Positions 1 to 64,000 of a stretch of 64,000 nucleotides of DNA are shown here, piece by piece. Positions within the stretch are counted from its first letter, which is position 1. Every line of letters begins with the position of its first letter. Both the position numbers and the translations under genes were made by a program. Source of the DNA: Bacilli bacterium (lineage in GTDB: Bacteria > Bacillota_I > Bacilli_A > RFN20 > CAG-826). The notes below the pieces were generated by a model. The model did not search any database, was not told where the DNA came from, and was given only the letters and a program-made list of their open reading frames with translations. Location of the stretch: assembly GCA_024408085.1 (NCBI GenBank), contig JAKSVH010000002.1, positions 43,613-107,612 on the forward strand, written 5' to 3'.

Positions 1-218
1 GGTTCTTCTGGTTCGTCTTCTCTTAAATAAGAGGTGGTACATTCAAATGGGAAAACCATTGGTTCAAGGCTATCGAGTGATTTATCAGAACCAATAATCT
101 CCATTTGTTTTGTGATAACATCAAACTCTTTAAGTAGTGTTTCATACTCAGAGTCAGACATATCAAACAGCAATCTTTTTGCTGCGTCTTTTAATACATT
201 AATATCGTAATTCTTCAT
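1..218 (-). CDS. gatC: Asp/Glu-tRNA(Asn/Gln) amidotransferase subunit C. Partial: the N-terminus starts at 218 and the C-terminus runs off the window.
   Basis: Minus-strand translation from the ATG at 218 gives MKNYDINVLKDAAKRLLFDMSDSEYETLLKEFDVITKQMEIIGSDKSLDSLEPMVFPFECTTSYLREDEPEEP. This has a GatC-like pattern (the ...LREDE... motif and its length). Its position after pcrA-ligA matches the Bacillus gene order pcrA-ligA-...-gatCAB. Confidence 0.55.
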   Translation of the reverse strand, partial: MKNYDINVLKDAAKRLLFDMSDSEYETLLKEFDVITKQMEIIGSDKSLDSLEPMVFPFECTTSYLREDEPEE

Positions 219-235
219 AACGGTTTTATATGATA

Positions 236-4458
<4,223 letters not shown>

Positions 4459-4524
4459 AAATTAATCTGCTTATTACTAAGTAATATTTTACCACAATTA
4501 TACGTATTACTCAAGATTAAAGAA

Positions 4525-4971
4525 TTATTTCAAAAGGTCCATAATTTTCGAATTTCCAGCTACATTTTTAACGAGCGTTTTGTTAGTAATTTTTAGTAGT
4601 GTTGGATAACCCATAATTGCAAGTTGGCTAACATTTATTGCGCCAATCGTATCGGAGACATCATTTTTAATCACGTCTTTGTTTGTTCCTTTCACAAAAT
4701 AAATGTCTCTTCGAGATAGTGCGGTCTCAATTATCCAATTTTTGAGTTCCTGACAGTGATTGCAAGTTGTTGAGTACAGATAAACATAATAGGAGTCCTT
4801 ATTTTGAATCAAAATACTATTCCAATTAATAAAATAGTTTTCAACTTCAAAATATTCATGATCTGCCTCTGGAATTACAATGTCAGAAACATTGATTTTT
4901 TCTTCTTTTTTGGTGAATGTACAGCCCCCGAGAAGAAGCGGGAAAGCTAGTAAAAAATTAAAAGTCCTCAT
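4525..4971 (-). CDS. thioredoxin-fold (TlpA/ResA-like) lipoprotein
   Basis: A CNHC (CxxC) redox motif. The N-terminal signal peptide is followed by LLGGC. The likely true start is the internal Met (MRTFNFLLAFPLLLGGCTF), which would make the ORF-track start at 4998 a 5' over-extension. Confidence 0.5.
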   Translation of the reverse strand: MRTFNFLLAFPLLLGGCTFTKKEEKINVSDIVIPEADHEYFEVENYFINWNSILIQNKDSYYVYLYSTTCNHCQELKNWIIETALSRRDIYFVKGTNKDVIKNDVSDTIGAINVSQLAIMGYPTLLKITNKTLVKNVAGNSKIMDLLK

Positions 4972-5031
4972 ACTACTAATTTCAGGTCTACTTTGCATTT
5001 CCGCTGAAACTTTTTTAAAATAATAGTATTC

Positions 5032-5925
5032 ATGGCACTTTTTTCTAAAAAAGAAACTCTAATAAGATCTATGCCTTTAATGGCAATGATGGCTGCAATT
5101 AACGTCATTTTTTCATTGTTCACAGCCTTCGTTCCTCTTTTGTCTGTAATCCTCATTATTTTTATTCCGCTTACAAGCACTCTTGTTGAGGTTTATTGCA
5201 AAGACAGATATTTTCCAATCTATGCGATTGCAACTTTGGGTCTTTCTGTTGTTGTTTCTTTGAGTGCAATCGACTTTACCTTATTTTATTTAATACCATC
5301 AGTTGTGACTGGTTATGTTTTTGGTCTAATGGCCAAAAAGAACTTCCCAAGTTTATGGGGAATTCTTATCGCATCAATTCTTCAAACAGGAATTTCGTTT
5401 GCGTTCATACCTTTAATTCAATTAATAACTGAGCACAATTTGATTGAAGACATTATTAAAATTTTGAATGTCACCGACAAAACTTACTTCAATAATTTGT
5501 TAATTTTGATGTTCTTTGTTGTGTCTTTAATTCAAACAATTTTGTCATTCATTGTTGTGACTAATGAATTACGAAAATTTGGGGTCAAAAACGACAACGA
5601 AAAAGATTGGAGATTGCCTGTTTCTTTAGCAACAATTTTAAGCTCAGGAATTGCTGTTGGACTCTACTTTGTTTATGTGCCAATTTCCCTATTGTGTGTG
5701 GGATTTGCATGGTATTTTGCGGTTTTTTCGCTTATTTTTGAGATCACAAGAAAGCAAAAAGTTTCAACCATAATCATGGCTTCGATGCTACTTGTAAACT
5801 TGTTCGCTTTTGCTGGTCTAAATCAGTTTGTTGAAAAAGGTAGCGAATTCATCCTTCTTGGAATCGCTCCTTTATGTATTTCATTAATATCTCTCGGATT
5901 TTACTTCTTGAAGAAGCAAAAATAA
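5032..5925 (+). CDS. polytopic membrane protein, unknown function
   Basis: 297 aa with at least 7 hydrophobic helices. No recognisable motif. Confidence 0.4.
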   Translation: MALFSKKETLIRSMPLMAMMAAINVIFSLFTAFVPLLSVILIIFIPLTSTLVEVYCKDRYFPIYAIATLGLSVVVSLSAIDFTLFYLIPSVVTGYVFGLMAKKNFPSLWGILIASILQTGISFAFIPLIQLITEHNLIEDIIKILNVTDKTYFNNLLILMFFVVSLIQTILSFIVVTNELRKFGVKNDNEKDWRLPVSLATILSSGIAVGLYFVYVPISLLCVGFAWYFAVFSLIFEITRKQKVSTIIMASMLLVNLFAFAGLNQFVEKGSEFILLGIAPLCISLISLGFYFLKKQK

Positions 5926-5941
5926 TAGATAGAATATAAAT

Positions 5942-6418
5942 ATGCTAAGTTTCTTAAAAGTATTCGCTAGAGGAATCATTTGCACTGTTTTATTACCGTT
6001 AATTTTAGCAGTGTGGGTTCTTTATGGTGCCTACTGTTTAATCGCATTTATGGTCATGCTTGTTAAGAGCATTATTGTTTTCTTTGCAGGCGGAAATGCA
6101 GCAGGAGAAATGAAAGAAGACATTGAAGCAAAAAGAATTCTTCTTGAGGCTGAACAAGCCAAAGTTGAGCAAGCTCAAGTTATGAACATGATGTATCAAA
6201 ATATGGCTGTACAACAACAAATGATGCAACAACAAATGATGCAACAAGGCATTCCACAACCAGCAATGCCTACACCAGAGCCAGCACCACAACCACAACC
6301 TGCGCAATTTGATCCATTTATTCCAGATGAAGTGCCTAAACAACCTTTGCCGGGCGCTGAAGAGGAACAACCAATAAATAATGGGGAAGGAGGAAATGAC
6401 AATGGTCAGTCTTATTAA
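5942..6418 (+). CDS. membrane protein with a Q/M-repeat, Pro-rich, disordered C-terminus
   Basis: Two N-terminal TM helices, followed by QQQMMQQQMMQQ and PAMPTPEPAPQPQPAQ low-complexity sequence. Confidence 0.4.
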   Translation: MLSFLKVFARGIICTVLLPLILAVWVLYGAYCLIAFMVMLVKSIIVFFAGGNAAGEMKEDIEAKRILLEAEQAKVEQAQVMNMMYQNMAVQQQMMQQQMMQQGIPQPAMPTPEPAPQPQPAQFDPFIPDEVPKQPLPGAEEEQPINNGEGGNDNGQSY

Positions 6419-7034
6419 GCTTACCGAAAATGATAAGAGATTAATCATTGTTTTACTCTTGTTAGTAATCCTTCTTTTCGTTATCGTTGGTTATATTTCT
6501 TTACTTGTAAAGAAAATTATGAACCATCAAGGTTCTAAAGCCGATGGAATGCTTAAAAATGTTGTGGATGCTAAATTGTTCGACAACGAAAAAGCATTTG
6601 TTAAATTTGGTATTAAAAAGAACGTTAGAGTCTTCTTTAAAGAAGCTCGTATTCCTTTCTGTATCATTGCAGCAGGATTCTTGTTCTTGCTTCTCTATTG
6701 CTTGTTCTCTGGCAACTGGCATCCAGGCATCTTTAGTAGAGAAACAGGGTTTGGTTCCTTATTTCCAAAATTAGATACATGGCCAACAGCAGAATTCTTT
6801 GGAATTAAATTAATTAGTGGATGGCCAAAAGTGTTAGAGGCACCGTCATTAAAAGCTGCAGCTTGGTATAGCTACATCTTTGTCCCAGTAGAAGCTGTTG
6901 GAATGGTTTGGTTCCTTATTTACACACAAGCATACATTGCGCGCTCATTACGTATCTATAGGATAGCAAGAGGCATTTATAGAAAAAAGTTGGATGAGCA
7001 ACCTGCAAATCCAACTCCTTCTCAACCACAATAA
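6396..7034 (+). CDS. membrane protein, unknown function
   Basis: Multi-TM ORF. A strong SD (GGAAGGAGG, 6386-6394) sits directly before the ATGs at 6396 and 6402, so the ORF-track start at 6381 is probably an over-extension. The 3' hairpin AATAACC-TTTA-GGTTATT (7031-7048) overlaps the end of the gene. Confidence 0.4.
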   Translation: MTMVSLIKLTENDKRLIIVLLLLVILLFVIVGYISLLVKKIMNHQGSKADGMLKNVVDAKLFDNEKAFVKFGIKKNVRVFFKEARIPFCIIAAGFLFLLLYCLFSGNWHPGIFSRETGFGSLFPKLDTWPTAEFFGIKLISGWPKVLEAPSLKAAAWYSYIFVPVEAVGMVWFLIYTQAYIARSLRIYRIARGIYRKKLDEQPANPTPSQPQ

Positions 7035-7042
7035 CCTTTAGG

Positions 7043-7204
7043 TTATTTTGCTAAAATTACAATTTCATAAATTAACATTGCCACAAGCAATACACCAACA
7101 GCGACGAGCAAACCAAAAATACGGTTAAGCGAGCGCTGTTTTTTTAATGCTGCTTGAGCCTCTGGTGTTAATTCTTCAAGTTCCTTCGATCTATCTCTTA
7201 ACAT
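7043..7204 (-). CDS. candidate small membrane protein (53 aa), below the ORF-track length cutoff
   Basis: Manual minus-strand translation gives MLRDRSKELEELTPEAQAALKKQRSLNRIFGLLVAVGVLLVAMLIYEIVILAK. The ATG lies 2 nt after the asnS stop. The N-terminus is charged and the C-terminus forms a TM helix. There is no SD, so it would need translational coupling. Confidence 0.25.
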   Translation of the reverse strand: MLRDRSKELEELTPEAQAALKKQRSLNRIFGLLVAVGVLLVAMLIYEIVILAK

Positions 7205-7206
7205 AA

Positions 7207-8613
7207 TTAATACTTAATTGGATCGCTGGTTCTTGGGAATGGTTGAACATCTCTGATGTTGCTCATTCCAGTAACGTACATAAGTAAACGGTCAAAGCCG
7301 ATACCAAATCCTGAGTGTGGGCATCCGCCATATTTACGAGTGTCTAAATACCATTCGAGACCTTTTGTGATTCCGAGTTCGTCCATACGTTTCTTAAGTA
7401 AGTCGTAACGTTCTTCTCTTTGTGAACCACCAACGAGTTCTCCAACATATGGAACAAGTAAGTCACAAGCTGCAACTGTTTTTCCGTCGTCATTTTGTCT
7501 CATATAGAAGGCTTTCATTTCTTTTGGATAATCAGTTACAAAGACTGGTCCTTTGATAACTTGTTCGGTGATATAACGTTCATGTTCTGATTGCATATCC
7601 ATACCCCAGAAAATATCGTTATTCTCAAATTTATGGCCGTTTTCCTGGGCTTTTTTGAGTTCTTCGATAGCTTCGGTGTATGTCATTCTCTTAAATTCAG
7701 AGTGCAAAACATGATGTAATCTATCCTTTAAGGTTTTGTCGATAAAGTTGTTGAAGAAATCCATTTCGTCTGGGCAACCATGAAGTGCTTTATCGATACA
7801 ATATTTGATACATGCTTCAATGCAATCCATGTCATCTGAGAGATCACAGAATGCCATTTCTGGTTCAATCATCCAGAATTCTGAAGCGTGACGAGTTGTA
7901 TTTGAATGTTCTGCTCTAAATGTTGGGCCAAATGTATAAACATCGCGGAATGCCATTGCGAATGGTTCAACGTGCAATTGACCTGAAACTGTTAAAGCAA
8001 CATCTTTGCCGAAGAATTCAGTTCTTGAGTTCTTTGGTCCAGTAACAATACCAAAGGTATTTCCAGCACCTTCACAGTCATTTGCGGTGAAAAGTGGGGT
8101 ATGGACATACATAAATCCTTCGTTTTGGAAGAATTCATGAATTGCCATAGCCATGGCATTTCTCATACGGAAAACAGCGTTGAAAGTATTTGCTCTTGGT
8201 CTTAAGTGAGCAATCTCTCTTAAGAATTCCATTGAGTGAGCTTTCTTTTGAAGCGGGTAGTCTGGATCAACTGCACCAGTAAGCTCAAATTCTTTAACTT
8301 GGATTTCAAATGGTTGTTTTGCGTCTGGAGTTAAAACTAAATCTCCAATTACAGTTAATGCAGCACCTGTATTAATGTGGCTTAAAGCATTGTAATCTTT
8401 TACAACCTTTGCATCATAAACCAATTGAACATTTTTAAAGCATGAACCATCATTTAAAGCGATAAATCCAACTGAACCGTTGTCACGGTTAGTTCTGACC
8501 CATCCTTGAACATAGACAGATTTTAATCCGTCTAAGATTTCCTTCATTTCCTTATCATCTTGTGAATTAACAAGAGTATAAAGGTCTGCTACTAAAACGC
8601 TTTTTGTTTCCAT
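7207..8613 (-). CDS. asnS: asparaginyl-tRNA synthetase
   Basis: 468 aa class II aaRS. FRAEHSNTTRHASEFWMIEPEMAF and GGSQREERYDLL motifs. AsnRS-length N-terminal OB domain. Confidence 0.85.
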   Translation of the reverse strand: METKSVLVADLYTLVNSQDDKEMKEILDGLKSVYVQGWVRTNRDNGSVGFIALNDGSCFKNVQLVYDAKVVKDYNALSHINTGAALTVIGDLVLTPDAKQPFEIQVKEFELTGAVDPDYPLQKKAHSMEFLREIAHLRPRANTFNAVFRMRNAMAMAIHEFFQNEGFMYVHTPLFTANDCEGAGNTFGIVTGPKNSRTEFFGKDVALTVSGQLHVEPFAMAFRDVYTFGPTFRAEHSNTTRHASEFWMIEPEMAFCDLSDDMDCIEACIKYCIDKALHGCPDEMDFFNNFIDKTLKDRLHHVLHSEFKRMTYTEAIEELKKAQENGHKFENNDIFWGMDMQSEHERYITEQVIKGPVFVTDYPKEMKAFYMRQNDDGKTVAACDLLVPYVGELVGGSQREERYDLLKKRMDELGITKGLEWYLDTRKYGGCPHSGFGIGFDRLLMYVTGMSNIRDVQPFPRTSDPIKY

Positions 8614-8664
8614 ATCTATAACCTCCGATATTGTTATACATTATATCAAACAGTTAACTGTTGA

Positions 8665-9675
8665 CTAGAATGTTTTATATTTATCAATGCGCCAGTTAGG
8701 GTCGCATGATACTGTATTCGGGCATGTAATACCCATTTTCCATAAGTGTTCTGCTAAACGAACAATCATGGCAGCATTGTCTGTTGTACACCAGATTGGT
8801 GGAACAATTAAATCTATATTAGTACCATCAAGTCTTTGGTGCATTTGTTCTCTTAGGTATGAGTTTGCACTAACGCCACCAGCGAGAACAACTTGTTTAA
8901 TTTCATATCTCTTAAGAGCTTTGTCTAAACGATCCATGACCATTCCAACTGCTGTATCTTGGAATGATTTACATAAATCAGGAATTCTAATCTCATTACC
9001 GCGAGCTTTTTCGTTATTAACTAAGTTAATAACTGCAGTTTTAAGTCCTGAATATGAGAAATTTAATGAGTTATCATGTAAAGGCATTGGTAAATCGTAA
9101 GTGTGTTTGCCTTCTTTTGATAATCTATCAATTGGGATTCCTCCTGGATAAGGAAGTCCAATAGTTCTAGCGACTTTGTCGAAGCACTCTCCAATTGCGT
9201 CATCCTTGGTTTCACCAATGATTTCAAAATCCATATCTTCTTTCATATAAACGAATTCGGTGTTACCACCGCTAACGACTATAGAAAGAAGCGGGAATGT
9301 TAATGGTTTTACGTACTCATTAGCATAAATATGAGCTGCTAAGTGATGTACTGGAATAAGTGGTTTGTGGTACAAAGTAGCTAATGTCTTAGCGACTTGC
9401 ATTCCTATGTGTAATGCGCCAATTAAACCTGGGCCACGAGTGAATGCAAATGCATCAACTTGTTCTAGCGATATGTTTGCTTTGCGCAACGCCTCGTCTA
9501 AGACATAAAGAGCATTTTCACAATGAAGTCTACTTGCAAGTTCAGGCATAACACCACCAAATTGTTGGTGCATTTCTATTTGAGTTGCGACAACGTTGCT
9601 TAAAAGTTCACCGTCTTTGATGATTGCGATACTTGTTTCGTCACAACTTGATTCAATTCCTAATATAATTGCCAT
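8665..9675 (-). CDS. tsaD: tRNA N6-adenosine threonylcarbamoyltransferase
   Basis: The LGIESSCDETSIAI N-terminus is typical of Kae1/TsaD. 336 aa. Confidence 0.9.
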   Translation of the reverse strand: MAIILGIESSCDETSIAIIKDGELLSNVVATQIEMHQQFGGVMPELASRLHCENALYVLDEALRKANISLEQVDAFAFTRGPGLIGALHIGMQVAKTLATLYHKPLIPVHHLAAHIYANEYVKPLTFPLLSIVVSGGNTEFVYMKEDMDFEIIGETKDDAIGECFDKVARTIGLPYPGGIPIDRLSKEGKHTYDLPMPLHDNSLNFSYSGLKTAVINLVNNEKARGNEIRIPDLCKSFQDTAVGMVMDRLDKALKRYEIKQVVLAGGVSANSYLREQMHQRLDGTNIDLIVPPIWCTTDNAAMIVRLAEHLWKMGITCPNTVSCDPNWRIDKYKTF

Positions 9676-9676
9676 T

Positions 9677-10123
9677 TTATAACCTCTTAAGCATGTAGAG
9701 GGCGTTCTCTCCGTCCTTGTAGTAGTTCTTCTTCACCACAACAAGTTCATAACCGTTTTTGAGATATAACGCTTTTGCAGCTTCATTGCTTTCCCTAACT
9801 TCTAAAGTGATTGTTTCGACTACGTCATCAATCTCTTTTGGGAAAGAATGTTCCATTTCACTCAACAATTGAGTGGCGATGCCCTGTCCCCTAAATTTAT
9901 TAGTGACAGCGACTTGCATTATTGTGGATGAATTGAAGGTAATTAAGAAGTCAATAAATCCAATAATTTTTCCTTCAGATTCAGCAACAATAATTTTGTT
10001 TACAGGATTCTCATTGAACTCATATTCCAATTCCTTACGTGTATAAGGTTGTTTGAAACATTCATTTTCAATTTCTAGAACCTGTTCGAAGTCTTCTTGC
10101 TTTGCAAGTCTGTATTTAATCAT
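9677..10123 (-). CDS. rimI: ribosomal-protein-alanine N-acetyltransferase (GNAT)
   Basis: 148 aa GNAT (QVAVTNKFRGQGIATQLL). Located between tsaD and tsaB, as in the Bacillus tsaE-tsaB-rimI-tsaD operon. Confidence 0.75.
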   Translation of the reverse strand: MIKYRLAKQEDFEQVLEIENECFKQPYTRKELEYEFNENPVNKIIVAESEGKIIGFIDFLITFNSSTIMQVAVTNKFRGQGIATQLLSEMEHSFPKEIDDVVETITLEVRESNEAAKALYLKNGYELVVVKKNYYKDGENALYMLKRL

Positions 10124-10710
10124 TTTCCAAGTTCCTTTAAGTAAACTGGATTTAGAGTAAAGACATTTTCGACTTCTTCATCTTTATTAAAATCAGCTAA
10201 GTTTGCTAAGATATCAAACTCTCCTGACTCTAAACTAATTTGGTAGGTGTCTCCATTAACTAAATAGTCTGGATGATCCTTAATGTATGCCAAGACTTCT
10301 TCGTTGGTTTTGACACAATCTTTTTCAATAACTTTATGTCCTTCATAGACTGCGAAATAGCTTCTTCCGCTTCTTGCATTAAACAAACAAATAGTTGGTT
10401 TTTCTGCGTGTTTTAGCAAAGATAATGAGGATTTTGCGTAGATTTTGATCTTTAAAGCATAAGCGATGGTCTTTGCAATTGTGACTCCAATTCTCACACC
10501 TGTGTATGAGCCTGGGCCTATACCTACGACCACTGCATCAAGTTCTTCTTTTGCAATTTTGTTTCTTGTCAAAATGTTATCAACTTCGGTTACCATCATT
10601 TCGCTTTGTCTTTGCCAAGCTTCATAATAAACCTTGTCGATAACCTTTCCGTCTTTTGCAATACCAACGGATAAGAAAACATTTGAGCTGTCTAATAATA
10701 ATTGATACAT
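10120..10710 (-). CDS. tsaB: tRNA threonylcarbamoyladenosine biosynthesis protein TsaB (YeaZ)
   Basis: 196 aa. Inactive Kae1-like fold (GIGPGSYTGVRIG). Operon context. Confidence 0.8.
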   Translation of the reverse strand: MYQLLLDSSNVFLSVGIAKDGKVIDKVYYEAWQRQSEMMVTEVDNILTRNKIAKEELDAVVVGIGPGSYTGVRIGVTIAKTIAYALKIKIYAKSSLSLLKHAEKPTICLFNARSGRSYFAVYEGHKVIEKDCVKTNEEVLAYIKDHPDYLVNGDTYQISLESGEFDILANLADFNKDEEVENVFTLNPVYLKELGK

Positions 10711-11172
10711 TTACTTACCTTCTAAAGCATCAAATAGAGCTTTATAGTTATCGTTCTTGTCAATAATTTCAATTTCGCGAATATTGTCATCAATTCTCTT
10801 AATGGAGATTTCGATATGCTTCGCTGAAATGAGAGGTTCAATAAACACTGGCCATTCAATGAATGTAATTCCGTTTCCTTCAATAAATTCATCAAGACCA
10901 ATATCAATGTTTTGATTCTCTAAACGATAGGCGTCAATATGGAAAACATTTGGTTTAACTTCAAAATAACATTTCAAAATGTTAAATGTTGGAGAAATAA
11001 CATGATCATGATAACCAAGTTCGTTTAATGCACCAGAAACAAACATAGTTTTTCCAGCACCTAAATCTCCAGTTAAAAGAACAACATCGCCGCCTTTAAG
11101 TTCTCTAACAATCTTGGCTGCTAATGCTCTTGTTTCTTCTGAATTTTTTGAAATTACTTTGTATTTCAACAT
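10711..11172 (-). CDS. tsaE: tRNA t6A ATPase TsaE (YjeE)
   Basis: 153 aa. Walker A motif LTGDLGAGKT. Operon context. Confidence 0.8.
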   Translation of the reverse strand: MLKYKVISKNSEETRALAAKIVRELKGGDVVLLTGDLGAGKTMFVSGALNELGYHDHVISPTFNILKCYFEVKPNVFHIDAYRLENQNIDIGLDEFIEGNGITFIEWPVFIEPLISAKHIEISIKRIDDNIREIEIIDKNDNYKALFDALEGK

Positions 11173-11231
11173 ACCTAAGCCCTGATATATTATAGCAAGT
11201 TTGAAAAATTATTATATAATATTTCATAATT

Positions 11232-12119
11232 ATGATGAAAAAAGTTATTATTATCGGCGCTGGACCAATAGGTTTATACTTCGCATCTTTATGTGAAGAA
11301 AGAGGTATCGATTACCTCGTTTTAGAAGGTTCAAATAAAGTAGGCGGACAGATCTCACATTTGTACCCAGAAAAAGAGGTTGTTGACCTTCCGAATATTG
11401 AGTCAATTAAGGCTATAGATTATATAAGATTATTAGAGGGTAAAGTTAACCCTAAAAATATCGTTTTTGAGGCTCGTGTTGAGTCAATCAAAAAAGGTGA
11501 AAATATTGAGGTTTCTACGGGAAAATCCACGTATTTTTGCGAGAAACTCGTTATTGCGGCAGGTCTCGGAGCATCTGTTCCTAGACCACTTGGAGTCGAA
11601 CACGAAAGCGAGGTTTCAAACATCATTTATTCAGTCCATGATTTCTCTCACTTAAAAGACAAACGTGTTGCTATTTTTGGAGGTGGAGATTCAGCACTAG
11701 ATTGGGCTAAAGAAATCTCTGCAATTTCTGATCACGTTCACCTCATTCATAGACGTATGGAATTTAGAGGAAATCCAGAAACAATTAAAGATTGCAAAAA
11801 TTTAACAATTCACCTTCCGTTTGTTCCAGGTTCAATTGAAGTTAAAGACGGAAAAGCTGTCTCAGTTACCATCAACAAAGTGGATGAAGAAGGAAAATCT
11901 GAAACTATTCCAGTAGATTACATCTTTGTTAACTACGGAAACGTTGCAAAACAATCGGACTTCCCATTTGAAAAAGAAGGTTTGTTCTTAAAAGTTAATG
12001 AGAACTGTGAAATTGAAAAGAATATTTTTGCTATTGGCGATATTTGTGCATACGAAAATAAAACCAGACGCATGGCGCCTGGTATTAACGAAGCAAATAA
12101 AGTAATTAAACTTATTTAG
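11232..12119 (+). CDS. FAD/NAD(P)-binding oxidoreductase, thioredoxin-reductase-like (ferredoxin-NADP reductase type)
   Basis: GAGPIGLYFA dinucleotide fold and a second GGGDSALDWA motif. There is no CxxC redox-active pair, so it is more like YumC-type FNR than TrxB. Confidence 0.55.
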   Translation: MMKKVIIIGAGPIGLYFASLCEERGIDYLVLEGSNKVGGQISHLYPEKEVVDLPNIESIKAIDYIRLLEGKVNPKNIVFEARVESIKKGENIEVSTGKSTYFCEKLVIAAGLGASVPRPLGVEHESEVSNIIYSVHDFSHLKDKRVAIFGGGDSALDWAKEISAISDHVHLIHRRMEFRGNPETIKDCKNLTIHLPFVPGSIEVKDGKAVSVTINKVDEEGKSETIPVDYIFVNYGNVAKQSDFPFEKEGLFLKVNENCEIEKNIFAIGDICAYENKTRRMAPGINEANKVIKLI

Positions 12120-12642
12120 AAGTTTCTTCTAAAAATTTATCGTAATATTTATGAATTTCCTCATCAACAAAAGGAAATTCTTTTTTATTAATTGCATCAT
12201 AGATGCTATTAACAGATTTCTCTAAAATCTCTTTGATGTCATTGCTATAACCTTGTTCTTCAGCGTGTTTTCTGTATTCAGACACGTCTAGTAGACGTGT
12301 TGTGCCGTCTCCATAGAGTTTTACATCAAGATCATAATCAATGTACTTAATGAAGCCTTTATCAAAAATTGCTGGTGATGCAATGTTTACATAGTAACAA
12401 ATGCCAGTTTCCTTAAACATCGCAATAACATTGAACCATTTTTTCTTTGAAAGGATAAAAATTGCTGGTTCTTTTGTGTGCCATTTGCGACCATCAGATT
12501 CGACAACTGCTGCTCTTATAGAGGCAAGAACAAAATAATCATCGTTGTCTTCTAGACAATATGAATGTGACCATTCACGATGAAGTTGCTCGTTATGCTT
12601 GTAAGCTTGGATAATAATCCACTTCTTTTCTAGTGAAAACAT
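12112..12642 (-). CDS. DUF402-family protein (Ntdp/YgaC-like nucleoside di/triphosphatase), tentative
   Basis: 176 aa. ...YIDYDLDVKLYGDG... resembles the DUF402 core. 8-nt convergent overlap with the oxidoreductase gene. Confidence 0.4.
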   Translation of the reverse strand: MFSLEKKWIIIQAYKHNEQLHREWSHSYCLEDNDDYFVLASIRAAVVESDGRKWHTKEPAIFILSKKKWFNVIAMFKETGICYYVNIASPAIFDKGFIKYIDYDLDVKLYGDGTTRLLDVSEYRKHAEEQGYSNDIKEILEKSVNSIYDAINKKEFPFVDEEIHKYYDKFLEETSK

Positions 12643-13640
12643 TATTTATTTAAAGCCTCCACGACCTTGATAACTTTGCCTAAATCTTTCTTAAATTGTT
12701 CATTTGGTCTTGGATCAAATTGGTTTTGTAATGGTAATACCATTAATGGGTCATCATAACCAAAGCAAACAAAGATTTTTCCGTCATGCATTGAGATTGC
12801 TAAATCAACTAAAACTTTGTTCATTTCAATGCCGTCTAACATCTTTTTAATAGCTGGTTTGACGATTTTCTTAACATCTGCTGAATTTGAATAGATGACA
12901 TATTTAGTATTGTCTTCGACAACCTTAAGTTCTGAAACGTTTGTTGGAGGAAGAGCTCTTTCGTTACCCTTGAAGTAGATAACAATAGATTGTTCTCCTA
13001 AGTATTTGGTTGCGCAATGAAGTAATTTTCCAACAAATACTGGGCGCATACGTTTGTCGTCTTTGATTTGTCCTGCACAATCAACAATTCTCATAGGAAT
13101 TCCATTGTATTCAAATTCTGTAAGACCTCTAGAACCAACATCAACGATGTCTTTGTAAAGATTGGTATCTCTAAAGAAATCAATATCAATTTTTCCTGGT
13201 TCTTGAAGAACTGGTTCAGAGAAACCTTCTTGATCCATTGCAAATTCATTTACCTTTTTGTAATAGAAATTGAAGTATTTTTTCATCTTTCCGTTCATAG
13301 AACGTTTTGTGAATACTGAGTATCCAAATGTACCAGCTAAAGCAACAACGACGATACCAAGCATTAAGCCTGTTTTGAGATTATCGTTATCTTTTATAAC
13401 GTTTGGTACAACAATGCAACCAACAACGATTGCTGCAATACAAATAACTGAAATAATCCATTTTAAAGTATTTTGAATTCTGAAAGTTTTAAAAAACTTT
13501 TGTCTTTCTTGTTCAATTTCTTCAAGTGGTTTTGCACTATATTCGATTGGTTTAACTTCTTCTTCAGGTGCAGGAACGTAGTCGTTTTGAACTTCGTTCT
13601 CAACTACTACTTCTTCTTGTTTTTCTTCTTGTTTTTTCAT
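12642..13640 (-). CDS. hypothetical membrane protein with an acidic N-terminal tail
   Basis: 332 aa. N-terminus is E/Q-rich (KKQEEKQEEVVVENE...), followed by 2 TM helices and a roughly 200-aa domain of unknown function. Confidence 0.35.
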   Translation of the reverse strand: MKKQEEKQEEVVVENEVQNDYVPAPEEEVKPIEYSAKPLEEIEQERQKFFKTFRIQNTLKWIISVICIAAIVVGCIVVPNVIKDNDNLKTGLMLGIVVVALAGTFGYSVFTKRSMNGKMKKYFNFYYKKVNEFAMDQEGFSEPVLQEPGKIDIDFFRDTNLYKDIVDVGSRGLTEFEYNGIPMRIVDCAGQIKDDKRMRPVFVGKLLHCATKYLGEQSIVIYFKGNERALPPTNVSELKVVEDNTKYVIYSNSADVKKIVKPAIKKMLDGIEMNKVLVDLAISMHDGKIFVCFGYDDPLMVLPLQNQFDPRPNEQFKKDLGKVIKVVEALNK

Positions 13641-13689
13641 AAGTATTTCAACTCCAATGTCGAAATAATATTAAATTATAATCAAAGCA

Positions 13690-14238
13690 TTAGCAAATGC
13701 TTTTTGTAGGAAACCTATAATTCACTAATAAAAATGGCTTATATAATATAAGCATAAGTGCTATTACAAACCCTGCGCTTGGGCCAATGTACGAAATGTT
13801 ATAAATGAGTGCTGGAACAAGAGCATATTCATATAAAACGATAGAAGAAATTGTCGCAAAAACGAGTCTACCAACACAGCCTAAAATTAAGGCAATAATT
13901 AAGAACAAAATTCCCTTCCAAGTCGACTTAGATTCGAGAATTGGTTTCTTAAAGAAACCTGCTATTGCAATTGAACCATATCCAAGCAAGTAATCAAATG
14001 GGAAGGTTTGTATTCCCCAACCATCGATTCCGCAGGTAATAATTCCATACACAATTCCGATTCCAATAAATCCCTTAATTGGTCCTCTTCTGATTGCTAA
14101 AATGAAAAGAGGAACCATTGTGAAAGAAATGGATCCACCATTTTGTCCAATTCTAAATTTTAGAAACGGCAAATCTAAAACGATTGCTAATGCAACAAGC
14201 ATTGCAGTCTCTACCATTTCTTGTACCGAAATTTTCAA
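13690..14238 (-). CDS. thiT: ECF transporter S component, thiamine-specific (ThiT), inferred from the upstream TPP riboswitch
   Basis: 182 aa. 6-TM S-component-like protein (MKISVQEMVETAMLVALAIVLD...). The start codon is TTG. A TPP riboswitch lies immediately upstream. A 3' hairpin AAGCATT-agcaa-AATGCTT is at 13655-13680. Confidence 0.65.
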   Translation of the reverse strand: MKISVQEMVETAMLVALAIVLDLPFLKFRIGQNGGSISFTMVPLFILAIRRGPIKGFIGIGIVYGIITCGIDGWGIQTFPFDYLLGYGSIAIAGFFKKPILESKSTWKGILFLIIALILGCVGRLVFATISSIVLYEYALVPALIYNISYIGPSAGFVIALMLILYKPFLLVNYRFPTKSIC

Positions 14239-14246
14239 AATAAAAT

Positions 14247-14362
14247 CCGCCTTTCTTAGCGGACTCCATGTAAAACACTTACCTCCGCTAGCATTACCTA
14301 GATCAGGTTCGGTTTAACTTCGTATCAGAAGTAATCTCAGCAAGGTTACCCAAGCTCCCGTA
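14247..14362 (-). promoter_or_regulatory. TPP (THI-box) riboswitch
   Basis: The minus strand reads ...GGGAGCUUGGGUAACCUUGCUGAGAUUACUUCUGAUACGAAGUUAAACCGAACCUGAUCUAGGUAAUGCUAGCGGAGGUAAG... The conserved CUGAGA and ACCUGAUCUGGAUAAUGCCAGCGUAGGGAA-like blocks match the TPP aptamer consensus. It is located in the 5' UTR of the ECF S-component gene. Confidence 0.8.
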
Positions 14363-14378
14363 AATAATTATAGAATTT

Positions 14379-15035
14379 TTAGTTATTCCAATCAATCTTT
14401 TTTAGATTATTTTTCTCCAAAAATTCGTTACACAAATTGAACTGATTTTCATGGAACCAACCACCATGATTTGCACCCAATGGAGAAGGGTGAGTTCTCT
14501 TAATTACAATATGGTTTTTGTTGGTGATAAATTTCTCATATTTTTGAGCTGGACCACCCCAAAGCATGTAGACGATTGGTTGGTCAATTTTCTCCAAAAA
14601 TCCCAGTAAATCCTTCACAAAACACCCATATTCTTTAATTTTATGAGACATTGGTTCACCTTCTCTGACAGTCAAAATCGTGTTCACCAAGAACACTCCT
14701 TGCTTGGTCAAATAAGTAAGGTCTCCAAGGCGTTTGCAAGGCTTACCAGTTTCGATTTCAATCTCCTTAAAGATGTTCACTAAACTTGGTGGACATTCGC
14801 AAGAATTTGGCACCGAAAAAGCAAGCCCCATTGCTTGTCCTTTTTCGTGATATGGATCTTGCCCAATAACGACAACTTTTACTTGATCAAGCGGAGTCAA
14901 ATTGAATGCGTTAAACATAAGTTCTCTTGGTGGGAAAACTGTGTGATTTGCATATTCCTCATCTAAAAACTGATTAAGGGTTTTCCAATAATCTTTTAAT
15001 TTAACTACTTCAAAGAAATCGTTCCAGTTTTTCAT
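14379..15035 (-). CDS. ung: uracil-DNA glycosylase
   Basis: 218 aa. GQDPYH catalytic motif and an HPSPL leucine-loop motif. Confidence 0.9.
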   Translation of the reverse strand: MKNWNDFFEVVKLKDYWKTLNQFLDEEYANHTVFPPRELMFNAFNLTPLDQVKVVVIGQDPYHEKGQAMGLAFSVPNSCECPPSLVNIFKEIEIETGKPCKRLGDLTYLTKQGVFLVNTILTVREGEPMSHKIKEYGCFVKDLLGFLEKIDQPIVYMLWGGPAQKYEKFITNKNHIVIKRTHPSPLGANHGGWFHENQFNLCNEFLEKNNLKKIDWNN

Positions 15036-15038
15036 ACA

Positions 15039-16355
15039 TTATAAAAACATAACATAATAAATTGGTAAGTGTAAAATCTTTCCTCTCATGAAAACTTGTC
15101 TTTCATTAGAAAGAACAATACCTTTTACCATTTTATAATTTACGTCCTCCAACATTTTTGGCATCGCTTTGTAATTTAAATAGTCCCTTCCAGACTTAAC
15201 TTCAATTGGCAAAGGACACAAATTATCATAATCATCAATAAGGAAATCCACTTCGCCAAATTTTCTTTTATCAAAATAAAATAATTTTTCGTGATGAGCT
15301 AACAATTCTTGTGCAACAACCGTTTCATATACGGACCCCAGATTTACTCCCGCTTGTGTATTAAGGATTGGGTTAATATTATTTTTAAACAGAATATTTG
15401 TTAAAATTCCAACATCATTGTAATAAAGCTTCAGTAAGTTTTTCTCTTGCGATTGTAGTAAGGGAAATTTTGGTTCGGAAATCGCTCTACATTCCAAAGC
15501 AATTCCACTTGAAATTAAATACTCAAATTCATTAGAATACTGTTCAAATTTAGCGTATTTTTTATCTTCAATGCTTTTTATTTGCATTCTCTTTACTTTG
15601 TTTTCTAACGTTGAAGCCATAACGTTGTAAATTCTTTTGATTTTTAGCCTATGTTGGTCATCATATTGAGATGCGTCTTCCTCGTAAAAGCTCTTTATTT
15701 GAGTTTGTGCTTGTCTAACTCTAGCAATATTTTTATCTTCAATGTATGTTTTAACTACTCCAGGCAATCCGCCGACAATTAAATAAGTCTTAAATAATGA
15801 CATATAATAATCATGTATTGCATCTAATTGTGGAGTTAAATCATAAAAAGAAAGTTTTAATGAAGAAATAGCATCTTTGGCAATGCCGTTTGCTAATAAA
15901 AATTCTTCAAAATCCATCGGATACATTCTGATTTTAGAGACTGATCCGACAGGAATTAATGAGGTTCTTCTTAAAGAAACTCCAAGTTGTGATCCACTGC
16001 ATATGTATCTAAACTTGCCGTCTTCTCTTAATGGTTTCAATAGTGTTAATAATTCTGGATAGACTTGAATTTCATCAAGAAAAATTAAAGTATTACTAAT
16101 GTTTCCTAATTTATTTCCATAAAAAGCTGTAAGTTGATTGTAGAACTGTTCAATGGTCTTCACAGAATTAAAATATTTGTTGCCAGCAAAATCGTTTGCG
16201 AGATTAATTTCAATAAAATTTTTAAAATTTTCTTTGCCTATTTTTCTAATAATGTAGGTTTTGCCCACTTGTCTTGCTCCGTCAACTAACAAAATTGGGT
16301 CATTAACTTTGTTAAAGTATTGTAAAATGTCTTGTGATATTTTTCTGTAAAACAT
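15039..16355 (-). CDS. AAA-family ATPase with a DUF4143-type C-terminal domain
   Basis: 438 aa. Walker A motif GARQVGKT. Overall AAA_14 plus DUF4143 architecture. The stop is 4 nt upstream of ung. Confidence 0.7.
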   Translation of the reverse strand: MFYRKISQDILQYFNKVNDPILLVDGARQVGKTYIIRKIGKENFKNFIEINLANDFAGNKYFNSVKTIEQFYNQLTAFYGNKLGNISNTLIFLDEIQVYPELLTLLKPLREDGKFRYICSGSQLGVSLRRTSLIPVGSVSKIRMYPMDFEEFLLANGIAKDAISSLKLSFYDLTPQLDAIHDYYMSLFKTYLIVGGLPGVVKTYIEDKNIARVRQAQTQIKSFYEEDASQYDDQHRLKIKRIYNVMASTLENKVKRMQIKSIEDKKYAKFEQYSNEFEYLISSGIALECRAISEPKFPLLQSQEKNLLKLYYNDVGILTNILFKNNINPILNTQAGVNLGSVYETVVAQELLAHHEKLFYFDKRKFGEVDFLIDDYDNLCPLPIEVKSGRDYLNYKAMPKMLEDVNYKMVKGIVLSNERQVFMRGKILHLPIYYVMFL

Positions 16356-16364
16356 ATATTTTCT

Positions 16365-16480
16365 CCACTTTTCAATAAGATTATATACCGTTTTTCTCCA
16401 CTTTTCAATAAAAATTGTTGGTCATTTTTGCCACTTTTCAATAAAAATTTTGCTTCATTTTTGCCACTTTTCAATAAAAT
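16365..16480. repeat. four copies of a tandem direct repeat, period exactly 33 bp, core CCACTTTTCAATAA(A/G)A
   Basis: Cores start at 16365, 16398, 16431 and 16464. Copies 3 and 4 are nearly identical (TCATTTTTGCCACTTTTCAATAAAA). The repeat lies in the divergent promoter region between the AAA ATPase (minus) and the glycosyltransferase operon (plus). Confidence 0.85.
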
Positions 16481-16526
16481 ATGTTATTTGATATTTAGAC
16501 CATTTAATTTATAATTGAATTGGTCT

Positions 16527-17600
16527 ATGAAAAAAGTCTTAATTGTCTTCAATCATCCTGCTCCATACAAAGTTAGATTATTTAATGAATTATCTAAAAC
16601 TTTCGAATTGCACGTAATTTTTGAAAGAGAAAAAGCAAGTGACAGAAATAATAAGTTCTATTTTGAAAATGAATACAGATTTTTCCACCACCATGTTAAA
16701 GGTTTTCCTCTAGGAAGAGAAAATTTCATCTCAAATAGAATTATTCGTCATATCAAATACAGAAAATATGATCTTGTTATCATGAATGGTTACTCAACAT
16801 TCGCTGAGATGAAGACAATTCGTTATCTTAAGAAAAACAAAATCCCGTATGTCTTCTACATCAATGGCGGAATCATTAAACCAAACGAATGCAAATTTAA
16901 GAAAAATCTAAAAACAAAATATATTTCTGGTGCGAAAGCTTATTTGTCACCGGATGAAAACTCAAATAAATATTTAGAGTACTATGGAGCAAACCCAAAA
17001 GTAATCTATAACTATCCATATTCCACAATCTATGAACACGAACTAACAAAACTTCCAAAAGCTGAAAGTGTTAGAGTCTTTGATAAGGTCTTTATTTCCT
17101 CTGGTCAACTAATCAAAAGAAAGAACTACATGAGCTTAGTTAAGGAATGGAAAAACTATCCTGAAAACTATGGTTTATATATTTATGGTGACGGAAAAGA
17201 GAAAAACAAAATTCAACGATTTATCCAGGAAAACCATATGAAAAACGTGGTTTTAGCGGGTTTTTTGAATCATCATAAGATGTTAGATTCCTTCAATGAC
17301 GCTGACGTTTTCCTCTTCCCATCTAATGAAGATATTTATGGCCATGTCGTCAATGAGGCACTCTCTCAAGGTATCCCGGTAATCTCAACTAAAAAGGTCA
17401 ACGCATCCTTGAAACTTATTAAAGACAAATACAACGGTTTCTTGCTTGATGAGCTTTCTGGTCAACCACTTAAAGATGCAATCGAATTCTGCTTAAACAA
17501 CAATCTAGCAGCAAACTGTGTTGAGTCTGCAACTCCATACACAATTGAAAAGTCTGCAAACGCACATGTAGAAATTCTTAATGAGGTCATGAGCAAATGA
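16527..17600 (+). CDS. glycosyltransferase family 4 (GT-B fold)
   Basis: The C-terminal half has a GT1/GT4 donor-binding pattern (FLFPSNEDIYGHVVNEALSQGIPVIST). The ORF track starts at TTG 16515, but the first ATG is at 16527 (MKKVLIVFNHP). Confidence 0.65.
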   Translation: MKKVLIVFNHPAPYKVRLFNELSKTFELHVIFEREKASDRNNKFYFENEYRFFHHHVKGFPLGRENFISNRIIRHIKYRKYDLVIMNGYSTFAEMKTIRYLKKNKIPYVFYINGGIIKPNECKFKKNLKTKYISGAKAYLSPDENSNKYLEYYGANPKVIYNYPYSTIYEHELTKLPKAESVRVFDKVFISSGQLIKRKNYMSLVKEWKNYPENYGLYIYGDGKEKNKIQRFIQENHMKNVVLAGFLNHHKMLDSFNDADVFLFPSNEDIYGHVVNEALSQGIPVISTKKVNASLKLIKDKYNGFLLDELSGQPLKDAIEFCLNNNLAANCVESATPYTIEKSANAHVEILNEVMSK

Positions 17601-18766
17601 ATGTATTAATTTTTTCAGGTGCTATGACCGAACACGATTTTGCAACTTTTCAAAGTGAAGCAAAAATCAAACCAAATCCATCAAATCAAAACTTTTATTC
17701 AAAACTTATAAAATGTATAGCTTTAAGAAACAATGTTTCTGTTATTTCACATAGACCATTCGTAAAAGGCATGACAAAGGATAAATATCTTGAATCAGAT
17801 ATTGTTACAGAAGGTAATGTTAGATTCTTCTATACTTATAGAGAGACTTCAAAAGTATATAAAGTTCTTAGAGAGCAAAATGAAATAATTAAAAATGCTC
17901 ATAGAGCAATCGAAGAATTCCACAGCAATGATTTTATCATTGTGGTAGATACTCTTCGTTTAAGCTTACTTAAAGCTGCTAAAAAGGTAGCGGCTGAATA
18001 CAACGTTAAGATTGTTGGAATGTTAACTGATAATCCTTCTAATCTTTCTGGTGGAATTAAATCATATGTTTCTCAAATAAAACGCTTGGTGCGTTCATTA
18101 GATGGTTATTTGGCATTAACAGACGGGCTTGTCCAAGTCTTTAATGGTTATAAACCATCTTATGTTTTTGAAGGACTTGTTGATTCTCCAGACGTTTTCA
18201 AAAAAGATCCTATTTATGATTATTATTTCTTCGCAGGTTCATTATATGAAAGATACGGAGTTAAAACTTTAGTTGATGCATTCCATGAATCAAATATTAA
18301 GTCAAAACTTGTTGTAGCAGGCGCAGGCCCGCTCGCAAAGTATGTTGAACATCTTTCATATGATGATTATAGAATTTTGTATTTACCGCAACTCTCAAGA
18401 GACAAGATTCTTGGTTATGAAAGAAACGCAATTGTAAACATTAATCCAAGACCTCTAGATCCTAAATTAGATAACGAATCAGTTCCGTCTAAGTTAATTG
18501 AGTACCTTTCAAATGGTCAACCAGTCTTGTCTACAAAGTATCCAAAACTCTATGGACCATTTAAAGATGATGTTTTTTGGATTGAAGATTCATCTTTAGA
18601 AGGTATGAGAAGAGCGCTTGAAGAATTCGCTAAGGCTGATATTAATGATGCAAAAAGAAAAGCCTACATTGCTAAGATGAAGGCTTTCGAATTCTATGGT
18701 TTGGAAGTTCAATCAGAATCAATTGATCACTTCTTAACTTCCATTAATTCATCAAGTAATAATTGA
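17597..18766 (+). CDS. glycosyltransferase (GT-B, family 4-like)
   Basis: 389 aa. 4-nt ATGA overlap with the upstream GT gene. Glycos_transf_1-like C-terminus (PSKLIEYLSNGQPVLST). Confidence 0.55.
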   Translation: MNVLIFSGAMTEHDFATFQSEAKIKPNPSNQNFYSKLIKCIALRNNVSVISHRPFVKGMTKDKYLESDIVTEGNVRFFYTYRETSKVYKVLREQNEIIKNAHRAIEEFHSNDFIIVVDTLRLSLLKAAKKVAAEYNVKIVGMLTDNPSNLSGGIKSYVSQIKRLVRSLDGYLALTDGLVQVFNGYKPSYVFEGLVDSPDVFKKDPIYDYYFFAGSLYERYGVKTLVDAFHESNIKSKLVVAGAGPLAKYVEHLSYDDYRILYLPQLSRDKILGYERNAIVNINPRPLDPKLDNESVPSKLIEYLSNGQPVLSTKYPKLYGPFKDDVFWIEDSSLEGMRRALEEFAKADINDAKRKAYIAKMKAFEFYGLEVQSESIDHFLTSINSSSNN

Positions 18767-19914
18767 GTTAGTTTTTCGGTAGTAAAATTAGCTTCAAAAT
18801 ATTGCTTATTATTAAGACCTAACTGGTCTTTTTCTTTTTGATCCATCACAATGATTTTATTAATAATTTCCCCAATTTCCTGGGCATTTTCCCCTGCAAA
18901 AACCGCACCTTTTGCATTTTCGAGCAATGTTTTGGAGTCTCCTTGAACAACACCAATGATAGGTTTTCCGTACTTCAAATATTGGATGGCTTTATTTGGT
19001 ATTGTCTTACCAACATAACCATCATTTTTAAGAGAAACAATTAAGGCATCTGCATTCGCAAAATATGCTTCTGCTTTTTCAATTGGAAGATTACCGTGGT
19101 ATTCGACCTTATCTCCAAGTCCATCCACCACAATTTGTTTCTCAACTTGTTTAAGTAAACTTCCTGTTCCAAGTAAATGTAATTTAATGTCGTAGCTCTT
19201 AACAAATCTCATTGCTTTTACAAGGGTATCAATCATTTGCATACTTCCAATGTTGCCAGCGTACACTAGATTTGTCTTATTTTGGTATTTAATAGGCTCT
19301 TCTTCTTTAGAAGACTTAATGACTGGTTGATTTACCACATTGAAAACTTTGTCTTCTATATGAAGCTCTTTTTCAAAATATTCTTTAAATGATGGAGATG
19401 AAATTACAATACGATCAAATTTCAAATAAATAGATTTGCTCCACTTATATAAAATCTTGTGTGCAAGTGAGTTTCTTCTAACTTGTCCAGTTACTACTGC
19501 AGCTTCTGGCCAAAGGTCTTGGCAATAAAGAACGCTTGGGACTTTATGTTTCTTTGCATAAAGTAATGCAGGTGCTACTGAAATAATTGGAGAAAGCGAA
19601 ACACCTAAAACAACATCAAATTCTTCTTTGAAGTGTCTTACAAATCTTTTGGCATTTCTATGAAATGATAAATAATTACGAATCAAAGATCTTCTGGAGT
19701 CTTTTCTTGCAACTAATTTAACGCGGTGAACTTTAACACCATTAATTTCTTCATACTTAATGTCTTTGTATTCAGGAAGTATTTCTTTAAAGCCATAATT
19801 TGGTTTACCAGTTAAAACTGTTACTTCATGCCCAAACTTCACTAAAGTTTCCGCAAAATCAGTAACAGAGAATCTCTCTGGATAATAATACTGGCTTACA
19901 AGTAATATTTTCAT
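18727..19914 (-). CDS. glycosyltransferase family 4
   Basis: 395 aa. N-terminal MKILLVSQYYYPE and C-terminal EX7E-like region typical of GT4. 40-nt convergent overlap with the plus-strand GT gene. Confidence 0.75.
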   Translation of the reverse strand: MKILLVSQYYYPERFSVTDFAETLVKFGHEVTVLTGKPNYGFKEILPEYKDIKYEEINGVKVHRVKLVARKDSRRSLIRNYLSFHRNAKRFVRHFKEEFDVVLGVSLSPIISVAPALLYAKKHKVPSVLYCQDLWPEAAVVTGQVRRNSLAHKILYKWSKSIYLKFDRIVISSPSFKEYFEKELHIEDKVFNVVNQPVIKSSKEEEPIKYQNKTNLVYAGNIGSMQMIDTLVKAMRFVKSYDIKLHLLGTGSLLKQVEKQIVVDGLGDKVEYHGNLPIEKAEAYFANADALIVSLKNDGYVGKTIPNKAIQYLKYGKPIIGVVQGDSKTLLENAKGAVFAGENAQEIGEIINKIIVMDQKEKDQLGLNNKQYFEANFTTEKLTQLLLDELMEVKK

Positions 19915-19977
19915 ATCTGTCTAGTATTATATACTTCATAAATATTATTTAATATAAAGAAAGTGCTTATACGCACA

Positions 19978-20020
19978 ATAAAAGATCAACTTGCGAGTTA
20001 ATCGTAGAGGTTGATCTTTT
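19978..20020. terminator. hairpin AAAGATCAAC-[19-nt loop]-GTTGATCTTT, 3' of giant lipoprotein gene 1. Copy A of a conserved element.
   Basis: 10-11 bp palindromic arms with U-rich flanks on both strands. The same element, loop included, recurs at 27727-27774. Confidence 0.55.
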
Positions 20021-20029
20021 GTAATTTAA

Positions 20030-23000
20030 TTAAGCGGTTTTTGGAATTCCGTAAGTAATGCTTATGCTAGAAATACGGAATGCACCGGCTGCTACGATTT
20101 TTCCATCTGTAACAACTTTCTTAGCTGCAAAGGAATATGTAAATGGATTAGCAATGCCAATTGAACCACTACCAGCTGTTTTTTCAAAAGAAACATTAGT
20201 AAATGTTGAGTTTTCAAAATTTGAACTGGAATTATTGGTTAATTGAACATCAATAGCCAAAATAACATAGTTTTCGTCAGCTAAATCAAACACAATTTCT
20301 TGACCTTTATAAAGTCTTATTTCAGGTGTAGCTTCACTTCCAATGTATTGTTGATCTGTATTGCCAACAACCGTGTTAGATGAGCCTTTATTGACGGCAA
20401 CACTTACATTTTCGTTTGTCCAAACACAAGAATTGTTTCCTAGTGGATCTGGTGTAATTGTTCCATTAAAGTTAATTGTTTTTGTGACTTGATTGTAATC
20501 ATCCTTATTAAAACCACTACTAGCTTCAACGGTGACTACACAAGTTGCAACTTTGCCATCGACCGTATATGTGATGTTTGCTGTACCAGCTGCAACTGCG
20601 TGAACAACACCATTAGTTACTGTTGCGACTCCTTCTGCATCAGATGCCCAAACTGCTGATTTTGCTTCAGCATCAGCTGGGGAAAATGTTGGAACTAATG
20701 TGACGTCATCATCACCTACTGTCATAGCAAGTTCTGTTTTATCTAAAGTAACACTTTCAACTGCTGGAGCAACATAATCAACAAAACCAAGTTCGATTGA
20801 AGCAAAGTAAATTGTTCCGTTTGTTGCTTTTAAGCTAAAGTATGTTGAACCTGCTGCTGGTTTAATAACGACACTGCCAACAGCGTTAATTGCATATGAA
20901 CTTCCGCTTCCTAATGCAATTTCATTTCCTGTAGGACTTGCTGAATCACCGAAGAACATAGATGCCTTGGCAGAATCTGCAGCAGCCTTAGATATTTCAA
21001 GTTTTACATATTTAATTTCTCTACTAAATGCATAATTGTTGTGAAGTTCACCGCCACCATCCTTCTTCATTTGGATGCTACTATTTCCTTTCATTGCACT
21101 AATGTAAGAGAAGTTACCGTCTGCTGTTGTTGTTTCTGTTGTAACATATGAACCAGTTAATCCTAAACTATCTGGAGTTAAGGTAAATGTATCAACTTCA
21201 GTAACATCAATCTTCTTTTCGGTTGCTGAAACTGTAACGACACATTCAGCATATTTAGTTGTGTCTGCTGCAGAAGTACAAATGACTGTTGCTGTACCAA
21301 CTGCTTTTGGAGTAACTACACCATTTTCTAATGTTATACAATCATCAGAATCAGCTTTAATTGACCAAATTACTTCTTTATTTAAAACTGACGAAGGATT
21401 GATTTCTGGAACTAAAGTAACTGGTTCAGAAGTTGGAGTTAAATCAAGAGTAGTTTTATCTAGTGATACTGATTCAACTGGAATTACATATTCCGGAATT
21501 TCATCATAGACAATCTCAATGTCAGATAAGTTTGTTACTGCATCTTTTGAACCCACAATGTAGAAATATGAACAACCTGCTGGAACTGTGTATACATTAT
21601 CAACAGGATTTAATACATTATCTGTTGTCTTGAGTTCATCGCCAGCATAGACTGTGACAGAACCTGCACTAACACTAAATCTAATTTCAGAAAGACCGGA
21701 AATTGGGGAAACATTCCATAACTTACCTGCGTTCTTTTGGAATTGAATTGTTCCGCTGTTTTTATTAACTTGATATGTTTCAAATAGTAATCCGCTTCCA
21801 TCTGCTGCATATCTAGCAAAGTTGTTCTTATCATATGAACTACCCGGGAAGTCGTTTGTATTAGTAATTGTTGTTTTTGTTAATACTGTGACTTCACAAG
21901 TGTCTGTAAACGAACCATCTGTTGTTGTAACAGTGATTGTTGCTGTGCCTGGTGCAACTGCTGTGATTTCACCATTTTCATCAACTGTGGCAATACTTGT
22001 ATTGTTTGATAAATATGAAACTGACTTATCATATGCATCTGCTGGAGATACTGTAACATCGACAGTTTCTTTATCGCCGGTTGCAAGTGTAATTGAATCT
22101 TTTGCAAATTCAACACCTGTAACTGCAACTTTTGATTCTGAAACATTAATTTCACATGTATCAGTAAATGAACCTTGTGATGTTGTAACTGTAATTGTTG
22201 CTTTTCCAACACCAACAGCTTCAATTTCGCCTGTGTTTGTATCAACAGAAACAATTTCTGGATGATCTGAGGAGAATGTACAGTTTTTATTTGAAGCTGT
22301 TTCAGGCATAACGGTTGCGACTAATGCCCCCGTTTCACCTAATTCCATTGTTAATTCTGACTCGTTAAGAGAAACACCACTTACTTTGGTTACATCAATA
22401 ATATTTACAGAAACTAATGCAAGGTTTTTGGAGTTTGTCTTAGTAAATGCAATTTTTACACCGGAAATTCCTTCACCCGTGATAACAACTGATTTTGTTG
22501 TTGCTAATTCTAATACCTTGTCTAAAGAACCTGCATTTGTAAAGTCTGGGTTAAATGTTGCAGAACTTACAACTTCACCAGCATCATTTAAGGCATAGAC
22601 AGTAACAACGTATTCAGCACTCGTGCTAGTATTTACAATTGAAGTAACATCAACTTGAATTGCGGTCGTATCTTCAAAGAGTTTAATTGATTGTACATAT
22701 TCGTCTTTAGCTCTTAAACCATAAACCTTATCATTTAAATATGCTTCACCAGTACCAGTCCAAACACCATCTGGGAATACAGGGGAATTTGTTTCAGAAT
22801 CCCAAGAGAATGAACCGTTATATGGTAACTCGTGTTTTACAGCCGCTGTAACGGTAACAACACATTCAGCATATTTTGATTCATCATCATCAACCTTAAC
22901 AGTTATTGTTGCTTCGCCAGCACCAACTGCTGTGACTTTACCGTTTTGATCAACGGTTGCAACAGTTTCGTCTGAGGAACTCCATGTGTGTTCTGGATGA

Positions 23001-26000
23001 GTTGCGTCATTTGGTGTGACGGTAGCAACTACTGTTTCTTCGCCACCTTCAACGATGCTGAGTGTTTCCTTATCTAAAGTGATATTTTCAACATCAATAA
23101 TCTTTTCAACAACTGTAACAACACATTTGGCTTCAAATTCTCCATCGGTTGTCTTGACTGTAATGGTTGCTTCACCAGCACTGACTGCTGTGACCTTACC
23201 ATCTACAACTGTTGCGATTGAATCATTTGAAGAAGTCCATGTAACAGTTTTATCGTCTGCATTATCTGGGGATACGGTAGCGATTAATTGCTCGTTTGCG
23301 CCTTCTTGAAGAGTTGTTGTTTCTTTATTTAATGAAACGCCTGTGACGTGCTCAACATATTCATCAAATCCAACAGTAATTGATTTAATATAAATAGCAT
23401 TCTTTGTAGGAGCTAAACTGAAGAAATCAAATCCTTCTTCAGGTGCCATAATAACTATTTTACCTTCAACATTTAAAGGATATTCTGTGTCTTTGCCGAG
23501 GTTAACTGCATTTTCAGTTGGTAATACGCTGTCACCAAATCTTAAATCTGCAGTAGCGTTTTCTGTTGCACCGGATGCGAGATCGATAACAACATATGTG
23601 ATATCTTTGCTAAATCCAAATAAGTTATGTAATTCTGATTTAGGAGTTGTTGAACCACTAATTTGAATATTTCCAGACTTGTCTGCCTTAGCTTGCGTCC
23701 ATGCAAAGTATTCACTTGAATCGCTAGCATAATCTCCTATAAGTCCTAGTGATTCAGCAGTAATTACATATTCGTCCATTGTAGAGACGTCAATAAATCT
23801 TTCTTCTACTGTAACTTCACATTCATCAAATGCAGCAGGATTATCAACGGATTTAACGATAACTTTTGCTGTGCCTGGTTGTAAGCCGGTAACACAACCG
23901 TCTTCATCAACGGAAATGATATCTTCTTTTCCTTCTTCAACACTCCAAATAAGATCTGTAATTGTAGCGTTATCTGGGGACACGGTAGCTGTTAATGTAG
24001 TACAACCACCTTGCAAAATTTCTGTTTTGTGATCTGTTAATTCAACTTTTGTAACAGGAACTTTTGTTGCAGCAACTTTAACTTCACAAGTAGCTGAAAT
24101 TTCTGGATCATCAGTTGCAACTGTAATTATGGCTGTGCCTGGAGCATATGCAGAGATAATGCCATCGGTGCCAACGTCTGCAATTTCAGGATGATCAGAA
24201 CTATATGTGAGTGTTGTGTGTGTTGTGTCGCTTGGATTTAAAGTTGCTTTAAGCATAAAGGATTCTTCAACAACAAGAGATAATGATTCTTTGTTTAATT
24301 GTATTCCTTCAAGTGGAACATTATAATCAACAAAACCGATTTCGATTGAAGAGAAATATGTCGCGCCTTTTGTATTTTTTAAACTGAAGAATGTTGCATC
24401 TTCTGATGGCTTAATAACTACATAGGTGCCCGCTGTTGTTATATCATAGACAGTACCTGATCCCATTGGAATTACATCGCCGGTCGGCATTCTTGAATTA
24501 CCAAAACGCATTTCAATTGTGTTGTTCGCTGAAATGTCATTTCCTACAGCAAGTTTTACATATTTAATAGGTCTACTATAAGCATACTTGTTGTGGAGCT
24601 CTGAGTCTTTAGGGTTGTCTCCAGTGCTATAGTTTCCTTGAATACTTCCGCTCGCGCTATGTTTTGCTAAGTCAGTCCATGCATATTCGTCATTTGAACC
24701 AGATCCATAAGAGCCAAGATTTAATGATTCAGCACCTGCAGTTAAGACAACTTTGTCAACTTCATCAACATCGATGAATTTATTAACAACAGTAACTGTG
24801 CATGATGCGGATAAGCCACTATTTACATTTGAAGCTTTAACAATGACTTCTCCAGCTTTAAGTGCAGTAACTTTTCCATTATCTAGCGATACGATATCTT
24901 CTTCGCCTTCTACACTCCAAACTAATTCAGGATGAGTTGCATCTGCAGGCAAGACAGTTGCGATTAATTGCTTTTCATCATCAAGAGCAAGGGTGATTGC
25001 TTCTTCATCTAATTCGATGCTTGTAACTAATACCTCATTCTCTGTAACGTTTACTGCAATATTTGTATGTTTTGTGCCATCAGCACTTGTAACTGTAAGA
25101 GTTGCACTACCTGCTTTAAGTGCTGTAATTTTACCATTATCAACTGAGATAATTTCTGTGTCTTCTGTTGACCATGTTACTTCTTGAGGGGCCTTGGCTG
25201 GTAAAACACCTGCGGTAAGAGTGATTTCTTCACCTTCAGCCATGTTTAATGACGTGATTTGTGTTTCACCATTCTTAACATATACTGAATCTGGTTCGTA
25301 TGTAGATTTATCGGTTACTACAGATGTTGTTCCAGAACATAATTGTGGTTCACCACCATTATTTCCTACATAACAATTTGTAATTTCAATCTCGCCATCT
25401 AATTTAACGGTATTAATTTCATCAATAGCTGCTTGTGAAACTAATGCTTTCTTCATATAGAATGTGTATGTTTTTTCAAGATTGTCCTTAAAGGCAACAT
25501 TCATTGAATAATTGCCGCTAGTTGCTGTTAATTCGGTTTTCTTAACAACGTTTTTGAAATCAACAAGATTTAAGAAAGCAGCTGTATCCATTTTTTCGCT
25601 GCTATCTATAACTGCTTTATTAACAGTAACTTCATCATCAGAAACTGTAATGTCGTTAATTGAAATATTAACTGTTTTAGCAACGCCACCAGATTTAACA
25701 ACTTGAGATCTCATAGATAATTTTTTGCCAAGTACAACTTTTGTAGATTCGCTCTTAAGTACTACTGTAATTGCATGGTCGCCATCTTGAATAATGGCTT
25801 CCTTGCCCATAACAAAGGTAACACATCCAGAAATATTAAATGAACGTTCTGATGTTTCCCCTTCTTCATGAGACATCGCTTCATTGTAAGCATGGACTAC
25901 ACCATCTGCTGCAGCATTAACTGAAACAACACATGACGCTGTTTTTGAGCTATCTGTAGTTGATGTAACTGTAATTGTTGATGCACCAACACCGACAGCA

Positions 26001-27532
26001 GTTAATTTGCCGGTTTCATCAACCTTAACAATATCTTCTTCACTAGAAGACCACACAACATCTTTAAATGTGGCATTTTCTGGGAAGATAGTTGCGGTTA
26101 ATGATTCTGAAACATCATCAATATCTAATGTCATTGTTGTATTGTTCAATTCGATACGATCAACTGGAACAATTTCACTAACGACAGTGATTTTACATGT
26201 TGCGGTCTTACCGTTAACGGTTGAAGCGGTGACAATTTCTTCGCCTGCCATTAAACCTTTAACTTTACCGTTATCAACACTGACAATACCTTTGTCTTCA
26301 GTTGACCATGTAACTGTTTTATCGATTGCGTATGATGGGAGAACTTCTGAAACAAGAGTAACTTCACCATCAATTTCAATTGTAGCTTCTGATTTATCTA
26401 AAAGAATACCTGTAGCTGGTACTGGTACTGGAGCTTTTGCATAAATATGTGGTTTTGGGTAAGTTTGAGTTGACTTATAACAAGCAAAACGTTCAGAACC
26501 TTGGTTTAAGAATAAAGTATTGTGTTCTGTGTTTGCTGGGTCAATACATGTAATTGTTGCTTCACCATCAACAATCTCAATATTAAATGAGGAGTCTGGT
26601 CCAATAGCATCAACTTCGAGTAATTGATTTTTATCGCTTTTTGCAGCTAAATATTTACCACTAGCTGTTTTAAATGAATATGAACCGTCTTTATTTTTAA
26701 TTGTAAAGAAAGAACCGGAACCCTCTCCTAATAATAATTTATCATTATCGACTGTAGCTGCAATAGATTTGAAGTATGTTGAACTTGAAGCTTTTGTTTG
26801 CTCATGGTCCATTGCAAAATATTCATTGTTATATCTGCCAACAAAATTGACTGTTGCACCATCAAGTACTGGCCCGACATCGACTAATGTAGCATCATCA
26901 CTTGTTTTTGATGGGAATGGTATTACTGGGTCTTCAACTGTAATAGAAATAACCTTTTTTACGTCTGGATTTTTTTCAGAGGTAATTGTAACTTTAGCAG
27001 TACCTGCTCCAACAGCTTCAATTTCGCCGTTTTCATTAATAATTACGACGCTTTCTTTGCTACTGGATAAATTAACTACTTTATCACTAGCTGGAGCTTC
27101 GTTAGGTAAAACATTAACAAGAACCTCTTGTGTATCTCCTACAACCATTGTGATTGAGTCAGATGCAGGTTTAACAAGCTCAATGCCTGTAATTGGAATA
27201 TCTGGTCTTCCTGTACCAACTGCTACAAGACATGGGACGTCATTTGCGTATACCGTGGTTGTACCATTCTTATGTCCGGTAACAACACCATTTTGGTCAA
27301 CGCTAGCAATTGATGCGTCATCTGAACGCCAATTAACTTCAACAGAACAACCTTCCATATTGCTTGATGCAGTTAATTGTTTTGTTTCATTAATCTCAAT
27401 AGTGATTGCTTGGCTATCAAGGATAACTGATGCTTGATCACATTGAGGACCTGGTTCTTTGCCACAGGAGCCTAGTGCTACTGCCGCTGCTGCAGCAAAT
27501 GGAATTAATAAGAGTAACGATTTCTTTTTCAT
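20030..27532 (-). CDS. giant surface lipoprotein (2500 aa) with many Big_2 Ig-like domains and three copies of a novel roughly 150-aa module
   Basis: Signal peptide with lipobox (MKKKSLLLLIPFAAAAAVALGSCG) after the SD AAGGAGAG. The ORF-track start at 27565 is an over-extension. Repeated Big_2 signatures (V.W.S.D..IA.VD..G.VTA...G.A.ITV). Three paralogous modules ELHN-YA(Y/F)S..IKYV...FG(D/N)S..PTG......G..Y.....G..VI.P......FSL.......Y..SIE.GF(V/D)(D/E)Y. Confidence 0.85.
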   Translation of the reverse strand: MKKKSLLLLIPFAAAAAVALGSCGKEPGPQCDQASVILDSQAITIEINETKQLTASSNMEGCSVEVNWRSDDASIASVDQNGVVTGHKNGTTTVYANDVPCLVAVGTGRPDIPITGIELVKPASDSITMVVGDTQEVLVNVLPNEAPASDKVVNLSSSKESVVIINENGEIEAVGAGTAKVTITSEKNPDVKKVISITVEDPVIPFPSKTSDDATLVDVGPVLDGATVNFVGRYNNEYFAMDHEQTKASSSTYFKSIAATVDNDKLLLGEGSGSFFTIKNKDGSYSFKTASGKYLAAKSDKNQLLEVDAIGPDSSFNIEIVDGEATITCIDPANTEHNTLFLNQGSERFACYKSTQTYPKPHIYAKAPVPVPATGILLDKSEATIEIDGEVTLVSEVLPSYAIDKTVTWSTEDKGIVSVDNGKVKGLMAGEEIVTASTVNGKTATCKITVVSEIVPVDRIELNNTTMTLDIDDVSESLTATIFPENATFKDVVWSSSEEDIVKVDETGKLTAVGVGASTITVTSTTDSSKTASCVVSVNAAADGVVHAYNEAMSHEEGETSERSFNISGCVTFVMGKEAIIQDGDHAITVVLKSESTKVVLGKKLSMRSQVVKSGGVAKTVNISINDITVSDDEVTVNKAVIDSSEKMDTAAFLNLVDFKNVVKKTELTATSGNYSMNVAFKDNLEKTYTFYMKKALVSQAAIDEINTVKLDGEIEITNCYVGNNGGEPQLCSGTTSVVTDKSTYEPDSVYVKNGETQITSLNMAEGEEITLTAGVLPAKAPQEVTWSTEDTEIISVDNGKITALKAGSATLTVTSADGTKHTNIAVNVTENEVLVTSIELDEEAITLALDDEKQLIATVLPADATHPELVWSVEGEEDIVSLDNGKVTALKAGEVIVKASNVNSGLSASCTVTVVNKFIDVDEVDKVVLTAGAESLNLGSYGSGSNDEYAWTDLAKHSASGSIQGNYSTGDNPKDSELHNKYAYSRPIKYVKLAVGNDISANNTIEMRFGNSRMPTGDVIPMGSGTVYDITTAGTYVVIKPSEDATFFSLKNTKGATYFSSIEIGFVDYNVPLEGIQLNKESLSLVVEESFMLKATLNPSDTTHTTLTYSSDHPEIADVGTDGIISAYAPGTAIITVATDDPEISATCEVKVAATKVPVTKVELTDHKTEILQGGCTTLTATVSPDNATITDLIWSVEEGKEDIISVDEDGCVTGLQPGTAKVIVKSVDNPAAFDECEVTVEERFIDVSTMDEYVITAESLGLIGDYASDSSEYFAWTQAKADKSGNIQISGSTTPKSELHNLFGFSKDITYVVIDLASGATENATADLRFGDSVLPTENAVNLGKDTEYPLNVEGKIVIMAPEEGFDFFSLAPTKNAIYIKSITVGFDEYVEHVTGVSLNKETTTLQEGANEQLIATVSPDNADDKTVTWTSSNDSIATVVDGKVTAVSAGEATITVKTTDGEFEAKCVVTVVEKIIDVENITLDKETLSIVEGGEETVVATVTPNDATHPEHTWSSSDETVATVDQNGKVTAVGAGEATITVKVDDDESKYAECVVTVTAAVKHELPYNGSFSWDSETNSPVFPDGVWTGTGEAYLNDKVYGLRAKDEYVQSIKLFEDTTAIQVDVTSIVNTSTSAEYVVTVYALNDAGEVVSSATFNPDFTNAGSLDKVLELATTKSVVITGEGISGVKIAFTKTNSKNLALVSVNIIDVTKVSGVSLNESELTMELGETGALVATVMPETASNKNCTFSSDHPEIVSVDTNTGEIEAVGVGKATITVTTSQGSFTDTCEINVSESKVAVTGVEFAKDSITLATGDKETVDVTVSPADAYDKSVSYLSNNTSIATVDENGEITAVAPGTATITVTTTDGSFTDTCEVTVLTKTTITNTNDFPGSSYDKNNFARYAADGSGLLFETYQVNKNSGTIQFQKNAGKLWNVSPISGLSEIRFSVSAGSVTVYAGDELKTTDNVLNPVDNVYTVPAGCSYFYIVGSKDAVTNLSDIEIVYDEIPEYVIPVESVSLDKTTLDLTPTSEPVTLVPEINPSSVLNKEVIWSIKADSDDCITLENGVVTPKAVGTATVICTSAADTTKYAECVVTVSATEKKIDVTEVDTFTLTPDSLGLTGSYVTTETTTADGNFSYISAMKGNSSIQMKKDGGGELHNNYAFSREIKYVKLEISKAAADSAKASMFFGDSASPTGNEIALGSGSSYAINAVGSVVIKPAAGSTYFSLKATNGTIYFASIELGFVDYVAPAVESVTLDKTELAMTVGDDDVTLVPTFSPADAEAKSAVWASDAEGVATVTNGVVHAVAAGTANITYTVDGKVATCVVTVEASSGFNKDDYNQVTKTINFNGTITPDPLGNNSCVWTNENVSVAVNKGSSNTVVGNTDQQYIGSEATPEIRLYKGQEIVFDLADENYVILAIDVQLTNNSSSNFENSTFTNVSFEKTAGSGSIGIANPFTYSFAAKKVVTDGKIVAAGAFRISSISITYGIPKTA

Positions 27533-27562
27533 TTTTCTCTCCTTTATTTCTTGATGAGTTAA

Positions 27563-27642
27563 CAAAAAATGTCCGTAATAAACACGCGCACTAAATGCAC
27601 TTTGTGTTTACGACGAACATTGTTTCGTAAATCATAAGGTTA
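27563..27642 (-). promoter_or_regulatory. conserved 5' leader of giant gene 1, paralogous to 31963-32043
   Basis: About 80 nt. Shares AACCUUAUGAUUUACGAAACA (22/22) and CGUCGUAAACAC (12/12) with the leader of gene 2. Contains a U6 tract 32-37 nt upstream of the ATG. A TATAAT at 27649-27654 lies just upstream, which places the conserved block inside the transcript. Confidence 0.5.
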
Positions 27643-27726
27643 TTTAAATTATAAGATATAAATCTTAGAAAGTGAAATGTCTTTTGATTAATTTTATTTT
27701 AGTGGGCATACATGCGAATTTTTTGC

Positions 27727-27774
27727 ACAAAAAAAGATCAACTTGCGAGGTTAATCGTAGAGGTTGATCTTTGA
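27727..27774. terminator. conserved hairpin element (copy B), 3' of giant lipoprotein gene 2
   Basis: GCACAAAAAAAGATCAAC-TTGCGAGGTTAATCGTAGAG-GTTGATCTTT. It differs from copy A by one inserted G in the loop and one substitution in the flank. Confidence 0.55.
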
Positions 27775-27779
27775 TTTAA

Positions 27780-30700
27780 CTAAAATTCAACTTTAATACC
27801 GTTAACAATCATTCTCTTATTTGAGCCTGTGTTGCTATTGGTTAAATTGAAGATAACTCTGAAATATACACCATCCCAATCACTTTCTGCAGGCTTTTCA
27901 AATGAAATATAGCCATTATCAACATAGTCAGCAGTTAATGACTCAATTGCATTCTTGTCAGAAGCCGCATCGCTTGCTGAACTATAGATTTTTAAAGTAA
28001 CAGAATTTACAGTAATTTCAGATTGTTTTGCGCCTGTACTAATTGAGAAAACAGAAACTTCATTATCAAAAGCGGTTTGTGAACATATATATCTATCACC
28101 AATAGCGCCTTTTCCGCCAAGTCCAACATAGTCACCAAGAGTAGTGTTGCCATTAACAATCCAATCTATACCATTGAGTTTACTATAAGTATAGGTTCCA
28201 GTGTAACTTGAGTTGCCACCAGCACCACCTTCGGTTGAAACTTTATAGAAATTGCCTTCGTATGGGTCAACAACAACAGAGCCTTCATCTACAAATGTCA
28301 CTTGAACTTCCGTAGGGCCGTTTACCTTAAATGAATATGTTCCTGAGCTTTCAGTAACTGTAGCACCAGTAGACACCGCTACTGATTTGACTTTGTATCC
28401 GCTATCTGGGGTAACTGTAAATGAATAAGTTGCTCTATTTAAAGCTGTGGCTGTTGGCAAGTTAACTGTTCCGTGTTCAGTGGCCTTAGCGGTAATAGCT
28501 TGAGCTTCTTGAGTTAATGTTTTAATGTAACTTGTTCCTTGTGTTGTTTCTACCCCATATTTTGAGTCGTTTTTAACTTTACCACAAGCTAAAACAGTAT
28601 CACCAATTTGGACATCATCAACTGATGTAAATTTACCAGATGTTGATCCATTCATCATTCTGAAACAGATAAAATCTGTATTATCAATCTTAAATGAGAA
28701 ATTACCAAATTCTGTGCTAAACGCTTCAGTAAATGAAGTAACTGTTCCTCTAACCCAAACTGCTTCATCACTTGTTTCGTCAGAAGACAATGATTGTCCG
28801 TAAGCTAAGGCTTCTGCTCCAGTAAATGGATTGTCTTCAGTACCCTTTTCCTCGCCTTGTGGATTAACGGTGATAGCGTATGTATCTGATTTTCCTTCGT
28901 ATGTAACTGTGACTGTATCATCTTCAGTAGTTAATGCGACTGATGGAGAAACAGAATATTCAGCTGCTTGAAGAACTTTATCTTCACCGCCATTTGTGTA
29001 ATGAGCAGTAACAACTAAGCCATCTTTAACAACTAATTCACCTTCAGTGTATGTTGTTTTTGCTTTTGATGCATCAACTGAAATTGACTCTAATTCTGGT
29101 TGTGGAGCTGGTTCTGATAAAACAGAGACTTCACAATAATCTGATTTTTCTGTATTAAATGTAGAAGTTGCAACAACTTTTGCGCTACCTTCTGCAACAG
29201 CTGTAACAACACCATTATCAACTGTGACACATCCTGCTGGGTCTGCATCAACAACTGACCAAGTAACCGTTTCTTCTGCACCACCAACTGCGTCAACAGC
29301 TGCTGATAATGTAACAGATGTTGTTTCTGTAAGATCTAAGCTTGCAGTCTTTGGAGAAACTGTAACACCGTTAACTGCTGGTTCAGCTGGTTCCGCTTTT
29401 TCCCATTGAATTTCAACGGATTTAATATAAGCAGATTTTGCAGCACTTGCGGTTGTATTAATTGTAATTGTTGAACCTGATGCAGAACCTTCGAATGTTA
29501 CGTCAACATGGTTGGCTTTTTCCATTGTAAAGGCTGAGCCAAAATCACTTGCTCCAACTTTAGCAGAAACTATGACATCACTTGCTGTTGAGTTAGTTGA
29601 AGCATCAACAATAATTTTCTTAATAACTAATTCTGATGGGAAGTTAGAAATTGTAACAACACCTGGATTTTTATTCCATTGAATACCTCTATCACCTTCA
29701 TATCCTTGAATTGTGCCTGAGGCAGCCATTGATGCTCCGGTTTTGCCAGATTCTTCAAATGCGTCTTTTGCAGTAAATGTAAATTTACTTGCTAATACTT
29801 CTGGTGCTTCTGAAACTGTAATATCAACAGATGCTGTTTTTCCGTTGTAAGAAACAACAACTTTGTCATCGCTTAATTCTAATGCACCATCTGGTGAATA
29901 AGTATAATTTGTAATAACTGCTGGATCGCCTACATTGTAATTTGCTTTGACAACCATGCCTGCTGGATCAAATGATTCGCCTTCAACATAATTAACCTTT
30001 GATGGTTGTGTATCAATAACAATTGATTGCAATTCTCTTGCTGTAACAGTGATGTTGACATCAACTGACTTGCCGCCATATGAAACGGTGACTTTATTAT
30101 CAGTTGGTGCTAAAGCACCTGCAGGTGAAATTGTCCAACCAGATGTAATGTCTTCTTCGCTACTATCAGAATAAACTGCATGAAGAATCAATCCAGCTGC
30201 ATTGAATGATTCACCTTCGTTATAAGCAAGTTTTGATGGTTGAGTTTTTACTGTTAATGTTGTTAATTCTTTTTGTGGTTCAGAACCTTCAAAATTGAAT
30301 AACAATTCCTCTACATAAGAAGCAAAGTTTGTGGAAGCAAGGCTAAAGTACTTGGCTCCAGCTGATGGTGTAACATCAAATGTGCCTTTTGCGTTGATTG
30401 GGTAGCTTGTTTCACTTCCCAAGACAATAGTTTCTCCTAATGCTGCTGTTGCACCAAAACAGAAATCTAATGTTGCATCATTACCGGCTTCTTTAGAAAT
30501 TTTAACTGTAACTTTTGTTATTGTTTTGCTAAATGGAATGATATTTGAAACTGTTCCAGATTTGCTTTTAAATTGCATGCTTGGTTTGTTGTATGTACCA
30601 ATATCCTTGTATGAGAAACCATTATTTGTTCCTTCATAATAACCATTTTCTTTTTGATCAAGGCCAAGAGCAGCTAATCCGACTGAATATTCTTTATCTA

Positions 30701-31931
30701 CTGTAATTTCTCCAGTAGGAACTGGTTTTGCATTAACTGTAACATCAACTGGTTTGGTTGCTGTTTGTCCACCAAATGTTGCACTAAATGTAACACTTGT
30801 ATCACCAAGTGCTGCTTTTTCCTTGTTTGGTGTAATTGCAACTGTTACTGTTTCAGTTGTATCGTCTGTGTATGTTGCAACAACAGATAAACCTGCTGCA
30901 GAATAGGCTTCGCCTTCTTCATAAACAGTCTTTGTTGCTGTTCCTGCAATTGCAAGTGATTTAACTTCTTTAGTTGGTGTTGGTTCGCTTGCTGTTAATT
31001 CAGAACCATCAACAACAATAAGTTGTCTTCCATCACGATCGCCAACAACAACTTTATTTAAAACTACGGTTACGCCTTCGGTTGCTGCATTCAAGAATGT
31101 GGTGTAATCGTTAACGATTCCGCCCTTGAAGAATACAGGAACATTTTCTCCAGCGATTGCGATTGTTAATGTTGTATCGTTGTTCTTTGTATTGACTTCC
31201 TTTTTAATAACAACGCCTTGTGCGTTTGCTAAAACGTTTGTTTTAAGAGCATCTAATGCTGCTTTACTAGCAACGTTTGCTGGTTGAGGAACAACGCCAT
31301 CACCATCAGCTTCAACTTTAATATCGCCTGATGTTTCAACTAAGCCTTTGTAGTTACAAAGTGCTGCTGTAACTTTGACTTTCTTACCAATTACAAGTTT
31401 TGGTACGTCTGCTTCTGCTGGGTGATATAAATCAATACCATATTCTCCGTCTTGAATGAAGTATTCACCAGAGCAATTTCTAATTGCAACTACAGTTGCG
31501 CTGAATGTCATTGGTTCTGTAGCACCTGAAGTTTTTGCAAATCCAGCTTCATAAGCTTCTTTTAATCCGCTTACGACTGGTGGGGTTGGTGCATCATCGT
31601 CAACTTTCAAGTTGAATGAGCCTGATCCATAGTTGATAACAACATCGCCTGCTTTGACACCTGTGACTAAACCGTTGGTATCAACAGTTGCGATTGTTGA
31701 ATCATTTGAACCCCAACTAAAGGTACAACCAGAGATATTGACCTCTGCTGTTAATTGCAATGTCTGTCCTGGTTTGATTGTTGTGACGCCACCCGCAGAA
31801 GTAATACTTACTGTAGCTGACTCACATTGCGGATCTGGGGTTGGTCCTGGTGGGTTTGGGTTTGCTCTTTCACAACCCGCCAAACCTGCAGCCGCAAATG
31901 GAATGATTAAGAGTAATGCTTTTCTTTTCAT
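27780..31931 (-). CDS. giant surface lipoprotein (1383 aa) with Big_2 domains, paralogous to the 2500-aa gene
   Basis: Related lipoprotein signal peptide (MKRKALLLIIPFAAAGLAGC) after the SD AAGGAGGA. Repeated Big_2 domains. A module related to the 150-aa repeat (…LGSETSYPINAKGTFDVTPSAGAKYFSLAST…). Confidence 0.85.
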   Translation of the reverse strand: MKRKALLLIIPFAAAGLAGCERANPNPPGPTPDPQCESATVSITSAGGVTTIKPGQTLQLTAEVNISGCTFSWGSNDSTIATVDTNGLVTGVKAGDVVINYGSGSFNLKVDDDAPTPPVVSGLKEAYEAGFAKTSGATEPMTFSATVVAIRNCSGEYFIQDGEYGIDLYHPAEADVPKLVIGKKVKVTAALCNYKGLVETSGDIKVEADGDGVVPQPANVASKAALDALKTNVLANAQGVVIKKEVNTKNNDTTLTIAIAGENVPVFFKGGIVNDYTTFLNAATEGVTVVLNKVVVGDRDGRQLIVVDGSELTASEPTPTKEVKSLAIAGTATKTVYEEGEAYSAAGLSVVATYTDDTTETVTVAITPNKEKAALGDTSVTFSATFGGQTATKPVDVTVNAKPVPTGEITVDKEYSVGLAALGLDQKENGYYEGTNNGFSYKDIGTYNKPSMQFKSKSGTVSNIIPFSKTITKVTVKISKEAGNDATLDFCFGATAALGETIVLGSETSYPINAKGTFDVTPSAGAKYFSLASTNFASYVEELLFNFEGSEPQKELTTLTVKTQPSKLAYNEGESFNAAGLILHAVYSDSSEEDITSGWTISPAGALAPTDNKVTVSYGGKSVDVNITVTARELQSIVIDTQPSKVNYVEGESFDPAGMVVKANYNVGDPAVITNYTYSPDGALELSDDKVVVSYNGKTASVDITVSEAPEVLASKFTFTAKDAFEESGKTGASMAASGTIQGYEGDRGIQWNKNPGVVTISNFPSELVIKKIIVDASTNSTASDVIVSAKVGASDFGSAFTMEKANHVDVTFEGSASGSTITINTTASAAKSAYIKSVEIQWEKAEPAEPAVNGVTVSPKTASLDLTETTSVTLSAAVDAVGGAEETVTWSVVDADPAGCVTVDNGVVTAVAEGSAKVVATSTFNTEKSDYCEVSVLSEPAPQPELESISVDASKAKTTYTEGELVVKDGLVVTAHYTNGGEDKVLQAAEYSVSPSVALTTEDDTVTVTYEGKSDTYAITVNPQGEEKGTEDNPFTGAEALAYGQSLSSDETSDEAVWVRGTVTSFTEAFSTEFGNFSFKIDNTDFICFRMMNGSTSGKFTSVDDVQIGDTVLACGKVKNDSKYGVETTQGTSYIKTLTQEAQAITAKATEHGTVNLPTATALNRATYSFTVTPDSGYKVKSVAVSTGATVTESSGTYSFKVNGPTEVQVTFVDEGSVVVDPYEGNFYKVSTEGGAGGNSSYTGTYTYSKLNGIDWIVNGNTTLGDYVGLGGKGAIGDRYICSQTAFDNEVSVFSISTGAKQSEITVNSVTLKIYSSASDAASDKNAIESLTADYVDNGYISFEKPAESDWDGVYFRVIFNLTNSNTGSNKRMIVNGIKVEF

Positions 31932-31962
31932 TTATACTCCTCCTTTTGAGACTTAGACATAC

Positions 31963-32043
31963 AAAAAAATCCGTATGAACACTAATACGCAATTTTGCGC
32001 TTGGTGTTTACGACGGAGTTTGTTTCGTAAATCATAAGGTTGC
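31963..32043 (-). promoter_or_regulatory. conserved 5' leader of giant gene 2, paralogous to 27563-27642
   Basis: See 27563-27642. The U7 tract lies 33-39 nt upstream of the ATG. Confidence 0.5.
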
Positions 32044-32085
32044 TTATATTTTAATATAATATTTCAACCTTGTATAGACTAAATT

Positions 32086-32427
32086 TTATTTAGTTATTAA
32101 AAATGCGATGAGTCCTACTAAAAATGTTATGATCCCACTTGCTAAAAGTGGATAGAAAATAGCCCAAGCTTTATTTACTACTTCATCAGGAAGTGGATTG
32201 TCCCAATCATGTAGCTTGTGTCTTTTCCAACCTCTATACAAGTCTTGGATTATAAATCCAACTAGTGAGCAAAAAACACCACCAAAGATCATAAAATACC
32301 ATGAATATTTAAGTGGCCAATTTGGTTCTCCAACTAAGTAGAAAATAGCGAGCCCAACGCCAACTAAAACGCCTACTCCTAACAAGATGAATAAGTAGTT
32401 GTACCATTTCTTTGCAGCGTTCTTCAT
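32086..32427 (-). CDS. small 3-TM membrane protein
   Basis: 113 aa, hydrophobic. Confidence 0.4.
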   Translation of the reverse strand: MKNAAKKWYNYLFILLGVGVLVGVGLAIFYLVGEPNWPLKYSWYFMIFGGVFCSLVGFIIQDLYRGWKRHKLHDWDNPLPDEVVNKAWAIFYPLLASGIITFLVGLIAFLITK

Positions 32428-32454
32428 ATGTGATAATTCTATTACATATCTTGT

Positions 32455-33387
32455 TTGATTAAAACAAAATACTTAACTATACTTATTAGCAAGATGCGTA
32501 ACAAAAATTTGAAAGAAAACAAATTTAAAAGAGCGCTTGCTTTACCTGTGCGCGGAATTATTAAAAAGATTTCGCCTGTTTGCTATGTGAAGATGCAATA
32601 CAAATACATCACACATCACAAGCTCAATCTTAAAAATCCGGTTAGATACACAGAAAAGCTTCAATATTTAAGGTTGTTCACTTATCCAAAAGATGAACTT
32701 GTAATCAAATGTGCTTCTAGAGATGGGGTTAGAGAATTTGTAAAAGAAAATGGACTTGAAGAAATCCTAATTCCTATTTATGGCATCTATGATTCCTTTG
32801 ATGAAATTAATTTTGATGAACTTCCAGATCAATTCGTTATGAAATGCACTCATGCTTGTGCATTTAACGAAATTGTTCTGGACAAACATAATATTAATAA
32901 GAAAGAACTACGCGCAAAGTTCAACAAATGGTTAAAAACAAATTATGGAAAGAAAACTGTTGAACTCCACTACTCCAAAATAAAACCAAGAATTATTATT
33001 GAAAAATACATTGGTGAATTAGACTCTCTTCCGGTCGAATATAAGATTCATGTATTCAATGGAAAAGCTAGATCAATGTATGTTGTCTCAGGTCGCGGAA
33101 AAGACATTCGCTACGACAACTTCTACATTGACTGGAAACCATTTGATGGCTCTCAATTCAATGGTTGGAAGAAATCAGAAATCCCCCCAAAATCTCCAGT
33201 AAATTGGGAAAATATGCGTGAAATCGCGGAAATTTTAGGAAAGAAGTTCCCGTTCGTCAGGGTCGATTTATATAACATCAATGGAAAGATTTATTTCTCA
33301 GAATTAACCTTCACTCCAGCAAAAGGCACACTCATCATGGATGATGACAAGTGTGACTTAGAAATGGGTGAATGGTTATCTATTTAA
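32455..33387 (+). CDS. TupA-like ATP-grasp protein (surface polysaccharide / teichuronopeptide-type)
   Basis: The N-terminal ...LNLKNPVRYTEKLQYLRLF... matches the hallmark LNL.NP.TFNEKIQWLKLY motif of the ATP-grasp_TupA family. About 310 aa, which is typical. Confidence 0.55.
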   Translation: MIKTKYLTILISKMRNKNLKENKFKRALALPVRGIIKKISPVCYVKMQYKYITHHKLNLKNPVRYTEKLQYLRLFTYPKDELVIKCASRDGVREFVKENGLEEILIPIYGIYDSFDEINFDELPDQFVMKCTHACAFNEIVLDKHNINKKELRAKFNKWLKTNYGKKTVELHYSKIKPRIIIEKYIGELDSLPVEYKIHVFNGKARSMYVVSGRGKDIRYDNFYIDWKPFDGSQFNGWKKSEIPPKSPVNWENMREIAEILGKKFPFVRVDLYNINGKIYFSELTFTPAKGTLIMDDDKCDLEMGEWLSI

Positions 33388-34192
33388 CCCAAGTAGAATT
33401 ACCGAAGAAGACCTCGTAAAGCATAAGTGCTAAGTGGTCTTTTTCTTTATCGGTTCTATCGTCAGTTAAATTGTATAAAGCAAGTGTTGGATCAATACAT
33501 TCCCATCTAATCTCATATGCGACTGTGTCTTCAAGTCTAAATTTGTTATCAACCTTTGTTTGATCAATATAGAACGAAACAAGATTTGTTCTTGATTGGA
33601 AATCTGTATTTACTAAAACATCATTTAATGTATAAATGTGTTTATCGTACATTCCTCCTGCACTTTGAGTGTAGAAACAAATAGTAAAGTTGAAGTAAAT
33701 TTCCTTCATTAAAGGATTTTCAAGAGTTGTGCCGCCTCTACAAGAGAATGCAAAGTAATCGCAATGTTTCATTGTAAGAGGAAGTTTAGCTGCAAAGCCA
33801 ACTTTATCTAACTGAGCTCTGCTCTTTTGATATAAGCCTTCACAACGAACTCTTCCATCATAGAGTTTTGAAATAGCGCCTTGTTTAAATCCTTCATCCA
33901 CAAGTGCAAGATTGTTGTTATAACTCCAAAGTTTTTCTTTTTCAGCGTATTCCCATTGAAGCCCACCTACATCTTCAGCGTGAAGATATTTCAAGCCATC
34001 ATGAGAATGTAACTCCAAAGGAGTTTCTTCGATTTCTTTCGCAATTTGGAAATTTCTTGTGTCTTCCTTCAAATAATAATTTGAATAAAAATATGGAGAT
34101 TCATAAGCACCACGCTTATAAAGTTTGTCGGTCTTGCTACAACCACATAAAGTGATTGCTATAAGTGGAAGTAAAATATGTTTCATTTTCAT
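33380..34192 (-). CDS. lipoprotein, unknown function
   Basis: MKMKHILLPLIAITLCGCSK lipobox. 270 aa. Confidence 0.5.
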   Translation of the reverse strand: MKMKHILLPLIAITLCGCSKTDKLYKRGAYESPYFYSNYYLKEDTRNFQIAKEIEETPLELHSHDGLKYLHAEDVGGLQWEYAEKEKLWSYNNNLALVDEGFKQGAISKLYDGRVRCEGLYQKSRAQLDKVGFAAKLPLTMKHCDYFAFSCRGGTTLENPLMKEIYFNFTICFYTQSAGGMYDKHIYTLNDVLVNTDFQSRTNLVSFYIDQTKVDNKFRLEDTVAYEIRWECIDPTLALYNLTDDRTDKEKDHLALMLYEVFFGNSTWVK

Positions 34193-35580
34193 AAGCTAAC
34201 ATCCTCCACTTTTTCTGCAACTTGAGCTTCTTTGTTTGGAACAAAATAAGTAAAACCAAACAAGAATAAAGCTAGCATAAATGGAACACTTCTTAAGAAG
34301 GCACCATAAATTTCTGAATGATGAGGTTCAACTTTAATGTTGTAACCAAATGATGCATAAAGCATGAATGCAACAAGCATCATAACAACAGCATTCTTTA
34401 GGAATGCTGAATCTTTTGCGTCTCTAATATAACGAACCACAAAAACGAACATTGCAGCGAAGAATCCTAATACAAGGAATGCTCCAATTAAACCAACTTC
34501 TTTGATTATTTCATATTCAAAGATAAGTGTTGGTTCATAAACAATTGCAGCTAATCCAGCTTCTCCAATTAGTGGAGCAGAAGCATGATTAATATCAAAT
34601 CCAAACAATGTAAATGGTAAACCATTACTGTCTTTTGCAAATGCACCAATCAATGTATTTGAGGCTGGCCTCATAACAAAGTTGTCTCTAAGCAATCTAT
34701 TCAAGATTCCTGGGAACTTAAATCCAATTCCTGCATTGATAATTGTGAGCAAATAAAAGATAACTCCAGCGCCTACAATTACAACAACACATATGGAAAG
34801 AATATTAACAACAAGCTTCTTTTCTTTAAGGAACTTGTACACAAATGCAAAGATTGAAGCAATTACCAAGAAGATTAAAGCTCTCCAATTTGGGACTAAA
34901 AGAATTGATGCTAAACCAACTCCTCCAATAACTGCAGAGCAAATAAATAAGTTTCTGTTTTCTTTTACTTTTATAAATAAAAGTGCTGGCAAAAATACAG
35001 CGCAAAGAATTGCAAAGAATCCACCATATTCAACTGAGACTTCAGTAATTCTAAATCCCATCAACCAACCCATCTCAGTTGTTACATCATAGGCTGTTCC
35101 TTCATAGAAGTAGATTGGTTTTGCTCTATGGATCATTGAATAGAAAGGTCCATATTGGAACAATGTGATAATTGCTCCCACAAATGTTATTGCCGCTAAA
35201 CCAAAACCAATCGCAATAACAACATTCTCCATTTTCATGTTTCCAAGTCTTCTCGCAAAGAAACCTAATGAGAAGAATGCTGGAAGTGCAAAGAATGTTG
35301 CAATATTGCTAAGCATTGAAACTTGATGGGAGAATCCACCAAATGCAGCAATTCCAGAAATAATAAATAAGCCAGCAACCATTGGTGCTAACTTAATAAA
35401 ATCTTTTTTGTCATTGTTGGTGAAAAACGCAAAAACAAAAGCACAAATTGAGAGTACTGCTGTGATTAAATAGAAGACTTCATTGATGTTTGCAAATGTA
35501 AAAGAAACCAATGCCATGATTTCTAAAATTAGAAAGAAGACAATTGATTTGTATTGCTTGAAGAAGCCTTTAGCGTTCAT
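34189..35580 (-). CDS. large polytopic membrane protein (10 or more TM), possibly a Wzy/ligase-like polymer-handling protein
   Basis: 463 aa, very hydrophobic. 4-nt overlap with the downstream lipoprotein gene. Confidence 0.45.
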   Translation of the reverse strand: MNAKGFFKQYKSIVFFLILEIMALVSFTFANINEVFYLITAVLSICAFVFAFFTNNDKKDFIKLAPMVAGLFIISGIAAFGGFSHQVSMLSNIATFFALPAFFSLGFFARRLGNMKMENVVIAIGFGLAAITFVGAIITLFQYGPFYSMIHRAKPIYFYEGTAYDVTTEMGWLMGFRITEVSVEYGGFFAILCAVFLPALLFIKVKENRNLFICSAVIGGVGLASILLVPNWRALIFLVIASIFAFVYKFLKEKKLVVNILSICVVVIVGAGVIFYLLTIINAGIGFKFPGILNRLLRDNFVMRPASNTLIGAFAKDSNGLPFTLFGFDINHASAPLIGEAGLAAIVYEPTLIFEYEIIKEVGLIGAFLVLGFFAAMFVFVVRYIRDAKDSAFLKNAVVMMLVAFMLYASFGYNIKVEPHHSEIYGAFLRSVPFMLALFLFGFTYFVPNKEAQVAEKVEDVSL

Positions 35581-35593
35581 AGGTCTATTATAC

Positions 35594-36082
35594 TCACTTA
35601 TGGTAGGTTTCGTTATTCAAAATTTTAAATGCTCTATAAATTTGCTCCAACAAAATGAGTCTTGTCATCTGGTGCAAATATGTGAGTTTTGACAGAGATA
35701 TTGAGGAATTGCAGCGTTTTTTAAGGTTTTCAGAGAGTCCATACGAACCACCGATAACGAAAGAAATTGATGATCCGCCTTCTACAAATTTTTGTTGAAT
35801 GAATTCTGCAAATTCTTCTGATGTTGGTTCCTTTTTGTTGAGGTCTAATCCAATAAGGTAATCGTTTTTGACAAGTTTTAAAACGCGGTCACCTTCTTCA
35901 TTTTTTGCCTTTGTGATATCAAATTCATTTGGGTTGTCTTTTACCTTTGAATCTGCAACTTCAATAATTTCTGTTTTAGCGTATGCAGAAAGACGTTTAA
36001 TGTATTCAGCAATTCCGTCTTTCAGATATTGTTCTTTAATTTTTCCAATGCAATAAATTTTGATATTCATATTATTTTTCAA
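35594..36082 (-). CDS. rlmH: 23S rRNA (pseudouridine1915-N3)-methyltransferase
   Basis: 162 aa SPOUT protein (MNIKIYCIGKIKEQYL...). YbeA/RlmH family. Confidence 0.85.
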   Translation of the reverse strand: MKNNMNIKIYCIGKIKEQYLKDGIAEYIKRLSAYAKTEIIEVADSKVKDNPNEFDITKAKNEEGDRVLKLVKNDYLIGLDLNKKEPTSEEFAEFIQQKFVEGGSSISFVIGGSYGLSENLKKRCNSSISLSKLTYLHQMTRLILLEQIYRAFKILNNETYHK

Positions 36083-37076
36083 TCTCTTCCATATAACTAA
36101 CTGCTAAATCATAAGCATCAACTGGTTCTTCTGCTGGATAATTACATAATACCACAACAGATGTTCCTGTTTTAATATTTGTTCTTAATGAACAATTATA
36201 TTGGTTAACAGCACCTGAATGCCAGAAAACATTATTGTTATTTTCAATAATCCATCCCATTCCCACTTGATTTACTTTTGTATATTGCAAAATTGGAGTG
36301 GTTGCAAGATGAATAAAGTCAACATCCTGTCTTAAGACAGTCTGAGCATAAATCAAGATATCACTAAGTGTTGAAGAAAAACCACCTGCTGCAATAAAAA
36401 CATCGTCTTCGGTCCATTCCCAAGCACCTCTAAAACCAACAGTGTAGTTAATGCCGGTGTTGTTCATTCCAAATTCTTTAAACAAGTTCATTGCGAGTGA
36501 ATAATAAGATTGGTTATAAAGTTTTTCTAATACAACTCCAAGAACAGCCATTCCAAAATTTGAATATTCAACTTTATATTTGTCTTTTTGTTCACATGAA
36601 AATGACTTCATATCATCAATTAACACAGAAGAAGTCACTCCATAAAGCGGGTTAACAATTCCTTTGCTGTCACCGAGGTGATGCTCAGGTAAATATTTGC
36701 CATAAGCTGATGAGTGAGTACACAATTCTTTTATGGAAGGATCATATGAAAATCCGCTTCCTAAAATTGAAGAAATTCTGCTGTTCAAAGTTATTTTATT
36801 TTCAAGTATTGCACGAGCTACCAAGTAACCGGTGATCGTCTTTGAAACTGAGCCAATTTCAAAGTGTGGTTCAACATCAACATGTTCGAGAATTTGCGCA
36901 TTTTCCCCGTAAAAAATCGAATATTTTTCATTGTTTTTGATTGAACCAACTGCAACACAAACATCATTTTTGTCTTTAGTAAATTCTTTTATTAGTTCAT
37001 TGAAAGGTTGATGTTTTGCGCAACCAAAAAGAAGGGAAACAGAAGATAAATAAATGAGCGAATTTTTTAATCTCAT
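36072..37076 (-). CDS. serine hydrolase of the beta-lactamase / penicillin-binding-protein superfamily (lipoprotein)
   Basis: SVSKT (SxxK) active-site motif. The start was moved to the internal Met (MRLKNSLIYLSSVSLLFGC), because the ORF-track 5' extension to 37166 overlaps the 3' end of tmRNA. Confidence 0.65.
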   Translation of the reverse strand: MRLKNSLIYLSSVSLLFGCAKHQPFNELIKEFTKDKNDVCVAVGSIKNNEKYSIFYGENAQILEHVDVEPHFEIGSVSKTITGYLVARAILENKITLNSRISSILGSGFSYDPSIKELCTHSSAYGKYLPEHHLGDSKGIVNPLYGVTSSVLIDDMKSFSCEQKDKYKVEYSNFGMAVLGVVLEKLYNQSYYSLAMNLFKEFGMNNTGINYTVGFRGAWEWTEDDVFIAAGGFSSTLSDILIYAQTVLRQDVDFIHLATTPILQYTKVNQVGMGWIIENNNNVFWHSGAVNQYNCSLRTNIKTGTSVVVLCNYPAEEPVDAYDLAVSYMEEIEK

Positions 37077-37109
37077 AATTAATATAAATATTACACTATT
37101 CATGATAAA

Positions 37110-37140
37110 ATAAAAACTCCCAAATGGGAGTATTATTTTC
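37110..37140 (-). terminator. rho-independent terminator of ssrA
   Basis: The minus strand reads ACUCCC-AUUU-GGGAGU followed by UUUUUAUUUUAU. Confidence 0.6.
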
Positions 37141-37142
37141 AT

Positions 37143-37537
37143 TGGTGGAGTCGGCGGGAATTGCACCCGTGTCCAGAGAGGGCCCCACAGTAACGTCTAC
37201 AGCTTAGACGATATTTGTAATTTAACGAAGCATCGCATATCGTAGTTATCTTCGCGAGACTTATTGGATTTCGGTGAACTTTAGCAAGTCAACTATGTCT
37301 TCCTATCCTTTTGGTATGACACCGTACCTAGACGTGAAAGGAATAAAACTCTAGGGAGTGCTCTGTCCGGCGAACTATGCGTCGGTCTCTATGTCGAGTA
37401 GCTTATGCTAAGCAGAGAGATTGTGCTCTTGGAGCACGCATATAACTGTTGTCAGTTATTTTGTTTTGGTATTTGTGGTTACCAGCCAGCTGCAGTCACT
37501 GCCAGGCAATCGACCCTGTCGAAACTAAGTCGACCCC
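37143..37537 (-). ncRNA. ssrA: transfer-messenger RNA (tmRNA, SsrA)
   Basis: The minus strand begins GGGGUCGACUUAGUUUCGACAGGG (the acceptor-arm 5' consensus GGGG...GAUUCGACGGG). It ends GGACACGGGUGCAAUUCCCGCCGACUCCACCA (T-arm GGUUCGAAUCC-like sequence plus CCA). About 395 nt. Confidence 0.85.
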
Positions 37538-37640
37538 ATTTGCGAGAAGTATAATATCATACGTAATTAGCAAAATAAATATTCTTTTAGAAATTTATGA
37601 TTTTAATTGTGAAAAAAGTTTGTTATTATATACCTCGCTT

Positions 37641-38594
37641 ATGAAAACATTTAAATTAATTCTCAAGAGCTTAATTAGCAATAACGCGTGTATCGAAGGT
37701 GGACGCAAAAAACCATGGTACTTTGCTGCAATTATGTTCTTTCTCTCTATGATTTTTGCAATTCTTCCTTTGTTTGTTCAAACAATGAACACTAAAGGTG
37801 ATGATGTTTTTGCAAACTATGCCTATGGCGCAGATGTTGCAACACTCAGATTTAATGAACATCTTGAAAATGAAGGTCTTAAGATGTACGTCAAAACATC
37901 TGGCGAAACAAAGTTTATCTCTTGTGAAGACAGTGCTGGATTAGCAAAGAATGATGATTTCCACCACTACCTTCCAGATGGCGTTACACCAGATTTCAAC
38001 ATCTATTACAGATCAGAAATGAACCAAGAAGAATTTAATATTTTACTTGGAGATCAAAAAACAAGCACAATCTTCTTCTATCAAGATAGAATCATTCTTC
38101 ATTTAGTAAACGTTGAAACAAAAGCAGTTATCAAAGATATGGTTTGTCAAAATGCTGCTAAATATATGGAAGAAGGTAGATCAGTTAATGACTTGCTTTC
38201 TAAAGAAACAGACGCAACAGTAAGATTGAATGAAACATTTGCTAACTGGAAACTCTTTATTAGAGATGCATACAATTTCACAAGACTTACAGCAGTCTGG
38301 CAAACATGCGCAATCATGGGTGGAATTAACGCAGGTATTACATTATTCATGGGTCTTATGATTTTCATCCTTACCAGAGGCAAAAACAATCCATATAGAT
38401 TATTTAATCTATGGGAAACTCAAAAGATGTCTTGGTGGGCTGCAATTACTCCATCAATCCTTGCTCTTGGCTTAGGATTCTTAATTCCAAGATTTGCAAA
38501 TATTCTCTTCCCAATGTTAATTGGTATCCGTGTAATGTGGTTATCAATGAAGTCACTTAGACCAGACGGAAGCGGATACGCTGAAAGTAACTAA
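37641..38594 (+). CDS. membrane protein, unknown function
   Basis: The start was moved to ATG 37641 (MKTFKLILKSL...), because the ORF-track start at 37449 lies inside ssrA. Several TM helices. Confidence 0.45.
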   Translation: MKTFKLILKSLISNNACIEGGRKKPWYFAAIMFFLSMIFAILPLFVQTMNTKGDDVFANYAYGADVATLRFNEHLENEGLKMYVKTSGETKFISCEDSAGLAKNDDFHHYLPDGVTPDFNIYYRSEMNQEEFNILLGDQKTSTIFFYQDRIILHLVNVETKAVIKDMVCQNAAKYMEEGRSVNDLLSKETDATVRLNETFANWKLFIRDAYNFTRLTAVWQTCAIMGGINAGITLFMGLMIFILTRGKNNPYRLFNLWETQKMSWWAAITPSILALGLGFLIPRFANILFPMLIGIRVMWLSMKSLRPDGSGYAESN

Positions 38595-38596
38595 AA

Positions 38597-38623
38597 TAAA
38601 AACTGGCTTTGGCCAGTTTTTTT
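38597..38623. terminator. bidirectional terminator AAAACTGGC-TTTG-GCCAGTTTT
   Basis: 9-bp stem with A-run and T-run flanks. Sits between convergent genes. Confidence 0.55.
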
Positions 38624-38954
38624 AATCTCCGTAATCAGATCCGCGGGACTTGTCTTCATAGAAGACTTTGACCGCATCTGTTATATCCACAAACTCTCTT
38701 AAGATAGACTCTCCATAATCAAGGAATGGATTTTCGAAGTCATAGACGAATGCAATATGTTTATTTGCTTTTATTTGTCTATGAATTTCTTCCACTACTT
38801 TTAGATAGTTTTCTGGATAACGTTCTTGAAGACCCATAAGTTGAGTGTAGAACGCTGGTTCAATATAGAACTCATTTCCTTCAACTGTTTGGAATTTCTT
38901 CACAAACTTGTTGTCAGTTATTTCTTTATAGTTTTCAAATTCTTCGTAATTCAT
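38622..38954 (-). CDS. hypothetical cytosolic protein (110 aa)
   Basis: No motif recognised. 4-nt overlap with the upstream MBL-fold gene. Confidence 0.4.
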   Translation of the reverse strand: MNYEEFENYKEITDNKFVKKFQTVEGNEFYIEPAFYTQLMGLQERYPENYLKVVEEIHRQIKANKHIAFVYDFENPFLDYGESILREFVDITDAVKVFYEDKSRGSDYGD

Positions 38955-39697
38955 TGTTTGCCTCCAACAACCATCTCATGTTGGTTTGCGCATATTAATC
39001 TTATATTCTTGAGTGATACTTTTGCAATTTTAAATATCTTTTTATGAGTCTTGAGACACACTTCTGGAGAGTTGGCCTCCTCTGATAAGTGAGCAAGAAT
39101 TATGTCTTTTGTTTTTGGCCCAACAAGCTTCACTAAATAGTTAGCAGATTGAGTGTTTGACATATGTCCTTTATCAGATAAAATTCTACGTTTTAGAAGA
39201 TATGGTCTATTGGTGTTCCAGAGCATCTCTTCATCATGGTTTGACTCAAACACGTAATAGTCTGCGTTTTTCAATTTTAACAGGGTTTTTGCGGGGATTT
39301 TCCCAGAATCTGTGAGATAAACGAGCTTTTCAGTTTTGTTCTTAATCACAAATCCAAGTGGGTTTTTAACGTCGTGAGAAGTTGATACTGGGGTTATTTC
39401 TAAATGACCAATTTTGAACTTCTCATACGGTAGAATTTCTACAACGTTTGGAGCGTCATAAGTTTCTTTTGTACAATAGATTGGAAGCGGGTCTAAATAC
39501 TTAATTCCTGCTGTGTGATCACTGTGTTCATGAGTAAGTAACATTGCTTCAATATCAATTAAGTTTTTACCAATAGAGTTACACGCTGCTTTAAGATCTC
39601 TAAGACAAATTCCCATATCAATTAAAAGAAGGCGACCCTCATCATAAATAAGAGTCGCGTTTCCTTTTGATCCTGATTTGACTAGTAGGATTTTCAT
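38951..39697 (-). CDS. MBL-fold metallo-hydrolase
   Basis: HEHSDH (HxHxDH) motif. 248 aa. 4-nt overlap with dnaB. Confidence 0.75.
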   Translation of the reverse strand: MKILLVKSGSKGNATLIYDEGRLLLIDMGICLRDLKAACNSIGKNLIDIEAMLLTHEHSDHTAGIKYLDPLPIYCTKETYDAPNVVEILPYEKFKIGHLEITPVSTSHDVKNPLGFVIKNKTEKLVYLTDSGKIPAKTLLKLKNADYYVFESNHDEEMLWNTNRPYLLKRRILSDKGHMSNTQSANYLVKLVGPKTKDIILAHLSEEANSPEVCLKTHKKIFKIAKVSLKNIRLICANQHEMVVGGKQ

Positions 39698-41199
39698 GAA
39701 TCCCTTCTCATGTATTGAACACGTTCTTCATCAAGCTTTTCGACTTGTTCGTCAGCTTCTAGAGAAAGTGTATCGAAACGACAGTAGTCTTTTCTAAATA
39801 AGAATTGAACTTTTCCTTGTTTTCCAGAACGGTTCTTACGAACAAAGAGTGTAACGAGTTTGGAATCTGGGCCAGCACCTGCTACTTTCTTTTGTGCTTC
39901 GTTGACCTTTTCATCTTGTTTTTGGAAGACGTTCTTTGGTTTTCCGTCATTATTTTGTGGATTTTCTGAACTTGATTTTGGTTCATAAAGCATCAAGACA
40001 ATATCAGCATCTTGTTCAATAGAACCAGATTCACGAAGGTCAGATAATTGTGGTTCTGCATCACCACCTGAACGTTGTTCAATGTTACGGTTAAGTTGTG
40101 CGACACCAAGAATTGGAACTTTTAAATCCAATGCAAGTTTCTTGAGTGTTTGTGAAATCATCTGAACTTCGAGTTGTCTTGATTCTGATTTTGTTTTGGT
40201 TGTTGTGGTGACTAAACCAATGTAGTCAACAACAATAAGTCCAAGATCTGGTTCTTTTGCTTTTAATTTACGGCATTTTGCGACCAAATCTAAGAGTTTG
40301 ATACCAGAGGTATCGTCAATATAAATTTTACGTTTAGCAAGTCTATTGCAAGATTCACCTAATTTGTATCTAATTGAATCATTTAATCCAAAACCTGTAA
40401 TAAGGCTATCAAACTTAACGTTTGCATCAGCAGACACTAAACGTTTGAAAAGCATTGTAGCAGGCATTTCTAATGAGAAATATGCAACAGGAACATCATG
40501 AGCTGCAGCATTATATGCTAAGTTAAGAGAAAGTGCTGTTTTACCAACGCCTGGACGAGCTGCAAGAATAATTAATTCACCTGGTTGGAAACCGTGTGTC
40601 AAAATGTTCAATTTTGAATAACCGGTTGGTGTACCGGTAACTGTGTCATCGCTTGTTGCAGTCTTTAAATTCCTTAATTCTTCATCTAACTTACTTGCAA
40701 CTTGGTCAGCTCTTTGGAAGTCGCCAATTCTACGTTTTTCAGTGACATCTGTGATCTTCTTTTCACTTTGTGAAAGGAATTCACTGATTTCATTAATATC
40801 TTTTGTGTAGTAAGTATTTGAAATGTCATCAAGTGTCTTTAAGAATCTTCTTAAGATTGATTGGTCTTGGACAATTTTTACATAACTATCAAAGTTCTCA
40901 AATGTAACAATTGCATCTGCAAGTTCGAGTAAATATTCAGGAGCACCTGAAATTTCTAATTCTTTTGAATTAATAAGTTCGTTTGTAATTGTTTGTGGAT
41001 CAATTACTTCCCCACGATTATACAAACGATACATTGCACCAAAAATAGCACGGTGATTTTTATTTTCTGGAAAGAAATCTTCAACGTCTAATTTTGCAAC
41101 AGCTTCCGAAACTTTGCTTGAGGAGCGAATCATTGCACCTAAAACAGCTTTTTCAGCTTCAGTATTGTGTGGTAATTGTTTTTCTTGTGCCATTTTCAT
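39694..41199 (-). CDS. dnaB: replicative DNA helicase (DnaB family; DnaC in Bacillus nomenclature)
   Basis: Walker A motif ARPGVGKTALSLNLAYNAA and the EQDADIV motif. Order gdpP-rplI-dnaB. Carries a low-complexity insertion of about 40 aa and a C-terminal extension. Confidence 0.9.
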   Translation of the reverse strand: MKMAQEKQLPHNTEAEKAVLGAMIRSSSKVSEAVAKLDVEDFFPENKNHRAIFGAMYRLYNRGEVIDPQTITNELINSKELEISGAPEYLLELADAIVTFENFDSYVKIVQDQSILRRFLKTLDDISNTYYTKDINEISEFLSQSEKKITDVTEKRRIGDFQRADQVASKLDEELRNLKTATSDDTVTGTPTGYSKLNILTHGFQPGELIILAARPGVGKTALSLNLAYNAAAHDVPVAYFSLEMPATMLFKRLVSADANVKFDSLITGFGLNDSIRYKLGESCNRLAKRKIYIDDTSGIKLLDLVAKCRKLKAKEPDLGLIVVDYIGLVTTTTKTKSESRQLEVQMISQTLKKLALDLKVPILGVAQLNRNIEQRSGGDAEPQLSDLRESGSIEQDADIVLMLYEPKSSSENPQNNDGKPKNVFQKQDEKVNEAQKKVAGAGPDSKLVTLFVRKNRSGKQGKVQFLFRKDYCRFDTLSLEADEQVEKLDEERVQYMRRDS

Positions 41200-41204
41200 T
41201 CCTC

Positions 41205-41654
41205 CTATTTCTTCTCGTTAACATGGACTGTGACAGTTCCAATAATTCCTTTGAATAGTTCGATTTTTAGTTTGCTATAACCGAAGTGATCAACAGCCAT
41301 CTTTTCAATGAATTTTCTTTTATCAATTTCAATGCCGTGTTTGGCTTTGAGTTCTTCTTCAATTTGCTTGGTTGAGATAGTCCCAAACATTCTTCCATCG
41401 CCGCTTCCTTTGGCATCAAACTCAACAACGATATTTTCTAATTTAGCCGCGATTTCACGGGCATTTTCCTTCATTTTCTCAATGTTTTCTGCTTCAACAC
41501 GTTTTTGTTCAGCGAGGATTTCCATAGCCTTTCCGGATTGCATAACTGCTAGTCCGTGAGGTAACAAAAAGTTGTTTGCATAACCGTCTTTAACTTCAAC
41601 AACATCGGACTTTTTTCCGATGCCTTTTACGTCTTTAAGTAAGATAACTTTCAT
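41205..41654 (-). CDS. rplI: 50S ribosomal protein L9
   Basis: [32 protein letters not shown] is the canonical L9 N-terminus. Confidence 0.9.
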
Positions 41655-41668
41655 GGTCTTCCTCCCTA

Positions 41669-43672
41669 TTAAATTCGAGCATCATTGAGGTAGTCATTCA
41701 AGACAGAAAGTAGTCTAGATTCGACTTGGACAAGTGGTGCTTTCTTAAATGTACATGCAGCTTGTGTGAAGTGACCGCCACCATTGAGTTTTTCAGCTAA
41801 AAGTTGAACGTTAATTGTGCCATCACTACGACAAGAAATTCTTGTTTCATCGACTGCAGTTCTACCAATGACAAAGCAGGCATTAACACCTTTCATTTGC
41901 ATACATTGGTTAGCAACCTTTGCAAGCGTTGCTTGTTCGATAATATCATCTTCTTCAGCCATACAATAGACGACACCATAATATGGTGTTTGTGTGGTTG
42001 AAATAATTCTTGTAATTAATGCGAATTCTTCGAATTCATCCTTTAAGAAGTCATCAGCTTTAGCGTTATCTGCGCCATATTCTTTAAGAGCCATTGATGC
42101 TTCAAATGTACGAGTACCAACAGTTGTTGCCTTATAGAAGTTGGAGTCCATAAAGATACCTGAAAGCATAATTGTTGCATATGTAGCAGGAATCATAATT
42201 CTTGGGTTTGCAGAGCAATAGCTAACAAGTTCAGCGACCATTTCAGATGCTGAAGAAGCAGATGAATCAATATGAGAGAAGACTGGGCTTTCAATAAAGT
42301 CTTCACCACGTCTATGGTGGTCAATAATCATAATCTTGTTGGCTTTCTCAATCACCTTTGGTGCGACTGTCATATTTGCTTTATGAACGTCACAAACAAC
42401 GACCAATGTATCAATCTTAAGATTGCCAAGTGCTTGAGCTTGGTTAACAAAGATTTTTTCAACTTCCTCTTTAGAGAAGGATGCTAAAATTGCACCTTTT
42501 GTCTTTCTTTCTGTGCTCTTTGGTTCATAAATAATTTGGGCTGGTTTACGGCAATAATCGCACATTGCTTTAACGCCTAAACATGCACCTAAAGAGTCCA
42601 TATCGGTCATGGCGTGACCCATAATGATAATATTTGAAGAGTTACGAATAAGTGATAAAACTGAGTCAGCCATAACACGAACTTTAACCTTGTTACGGTT
42701 TTCTTGAGCTTCGGTTTTACCACCAAAGAAGACTAAGTCTTGTCCATATTGAGAGACAACAACTTGGTCACCACCACGAGACATAGCAATTTCAATAGCA
42801 GAGCTTGCCATATCGTTAAGTTTGACTACGTCAGGGAAGTCATAAGCGATACCAATAGAAAGTGTTGGTGGTGTTTCTTCCTTGTCTGAAATAGCGTGGA
42901 TTTTATCAAGCAATGAGAATTTATCTGCAATCATCTTTTCAAGAGATTCGTGGTTACAAAGTAAGAAGTAAGCATCGGATCTAACTCTTCTGAGAAGAAC
43001 TTGGTAATCTCTACCATAATCCAAGATGAGGTTTCTTACTTTTGAAACGATATCTGAGTTTTCATCAGCAGAACCTGAAATATCTGCGTAGTTATCAATA
43101 ACTATTTGACCACAGACTGTTGCTTGACGTTTAGAGAATGCTGAAACTGTTTCGTAGTCAGTTACATCTCTAAAGATGTATAAGCCAGCATCTTTAAGCA
43201 ATTTAACTTCATAGTTACGGGAGTTAATACTTAATTTAACTAATGAGTTAATACCGCCATCAATGAGTTCTTGAAGGGCTGGTTGCCACTCTAAAATGTT
43301 TTCATCAAGAATTTCAATTTTTCTTTCAGTGAATAAATCATTGATCCAAATAACAGTGTTGTTTTCGTTAACAACTGCAAGACCAATCATACCAAAGTTA
43401 TAAGCTTCTTGAATGTCACTACCAATTAAGTCAGCAGCTCTTAAGTCACTTTGTTGTCTAATCTTGGAGAATCTAAAGATTAATGCCCAACAGAAAGCAA
43501 TATCAAAGATAACAACTGCACCTAAAATGATAAATAATAATTCAGTAGAAAAGATGTTTCTGAAATTCAAGAAATCAAGGCCATAGCAAATGCCAAAAAA
43601 GACTAATGCGGCCATCTCTATAAAGACAACGATAAATGCGAAGATTTTTGTTTTAAATAACTTAGTTTTCAT
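41669..43672 (-). CDS. gdpP: c-di-AMP phosphodiesterase GdpP (two TM helices, PAS-like, degenerate GGDEF, DHH/DHHA1)
   Basis: 667 aa. N-terminal TM helices. DHH ([15 protein letters not shown]) and DHHA1 GGGH ([10 protein letters not shown]) motifs. Position upstream of rplI. Confidence 0.85.
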
Positions 43673-43820
43673 AATGTGTTTTATATTATATCAAACTTAG
43701 CACTCAAAAAGTTATAAAAAATAAACTTTTTAATTAATAAGTGTTGGTCTATATGTATTTTTAACTTTATTCTTTACGATTTTAAATATAAAATGTAAAC
43801 ACCTTGAAAGGAAAATTAAT

Positions 43821-44693
43821 ATGAAAATTAAAAGCGTATTATTAGTCGGTATTGCAGGATTTGCTTTAGCAAGCTGTGGTGGTGTTAAAGGTTACAAGAC
43901 AGAAGTTAAACACAAAGTATTTACAGACAATATTGAAAAATTTGTCGAAGAATCAACTCTTCTTTCTGCGGATGATCCATTTTCATTCACAATTAATGCA
44001 AATTCAAAATCAAACACAAAAACAACATATTTCAAAAATGGTAAATCCATTTCTGAAGAAAAAATGGAAATTAAGAGTGAAACTTCTTGTGAGTTTGACT
44101 CAGCAAATTCAGTTCTTCGTTCTAAAGGCGTCTATGAAACTCGCGAAGAAGATGCTTCTGATGTAAAAACTGAAAAATATGATGGTGATATCGTAAATCA
44201 ATGTGATAACAAAAACTTCTATGAAGTTGATATGAAGTCCAAAATCTATAAGAAATCAGCTTCTTCAAAACCAGCAGATGCTGTTGCAGCAGAAGCTTCA
44301 AAAGCTATCAAAGCACTCGGAGCTTTCATCGCACAAATGTCAATTTTTGATGATGCAAAATATTACATTGATGGAAACGTCTACACATGTGAGCTTAATG
44401 AAAATGAGGAAGATGAAGAATCAACAAGAACTGGTAAAACTGTTTATCAATTAGTGGCTGGTTCCGACAAAATTGAATTATATTCAGAATCAAAAGTTAC
44501 ACTCAAAAAACTTAATTTCACTGAAGTTATTACAGACAATTCTTCATATGTTTTAAAGAAGAAAAATGTCAAATTAAATAATGTCAATCTTGATAATTAT
44601 TTAGATGGTTCAAAAGGATTTGATGATTCCGAACTCGAAAACGTTGTCTTTGGTTCATCATTCCTCTACGGATTCTTATTTAATAACAAATAA
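43821..44693 (+). CDS. lipoprotein, unknown function
   Basis: LVGIAGFALASCGG lipobox. 290 aa. Confidence 0.5.
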   Translation: MKIKSVLLVGIAGFALASCGGVKGYKTEVKHKVFTDNIEKFVEESTLLSADDPFSFTINANSKSNTKTTYFKNGKSISEEKMEIKSETSCEFDSANSVLRSKGVYETREEDASDVKTEKYDGDIVNQCDNKNFYEVDMKSKIYKKSASSKPADAVAAEASKAIKALGAFIAQMSIFDDAKYYIDGNVYTCELNENEEDEESTRTGKTVYQLVAGSDKIELYSESKVTLKKLNFTEVITDNSSYVLKKKNVKLNNVNLDNYLDGSKGFDDSELENVVFGSSFLYGFLFNNK

Positions 44694-44696
44694 CTT

Positions 44697-44730
44697 AAAA
44701 GCCTCTCGAAAACGAGAGGTTTTTATTTTA
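44697..44730 (+). terminator. rho-independent terminator (CCTCTCG-AAAA-CGAGAGG plus T-run)
   Basis: Perfect 7-bp GC-containing stem followed by TTTTTATTTT. Confidence 0.6.
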
Positions 44731-44765
44731 TAAAAAAAGCACTCGTGATGAGTGCTTTTAGTTTT
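44731..44765. terminator. bidirectional terminator (GCACTC-GTGAT-GAGTGC) 3' of rpsR
   Basis: A-run 5' and T-run 3'. Serves the minus-strand rpsF-ssb-rpsR operon. Confidence 0.55.
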
Positions 44766-44773
44766 GATTTTAA

Positions 44774-45001
44774 TTAGTCTTGAACGTATGGTAATAAAGC
44801 CATGAAACGTGCATTCTTAATTGCTTTTGCAACTTCTCTTTGGTGCTTTGCACAAGTACCTGTGGAATGACGTGATGCGATTTTACCATTTGGAGTAATG
44901 TACTTACTTAATGTTTCGACGTCTTTATAATCAATGTATGCAACTTTGTTTTTGCAGAAGTTGCAGACCTTCTTGTGTGGTCTAACTTTTTTGAATCCCA
45001 T
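44774..45001 (-). CDS. rpsR: 30S ribosomal protein S18
   Basis: 75 aa. [29 protein letters not shown] is the canonical S18 sequence. Confidence 0.9.
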
Positions 45002-45020
45002 TTTGAATTTTCCTTTCTAA

Positions 45021-45458
45021 TTAGAACGGAAGATCGTCATCGGCGACATCGATAGCATCTAAATTCTTAGATTCTTCGACTGGCTCTGAAGGTTGTTCAT
45101 CATCAAAGATGATTTCTTCATTTGGAATTTCTCTTGAACCTTTTGGTTCGAGGAACTCAACGTGATTGGCGATTACTTCAATGACTGAAGCTTTTGTTCC
45201 GTCTCTTTTTTCGAAGGTGCGTTGACGAATACGTCCATCAACACCAACGAGCGATCCTTTTCTTAAGAATTTTGCAACATTGTCAGCTTGATTGTCCCAA
45301 ACAGTAACACCAATAAAGGTTGTTGTTTTTTCTCCGTTTGGACCCTTCATATTGTCATCTACTGCGAGAGTAAATGATGCAACTGGCTTATCAGAAGTTG
45401 TTCTCTTGAGTTCTGGATCTCTGGTAAGTCTACCAGTTAAAACGATACGATTTAACAT
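45021..45458 (-). CDS. ssb: single-stranded DNA-binding protein
   Basis: OB fold. Acidic C-terminal tail DDDLPF. Confidence 0.9.
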   Translation of the reverse strand: MLNRIVLTGRLTRDPELKRTTSDKPVASFTLAVDDNMKGPNGEKTTTFIGVTVWDNQADNVAKFLRKGSLVGVDGRIRQRTFEKRDGTKASVIEVIANHVEFLEPKGSREIPNEEIIFDDEQPSEPVEESKNLDAIDVADDDLPF

Positions 45459-45477
45459 AAATGTTAATCCTCCTTAA

Positions 45478-45765
45478 TTAGTCTTGATCGACAGTAAATA
45501 AGTGACGTACAACATTTTGATCGATCTTTGCTAAACGAGAGAATTCGTTTAATGCAGCTTCGTCAGCAGTGAGCTTAACGACTACATAGTAGCCTTTTGT
45601 AAGCTTATTGATTGGATAAGCAAAGTCTCTTAAGCCCCATTCCTTAACATCACCGAGCTTTGCTCCGTTTGATGTGAGGATTCCGTGAAGTTTGTCGATT
45701 TCAGCTTTCCTTGCAGCTTCATCAAGTCCGTCTTTCACGATGTACATGAGTTCGTACTTTTTCAT
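45478..45765 (-). CDS. rpsF: 30S ribosomal protein S6
   Basis: Start set at MKKYELMYIV, preceded by the SD AGGGAGG. The ORF-track start at 45798 is an over-extension. Canonical S6 sequence. Confidence 0.9.
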   Translation of the reverse strand: MKKYELMYIVKDGLDEAARKAEIDKLHGILTSNGAKLGDVKEWGLRDFAYPINKLTKGYYVVVKLTADEAALNEFSRLAKIDQNVVRHLFTVDQD

Positions 45766-45900
45766 ATTTTTACCTCCCTTTGGTCTTCTGGCTGACATCT
45801 TCTGTCAGCAGAGAGAAACGCTTTCGCGTAGGTATATTATACACAAGACGTTTGCGTGTGTATACAAAAATATATTGGTTGGTAAATTATTAAAATTTTT

Positions 45901-45967
45901 TTACATATATTAAAAATACCTGGGTAATACGTTAAATATGTAGTTTATATATTTTTAATATATGTAA
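45901..45967. repeat. perfect 18-bp inverted repeat TTACATATATTAAAAATA / TATTTTTAATATATGTAA with a 31-bp spacer
   Basis: Read directly from the sequence (45901-45918 and 45950-45967). A C6 homopolymer (45975-45980) lies just downstream. Confidence 0.7.
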
Positions 45968-46055
45968 GCTATATCCCCCCTATTGTAAGCTATTAAACAG
46001 TATGATAAATTATGCTCGCTAATTGAAAAATTGGCTAGTTTAGAAGGAGGCAGGT

Positions 46056-46133
46056 ATGGCTAAGATCCAAAGAGCTCTAAGGGTGCTTAGTCAGAAGGGA
46101 GGCTTCATGCTATTCCTTACCTGGTACTGCTAG
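46056..46133 (+). CDS. candidate small protein gene (25 aa: MAKIQRALRVLSQKGGFMLFLTWYC), not in the ORF track
   Basis: Upstream -35 TTGTAA (45984-89). Extended -10 TGaTAAATT (46003-11). Strong SD GAAGGAGG (46044-51) 5 nt before the ATG. Downstream terminator at 46211-46240. Confidence 0.3.
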   Translation: MAKIQRALRVLSQKGGFMLFLTWYC

Positions 46134-46210
46134 TTGTTATACTGGTATTGGTAGCAATGTTGGTTAACAACTAGCAAACTAAGTACCTACTGAGCTCTAA
46201 ATGAAGAAAA

Positions 46211-46240
46211 GAAGTCAGGGTGCCACCTGACTTCTTTTTA
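46211..46240. terminator. bidirectional rho-independent terminator GAAGTCAGG-GTGCC-ACCTGACTTC
   Basis: 9-bp stem. TTTTT on the plus strand and UUUUCUUCAUUU on the minus strand. Flanked by 30-nt imperfect direct repeats at 46164-46193 and 46238-46267. Confidence 0.6.
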
Positions 46241-46310
46241 ACAACTAGCAGCTAAGTACCTGCTACAAATAATATACCACATTGTTTTGTTAATACAAAG
46301 TTTTTGTTTA

Positions 46311-48044
46311 TTAGATGTTTCTAATTGTATTTATTAGTGTGAATGAATCATCTGAGAAGACATCAAATAGTCCAGCATTTTCGAGGGATTTTTTGAATTT
46401 CTCTGAGTCTCCGTCTTTTGTGTAGATTGATTTATAAGCGTTTGCTGCAACATTAAAATCTGTTAATCCTTTAGCAAATAATTGTAGTGCTGCAAGTTCT
46501 GAAACACCATAGCTTACATAGTAACCTCTGTAGTTTAGAAGAACTTGATACATATAATCAAATTTGTTTCTTGAAATTGTTGCGCCGTATTTAGTTAATA
46601 ACTCAACCCATTTGTTTTCCAAACTTGTTTGATCAAATGAATTGTTATAAGCAAAATATTCAAGTTCATTTACTGCGAAGTCTAAAAGTAATGCGTTAAT
46701 AGAATCACACAAAGTGTCGTACGTATAGCCGGCCTTAATTTCACTTGTAAATGAATTGCTATTTTTGAAGTAAGAAAGAAACAAAAGTTCGTTGCCTTTT
46801 GATTGCGTTTCAGAAAGATCTAAAACTACGCTGTCACCAAAGGTGTAATGAGCATTAAAGTGACCAAATTCATGAACCAATGATGACAAACTTTGGTAAT
46901 CTTTACTTAAGAATAAAACGTTTCCTTTGGAAACAAAGTTAGCAGTGTAAGCTGTTGTGTTTGGATTATAAACATCTGAGAAATAATAGCGCCCTTCTTC
47001 AAATAATTTTTGGAAATTTACTTTGTAATCACTGCCTAAATCTTTGGCATAATTTCTAAGTAAATCCATGTTCTTTCCAAAGAAGTTTTTGCTGAGTTTA
47101 TTATTTGATTCTTTAACAGCTGCATCTTTCTCAGAATTGCTTAGTTTTTCCTTCATGTTTGTGTACAAAGGATTGATGTTTTCAATGACTTTTTGACTCA
47201 AGTCTAAAGCATCAGAAACTTTGTATTCTCTTTGATACAAACGGTAAGCATAATCGAGGTAGTTAGCATATGATTTTTCGCTTGCTAGTTGGTTAGATAA
47301 ACTAACCAATTGCGAGTAAGCTTCAAATCTTTCAACCTTGCCAGCTTTGTATTGATCGAGCAAGTTTTGAATCTTTTTTGAAGTGCCTTGTCCGCTTGTT
47401 CCACCTCCACCTGGATCAGTGTGGTCTTTAATAAATTTTTGAATTTGTTCTTCAGTGTAACTTTTGAAGAATAAATTGTTATATGAACCTTCTTTTGCTA
47501 AAGCAACATAGACACCATAATACTGGTCTTGCATCTTGTAGTAGTCATTATAAATTTCATCTTGTTTTTGATAATCTTCAGCTTTTCCTGAAGCATCTGC
47601 AAGAAGGTTTGCAATATCAAATTGTTCCTTTAGGAAATCTAATTGTTCATTCATTTTTGTAATAACATTTTGAGCTTCGGTTGCTTTGTAATAAACACCA
47701 GAATTAATTTTTGAAATCATGGCGTTTGATTCATCTACAACGTCTTTAACTTTTTGAGCGTCATAACTAAGCTCCAATGGAGAACCAAAAAGAGAAATTG
47801 GACTTTCTCTATCTAATGTGTCAAAAAGTGGGAGTCTTGTTTTAACGGAATTTTTATCAATTTCTTTCTTGTTTTCATTGAAATACTTATCACATTTTCC
47901 ACATGTGTAGTAAGCGATATTTCCGTCCTCGTAAAACGAAGCTTCTTTAGCATTTACTAAAGTAAACTCGTGATTACAAGCACAAGAACATACTAAAAAA
48001 GCACATAAACTCAAGCCTGTTAAGATATGTGCTTTTGTTTTCAT
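46311..48044 (-). CDS. secreted or lipoprotein zinc metallopeptidase (HExxH; M3/oligoendopeptidase-F-like?) with an N-terminal Cys4 cluster
   Basis: Signal peptide. C-x-C-x-C...C-x-x-C near the N-terminus. VHEFGHFNAH is an HExxH motif. 577 aa. Confidence 0.5.
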   Translation of the reverse strand: MKTKAHILTGLSLCAFLVCSCACNHEFTLVNAKEASFYEDGNIAYYTCGKCDKYFNENKKEIDKNSVKTRLPLFDTLDRESPISLFGSPLELSYDAQKVKDVVDESNAMISKINSGVYYKATEAQNVITKMNEQLDFLKEQFDIANLLADASGKAEDYQKQDEIYNDYYKMQDQYYGVYVALAKEGSYNNLFFKSYTEEQIQKFIKDHTDPGGGGTSGQGTSKKIQNLLDQYKAGKVERFEAYSQLVSLSNQLASEKSYANYLDYAYRLYQREYKVSDALDLSQKVIENINPLYTNMKEKLSNSEKDAAVKESNNKLSKNFFGKNMDLLRNYAKDLGSDYKVNFQKLFEEGRYYFSDVYNPNTTAYTANFVSKGNVLFLSKDYQSLSSLVHEFGHFNAHYTFGDSVVLDLSETQSKGNELLFLSYFKNSNSFTSEIKAGYTYDTLCDSINALLLDFAVNELEYFAYNNSFDQTSLENKWVELLTKYGATISRNKFDYMYQVLLNYRGYYVSYGVSELAALQLFAKGLTDFNVAANAYKSIYTKDGDSEKFKKSLENAGLFDVFSDDSFTLINTIRNI

Positions 48045-48046
48045 AA

Positions 48047-49537
48047 TTATTTACCGCTATCTTTCATGCAAGGGAAGAGTAAGACTTCGCGGATTGAGGT
48101 TTGATTAGTCATTAACATGACAAATCTGTCGATACCAATACCGATACCACCAGTTGGAGGCATACCGTATTCGAGCGCTTCAAGGAAGTCTTCATCCATT
48201 TCAGATGCTTCTTCATCACCTGCAGCCTTAGCTTCAAGTTGTTTCACTAAGCGTTCTTTTTGATCGAGTGGATCATTGAGCTCGCTATAAGCGTTGCCAT
48301 ATTCCATGCCGCCAATAAAGAGTTCAAATCTATCGGTGAACATTGGATTGTCTTTACACTTTTTGGTGAGTGGTGAAACTTCGATTGGGTATTCGTGAAC
48401 GAATGTTGGAGTTTGAAGTAAGTCATCACATTTTTCTTCGAAGAATGCGTTGAGAATATAACCAACACTGTTCCAGTGTTTTTCAAGTTTGATGCCGTTA
48501 TCTTTTGCAAGTTTAACAGCTTCTTCCATTGTTGTAACTTTGTTAAAGTCAATTCCTGTAGCTTCTAAAACACATTCTTTCATTGTCTTCCAACCGAATG
48601 GTTTTCCGAGATCTAATGTGCCTTCGCCATAAGGGATTGTGGTTGTTCCATGAATTTTCATAGCGACTTCTTTGAAGAGGTTTTCTGCAAAGTGTCTCAT
48701 ATCTTGAAGATCACCATAGGCTTGGTAAAGTTCAATTGTTGTGAATTCTGGATTGTGTTTTGTGTCCATTCCTTCGTTACGGAATAAACGGCCAATTTCA
48801 TAAACTTTTTCCATACCACCAACGATACATTTCTTTAAAGAAATTTCGGTAGCAATACGAAGATAGAAATCTTTGTCTAATGTGTTGTGATGAGTAACGA
48901 ATGGTCTTGCTGCAGCACCACCAAGAATTGGTGAAAGAATACTTGTTTCAACTTCGATAAATCCGAGGCTATCACAGTAGTCTTGAATTGCACGAATAAT
49001 TTTTGGTCTTGCTAAAGCAATTTTCATTGAATCATCATTCATAATAAGGTCAACATAACGGTGACGATATCTTTCTTCAACGTCTGTTAAACCATGGAAT
49101 TTCTCAGGTAATGGACGAAGTGATTTTGTAAGGTGTGTGAATTTTGAAACTTTGATGGTCATTTCTCCTGTTTGAGAGAACATAATGTGACCTTCAACAC
49201 CACAAATATCGCCAATGTCTGAAAGTTTGAATACTGAGTAATTTTCTTCGCCTAAATAATCGATGCCTAACCAACATTGAATGTTGCCAGTAACATCTTT
49301 GATGTTCATGAAGGCTGCTTTACCCATTTTACGTAAAGCCATAATACGTCCAGCGACTTTAACTTCTACTGGATTTGCTTGTAAGTCTTCATTTGTTTTT
49401 CCAGTGCATTTTTCACGGACTTCTTTGATTGAACTTGAGCGTTCAAATTTTTGTCCGAATGGTTCAACACCGAATTCTTCATAACGTGGAAGTTTGTCTC
49501 TTCTAGCACGTTCTTGATCTGTTAATTTACGTTCCAT
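48047..49537 (-). CDS. lysS: lysyl-tRNA synthetase (class II)
   Basis: 496 aa. FRNEGMDTKHNPEFTTIELYQAY and GGIGIGIDRFVM motifs. Confidence 0.9.
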   Translation of the reverse strand: MERKLTDQERARRDKLPRYEEFGVEPFGQKFERSSSIKEVREKCTGKTNEDLQANPVEVKVAGRIMALRKMGKAAFMNIKDVTGNIQCWLGIDYLGEENYSVFKLSDIGDICGVEGHIMFSQTGEMTIKVSKFTHLTKSLRPLPEKFHGLTDVEERYRHRYVDLIMNDDSMKIALARPKIIRAIQDYCDSLGFIEVETSILSPILGGAAARPFVTHHNTLDKDFYLRIATEISLKKCIVGGMEKVYEIGRLFRNEGMDTKHNPEFTTIELYQAYGDLQDMRHFAENLFKEVAMKIHGTTTIPYGEGTLDLGKPFGWKTMKECVLEATGIDFNKVTTMEEAVKLAKDNGIKLEKHWNSVGYILNAFFEEKCDDLLQTPTFVHEYPIEVSPLTKKCKDNPMFTDRFELFIGGMEYGNAYSELNDPLDQKERLVKQLEAKAAGDEEASEMDEDFLEALEYGMPPTGGIGIGIDRFVMLMTNQTSIREVLLFPCMKDSGK

Positions 49538-49591
49538 TTTTAAAAACCTCGGTTAAGAGTATAGCAAAAACTTATATTGTTAACAATAAAG

Positions 49592-50557
49592 TTATTGGAT
49601 TTCGTTAAGAATTCGCTCAAGTGAGTCCCTTGTTGTGAGCGCACTTGCAAGTTTGTTTTTAGCCTTTTTCATGTCAGGATAACTGTTCAAAAATTTAGGT
49701 GCAATTCCACGCAAAACCATCATAGCGGTGTACTCACCTTTTTCCTCGATTAACATGTCAGCTAAATTGCGAATATATTGTATTGATTCTTCTAATGAAG
49801 AACTTTCGACTATAGAACCATCTTTAAAGTATGAATCAATCTGCTTCACTAAGATAGGGTTTCCTACCCCTCCGCGGGCCACCATAACTGCATCAGCTTT
49901 CGTGCATTCTAGGGCCTTTATTGCGTCTTTTAGAGTGTAGATATCGCCAGAGACAATTAAAGGAACTGACATTTCATTACGAAAATCCTTTAAAAGCTCC
50001 CATCTTGGTTTTCCAGCATAACCTTGTCTTGTGGTTCTAGCATGAATTCCAATTGCAGCAACACCAGCTCTTTCAAGAGCTTTTACATTTTCTCTAAAAT
50101 TGATTTCATCTTCATTCCAACCAAGTCTTATTTTTGCGGTTACTGGAAGCGGAGAATGTTTGCAAATTTCAGTAAACATTTTTTCTAATTTTTCAGGGTC
50201 TCTTAGTAGAGAAGAACCTGCTCCTGTTTTAGTAACTTTTGGAGCAGGACAACCTAAATTGATATCAAAGATATCTATGTTAGGATTGTGTTTCAGAACA
50301 ACATCCATTGCTTTGCAAATAGTTTCTGCAGATGATCCAAATAATTGGATTGCAATCGGACGTTCTTGTTCGGTTGAACGTAAGTAATCAATGGTTTTTT
50401 GGTTATCGTAGATAAGACCGCAATCAGAAACCATTTCTGTTACTGTTAAAGCAACTCCAAAAGGTTTCATAAAATTTCTGTAGCCTAAAGATGTGACTCC
50501 CGCCATAGGCGCTAGTACAACTTTTCCATTAATTTCAACGTTACCAATTTTAAACAT
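49592..50557 (-). CDS. dusB: tRNA-dihydrouridine synthase
   Basis: 321 aa TIM-barrel Dus protein (LAPMAGVT...DINLGCP). Confidence 0.85.
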   Translation of the reverse strand: MFKIGNVEINGKVVLAPMAGVTSLGYRNFMKPFGVALTVTEMVSDCGLIYDNQKTIDYLRSTEQERPIAIQLFGSSAETICKAMDVVLKHNPNIDIFDINLGCPAPKVTKTGAGSSLLRDPEKLEKMFTEICKHSPLPVTAKIRLGWNEDEINFRENVKALERAGVAAIGIHARTTRQGYAGKPRWELLKDFRNEMSVPLIVSGDIYTLKDAIKALECTKADAVMVARGGVGNPILVKQIDSYFKDGSIVESSSLEESIQYIRNLADMLIEEKGEYTAMMVLRGIAPKFLNSYPDMKKAKNKLASALTTRDSLERILNEIQ

Positions 50558-50582
50558 AAGTAAAAGGGAGGCAAGCCTCCCT
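50545..50582 (-). terminator. ftsH terminator (GGGAGG-CAAG-CCTCCC)
   Basis: GC-rich 6-bp stem followed on the minus strand by a CUUUUACUUAUGUUU tract. Confidence 0.55.
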
Positions 50583-50587
50583 GTAAA

Positions 50588-52639
50588 TTATTCAGCTTTC
50601 TTTTCTACTTTTTTAGCAGGTGCTTTTTTGGCTGGAGCTTTCTTTGCAGCAGGTTTCTTTTCCGCTGGTTTTTTCTCCTCAGCCTTTGGCTCTTCTGCTT
50701 TTCCTGCTAAAACAGCATCGATTTCTTCAGCTGTAATTGTTTCTTTATCAAGCAATGTTTCAGCAATTTTGATTACATCAGCTTTGTTTGCTTCGATAAT
50801 TTCTCTTGCTTTAGCATGAGCAGCATCAATAATTTTGCGAACTTCTTGGTCAATTTCAAATGCGATTTGAGTGGAGAAATTCTTTTGTGTTGAAGCGTAG
50901 TCTCTTCCAAGGAAGACTGAACCGGTATCACGTTCATATTGGATTGGACCAAGTGAACTCATACCGTATTCGGTAACCATTGAACGAGCAATTTGTGTTG
51001 CAACTTCAATATCGTTGGATGCTCCAGTTGTAACATCATCGAAGAAAATTTCTTCTGATGAACGTCCACCTAAGAAACCAATAATTCTAGCTTCGAGCTC
51101 AGCTTTGCTGAGTAAGAATCTATCATCTTCTGGGGTCATTAAGACATGACCGCCAGTTCTTCCTCTAGGAATAATTGTAATTTTTTGAACTTTATCCGAA
51201 TGTGGAAGTTTTAAACCGATGATTGCGTGGCCTGCTTCGTGATAAGCAACACGTTTTCTTTCATCAGCATTCATTCCTTTGGAACTCTTAGCTGGACCAG
51301 CAATTCTTCTATCGATAGCTTCATCGATATCTTTAACACTAATCATTGGTTCTTTATTACGAACAGCAAGAATTGCTGCTTCATTCATGATATTTTCAAT
51401 ATCAGCACCAGAGAATCCAACTGTTCTCTTTGCGATTTGTGCAAAGTCAACTTTTGGATCAACAAGTTTATTTCTTGAGTGAACTTTGAAGATTGCTTCA
51501 CGGCCTGCTTTGTCTGGTAAGTTAACAGTAATTGTTCTGTCGAAACGACCAGCACGAAGTAAGGCTGGATCAAGAACGTCTTCACGGTTTGTAGCAGCAA
51601 TAACAATAATGCCTGAATTATCTTCGAAACCATCCATTTCAACTAAAAGTTGATTGAGTGTTTGTTCACGTTCATCGTTTCCGCCACCAAGACCAGCGCC
51701 TCTTTGACGTCCAACAGCATCGATTTCATCGATAAAGACTAAACATGGTGCAGCTTGTTTTGCTTTTCTAAACATATCACGTACACGACCCGCGCCTACA
51801 CCAACGAACATTTCAACGAAGTCGGAACCTGAAATTGAGAAGAATGGAACACCTGCTTCACCGGCAACTGCTTTAGCAAGTAATGTTTTACCAGTGCCTG
51901 GATGACCGACAAGAAGGACACCTTTTGGAAGCTTTGCTCCAAATTCAGTGTATTTCTTTGGATCTTTTAAGTATTCAACAAGTTCAACCATTTCAGCTTT
52001 TTCTTCATCGCATCCTGCAACATCAGAAAATCTGACTTTTGAATTTTCAACTTTACGAGCTCTAGAACGATTGAAATCCATTGCTTTGTTATTAGAACCA
52101 TTAACGGATCTTGAAAGCATTGAGAAAAGAAGGACTGCAATTAAAACAGTAACAATTATTGAAATAATTGATGGTCCCCATTGATCCCACCATGAAACTT
52201 CAAAAGCATAAACTTCTGAAATATAAGCATTTTTTGCTTTATCTGGGTTTGCTGCTTTATAAGCATCGATTTCTTGTTGGAATCTTACACTATAAGGCAA
52301 GCTTTCTTTTTCAACACCATTTTCAAAATATTTGAAAGAATTGTTGTATTGAGTTTTGTTAAGAGTAACAGTGTACTTAAATGCTTCATTTGAGCTATTA
52401 ATAGCTGAACCTGAAACTTGAACAACTGTTTCTTTATCATAAACTTCGGCTGTGACAACTTGGTTTTCTTGTAAGAAACTATTCATTGAGTTTGCATCAG
52501 AATTGTATTTAACTACTTTTGCAGATGTTGCTCTAACAATGATTGCTATAAATGCTGCAATAGCTGCAACTATAAGAAGAAAAGGAAGGATTGTTCTAGC
52601 AAATCCTCTTCTTGGAGCTTGATTTTTATTTTCGTCCAT
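50588..52639 (-). CDS. ftsH: ATP-dependent zinc metalloprotease FtsH
   Basis: AAA Walker A motif [18 protein letters not shown] zinc site. K/A/P-rich C-terminal tail. Confidence 0.95.
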
Positions 52640-52752
52640 ATTTAATACCTCCGGGGTTATCTAAACAAATGTGTTCGCTAAAAATGATACCAAAACAAAA
52701 AGTTTTGTAAACTATTTTGTAAATATATTTATTTATATAATGCGTATTAAGT

Positions 52753-53967
52753 TTATCTATTCCCAATTTTCGTTAAATCAATTTTAAAAATAGATTTATG
52801 ATTATCAACAAATTCTTTGCGATATCTTGGAACATAAATTAATTCGTTATTTTTATTATAAATTCCCGGCCACATCTTTCTAAGATGGGTTGGCATTTTC
52901 CAGTTGATAAATTGACGTCTAACTTCTACAAAATAATCTTTAACTTTTACCTTTTCTTTTGGATTAACATTTCTCACATAACACGGAAAATCTTCGTTTT
53001 TAATCCCACGATCTTCAGCTCCCATAGAAAAATCAATTTCAATAAAGGAGTTTTTTGCTTTTTTGTTCACTTCTAATTCGTAAACGTAATTTGGCTCAGA
53101 TTTTAGGATTTCAACATCATCATAATTTTTAACCAAGAAAACATGTTCAGTAATTTTGAAAGATGCATTAGCCTTAGTTTCAAAACATTTTTGAATTTCT
53201 TGGACAAATTTCTTACTCAAATCTCTGTGTTCGTTTTCTCTAACCATGAAAAAATCAATGAATCTGACCACATTTTCGTAGGTCATTTTAGCAAAGTTTT
53301 TGTAAGAAATTTTAGGATTAAATTTTTCGCAAGTTTTGTTCTGTTTTTTAAGCTCAGAAATGATTGATTTTCTCTCTTCTTTTGTAAGCTTCTCAACAAT
53401 GGTGTGACGAACCTTGTTTCTGGAATAGTGATCAGTCAAATTTGACTCATCAATTGAGTATGGAATTTTGTTATCAATATCGTACTCCAAAAGTTCCTGT
53501 TTCGAGTAACCCAAAAGTGGTCTTAAAACACGAACTCCCAAAATATTGTTTTCCTCGCGAATTCCCCAGTATTTCACTAGGTTTTTGCGGTTTTTTTGCA
53601 TTAAATAGGTTTCAATAACATCGTCTTCTTGATGGGCTACAAGCACTCCAAAAGCGCCATGTTTTTCGCATACTTTTTTAAAGAAATTATAACGTGTTTC
53701 TCTAGCCCATTCTTGGAAGTTTCCAGACACTGTTAAATTTACAGTATCAAGTACCTCAATTTCGACATTGTTTTCCTTACAAAATTGGGTTAAAGATTCC
53801 TGCTCAAAATTTGAGACATTTCTCTTGTGATAATTAACATGAGCAACAACAATTTTTAGATTATTTTTTAGGGTTGCAGAAAGTAAGGCCATTGAGTCAG
53901 GGCCAAAAGAGCACGCAACAACGTACTTTTTGTTTTTATCTAAGTTCAATTTGATGTCCTTAACCAT
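52753..53967 (-). CDS. tilS: tRNA(Ile)-lysidine synthetase
   Basis: PP-loop variant CSFGPDS. Position immediately after mfd (the start ATG is 5 nt after the mfd stop) and before ftsH, as in Bacillus. The ORF-track start at 54027 is an over-extension. Confidence 0.7.
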   Translation of the reverse strand: MVKDIKLNLDKNKKYVVACSFGPDSMALLSATLKNNLKIVVAHVNYHKRNVSNFEQESLTQFCKENNVEIEVLDTVNLTVSGNFQEWARETRYNFFKKVCEKHGAFGVLVAHQEDDVIETYLMQKNRKNLVKYWGIREENNILGVRVLRPLLGYSKQELLEYDIDNKIPYSIDESNLTDHYSRNKVRHTIVEKLTKEERKSIISELKKQNKTCEKFNPKISYKNFAKMTYENVVRFIDFFMVRENEHRDLSKKFVQEIQKCFETKANASFKITEHVFLVKNYDDVEILKSEPNYVYELEVNKKAKNSFIEIDFSMGAEDRGIKNEDFPCYVRNVNPKEKVKVKDYFVEVRRQFINWKMPTHLRKMWPGIYNKNNELIYVPRYRKEFVDNHKSIFKIDLTKIGNR

Positions 53968-56900
53968 TTTTCGCCTTCTTATTATATTTTTTATAAAGTG
54001 CAACAATGCATTCAATGATAGTTTCAAGGTCTTTCACCCAGTTATCGATCTTTTTAAGTCTAATTTTTAAAACTTTATTGAGATAGGTTACATTAATCTT
54101 GCTGAGATATGGAGTTAGCATCTCAAATAATGCTGATCCAATACCAGAAATGCTTGAAAAATTATTCGATAAAACTATCTCAATTTCATTTGGATATTCA
54201 TTCACATTTTCGAACTCTTCATTGTTCATCAACATGTCTATTCTTCTCTTGTTAATTAAGAGCATAACTTCGTGTGGAATTTTTCCATAAATATCGCGGA
54301 TTTTAGCCTTAATTCCCTGCAATTCCTGGATATTTTTGGCATTTTCAAGTTCTTGATAGAGCTCAACTTTATCCTCTTTTATCATGTAAGAATCAGGTAT
54401 ATAAGCATCGATTTTAAAGAGCTTGACAGGCTTAGGTGGTTCGTATGCTTTTCCAGTCTTTTTCTCCTCTATAACTTCATTCAAAAGTTTGAGATATAAT
54501 TCAAGACCAACAGAGTCAATAAAACCAGCTTGTTCAGGTCCTAAAATGTCACCTGCGCCACGAATCATGAGGTCTCTTTGTGCAATTTTGTATCCGGAAC
54601 CCAATTGAGCAAAGTCTTGAATTGCTTTTAATCTCTTTTGGGCTGCTTTATTTAATGTTTTTTGCTCATTATAGAACAAATAAGCGTATGCGATTCGACT
54701 TCCACGTCCAACTCTTCCCTTAATTTGGTAAAGTTGAGACAAACCGAAATGATCAGCGTTCTCGACAATGATTAAATTTGCATTTGGAATATCAATTCCG
54801 CTCTCAATAATAGAAGTTGCAACTAAAACATTAACTTCGCCAGAATAGAATCTCATCATGACGTCTTCAATCTCGTCTTTCGACATCTGTCCATGCACAA
54901 CTCCGACGTTTGCAGAAGGGATTTGTCTACTGATTCTATTTGCAACCAAATGAATTGAAGAAACTACGTTATGTATGTAAAAAACCTGGCCTTTTCGCGT
55001 TAATTCTCGCTCAATCAGCTCTCTTACGACACCTTCATTAAATGGTGTAACATAGGTTTGAATTGATGATCTGTTCTCTGGCGGAGTGTTGATTTGAGAG
55101 ACTGGTCTAACACCAATTAATGAGAGTTGTAAAGTTCTTGGAATTGGGGTTGCAGACAATGATAAAACATCAATATTTGTCTTGATCTCTTTTATTCTTT
55201 CTTTTTGTTCAACTCCGAATCTTTGTTCTTCATCAACAACTAATAAACCGAGGTCATTAAATTCAAAATCTTTACTTAATAAACGGTGTGTGCCAATAAC
55301 TAAGTGGATTTTTCCTTCCTTTATATCCTTAATATATTCTTTTTGTTGTTTTTCAGGAACCAATCTAGAAATAACAGCAATATTTACACCAAAATATCTA
55401 AATCTTTCGCATGCAAGCTCGTAATGTTGTCTTGCAAGTAAGGTGGTTGGACACAAAATGACAACTTGTTTACCGGAAGAGATTGCTTTAAAGACTGCTC
55501 TAAAGGCAACTTCGGTTTTACCGAAGCCAACATCACCACATAGCAAACGATCCATTACATCGTTTGATTCCATATCTTTTTTAATATCTTGAACAGCTTG
55601 TTCTTGATCGTAAGTTAATTGATAAGGGAATTCTTTTTCAAATGATTCTTGGAGTTCGTCGTCCGGCATAAAGGCAAAGCCTTTTCCATGTGCTCTTTCG
55701 CTATATAATGCATATAATCTATCTGCCAATTCATTAATTCTAGTCTTGATTTTTGATTTGGTTTTTTCCCAATCATCAGAATTTAAATTAGAAAGTTTTG
55801 GCTCGGCCCCTTCTCTTCCAGAATATTTACGTAATAATCTAAATTGGGTAAGCGGAATAAACAAAACACTGGTTCCAGAATATTGCACTTTAATAAAATC
55901 TCTATGAATGCCATCAACTTCGATTGTTTCGATGTCAATAAACTTACCGATTCCATAATATTCATGAACAACAAAGTCTCCAGGCTTTAATTCTTCATAA
56001 TTTCTTAAGATTGTAGCCTCTTTAAATCTGTTCAAAAATCTAGAAGCTCTATTTTGAAATCCAAATAGCTCTTTTGAAGATACAAAAACGATTTTTTCGT
56101 CAGGTAATTCGAACCCTTCTTCAAGTGAAAAAATAGTAACGCCAATTTTCTTAGTTGGAATCTCTAAACCTTTAAGTGCATCGTATAAAACTTTCTCAGA
56201 TTTTAAGAATTCTACAACGGTGTCATACTGTTGTTTATTTGAAAGTGCAAGAACGATTTTTTCAGAAGTTGAGAGGTACTGATTTAAGATAATTTGAAGG
56301 TTTGATGAATTAGCTTTTGAGAAAATAATTGGATTGGTTTTAAACTCAATTTGTTCGGGATTTTCGCGGAAATTAGTGGAGAAAACCAGGTGTTTTTCAA
56401 ATTTTAGGACATCTTTAACATCACTGTATAACTCGAGGTGAGTCATCAATTTTCCATTTTCATTTAATTCGGAAAAATAGTTCTTGGCTTCCTTGGTAAT
56501 GAAGTCAATTGTAGTATCAAATTGATTCTTGTTTGAGATGAAAGTAAGATCGGCTTTAAAATAGTCACAAATTGAGTTAGTGAAGTGCTTAATGTACCTT
56601 GTAAATTTATACAAGTGCGGGTGGTAAACGCGGTTCTGAATTCTCTCATAATCGTTATAAGCGTTTTGCTCTAAATATTTTGCTAAATCAGGTGACAAAT
56701 TTTGTTTATCTTTAACAATTTGCTTATCAAGATTTTCTTTAAACTCTTCAATTTCTAAATCTGTGAACAAAACATCGTTTGCAGGTTCAAATTTAATTGA
56801 GTCAATTTGCTTAATTGATGTCTGACTTGAGATATTAAAATATGAAATCGATTCGATAGTATCTCCAAAGAATTCAATTCTAATTGGGTTATCCTGTGAA

Positions 56901-57442
56901 ACAGGATAGATATCTAAAATATCTCCACGAGATGCAAATTGCAAAGTTTGATCAATTTTATTGACTTGTTCATAACCTGCTTGAACAAGTTTCTTTTTGA
57001 TGTCTGCTAAGTTATATTCTTTATCTTTTTCAAAGAAAAATGTATTTGATAAAAAATCACTAACAGTTGGTAGTGGTGTAATCAATGCTGAAGCATGAGT
57101 AACAATAATTTTTGGTTTGTCTTCTAATGCTTTTGTTAAAACATACAATCTTTGAGCAAGCAATTCTTTAGATGAGGAGAGGCTTTCATTTCTTAACATA
57201 TCATCAACTGGAAATAGATAAACATTATCTTCTCCAATGAGTGATGCGATGATATCAGATACCTTTTGAGCGGTATAAAGATTTGATGTTAAAAGTAGGT
57301 ATTTCCCAAGCTTTTTGCTGAAAATACCCGCGAAAAGCAGGGAAATTCCAATAGTATCGTCCACGACAAATTGCCCACTTTTGGAAATGAGGTGGGTAGC
57401 AGCTTCAGAATTGGAAATAAGTTTTAAGAGTTCATCATTCAA
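53960..57442 (-). CDS. mfd: transcription-repair coupling factor
   Basis: 1160 aa. Superfamily-2 helicase motifs (GDVGFGKTEV, DEEQRFG). UvrB-homology and TRG regions. pth-mfd order. Confidence 0.9.
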   Translation of the reverse strand: MNDELLKLISNSEAATHLISKSGQFVVDDTIGISLLFAGIFSKKLGKYLLLTSNLYTAQKVSDIIASLIGEDNVYLFPVDDMLRNESLSSSKELLAQRLYVLTKALEDKPKIIVTHASALITPLPTVSDFLSNTFFFEKDKEYNLADIKKKLVQAGYEQVNKIDQTLQFASRGDILDIYPVSQDNPIRIEFFGDTIESISYFNISSQTSIKQIDSIKFEPANDVLFTDLEIEEFKENLDKQIVKDKQNLSPDLAKYLEQNAYNDYERIQNRVYHPHLYKFTRYIKHFTNSICDYFKADLTFISNKNQFDTTIDFITKEAKNYFSELNENGKLMTHLELYSDVKDVLKFEKHLVFSTNFRENPEQIEFKTNPIIFSKANSSNLQIILNQYLSTSEKIVLALSNKQQYDTVVEFLKSEKVLYDALKGLEIPTKKIGVTIFSLEEGFELPDEKIVFVSSKELFGFQNRASRFLNRFKEATILRNYEELKPGDFVVHEYYGIGKFIDIETIEVDGIHRDFIKVQYSGTSVLFIPLTQFRLLRKYSGREGAEPKLSNLNSDDWEKTKSKIKTRINELADRLYALYSERAHGKGFAFMPDDELQESFEKEFPYQLTYDQEQAVQDIKKDMESNDVMDRLLCGDVGFGKTEVAFRAVFKAISSGKQVVILCPTTLLARQHYELACERFRYFGVNIAVISRLVPEKQQKEYIKDIKEGKIHLVIGTHRLLSKDFEFNDLGLLVVDEEQRFGVEQKERIKEIKTNIDVLSLSATPIPRTLQLSLIGVRPVSQINTPPENRSSIQTYVTPFNEGVVRELIERELTRKGQVFYIHNVVSSIHLVANRISRQIPSANVGVVHGQMSKDEIEDVMMRFYSGEVNVLVATSIIESGIDIPNANLIIVENADHFGLSQLYQIKGRVGRGSRIAYAYLFYNEQKTLNKAAQKRLKAIQDFAQLGSGYKIAQRDLMIRGAGDILGPEQAGFIDSVGLELYLKLLNEVIEEKKTGKAYEPPKPVKLFKIDAYIPDSYMIKEDKVELYQELENAKNIQELQGIKAKIRDIYGKIPHEVMLLINKRRIDMLMNNEEFENVNEYPNEIEIVLSNNFSSISGIGSALFEMLTPYLSKINVTYLNKVLKIRLKKIDNWVKDLETIIECIVALYKKYNKKAKNG

Positions 57443-58005
57443 CTATTACCACCTCCATTAAATTTAGACATAGCGTTTTGAAAATCGTTTATCAAAAATT
57501 CGCGTATAGCTTTTGTTGCGCGTTCTATAGCAGAGTCAATTTTTACTTTGTCATCTCCGGTTGCTTCGCCCAAAACATGCTTAATAGCATCGTATTTTGG
57601 TTCACCAATACCAACACGGATACGTTTGATATTTTCGGTAGCTAAACATTTGATAATATTTTCCATACCCTTTTGGCCGCCACTTGATCCACTAGCTCTT
57701 AATCTAAGAGCTCCTGGTTCAATTGCCATGTCATCATAAATGACAACAATGTCTTCTCTGTGAATTTTAAAAAATTTAACAATCTCATAAACTGCTGTTC
57801 CAGATAAATTCATCATTGTTAAAGGTTTGAATAAAACAATGTCCTCGTCGTTGTATTTAAACTTTCCATAGACACCATGAAAATCTTCTTTATCAATGTC
57901 AACTCCAGTTGCATCTGCAAAAGCATCTACAACACGAAAACCACAATTGTGTCGAGTCATTGCGTATTCTTTTCCTGGATTGCCTAAACCAACAATAAGT
58001 TTCAT
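57439..58005 (-). CDS. pth: peptidyl-tRNA hydrolase
   Basis: MKLIVGLGNPGKEYAMTRHNCGF is the canonical Pth N-terminus. Confidence 0.9.
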   Translation of the reverse strand: MKLIVGLGNPGKEYAMTRHNCGFRVVDAFADATGVDIDKEDFHGVYGKFKYNDEDIVLFKPLTMMNLSGTAVYEIVKFFKIHREDIVVIYDDMAIEPGALRLRASGSSGGQKGMENIIKCLATENIKRIRVGIGEPKYDAIKHVLGEATGDDKVKIDSAIERATKAIREFLINDFQNAMSKFNGGGNS

Positions 58006-58047
58006 AATTGCAATTGATTATATCACATCACATTATATTGTGTTAGA

Positions 58048-58974
58048 ATGTTTAACATGAAAAAGAAAATGCCAACTCCTATAAAAGATGGTCTCATAGG
58101 ACTTGCTTTTGGTGTGGGTGCTATTATCCCAGGTATTGCAGGAGGAACAATACTTCTTGTTGCTGGTGCTTACAAGAAAGTTGTTAATGCTGTTGCCAAA
58201 TTATTTACCAAAAACTTTTTCAGAAACCTCATCATTTTATTGCCGTTCGGAATTGGCGCTCTTTTAGCTGTTGCTGCACTTGTTTATCCACTCAATCTTG
58301 CTATGGAATATGCAGCGTTTGCTATTGTCTGTTTATTCGCTGGTTTAATCATTGGATCCCTTCCAAGTGTTACCGATAAAGTCAAAGGTGAACCACGTAG
58401 AAAACGATACATTATTTCGTTTGTCGTGTTCTTTATTTTAACCGCACTTATTGGGGTTTTGTCGGTGATTTTCGGCACAAATTCCATAATTAATGATCTT
58501 TTTGAACAAGTTCCTTTCTACTTGTATTTGATAATTTTGGCAGTTGGTTTTGTTTCAGCAGCAGGACTTATCGTCCCAGGATTTTCTGGTTCAATGTTAC
58601 TCCTCGTTTTATGCTTTTATGAACCAATTCTTGGCTTATTCAAATTCCAAAATGTCGGAACCTCACTTGGACTTCTTGGAACATTCCTTGTTGGTGCAAT
58701 AGCAGGTTTTGTTTTCTTCTCCACAATTATGAACCACTTCTTAAGAACACACAAAATTGGAACTTACTATGCTTCAATTGGAATGATTGTTGGTTCATTA
58801 GTTGCAGTTTTTGTTAATTCAAAAATGTTTGACTACATCTCTAAGAGTGGTCATTTTGATTTAGTTGATGAAATTGGTGGTCCAGTTTTACTAATTCTTG
58901 GAATTGTGGCTGGATACATGTTTGTTAGATACGTTAGAAATCATCCAGGATTTGAAGAAGATGCCAAGAACTAG
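58048..58974 (+). CDS. DUF368-family membrane protein (PopT-type undecaprenyl-phosphate translocase candidate)
   Basis: Two repeated PG(I/F)(A/S)G(G/S) motifs (IPGIAGGTILL and VPGFSGSMLLL) in a polytopic membrane protein of 308 aa. Confidence 0.65.
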   Translation: MFNMKKKMPTPIKDGLIGLAFGVGAIIPGIAGGTILLVAGAYKKVVNAVAKLFTKNFFRNLIILLPFGIGALLAVAALVYPLNLAMEYAAFAIVCLFAGLIIGSLPSVTDKVKGEPRRKRYIISFVVFFILTALIGVLSVIFGTNSIINDLFEQVPFYLYLIILAVGFVSAAGLIVPGFSGSMLLLVLCFYEPILGLFKFQNVGTSLGLLGTFLVGAIAGFVFFSTIMNHFLRTHKIGTYYASIGMIVGSLVAVFVNSKMFDYISKSGHFDLVDEIGGPVLLILGIVAGYMFVRYVRNHPGFEEDAKN

Positions 58975-59527
58975 AGAACAATTTTCTGAAATGAAAGATG
59001 AAAGATTAACCTCAATTTTAGAGGCCGCTCTTCCTCTGTTTTCTTTGAACGGCAAAAGGGTTTCGATCGATGCAATTTCGAGCAAAGCAAAATGCTCTCA
59101 TGGAATCATTTATCATTACTTCAAAAATTCCGATGAAATCTACCAAAAATTGCTCGCAAGTTCAACATATGTTGAATTATACAATAGACTCTTCACAATA
59201 AATGAAGGCTCAAGTTACGAAAAAATTGAAGAAATCATTTCGGTTTTATTAGACGTTTCTGAAGCAAAATTTGAGAACGTCTGCTACCTAAATATGATCA
59301 TCAAAAATGATGACAAAAATTCATTGTTTTTGTTGCTTACAAAACTTGTAAAAGAAGGACAAAATTCTAACAAAATTATCGCAGGAGAACCTGCTGATGT
59401 TGTTAATACTTTATTCTTTGTTTTCAAAGGAATATATCTTTCATTTTTACAAGAAAAGCACCCTGTTATTAAGGTGCCTTCTTTAGAAAATGTAATGCAG
59501 CTTATTCGCAAGCCGGTTTCATTTTAA
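58961..59527 (+). CDS. TetR/AcrR-family transcriptional regulator
   Basis: N-terminal HTH (…SIDAISSKAKCSHGIIYHYFKNSDEI). Start set at MPRTREQF, overlapping the upstream gene by 14 nt. Confidence 0.7.
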   Translation: MPRTREQFSEMKDERLTSILEAALPLFSLNGKRVSIDAISSKAKCSHGIIYHYFKNSDEIYQKLLASSTYVELYNRLFTINEGSSYEKIEEIISVLLDVSEAKFENVCYLNMIIKNDDKNSLFLLLTKLVKEGQNSNKIIAGEPADVVNTLFFVFKGIYLSFLQEKHPVIKVPSLENVMQLIRKPVSF

Positions 59528-61081
59528 GTACTTATCATCAAATTCTTTGATGTCTTTATAAATACCTTTTAAGTTTGGGTACATTTTCATGTATGCATGC
59601 TCATACAAGTATTTATATTTTTCAACATTTTCAGGATTTGGTAAGAATTCTACACTTTCGTGAACCATTGCTTGAGCAGCTTCTTCTTTTGATTTAAATT
59701 CACCTGCTGCAATAAATCCTGCCATAGCACATCCTAAAGATGAGCATTCAAATGATTGAATTCTTGAAACTGGTCTATTGAAAATATCTGCAGTAATTTG
59801 GCAAATAACATCACTTTGTGATCCGCCACCTGAAATTCTAATTTTTTCGACTTTGTGGTGGAGACGTTTCGATTCAAATAAATCAAGACCTTCTTTTAAA
59901 CAATAACCAATGCCCTCAATAATTGCACGATACATGTGAATTTTTGTATGAACATCACTAAATCCAATGATTGCGCCTTTGGCGAGTGGTCTTCTTAAAC
60001 CTGGTCCCCAGTATGGTTGAAGGACCAATCCATCAGAACCTGGAGCAATCTTTGCCATTTCATCATTAAATGATTGAATCATGTTTCTATCAACAACAAT
60101 TTGTTCAACTGTTGGACCTTCACATCCAAATTGTTTAATAAACCAATTTAACATCCAATAACCACGATAAACTTGAACGTCCATATCATAACCGCTGACT
60201 ATGTCAGGATATGATGGAAGGAATGGTTCAGCATCGCTATATTTCTTAACTGGAACTTCGACTGTACATGCAGTTCCATAAGAAACTGCTGCCATTTTGT
60301 CATTAACAACGCCAAGTCCAAGAGTTTCGGCTGACTTATCAGAGCCACCAGCAAACATTTTCATGCCTTCAGGTAAACCAGTTACTTCAGAAGCTTTTTT
60401 TGAGATTGTTCCCATAACTTCACCAGCTTGGGTTAAACGACAAAGTCTCTTGTTTGGAACACCAAAAACTTGGCCTTTCAAATGAGTGTCTTTTTTGTAC
60501 CATTGTCCCTTCTTAAAATCGATAGGTAAATGGCCTGCTTGACATGATGCACAGTCGACATAATCTCCAACGAGTTTTGAGGTAATATATGTGGAAATCA
60601 TCATGAATTTCGCCGTATTTTCCCAGATATCTGGTTGATTTTCTTTAAGCCAAACTCCCATTGATCTCTTACGATTGAGCTCAATAGTTGGGCCCATTCC
60701 TACGAGCTTAAAAATAGCTCTTGAAAGGGCAGGAAGTTTTTCCTTTCCTTCTGCTCTTCTTTCGTCTAACCAAAGAATTGCAGGACGTAAAGGTTTTAAG
60801 TTTTCATCACAGCAAACAACAGAGTCTCTGAAGAAACACATTGCGATTCCAAGAACATCATTCATTAGTTCAGAATTATTTTTAACAATTTTCTTAGTAC
60901 AAGTACAAAGAGAATTGAAGTAATAATCTGGATCTTGTTCAGCGTATCCAACAACTGGTGAGTGGTATGCTGGTTCATACTTAACTCTTTCCATGGCGAC
61001 TATGTCGCCTTTTTTATTTATAAGTCCAACACGGACTGATTGCGTACCAAAATCTATGGTAAGAATGAGTGGTTCTTTCAT
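59519..61081 (-). CDS. FGGY-family carbohydrate kinase
   Basis: 520 aa. N-terminal LTIDFGTQSVR. The two-domain FGGY pattern. Confidence 0.8.
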   Translation of the reverse strand: MKEPLILTIDFGTQSVRVGLINKKGDIVAMERVKYEPAYHSPVVGYAEQDPDYYFNSLCTCTKKIVKNNSELMNDVLGIAMCFFRDSVVCCDENLKPLRPAILWLDERRAEGKEKLPALSRAIFKLVGMGPTIELNRKRSMGVWLKENQPDIWENTAKFMMISTYITSKLVGDYVDCASCQAGHLPIDFKKGQWYKKDTHLKGQVFGVPNKRLCRLTQAGEVMGTISKKASEVTGLPEGMKMFAGGSDKSAETLGLGVVNDKMAAVSYGTACTVEVPVKKYSDAEPFLPSYPDIVSGYDMDVQVYRGYWMLNWFIKQFGCEGPTVEQIVVDRNMIQSFNDEMAKIAPGSDGLVLQPYWGPGLRRPLAKGAIIGFSDVHTKIHMYRAIIEGIGYCLKEGLDLFESKRLHHKVEKIRISGGGSQSDVICQITADIFNRPVSRIQSFECSSLGCAMAGFIAAGEFKSKEEAAQAMVHESVEFLPNPENVEKYKYLYEHAYMKMYPNLKGIYKDIKEFDDKYLK

Positions 61082-61232
61082 ATGTTTGCTGCCTCTATTT
61101 ATTTAGATTTTAATCTTTTTTGAAACCGCTTTTCAATTATTTTTTCTTTGCGATTACACTCGTATGTGTGTATACTCATATTCGTGTGCGATTTCAGCAC
61201 ATCGTATATTATTGTCACTTTAGGAGGAATAA

Positions 61233-63864
61233 TATGGCAAAGAAATACATCTACAACTTCAAAGAAGCCCATGGTTTAGGCAAAGAGTTGTTAGGTGGTA
61301 AAGGTGCCGGTCTTGCGGAAATGACCAGCATTGGAGTTCCAATTCCACAAGGATTTACCATCACAACAGAAGCATGTAATCTCTACTACGATTCAGGTAA
61401 AAAATTACCAGATGATATCGTTGAAGACATTTATGCTCACATCAAAGAAGTTGAAAAAGAAACAGGCAAAAACTTCGGTGGAGATCATAACCCACTCTTA
61501 GTCTCTGTCCGTTCAGGCGCAAGAGTTTCTATGCCAGGTATGATGGATACCATCTTAAACTTAGGTTTAAATGATACAACTGTCGCAGCCTTAGCAAGAG
61601 AAACTGGTAACGAAAGATTCGCATTTGATAGCTATCGTCGTTTCATTCTTATGTTTACAAACATCGCCAAAGGTCATCCAAGAACCGAAATGGATAAGAT
61701 GCTTGATGAACTCAAGGAAAAGAATGGCTACAAACTCGATACAGAAGTTACTGCAGATCAATTAAAAGATCTCGTTAAAGCTTATAAAGCTTACTACAAG
61801 AAAACATTTGGTGAAGAATTCCCATCAGATCCAAAAGTTCAATTACTTGAAGCTGTTACAGCAGTCTTCCGTTCCTGGGATAACCCAAGAGCAAACGTTT
61901 ATCGTATGATGAACTCAATCCCATATTCATGGGGAACCGCTGTTAACGTTCAATCAATGGCCTTCGGTAACAAAGGCGAAACATCTGGTACAGGCGTTGC
62001 ATTCTCACGTAACCCAGGTACAGGTGAAAAAGTTATTTCCGCAGAATATTTACCAAACGCACAAGGCGAAGACGTTGTTGCAGGTATTCGTACCCCACTT
62101 CATATTGAAGAACTCAAAGCAAGAATGCCAGATGTTTACAACCAATTCGTTGAAACCATCAAAAAGATGGAACACCACTACAGAGATATGCAAGATATGG
62201 AATTTACCGTCGAAGAAGGTAAACTCTACTTCTTACAAACACGTAATGGTAAACGTACACCAGCAGCCGCATTAAAGATTGCATGTGACTTAGTTGATGA
62301 AGGATTAATCACTGAAGATGAAGCAGTCTTAAGAATTGATCCAGTATCATTTGATAAGCTTCTCTTACCAGCATTTGATAAGGATGACTTAGCAAAACAT
62401 GAACCAATCGCACAAGGCTTAGCTGCAGGTCCAGGCGCAGGCACTGGTAAAATTGCCTTCACAGCTGAAGAAGCTGAAAGACGTCACGCAAATAAGGAAA
62501 AAGTTGTCCTTGTTCGTGCAGAAACATCCCCAGAAGACATCGTTGGTATGGTCGCTGCAGAAGGTGTTCTCACAATGCGTGGTGGTATGACTTCACACGC
62601 AGCCGTTGTTGCCCGTGGTATGGGTAAGTGCTGTGTCTGTGGCTGTAAAGAAGCTATCATTGATGAAGAAGCTCGTACAGTTACCATTAATGGTAAAGTC
62701 TACACAGACCAAGATGAATTATCACTCGATGGTTCAACTGGTAAAGTCTACCTTGGCTCAATCGCAAAGGTTATGCCAGACCTCACAGCAGGTTACTTCG
62801 GTAGATTAATGGCTTGGGTCGACAGAGCACGTACATTAAAAGTTCGTACAAATGCCGATACTCCAAGAGATGCAAAACAAGCAAGAGAATTTGGTGCTGA
62901 AGGTATTGGCTTATGCCGTACTGAACACATGTTCTTCGATAAGGATAGAATCTTCTCTATGAGAAAGATGATTCTTGCGGACACTGTAGAAGAAAGACGT
63001 GCTGCATTAGCAGAACTCGAACCAATGCAACAAGCAGACTTCGAGTCACTCTATGAAGCAATGCTTCCATTCAATGTAAACGTTCGTTTACTTGATCCAC
63101 CTCTACACGAATTCCTCCCACAAGAAGAAGATAAGATTGCAGAACTTGCTAAAGCAACTGGCAGAACAGTTCAACAAGTTAAAGATCGTATCGAATACTT
63201 ACACGAATTCAACCCAATGATGGGTCACCGTGGATGTAGATTAGCTGTTTCATATCCAGAAATCTGTGAAATGCAAACAAATGCTATTATCAAAGCAGCA
63301 ATTGCAGTTTCAAAGAGAACTGGCAAAGCAATTGAACCAGAAATCATGGTTCCACTTGTACTCGATGTTAAAGAACTTAAGTTCGTTAAGAAGATTATCT
63401 GCGAAGTTGCAGACAAGCTCATTAAAGAAGCTGGCGTTAATATGAAATATCATGTTGGTACCATGATTGAAATCCCAAGAGCTGCATTGCTCTCAGATGA
63501 AATCGCTCAAGAAGCAGAATTCTTCTCATTTGGTACAAATGACTTAACACAAATGACATTCGGCTTCAGCCGTGATGACGCTGCTAAGTTCTTGCCAGAT
63601 TACTACAGCAACAAGATCCTTGAAGAAGATCCATTCAAGACACTCGATCAAAACGGTGTTGGTAAACTCGTTGACATGTCCGTTAAACTCGGCCGTGCTA
63701 CACGTAAGGATCTCCACATTGGTGTCTGTGGTGAAACTGGTGGTGAACCAAACTCAATCGACTTCTACCATAGAGCAGGACTCGACTATGTCTCATGTTC
63801 ACCATTCCGTGTTCCAGTTGCACGTTTAGCTGCTGCTCAAGCTGCAATTAAACACAGAAAATAA
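61233..63864 (+). CDS. ppdK: pyruvate, phosphate dikinase
   Basis: Start at MAKKYIYNFKE, preceded by the SD AGGAGG. Catalytic His region GGMTSHAAVVARGMGKCCVCGC. PEP-utilising TIM barrel C-terminus. The ORF-track start at 61120 is an over-extension. Confidence 0.9.
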
Positions 63865-63884
63865 GTTCTAATCTGAACTAATTA

Positions 63885-63922
63885 AGCCTCAGGTTCGCCT
63901 GGGGCTTTCTTTTTGTTTTTTA
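63885..63922 (+). terminator. ppdK rho-independent terminator (AGCCTCAGG-TTCG-CCTGGGGCT plus T-run)
   Basis: 9-bp stem with one G-U pair, followed by TTCTTTTTGTTTTTT. Confidence 0.7.
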
Positions 63923-64000
63923 ATAATTCTTTTTGGTGTCTAAAAATCGGTGTTGAAAGTTATTTTTAAATTATTTAAAATGAAAATATGAACGAACATA

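Follow-up and report, generated by a model that had tools for sequence, protein, structure and literature searches.

Why should the non-coding flanks of two neighbouring giant lipoprotein genes be nearly identical when the proteins encoded between them are not? The two genes occupy 18.2% of the window, the whole stretch of 64,000 nucleotides that we analysed, in agreement with the figure of about 18% in a first-pass annotation, which had also correctly described their bodies as diverged. Over the first 100 amino acids the two proteins are 45% identical, and beyond this N-terminal region there are only domain-level matches of 25-40%. Both carry lipoboxes (ALGS↓C and LAG↓C), and the small lipoprotein has a 100% identical counterpart among NCBI MAG proteins (P0024), encoded on a 136,843-bp contig. 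The ribosome-binding sites of the two genes are strong (GGAGG/AGAGG). For the big gene, the TTG at 27565 given as the start in the open reading frame (ORF) list was rejected; the ATG at 27532 carries the ribosome-binding site AAAGGAGAG. No strong internal terminators were detected within the giant ORFs, and neither exact tandem repeats nor homopolymer switches were found. Each giant lipoprotein gene is predicted to form a separate transcription unit between two non-coding modules, a 5' leader with its promoter and a 3' hairpin. The features are listed in the table.

Table. Coordinates of the giant lipoprotein genes, their non-coding modules and the genes that border them (window positions).
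Feature	Position	Strand	Remarks
GT4 glycosyltransferase gene	18727..19914	-	conserved downstream border of the slot
Big-gene conserved 3' hairpin	19975..20020	-	39 nt, apical loop 1 nt shorter; then UUUUAUU
Big giant lipoprotein gene	20030..27532	-	2500 aa; 14 Big_2 stretches, Big-like, HL_N-beta
Big-gene structured 5' leader	27546..27641	-	covariance model R1, 79.9 bits
Big-leader intrinsic terminator (predicted)	27564..27621	-	-24.6 kcal/mol, then U6
Big-leader candidate uORF	27591..27635	-	MIYETMFVVNTKCI-stop; 14 codons
Big-gene promoter	27648..27676	-	TTCACT-17-TATAAT; 10/12 consensus positions
Small-gene conserved 3' hairpin	27727..27772	-	hairpin, then U-tract
Small giant lipoprotein gene	27780..31931	-	1383 aa; Big_3 x3, Big_2 x2
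Small-gene structured 5' leader	31945..32041	-	one long hairpin, helices P0-P3
Small-leader intrinsic terminator (predicted)	31963..32017	-	hairpin 31970-32017, U7 31963-31969; -16.6 kcal/mol (terminator part)
Small-leader candidate uORF	31982..32035	-	MIYETNSVVNTKRKIAY-stop; 17 codons; start ~4-6 nt from predicted 5' end
Small-gene promoter	32048..32076	-	TATACA-17-TAAAAT
113-aa membrane-protein gene	32086..32427	-	conserved; borders the variable slot upstream

The 5' module was shown to start with a sigma-A-type promoter. At the small gene, an overlapping TATAAG lies 7 nt upstream of the AUG of a candidate upstream ORF (uORF), and no inverted repeats were found around the promoters. A 22-nt leader block, AACCTTATGATTTACGAAACAA, is found without a mismatch at both 27620-27641 and 32020-32041, and downstream of it both leaders contain the block CGTCGTAAACAC (12/12). 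Even when up to three mismatches were allowed, AACCTTATGATTTACGAAACAA had no further match in the window, and shuffled sequences gave an expectation of 0.00. The identical leader blocks noticed in the first-pass annotation thus do occur exactly twice, where chance predicts none. Neither the leader nor the 3' hairpin matched Rfam, phage or plasmid records.

The leader, about 95 nt in length, is predicted to fold into one long imperfect hairpin, with whole-leader minimum free energy (MFE) z-scores of -3.1 to -6.2. The small-gene leader scored 98.6 bits against covariance model R1 and has an MFE of -26.3 kcal/mol (z = -4.5), the MFE of the big-gene leader being -32.4 kcal/mol (z = -5.4 to -5.6). 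In 14 of 14 leaders, representing 12 lineages, U6-7 comes immediately after a hairpin with a folding energy of -17 to -27 kcal/mol, and this GC-rich base with its U-run lies ~35 nt upstream of the ribosome-binding site. On an alignment based only on sequence, 76% of the cells were paired, compared with 35-58% when partners were slid. Double-change cells numbered 17 as against 8.0±2.1 after shuffling (0 of 500 shuffles), and the covariation score was 0.188 as against 0.152 (0 of 500); a model-based alignment gave the same picture. The helix P0 is formed by lineage-specific sequences (CUUA/UAAG; CCAUUUA/UGAAUGG in L008; UGC-UUUAUGA/UUAUAAA-UGCA in L010; CAAGUA/UACUUG in L013). In the leader helices only the 5' side is frozen, and the pairing partners adapt. 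With its 5' partner interrupted, the U-run is dispensable for pairing, and its conservation must have a reason of its own. With a canonical intrinsic terminator inside it, the leader is, by its predicted fold, a transcription attenuator.

A uORF in this leader is plausible. Its AUG is invariant and its frame open in 14/14 leaders, its length is 13-18 codons, its stop lies inside the hairpin in every leader (nt 40-57), and leader nt 1-38 are free of indels. A Shine-Dalgarno sequence is absent. The arrangement of TATAAT, 6-12 nt and ATG without Shine-Dalgarno is also found upstream of real genes in the window, namely pth, gdpP, a trxB-like gene, a 463-aa gene and a glycosyltransferase gene; at the GT4 glycosyltransferase gene, the spacing between TATAAT and ATG is 11 nt. 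Variable sites are spread evenly over the three codon positions (9, 8, 8), and the candidate uORF therefore displays no coding signature. The conserved positions of its peptide coincide with nucleotides that are structural as well.

The 3' module is a hairpin with a U-tract, located 5-12 nt downstream of the stop codon, which at the small gene is predicted to comprise a 10-bp stem, an internal loop CCUCUA/CAA, a 3-bp CGA/UCG helix and an apical UUAACC. The full hairpins of the two genes (39/40 nt) are one loop nucleotide apart. Within them, AAAGATCAACCTCTACGATTAAC is found at 19997-20019 and 27750-27772 with no other match in the window (0.00 expected), which confirms the shared 3' element proposed earlier. 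An alignment of 11 copies (9 lineages) has 37 invariant columns out of ~41, and the immediate flanks are unconserved. Ordinary terminators in this genome have loops of 3-6 nt. Taking into account that the genes flanking the cassettes are only 67-93% identical at the nucleotide level between lineages, something must read the hairpin sequence; judged from the aligned copies, the hairpin is under strong constraint. No covariation was detected in it, and the single stem change, in L008, breaks a pair, so that the hairpin may act at the DNA level. No RNA duplex in the window scored above shuffled controls. The hairpin displays two C-rich CCUC motifs. The S. aureus icaR transcript is an example of anti-Shine-Dalgarno control between 3'UTR and 5'UTR, and the CCUC motifs together with the strong ribosome-binding sites are reminiscent of it; the complementarity here, however, is only ~5 bp, no better than that of any Shine-Dalgarno/anti-Shine-Dalgarno pair. 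The first-pass annotation had also suggested a shared control acting through leader and loop. The leader part of this proposal agrees with the predicted structured RNA and its attenuator. A single regulator for both leader and loop is possible, the two sequences matching at 13/16 positions (p about 0.07).

Related loci, in which the first-pass annotation had proposed to look for further copies and for cassette change, were compared. The comparison covered 14 loci of the 'Ca. Fiminaster' group (order RFN20, family CAG-826), which are gut Bacilli known only from uncultured members, and about 200 kb of sequence from this clade was searched in all. The loci share a common hypervariable chromosomal slot, with the 113-aa membrane-protein gene on one side and the glycosyltransferase gene on the other. 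The membrane protein has 23 homologues (48-85% identity), and its gene is directly upstream of the first cassette in L001, L002, L005, L006, L008-L011, L013 and L017; the glycosyltransferase gene is 3' of the last hairpin in L002, L006, L009 and L011 as well. Depending on the locus, 1, 2 or at least 3 large lipoprotein genes occupy the slot, with differences in their bodies, number and order. Gene orientation is uniform within the slot in 12 lineages, and every cassette has its own promoter and is therefore not a silent copy. Identity between genomes is mosaic: relative to L005/L007, the small cassette of the window is 93-100% identical in leader, post-terminator segment and signal peptide, and only 62-65% identical in the promoter. 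One cassette of L002 encodes a collagen-like lipoprotein rather than a Big_2 protein, yet ends with the same hairpin. Further copies of both elements were thus present, but not invariably as a pair, since L013/L014 have a diverged leader without the hairpin, and in the second L002 cassette it is the leader that is missing and the hairpin that is present. Fast-changing bodies between conserved flanks are, as far as these alignments indicate, a lineage-wide property, and the cassette picture holds on an evolutionary time scale.

The conserved modules framing variable lipoproteins suggest a previously undescribed control module. We favour ribosome-dependent read-through of the leader terminator. 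A ribosome would load at the AUG, which is invariant and only 4-6 nt away from the 5' end, translate the uORF of 13-18 codons through the 5' arm of the terminator to the stop inside the hairpin, and physically block terminator formation, leading to read-through. P0 would then pair the 5' end with 12-15 nt downstream of the U-tract, masking the uORF start and capping the long mRNA at its 5' end. In this way, expression of the costly lipoproteins would be tied to translational capacity. The 3' hairpin would form the transcript end, and its sequence would also be recognised by a putative trans-acting factor, because structure alone would not fix the sequence of both stem and loop. The modules may further provide homologous anchor points at which the intervening bodies are replaced, duplicated or lost. 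For the model as a whole, attenuator, sequence-read hairpin and recombination anchors taken together, we regard the chances as evenly balanced. In leader-peptide attenuators, such as those of trp, his and pyrBI (E. coli) or bmrCD (B. subtilis), terminator folding is controlled by a ribosome on the leader, and the likeness lies in a short ORF overlapping a promoter-proximal intrinsic terminator. Here, in contrast, the uORF is near-leaderless and lacks a Shine-Dalgarno sequence, a regulatory codon run and coding-type substitutions; an extra clamp helix, P0, joins the 5' end to sequence past the U-tract; and the targets are giant surface lipoproteins rather than biosynthetic or resistance genes.

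Read-through might instead depend on a protein, the uORF being incidental, a reading that we consider unlikely. An RNA-binding protein or NusG paralogue (LoaP/RfaH/UpxY type) would recognise the invariant 5' core UUAUGRNUUACGA ... UCGUAAAC and either stabilise a small antiterminator hairpin or modify RNA polymerase to pass the terminator. A UUACGA/UCGUAA helix (-3 to -5 kcal/mol), invariant in 13/14 leaders, overlaps the terminator on its 5' arm and, like protein-dependent antiterminators, is too weak to prevail unaided; the one-sided freezing of the leader helices and a uORF without wobble excess also point in this direction. The helix is broken, however, in L013, where AUG, uORF and P0 persist, and a Pfam scan of ~46 window ORFs revealed no RNA-binding regulator, be it NusG-like, ANTAR, BglG-type or other. 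LoaP targets have a leader hairpin and leader terminator before very long operons (PMC12691694), and our locus shares with the LoaP, UpxY (PMC11685472) and RfaH/ops-JUMPstart systems a conserved leader element and terminator before unusually long cell-surface units, as well as a conserved leader ahead of highly variable loci. It differs from them in that no paralogue gene adjoins the target, there is neither a stable UNCG hairpin nor an ops element, and the units are single genes lacking the strong internal terminators that would call for processive antitermination. Constitutive stabilisation or processing, with nothing being sensed and a leader U-tract that hardly terminates, seems quite unlikely to us. 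The 5' hairpin would shield the 4-7.5-kb mRNAs from 5'-end-dependent decay or be an RNase III site, and the 3' hairpin would guard the 3' end. Pairing does start as close as 2-3 nt to the predicted 5' end and continue past the U-tract, and P0, relevant only to read-through transcripts, is maintained via compensatory change. But in 14/14 leaders a GC-rich stem runs straight into an uninterrupted U6-7, which a stabiliser does not need, any more than it needs an invariant 5' sequence with AUG, and 37 frozen positions are unnecessary for a protective 3' hairpin.

At the DNA level, integron arrays carry a conserved imperfect palindrome (attC, with R-boxes RYYYAAC/GTTRRRY) at the 3' end of each cassette. 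The hairpin might likewise serve for recombination: a recombinase or HUH-type enzyme, its gene located elsewhere, would recognise it in the DNA, either folded as a single strand or double-stranded, with integron-like capture, duplication and excision of cassettes. It ends each cassette whatever the encoded protein; cassettes number from 1 to at least 3; conservation stops sharply at its edges, across which identity is discontinuous in different genome pairs; RNA covariation is absent; and its arms, GATCAAC/GTTGATC, ending in AAC and beginning with GTT, match the R-boxes at 6/7 positions each. We nevertheless judge this very unlikely. The hairpin of L017 is interrupted at its apex, but a short-read contig ends 30 nt from this junction. 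Neither the window nor ~130 kb of related loci yielded an integrase (intI included) or a transposase, an element of 40 nt with a single 10-bp stem is too small for attC, and it is frozen in sequence, not just in structure. The cassettes are large (4-7.5 kb) and bear their own promoters, and the apex accepts a length difference of ±1 nt, which would be expected of an RNA loop. The Mycoplasma vlp/vsa/vsp/vpma families consist of clustered lipoprotein paralogues that diverge in their mature parts but hardly differ in 5' UTR and signal peptide, and the first-pass annotation had read our locus in these terms, its flanks serving as expression-site or switching substrates for programmed antigenic or phase variation. 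The architecture is indeed shared, and cassettes turn over between lineages. The switching devices, on the other hand, are missing: no recombinase was identified among the roughly 46 window ORFs scanned, adjacent or otherwise, and we found no invertible promoter, silent copies, single expression site, inversions, promoter-flanking inverted repeats, promoter poly-A or coding-repeat switches. Every copy has a promoter, in one orientation in 12 lineages, and the variation that we observed is between lineages. Switching of the vlp/vsa type is unsupported, we hold it to be highly improbable, and shared control fits better. A recent tandem duplication, stable everywhere, whose functionless flanks had not diverged yet, has almost no chance of being correct, although the window contains just two copies, which are adjacent. 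It is refuted by the presence of the elements even in lineages where nucleotide identity of the flanking genes is down to 67-77%, and by the single-copy occurrence of each leader type elsewhere; furthermore, the differences between leaders are compensatory, and cassette number, order and content differ among related loci.

The two giant lipoprotein genes of the window, the big gene and the small gene, both encode proteins with lipoboxes, which are 45% identical over their first 100 residues and 25-40% identical over the remainder, where they match only at the level of domains. Concerning the start of the big gene, a TTG at 27565 was rejected in favour of the ATG that lies behind a ribosome-binding site. 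A word-indexed search with the N-terminal 110 residues of the big protein gave no homologues. The first-pass annotation had described a conserved leader and a conserved hairpin flanking both genes, and exact matches within the window together with alignments agree with this description. Neither the 22-nt leader core nor the first 23 nt of the hairpin has a further match in the window at up to three mismatches, none being expected by chance.

Related loci (L002-L011, L013, L014 and L017) from uncultured gut Bacilli of RFN20/CAG-826 were obtained via 23 homologues of the 113-aa membrane protein encoded upstream of the small gene and via homologues of the small lipoprotein, and L001 by a DNA-pattern scan. 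One homologue of the 113-aa protein is annotated 'Candidatus Fiminaster equi'. 'Candidatus Fiminaster' corresponds to GTDB UBA3207, family CAG-826, order RFN20, from mammalian guts (PMC8957277). The flanking genes of these loci show 67-93% nucleotide identity to those of the window, where the neighbours are chromosomal housekeeping genes (ligA, pcrA, tsaBE, mfd, ftsH, tilS, pth, dnaB, rplI, ssb, gdpP and tmRNA). The annotation had proposed a search for further copies of both elements in related strains; together with those of the window, there are 14 leaders from 12 lineages and 11 hairpins from 9 lineages. A conserved 5' UTR and signal peptide common to several lipoprotein genes was also seen in the alignments. 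The two elements form a two-ended non-coding frame around fast-changing surface-lipoprotein genes, which is lineage-wide and not a trivial duplication. As a separate observation, an AAA_14/DUF4143 ATPase gene situated between a uracil-DNA glycosylase gene and glycosyltransferase genes of the window is missing at the equivalent position of the syntenic locus L013.

Coordinates of features in the window and in related loci
Feature	Locus	Position	Strand	Description
Big gene	Window	27532 (ATG) to 20030	minus	2500 aa, 14 Big_2 stretches; AAAGGAGAG ribosome-binding site ahead of ATG
Small gene	Window	27780-31931	minus	1383 aa, Big_3 and Big_2 domains
Leader core (22 nt)	Window	27620-27641 and 32020-32041		
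Hairpin, first 23 nt	Window	19997-20019 and 27750-27772		
Promoter palindrome	Window	27654-27669	minus	TAAGAT-N4-ATCTTA
Segment past U-tract	Window	31950-31962	minus	UAUGUCUA(U)AAG
Segment past U-tract	L002	13900-13915		UAUGUCUA(U)AAG
Segment past U-tract	L006	5670-5685		UAUGUCUA(U)AAG
ATPase gene	Window	15039-16355	minus	AAA_14/DUF4143
tmRNA gene	Window	37143-37537	minus	Tag peptide DNSYMRAPRAQSLCLA*
Second cassette	L002	10361-13847		Collagen-like lipoprotein (DUF4988, collagen-flanked surface repeat), not Big_2
Membrane protein gene	L007	1302-3574		724 aa, no Pfam match
Interrupted hairpin	L017	14639-14693		Intact to apical UUAAC
Promoter-region motif	L015	4930-4950, 9935-9955		TGCGCACRGGTGTAT

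In all these genomes the lipoprotein genes occupy the same slot, between the gene for the 113-aa membrane protein and a GT4 glycosyltransferase gene, and the number of large genes within it differs. There is one in L006, L008, L009, L011 and L013, two in the window and L002, and at least two each in L001 and L005, while L007 holds a 724-aa membrane protein gene, a giant lipoprotein gene and then another promoter. Between lineages the gene bodies are mostly unalignable, with patches at 74-92% identity. The modules at the two ends are separable. The second cassette of L002, whose gene is split into 115 and 1058 aa by an apparent frameshift, carries the conserved 3' hairpin and is devoid of the attenuator leader, and L013 and L014 have a diverged leader and no hairpin. 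Among the small-gene cassette of the window, L005 and L007, the leader, the segment following its terminator and the signal peptide are 93-100% identical, and the promoters only 62-65%; in L007 the gene sharing this leader sits at a different position. Judging from the alignments, this mosaic identity indicates recombination near the leader core. Two minor features were noted. The 724-aa gene of L007 begins 20 nt past the 113-aa gene and is followed by another, large-loop hairpin, AAAAAGUACA-N17-UGUACAUUUU. In addition, the segment situated just past the U-tract of type-1 leaders recurs with the 3' hairpin in both L002 and L006, a hint of shared ancestry or of U-tracts as points of recombination.

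In the 5' module, sigma-A-type promoters precede both leaders of the window (the big gene has TTCACT-17-TATAAT, the small gene TATACA-17-TAAAAT). In one promoter type, seen in the window, L005 and L007-L010, a palindrome spans the -35/-10 spacer, and TTATATT-AA-AATATAA is the palindrome of the other type; both may be operators, or else no more than chance palindromes of AT-rich DNA. All 14 leaders are predicted to form a hairpin (-17 to -27 kcal/mol) with U6-7 directly after it, and thereby a canonical intrinsic terminator located some 35 nt upstream of the ribosome-binding site. The full leader folds as a single long hairpin (MFE z-scores -3.1 to -6.2), in which CUUAUGAnUUACGAAA, the core at the 5' end, is paired to the U-tract plus the following 12-15 nt. 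L008, L010 and L013 retain this helix, P0, with sequences that differ widely. In a sequence-only alignment, 76% of the cells were paired under the proposed structure, compared to 35-58% when the partners were slid. Double-change cells numbered 17 (8.0±2.1 in shuffles, with 0 of 500 reaching 17), and the covariation score was 0.188 (0.152 in shuffles, 0 of 500); a model-based alignment gave similar values. Conservation is one-sided, in that the 5' sides of the helices are frozen (UAUG, UUACGA, UCGUAAAC) and their 3' partners adapt.

A covariance model of the leader retrieved just these 14 leaders in the 197 kb searched. No Rfam family matched the leader or the hairpin, the best E-values being at least 0.1 and belonging to unrelated eukaryotic or sRNA families, and tmRNA was the sole Rfam family above gathering threshold in the whole window. 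A leader-core scan of GTDB genomes gave a single related MAG, and a codon-degenerate leader pattern gave no matches in JGI metagenomes. Taking together the conserved terminator between promoter and start codon in 14 of 14 leaders and its compensatory changes, the leader is, as modelled here, a new attenuator-type RNA motif. Its nearest functional class is that of terminator-based attenuators, probably of the leader-peptide type, among which it is unusual in its candidate near-leaderless upstream ORF (uORF), its P0 clamp and its giant lipoprotein targets.

We favour a ribosome-dependent read-through of the leader terminator as the putative mechanism. An invariant AUG lies 11-13 nt past the -10 hexamer and opens a candidate uORF of 13-18 codons (consensus M-[IDS]-[YF]-E-x-x-[PSFL]-[VLF]-[VI]-N). 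The frame is open in all 14 leaders, in each case overlapping the 5' arm of the terminator and with its stop within the hairpin. A ribosome on the nascent uORF would block formation of the terminator, and P0 would afterwards close, covering both the AUG and the 5' end. The candidate uORF has no Shine-Dalgarno sequence. About half of the 46 ORFs of the window also have no Shine-Dalgarno motif, and TATAAT followed by 6-12 nt and ATG was found ahead of pth (58005), gdpP (43672), a trxB-like gene (11232), a 463-aa gene (35580) and GT4 (19914); near-leaderless mRNAs and their translation thus seem to be normal in this organism, as far as its sequence indicates. On the other hand, the variability of the uORF is flat across codon positions (9, 8 and 8) with no wobble excess, which counts against coding constraint. 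The conserved residues are M-x-Y/F-E ... V/I-N, and Thr and Val are present without a codon run. Among the conserved residues are T, V, V and T, and in both giant proteins no residue is commoner than Thr (11.4%) and Val (~11%); this may be chance or may point to amino-acid sensing. A second, alternative hairpin with the pairing UUACGA/UCGUAA, of -3 to -5 kcal/mol, would occupy part of the 5' arm of the terminator; it is invariant in 13 of 14 leaders and broken in L013, and is weak and without covariation.

Antitermination by a protein, possibly a NusG paralogue, would also allow read-through of the leader terminator, and has less support than the ribosome-dependent mechanism. RfaH is recruited by the ops element GGCGGTAGNNTG, and no ops with up to two mismatches was found near the leaders. 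The recruitment feature of LoaP is a UNCG hairpin in the leader (PMC12691694); UACG is present in our leaders, but without a closing stem. Processive antitermination of the LoaP, RfaH or UpxY type would call for a specialised NusG paralogue encoded at or close to the target; no NusG/KOW match was obtained among the ~46 ORFs of the window scanned (Pfam) or the called genes of the related loci. Strong internal terminators were not found in the giant ORFs. Two other candidates were rejected. For a trans-acting sRNA, consisting of the terminated leader with the 5' core as seed, the window contains no target that outscored shuffled seeds, and for a sigma-dependent pause, the -10-like TATGAT of the initial transcribed region has lost its critical last T in L002, L008 and L009.

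No part of the system is more intriguing than the frozen 3' hairpin. The element, AAAGAUCAAC-CUCUA-CGA-UUAAC(C/U/-)-UCG-(C/U)AA-GUUGAUCUUU followed by a U-tract, begins 5-12 nt past the stop codon, and the sequence on both sides of it is unconserved. Only about four columns vary among the 11 copies from 9 lineages, one of them being the last position of the apical loop, where about ten changes would be expected at the background identity of 67-77%. Taking this into account, the sequence of both stem and loop must, to judge from the alignment, be read by some factor. There is no compensatory change, and the sole stem substitution (L008) breaks a pair. This is unlike the leader terminator in those loci, which is free to change through compensation. 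The hairpin also stands apart from the ordinary terminators in this genome, whose loops are 3-6 nt long. No complementary targets of the hairpin were found in the window, and its loop scored no better than shuffled seeds. A resemblance between leader and hairpin (13/16, p ~0.07) is suggestive only, and the complementarity UCGUA:UACGA between them is not significant (p ~0.7). A 19-mer of the hairpin gave a single chance match without an inverted repeat in JGI metagenomes. IMG/VR gave no match, and blastn against phages and plasmids gave none for either element. Inspection of sequence and alignment ruled out a K-turn, loop-E, attC or antisense promoter, and inconsistent frames ruled out stop-codon read-through into the hairpin.

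Our best guess is that the hairpin is a terminator doubling as a putative binding site for a trans-acting factor, the main alternative being a DNA-level recombination site. Integron attC sites are 57-141 nt in length, have R''-L''/L'-R' boxes and are accompanied by the integrase IntI; the present element, with 40 nt, a single 10-bp stem and no integrase seen, differs in size and box structure. Pfam scans of the ~46 window ORFs gave no recombinase, and neither flanking inverted repeats nor exact tandem repeats were found. The common 5' UTR and signal peptide resemble those of the Mycoplasma vlp/vsa/vsp systems, but the programmed antigenic switching that the annotation had drawn from this likeness is unsupported: no recombinase, silent copies, inversions or repeat switches were found in the sequences analysed, each lipoprotein gene has its own promoter, and orientation is identical in all loci. 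As a side observation, the hairpin of L017 gives way at its apex to an unrelated stretch of 30 nt with which the contig ends, reflecting either a rearrangement junction or an assembly end effect.

A wider and rather unlikely reading is that leader and hairpin constitute one system with a single dedicated reader, an RNA-binding antiterminator or a hairpin-specific recombinase. The former could recognize a shared UAYGAUU(N)AAC/UAC motif and set both leader read-through and 3'-end formation; the latter could capture and shuffle promoter-bearing surface-protein cassettes, integron-like in Bacillota. Either, if true, would be a new type of device by which hypervariable surface proteins of giant size are managed.

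Mammalian guts commonly harbour RFN20/CAG-826 bacteria. To our knowledge, none of them has been brought into culture, nor has gene regulation been described for them. The locus offers a candidate for a new cis-regulatory RNA whose proposed mechanism, a terminator coupled to a near-leaderless uORF, can be tested, as well as a 40-nt hairpin conserved at rRNA-like levels. It also illustrates clearly how regulatory junctions can stay conserved around surface-protein genes swapped between species, which helps in understanding the surface variation of these bacteria under phage or host pressure, and hairpin and leader are precise metagenome markers for such cassettes. In a different, lower-GC lineage (L015 and L016), two Big_3 lipoprotein paralogues that carry neither the present leader nor the present hairpin share a promoter-region motif of their own.

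Follow-up and report, generated by a model that had tools for sequence, protein, structure and literature searches.

A conserved leader with a predicted intrinsic terminator and an overlapping small ORF precedes giant Ig-domain lipoprotein genes in uncultured gut Bacilli

Overall organization of the locus

The window, that is, the whole 64 kb stretch of DNA that was analysed, carries two giant lipoprotein genes arranged in tandem on the minus strand, the same strand as their leader features (Table 1). The host organisms are uncultured Bacilli with reduced genomes from the guts of herbivores and other mammals (RFN20/CAG-826, relatives of Candidatus Fiminaster), and Ig-domain surface lipoproteins are encoded by their largest genes. 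The gene 2 protein is identical to the NCBI entry MCQ2801250.1 from a Bacilli bacterium MAG, and an exact-protein lookup with the gene 2 protein gave no match. Comparison of the two proteins revealed an identity of 45% in the first 100 residues and of 28-37% elsewhere; judged by their sequences, the two genes are only distant paralogues. Giant surface lipoproteins built of Ig-like domains are likely to act as adhesins or antigens.

Table 1. Positions of the features in the window. Positions are those of the forward strand.
Feature	Position	Strand	Description
SD-less ORF	11232-12119		TATAAT-11/12 nt-ATG; N-terminus MMKKVIIIGAGPIGL
SD-less ORF	18727-19914		TATAAT-11/12 nt-ATG; glycosyltransferase
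Lipoprotein gene 1	20030..27532	-	2500 aa; lipobox LGSC; 13 Big_2 domains
SD of lipoprotein gene 1	27537..27544	-	AAGGAGAG; read from the sequence
Gene 1 U6 terminator tail	27564..27569	-	U6 in all 3 gene-1-type leaders
Gene 1 leader terminator hairpin (predicted)	27570..27619	-	lower stem AUGUUCGU/ACGGACAU; middle stem GUAAACAC/GUGUUUAU; apical GUGCAU/GUGCGC
Gene 1 small ORF	27591..27635	-	MIYETMFVVNTKCI + stop; 14 codons; stop UAG in the apical loop of the terminator
Weak 5' hairpin of the gene 1 leader	27608..27631	-	UUUACGA (27625-27631)/UCGUAAA (27608-27614); 3' arm is part of the terminator 5' arm
Gene 1 promoter, -10	27648..27653	-	TATAAT; 12 nt upstream of the small-ORF ATG; predicted +1 is A at 27641
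Palindrome, candidate operator	27652..27667	.	TAAGAT-N4-ATCTTA, 16 bp; between -35 and -10, overlapping -10
Gene 1 promoter, -35-like	27671..27676	-	TTCACT; 10/12 matches in consensus scan; 17-nt spacer; kept in L001 and L005
3' terminator of gene 2	27738..27783	-	AAAGAUCAAC...GUUGAUCUUU, then U7; splits the two transcription units; kept in L005 and L007
Lipoprotein gene 2	27780..31931	-	1383 aa; lipobox LAGC; Big_2 and Big_3 domains
Gene 2 U7 terminator tail	31963..31969	-	U7 in all 5 gene-2-type leaders
Gene 2 leader terminator hairpin (predicted)	31970..32017	-	UCCGU/ACGGA, GU/AU, AACAC/GUGUU; apical GCGCA/UGCGU
Gene 2 small ORF	31982..32035	-	MIYETNSVVNTKRKIAY + stop; 17 codons; stop UAG at the start of the terminator 3' arm
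Gene 2 promoter	32048..32076	-	TATACA-17-TAAAAT; -10 at 32048-32053, 12 nt before the small-ORF ATG; predicted +1 is A at 32041
ORF with very short leader	34189-35580		TATAAT-6 nt-ATG
SD-less ORF	41669-43672		TATAAT-11/12 nt-ATG; GdpP-like
SD-less ORF	57439-58005		TATAAT-11/12 nt-ATG; N-terminus MKLIVGLGNPGKEYA

The leaders of the two genes have the exact blocks AACCUUAUGAUUUACGAAACA and CGUCGUAAACAC in common. The sequence AACCTTATGATTTACGAAACA occurs exactly twice in the window (27621-27641 and 32021-32041), where shuffled sequences lead one to expect no copy even when 3 mismatches are allowed, and CGTCGTAAACAC also occurs exactly twice (27604-27615 and 32004-32015) against 0.11 expected. 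A gap of 5 nt separates the two blocks, which reads AUGUU in gene 1 and AACUC in gene 2. The leader transcription starts were placed from the -10 boxes. Hence the conserved and transcribed 5' leader that a previous sequence-only reading of this DNA had described before both genes is confirmed, as it begins at the predicted +1 and contains the exact blocks; the runs of U6 (gene 1) and U7 (gene 2) noticed upstream of each lipoprotein ATG are present as well. The clean TATAAT box that had been assigned to gene 1 also exists, although its position (Table 1) is one base off the one given at that time.

A palindrome that might serve as an operator lies within the gene 1 promoter. In the form AAGAT-N4-ATCTTATAAT it was also found in the related loci described below (L001, L005, L006, L007, where it occurs twice, and L034), whereas the gene 2 promoter of the window does not contain it.

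A stable hairpin followed by a U-run in both leaders

The leader of gene 1 contains a hairpin of 22 bp with a folding energy of -24.1 kcal/mol (z = -6.2), and that of gene 2 contains one of 17 bp with -16.6 kcal/mol (z = -3.8). None of 200 shuffled sequences was equally stable in either case. The 5' arm of the hairpin has the second, 12-nt shared block as its core. As the U-run directly follows this hairpin of 17-22 bp, it is best read as the tail of a terminator. The stable hairpin with its adjoining U-run sits between the promoter and the regulated ORF, and the two together are predicted to be an intrinsic terminator. Such a terminator is not needed to end the transcription of the upstream gene at the gene 1 leader, since gene 2 has a terminator of its own, which is followed by the gene 1 promoter.

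The U-run starts about 73-75 nt downstream of the predicted +1, with the -10 box about 90 nt upstream of it. In the window, the distance from the end of each U-run to the lipoprotein ATG (27532 and 31931) is 31 nt; across all the leaders collected it is only 31-45 nt, the SD included. There is no room for a promoter past the terminator, therefore the lipoprotein genes would be transcribed only by read-through of the terminator. This requirement of read-through defines the element as an attenuator.

Homologous leaders in related genomes

Homologous leaders were collected from related uncultured gut Bacilli (RFN20/CAG-826). One related MAG (L001) was found by a pattern scan of the two hairpin arms in species-representative genomes, in which three other matches (L002-L004) lay in unrelated contexts and were due to chance. 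Further contigs were reached via the homologues of gene 2 and of a neighbouring 113-aa membrane protein. The resulting set consists of 14 leaders in 7 sequence types, namely the window gene 1 type, the window gene 2 type, L008, L009/L010, L013, L034 and L035, all of one family-level clade. One homologue of the 113-aa protein is assigned by NCBI to Candidatus Fiminaster equi, and the genus Candidatus Fiminaster belongs to the order RFN20 and the family CAG-826 and lives in mammalian guts (PMC8957277).

In all 14 cases the leader precedes an Ig-like lipoprotein gene and has the same neighbourhood, which includes a TupA-like ATP-grasp gene, the gene of the 113-aa membrane protein and glycosyltransferase genes. 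A metagenome scan with the 113-aa membrane protein yielded one new leader (L013) and one locus without a leader (L014). The leader is also absent from loci in which the 113-aa homologue precedes an S8 peptidase gene (L015-L018), no gene (L024-L027) or an SBP_bac_5 gene (L028-L033). As loci with other downstream genes have no leader, the element goes with the Ig-like lipoprotein genes and not with the neighbouring gene. When the window and 244 kb of related loci were searched with a covariance model of the leaders (R1), no additional copy was detected, and scanning viral contigs with a degenerate leader pattern gave only chance matches within coding regions.

In each leader the small-ORF ATG described below is preceded by a TATAAT or TAAAAT box, and the predicted +1 is always an A located 6-7 nt before this ATG. 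The distance between the -10 box and the ATG is 12 nt in 13 of the 14 leaders and 13 nt in L034. The hairpin with a run of U5-U7 is found in every leader, with energies from -12 to -25 kcal/mol, and the U-run invariably starts 72-74 nt after the position ATG-8. Within each type the length of the run is constant: U6 in all three genomes with the gene 1 type (window, L001 and L005), U7 in all five with the gene 2 type (window, L001, L005, L006 and L007), and U6 in both L009 and L010, which come from different samples. The length stayed constant while the downstream proteins diverged to 46-55% identity.

The leader types of gene 1 and gene 2 were each recovered from other genomes with the shared blocks unchanged, so that the leader is not confined to the two paralogues of the window. 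Together with the divergence between the two copies in their promoters and SD regions, and with proteins that are only 45% identical over their first 100 residues, this argues that the conservation of the leader does not merely reflect a recent duplication.

The terminator hairpin is maintained by compensatory changes

The stems of the hairpin vary from type to type, yet the pairing is kept (CCGUCGU..ACGG, CCCGGUC..GACCGGG, UCCCAC.UC..GAG.GGGA, CCCAU..AUGGG and UCCUAU..AUAGGA). A position-anchored pair table revealed GC/CG, UA/CG and CG/AU exchanges in the lower stem. In alignment A4, 84% of the cells are paired in the stated structure, compared to 31-49% when the partners are slid. Both partners have changed in four of the pairs, and the covariation score was reached by none of 500 shuffles. 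These results were taken from alignment A4 and the pair table, since alignment A5 also holds five reverse-strand matches. RNAalifold on a MAFFT alignment gave no consensus structure, because bulges shift the register between the leader types; the stated structure, the covariance model and the pair table were used in its place. The covariation analysis that had been suggested for homologous leaders therefore supports the terminator hairpin, and comparison of the leader sequences indicates that this hairpin is maintained by compensatory changes.

Such support is not found for the other hairpin that had been proposed, between the half-sites UUUACG and CGUAAA. These can indeed pair, forming UUUACGA/UCGUAAA with 7 bp and about -4.4 kcal/mol in leaders sharing the same arms. 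However, the hairpin is weak, and the fold of the gene 1 leader selects a different 5' structure (-5.6 kcal/mol). Its covariation is uninformative (111 of 500 shuffles do as well), because it is almost invariant. In the window type, L008, L034 and L035 it overlaps, and so competes with, the much stronger terminator. In L009, L010 and L013 its central pairs are broken, and an alternative 5' hairpin, ACAAGU/ACUUGU, encloses the AUG and makes no contact with the terminator. Hence, as far as these sequences indicate, the UUUACGA/UCGUAAA hairpin is not the conserved core of the element. With its 3' arm inside the 5' arm of the terminator, it could nevertheless act as a weak antiterminator or a pause hairpin.

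A conserved small ORF overlaps the terminator

The first shared block contains an ATG that is invariant, and from it a frame is open for 13-17 codons in all 7 leader types. The encoded peptides resemble each other: MIYETMFVVNTKCI, MIYETNSVVNTKRKIAY (with variants), MIYEVVPVVNTDAIKA, MIYEFIPLVNTKCI, MDYELTPLVNAKCIRA, MIFELVPFINLIV and MIFELVLLKNLEA. They follow the pattern M-I/D-Y/F-E-x-x-P-Φ-V/I-N, in which conservation covers the first ~10 residues, with both length and sequence varying after residue 11. The small ORF covers the 5' arm of the terminator, and its stop codon is located inside the hairpin in 14 of 14 leaders, 12-23 nt upstream of the U-run, where it falls either within the apical loop or immediately 3' of the apical hairpin. 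Neither tandem repeats nor changes of frame were found in the small ORF of any leader. With the frame fixed and repeats absent, any regulation must act on translation itself and not through DNA slippage.

Synonymous changes (GTA>GTG, AAC>AAT and ACC>ACT/ACA) and conservative replacements (Y/F, V/L/F and V/I) are observed among the small ORFs. Frame 0 preserves amino-acid similarity above random placement in 5 of 11 pairs (p = 0.003-0.05), the pairs being non-independent and drawn from 7 types of one clade, whereas frames 1 and 2 never fall below 0.05 in the same randomisation of the 11 pairs. Codons 1-4 show zero synonymous variation, being always ATT or GAT, TAC or TTC, and GAA. Conservation there could thus act on the RNA or DNA rather than on the peptide. 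At codons 7-11, constraint on the peptide is inseparable from constraint on the RNA, because these codons double as the 5' arm of the terminator. Some codons of the small ORF are rare in this genome (TCC 0.06, CGC 0.05 and GCG 0.04), from which nothing can be concluded, since the same G/C positions are needed for the hairpin. No SD was found before the small ORF, whose predicted 5' leader is 6 nt. The 7 peptide types contain no run of regulatory codons of the trp/his type, and no known arrest motif was seen in them.

Proposed mechanism of attenuation

A regulatory role of the leader, as suggested by the sequence-only reading, is likely. On the sequence evidence, on/off attenuation is the most likely function of the leader, rather than phase variation through a slippery tract. 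As to how it would be operated, we propose a ribosome-dependent mechanism, in which translation of the small ORF blocks the terminator before each giant lipoprotein gene; we regard the case for and against this proposal as evenly balanced. Transcription would start about 6 nt before the small ORF of 14 (gene 1) or 17 (gene 2) codons. In a ribosome-free leader the hairpin would form and transcription would end after about 78 nt, which would be the default state. A ribosome on the small ORF would cover the 5' arm of the hairpin and, when at the stop codon, also part of the 3' arm. With the terminator blocked in this way, RNA polymerase would continue into the lipoprotein gene. Pausing of the polymerase at the weak 5' hairpin, or a short-lived competition of this hairpin with the terminator, may also occur. 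The RNA polymerase of Bacillus subtilis often outruns the ribosomes, and coupling of transcription and translation may be loose in Bacilli. If so, the ribosome would need a pause of the polymerase to arrive in time.

The main rival to this ribosome-dependent mechanism is a protein or another trans-acting factor that would recognise the 5' box AUGAUUU(A/U)CGAA and stabilise or block the weak 5' hairpin in the manner of BglG/LicT-type antiterminators, with the small ORF being incidental. Conservation of the 5' box at the nucleotide level without synonymous variation would fit this explanation, as would the lack of an SD before the small ORF. So would the pairing of UUUACGA with UCGUAAA in the 5' arm of the terminator (window type, L008, L034 and L035), which has the geometry of an antiterminator. 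However, the loss of the centre of the 5' hairpin in L009/L010/L013, where the ACAAGU/ACUUGU replacement does not overlap the terminator, speaks against it. The 5' hairpin has only about -4.4 kcal/mol against -16 to -25 kcal/mol for the terminator, and a Pfam scan of 20 neighbouring proteins found no RNA-binding antiterminator domain. Furthermore, the substitution patterns favour frame 0, and no type has lost the open frame or the position of the stop. Control by such a factor is therefore rather doubtful, though it deserves consideration.

A more specific form of the ribosome-dependent mechanism would make the small ORF a regulatory arrest peptide, with the ribosome stalling at about codon 10 over the 5' arm of the terminator in response to a cue. 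The cue might be a metabolite, a host or dietary compound, or the state of a translation factor. We consider this version unlikely. If it were true, giant Ig-like adhesin lipoproteins would be made conditionally through an SD-less, 5'-proximal sensor ORF.

Also unlikely is a constitutive leader, in which the hairpin and U-run would be a leaky damper or a 5' stabiliser of very long mRNAs with no conditional control. The absence of an identified sensor and the full-leader MFE folds, which extend the hairpin towards the 5' end, speak for it. These folds suggest that the 5' end pairs over a long range with the spacer that follows the U-run; this was rejected, however, as such pairing was no better than that with shuffled spacers (p = 0.04-0.58). 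A simple damper would also leave the invariant ATG, the fixed distance from -10 to ATG, the peptide-like pattern and the fixed stop position unexplained.

Very unlikely is a small-molecule riboswitch, in which the 5' 40 nt and the hairpin would form an aptamer controlling the terminator. The terminator could provide the expression platform and conserved sequence does lie upstream of it, but this amounts to only about 25 nt, and the clades differ in the secondary structure of the upstream part. Searched against Rfam 15 at gathering scores, the whole window gave a tmRNA as the sole match, and a search of 27400-32300 at E <= 10 gave only noise, with nothing at half its gathering score. The earlier statement that no known riboswitch or leader consensus matches thus holds.

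Finally, the attractive reading of U6/U7 as slipped-strand tracts, whose changes in length would switch lipoprotein expression, is wrong in all probability and is corrected here. The one-U difference between the two paralogues and the homopolymer-driven lipoprotein switching known from Mollicutes speak for it. However, the runs are of fixed length per paralogue type across all genomes sampled, and at 6-7 nt they are short for efficient slippage. They form the tail of a terminator, between the small-ORF stop and the lipoprotein SD, and thus belong neither to a promoter spacer nor to a reading frame.

Comparison with known leader systems

The leader attenuator family presented here has not been described previously, whereas the class of mechanism is known. 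The closest parallel is the pil1 operon of Streptococcus gallolyticus, in which a leader-peptide stop within or near a premature terminator hairpin leads to more adhesin transcription, as the hairpin cannot form in the presence of the ribosome (Danne et al. 2014; PMC3894217). Similar to the present leaders, pil1 is a surface-adhesin operon of Bacilli behind a promoter-proximal leader ORF and a stem-loop terminator (PMC3894217). A stop near the hairpin means high expression in pil1, and here the stop lies inside the hairpin throughout the set. However, pil1 has 22 GCAGA repeats, a leader ORF of 38 codons, a recognisable ribosome-binding site and frameshift switching by repeat number (PMC3894217), whereas the leaders here have 13-17 codons and a fixed frame, with neither repeats nor an SD.

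SD-less small ORFs near the very 5' end of the mRNA also occur in mycobacteria, where leaderless small ORFs at the 5' end act as ribosome-dependent sensors for downstream genes (Canestrari et al.; bioRxiv 10.1101/834739). Those ORFs start exactly at the 5' end, contain polycysteine tracts and control a downstream ribosome-binding site translationally (bioRxiv 10.1101/834739). In our leaders, by contrast, a 5' leader of ~6 nt is predicted, no codon run is present and the controlled structure would be a transcription terminator.

The trp, his and pheA attenuators likewise have a leader peptide ORF overlapping the structures that decide on terminator formation. In pyrBI of E. coli, a ribosome closely trailing the polymerase physically blocks the attenuator hairpin. 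Unlike these systems, the present leaders have no regulatory codon run, no conserved antiterminator of the 2:3 type and no SD, and the downstream genes encode surface lipoproteins and not biosynthetic enzymes. Antibiotic-inducible leader-peptide attenuators of Firmicutes include ermK, vmlR, bmrB-bmrCD and msrD, in which a stalled ribosome remodels the terminator. They resemble our leaders in having short leader peptides that are conserved to about codon 10 and variable after it. However, the genes downstream here are not resistance genes, and no similarity to known arrest peptides was found. Antiterminators of the BglG/LicT type act at RAT hairpins, and no gene for a cognate antiterminator was found in the locus among the 20 neighbouring proteins searched with Pfam.

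Homopolymer phase variation of lipoprotein genes is exemplified by the poly-A tracts in the vlp promoters of Mycoplasma hyorhinis. The resemblance is that a homopolymer precedes genes for variable surface lipoproteins and that the lineage is wall-reduced and low in GC. Tracts of the vlp type are located between -35 and -10 or in reading frames and vary among clones, whereas the run here trails a hairpin of the transcribed leader and is invariant.

A conserved attenuator would be the first indication of how these giant lipoprotein genes are switched, and with about 110 nt it is a compact and testable element. If the small ORF is a sensor, leader-peptide attenuation would extend from biosynthesis and antibiotic resistance to the control of surface proteins, beyond the single case of pil1.

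SD-less genes elsewhere in the window

Judging from the upstream regions of other genes in the window, the small ORF could plausibly be translated in this organism despite its lack of an SD. Four ORFs have the layout TATAAT-11/12 nt-ATG and lack an SD, and in one further ORF only 6 nt separate TATAAT from the ATG (Table 1). Because ordinary genes of the window share the former layout, initiation on very short leaders seems to be a normal mode of translation start here. Genes that lack an SD and have their -10 box 11-12 nt before the ATG are thus common in this genome, a point of relevance to gene calling and to the discovery of small ORFs in the lineage.

A candidate operator in the gene 1 promoter

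The promoter of gene 1, one of the two lipoprotein genes, contains a perfect palindrome, TAAGAT-N4-ATCTTA, which we propose from its sequence as a candidate operator. Its AAGAT-N4-ATCTTATAAT sequence also precedes leaders, the shared 5' segments of the lipoprotein genes, in the loci L001, L005, L006, L007 (twice) and L034 from other genomes, and it is absent upstream of gene 2 in the window. If the palindrome is an operator, there would be a second level of regulation.

The promoter in front of the gene-2-type leader differs among genomes (window 32048-32076 versus L006 3530-3575 and L007 6815-6865). The window, L001 and L005 have TATACA-17-TAAAAT and lack the palindrome, whereas L006 and L007 carry a gene-1-like TTCACA...TATAAT that includes it. 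From +1 onward, the leader sequence does not change.

Terminator variation and conservation

Comparison of the contigs L009 (5881-5963) and L010 (1272-1354), which encode an identical lipoprotein, revealed a single G>A change in the 3' arm of the terminator (AUGGGA to AUGGAA). The change leaves the hairpin less stable, at -12.2 instead of -16.1 kcal/mol. The U-run is nevertheless U6 in both. The own terminator of gene 2 has an unusually large loop, and its sequence is conserved at nearly every base in L005 and L007, suggesting that the loop sequence may be important.

Upstream regions of other lipoprotein genes

In L011/L012, from a more distant lineage, the leader is absent from two Big_3/Big_2 lipoprotein genes; these share GCGCAC(A/G)GGTGTAT about 50-60 nt upstream of the start codon. 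In L028-L031 (~2845-2965, L028 coordinates), TATAATAATTTAATTACAACAATTTTCGGCG precedes an SBP_bac_5 lipoprotein gene and is similar to the beginning of the L009-type leader (TATAATAATTTCACAAGTATGATTTTCGAAC). Having neither an ATG nor a terminator, this region may be a related sequence that has decayed or been repurposed.

Other features of the window

Several ordinary genes in the window have a TATAAT shortly before the ATG and no SD; judged from these start regions, mRNAs that are leaderless or have a leader of 4-6 nt appear to be common in this genome. The tmRNA gene is overlapped by the mechanical ORFs 36072-37166 and 37449-38594, whose ends are probably over-extended or spurious.

Coordinates of promoter, terminator, RNA and start-region features
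Feature	Location	Strand	Details
Palindrome	window 27652-27667		16 bp; -35/-10 interval of gene 1 promoter, overlapping -10
Alternative upstream motif	L011/L012 ~880-940 and ~5930-5960		GCGCAC(A/G)GGTGTAT
Gene 2 own terminator	window 27738-27783	-	stem 10 bp, loop 20 nt (CUCUACGAUUAACCUCGCAA)
tmRNA gene	window 37143-37537	-	Rfam RF00023, 81.9 bits
SD-less ORF	11232-12119	+	TATAAT 11-12 nt before ATG
SD-less ORF	18727-19914	-	TATAAT 11-12 nt before ATG
SD-less ORF	41669-43672	-	TATAAT 11-12 nt before ATG
SD-less ORF	57439-58005	-	TATAAT 11-12 nt before ATG
SD-less ORF	34189-35580	-	TATAAT 6 nt before ATG
ORF	5942-6418	+	TAGAAT 6 nt before ATG
ORF	32086-32427	-	TAGAAT 8 nt before ATG
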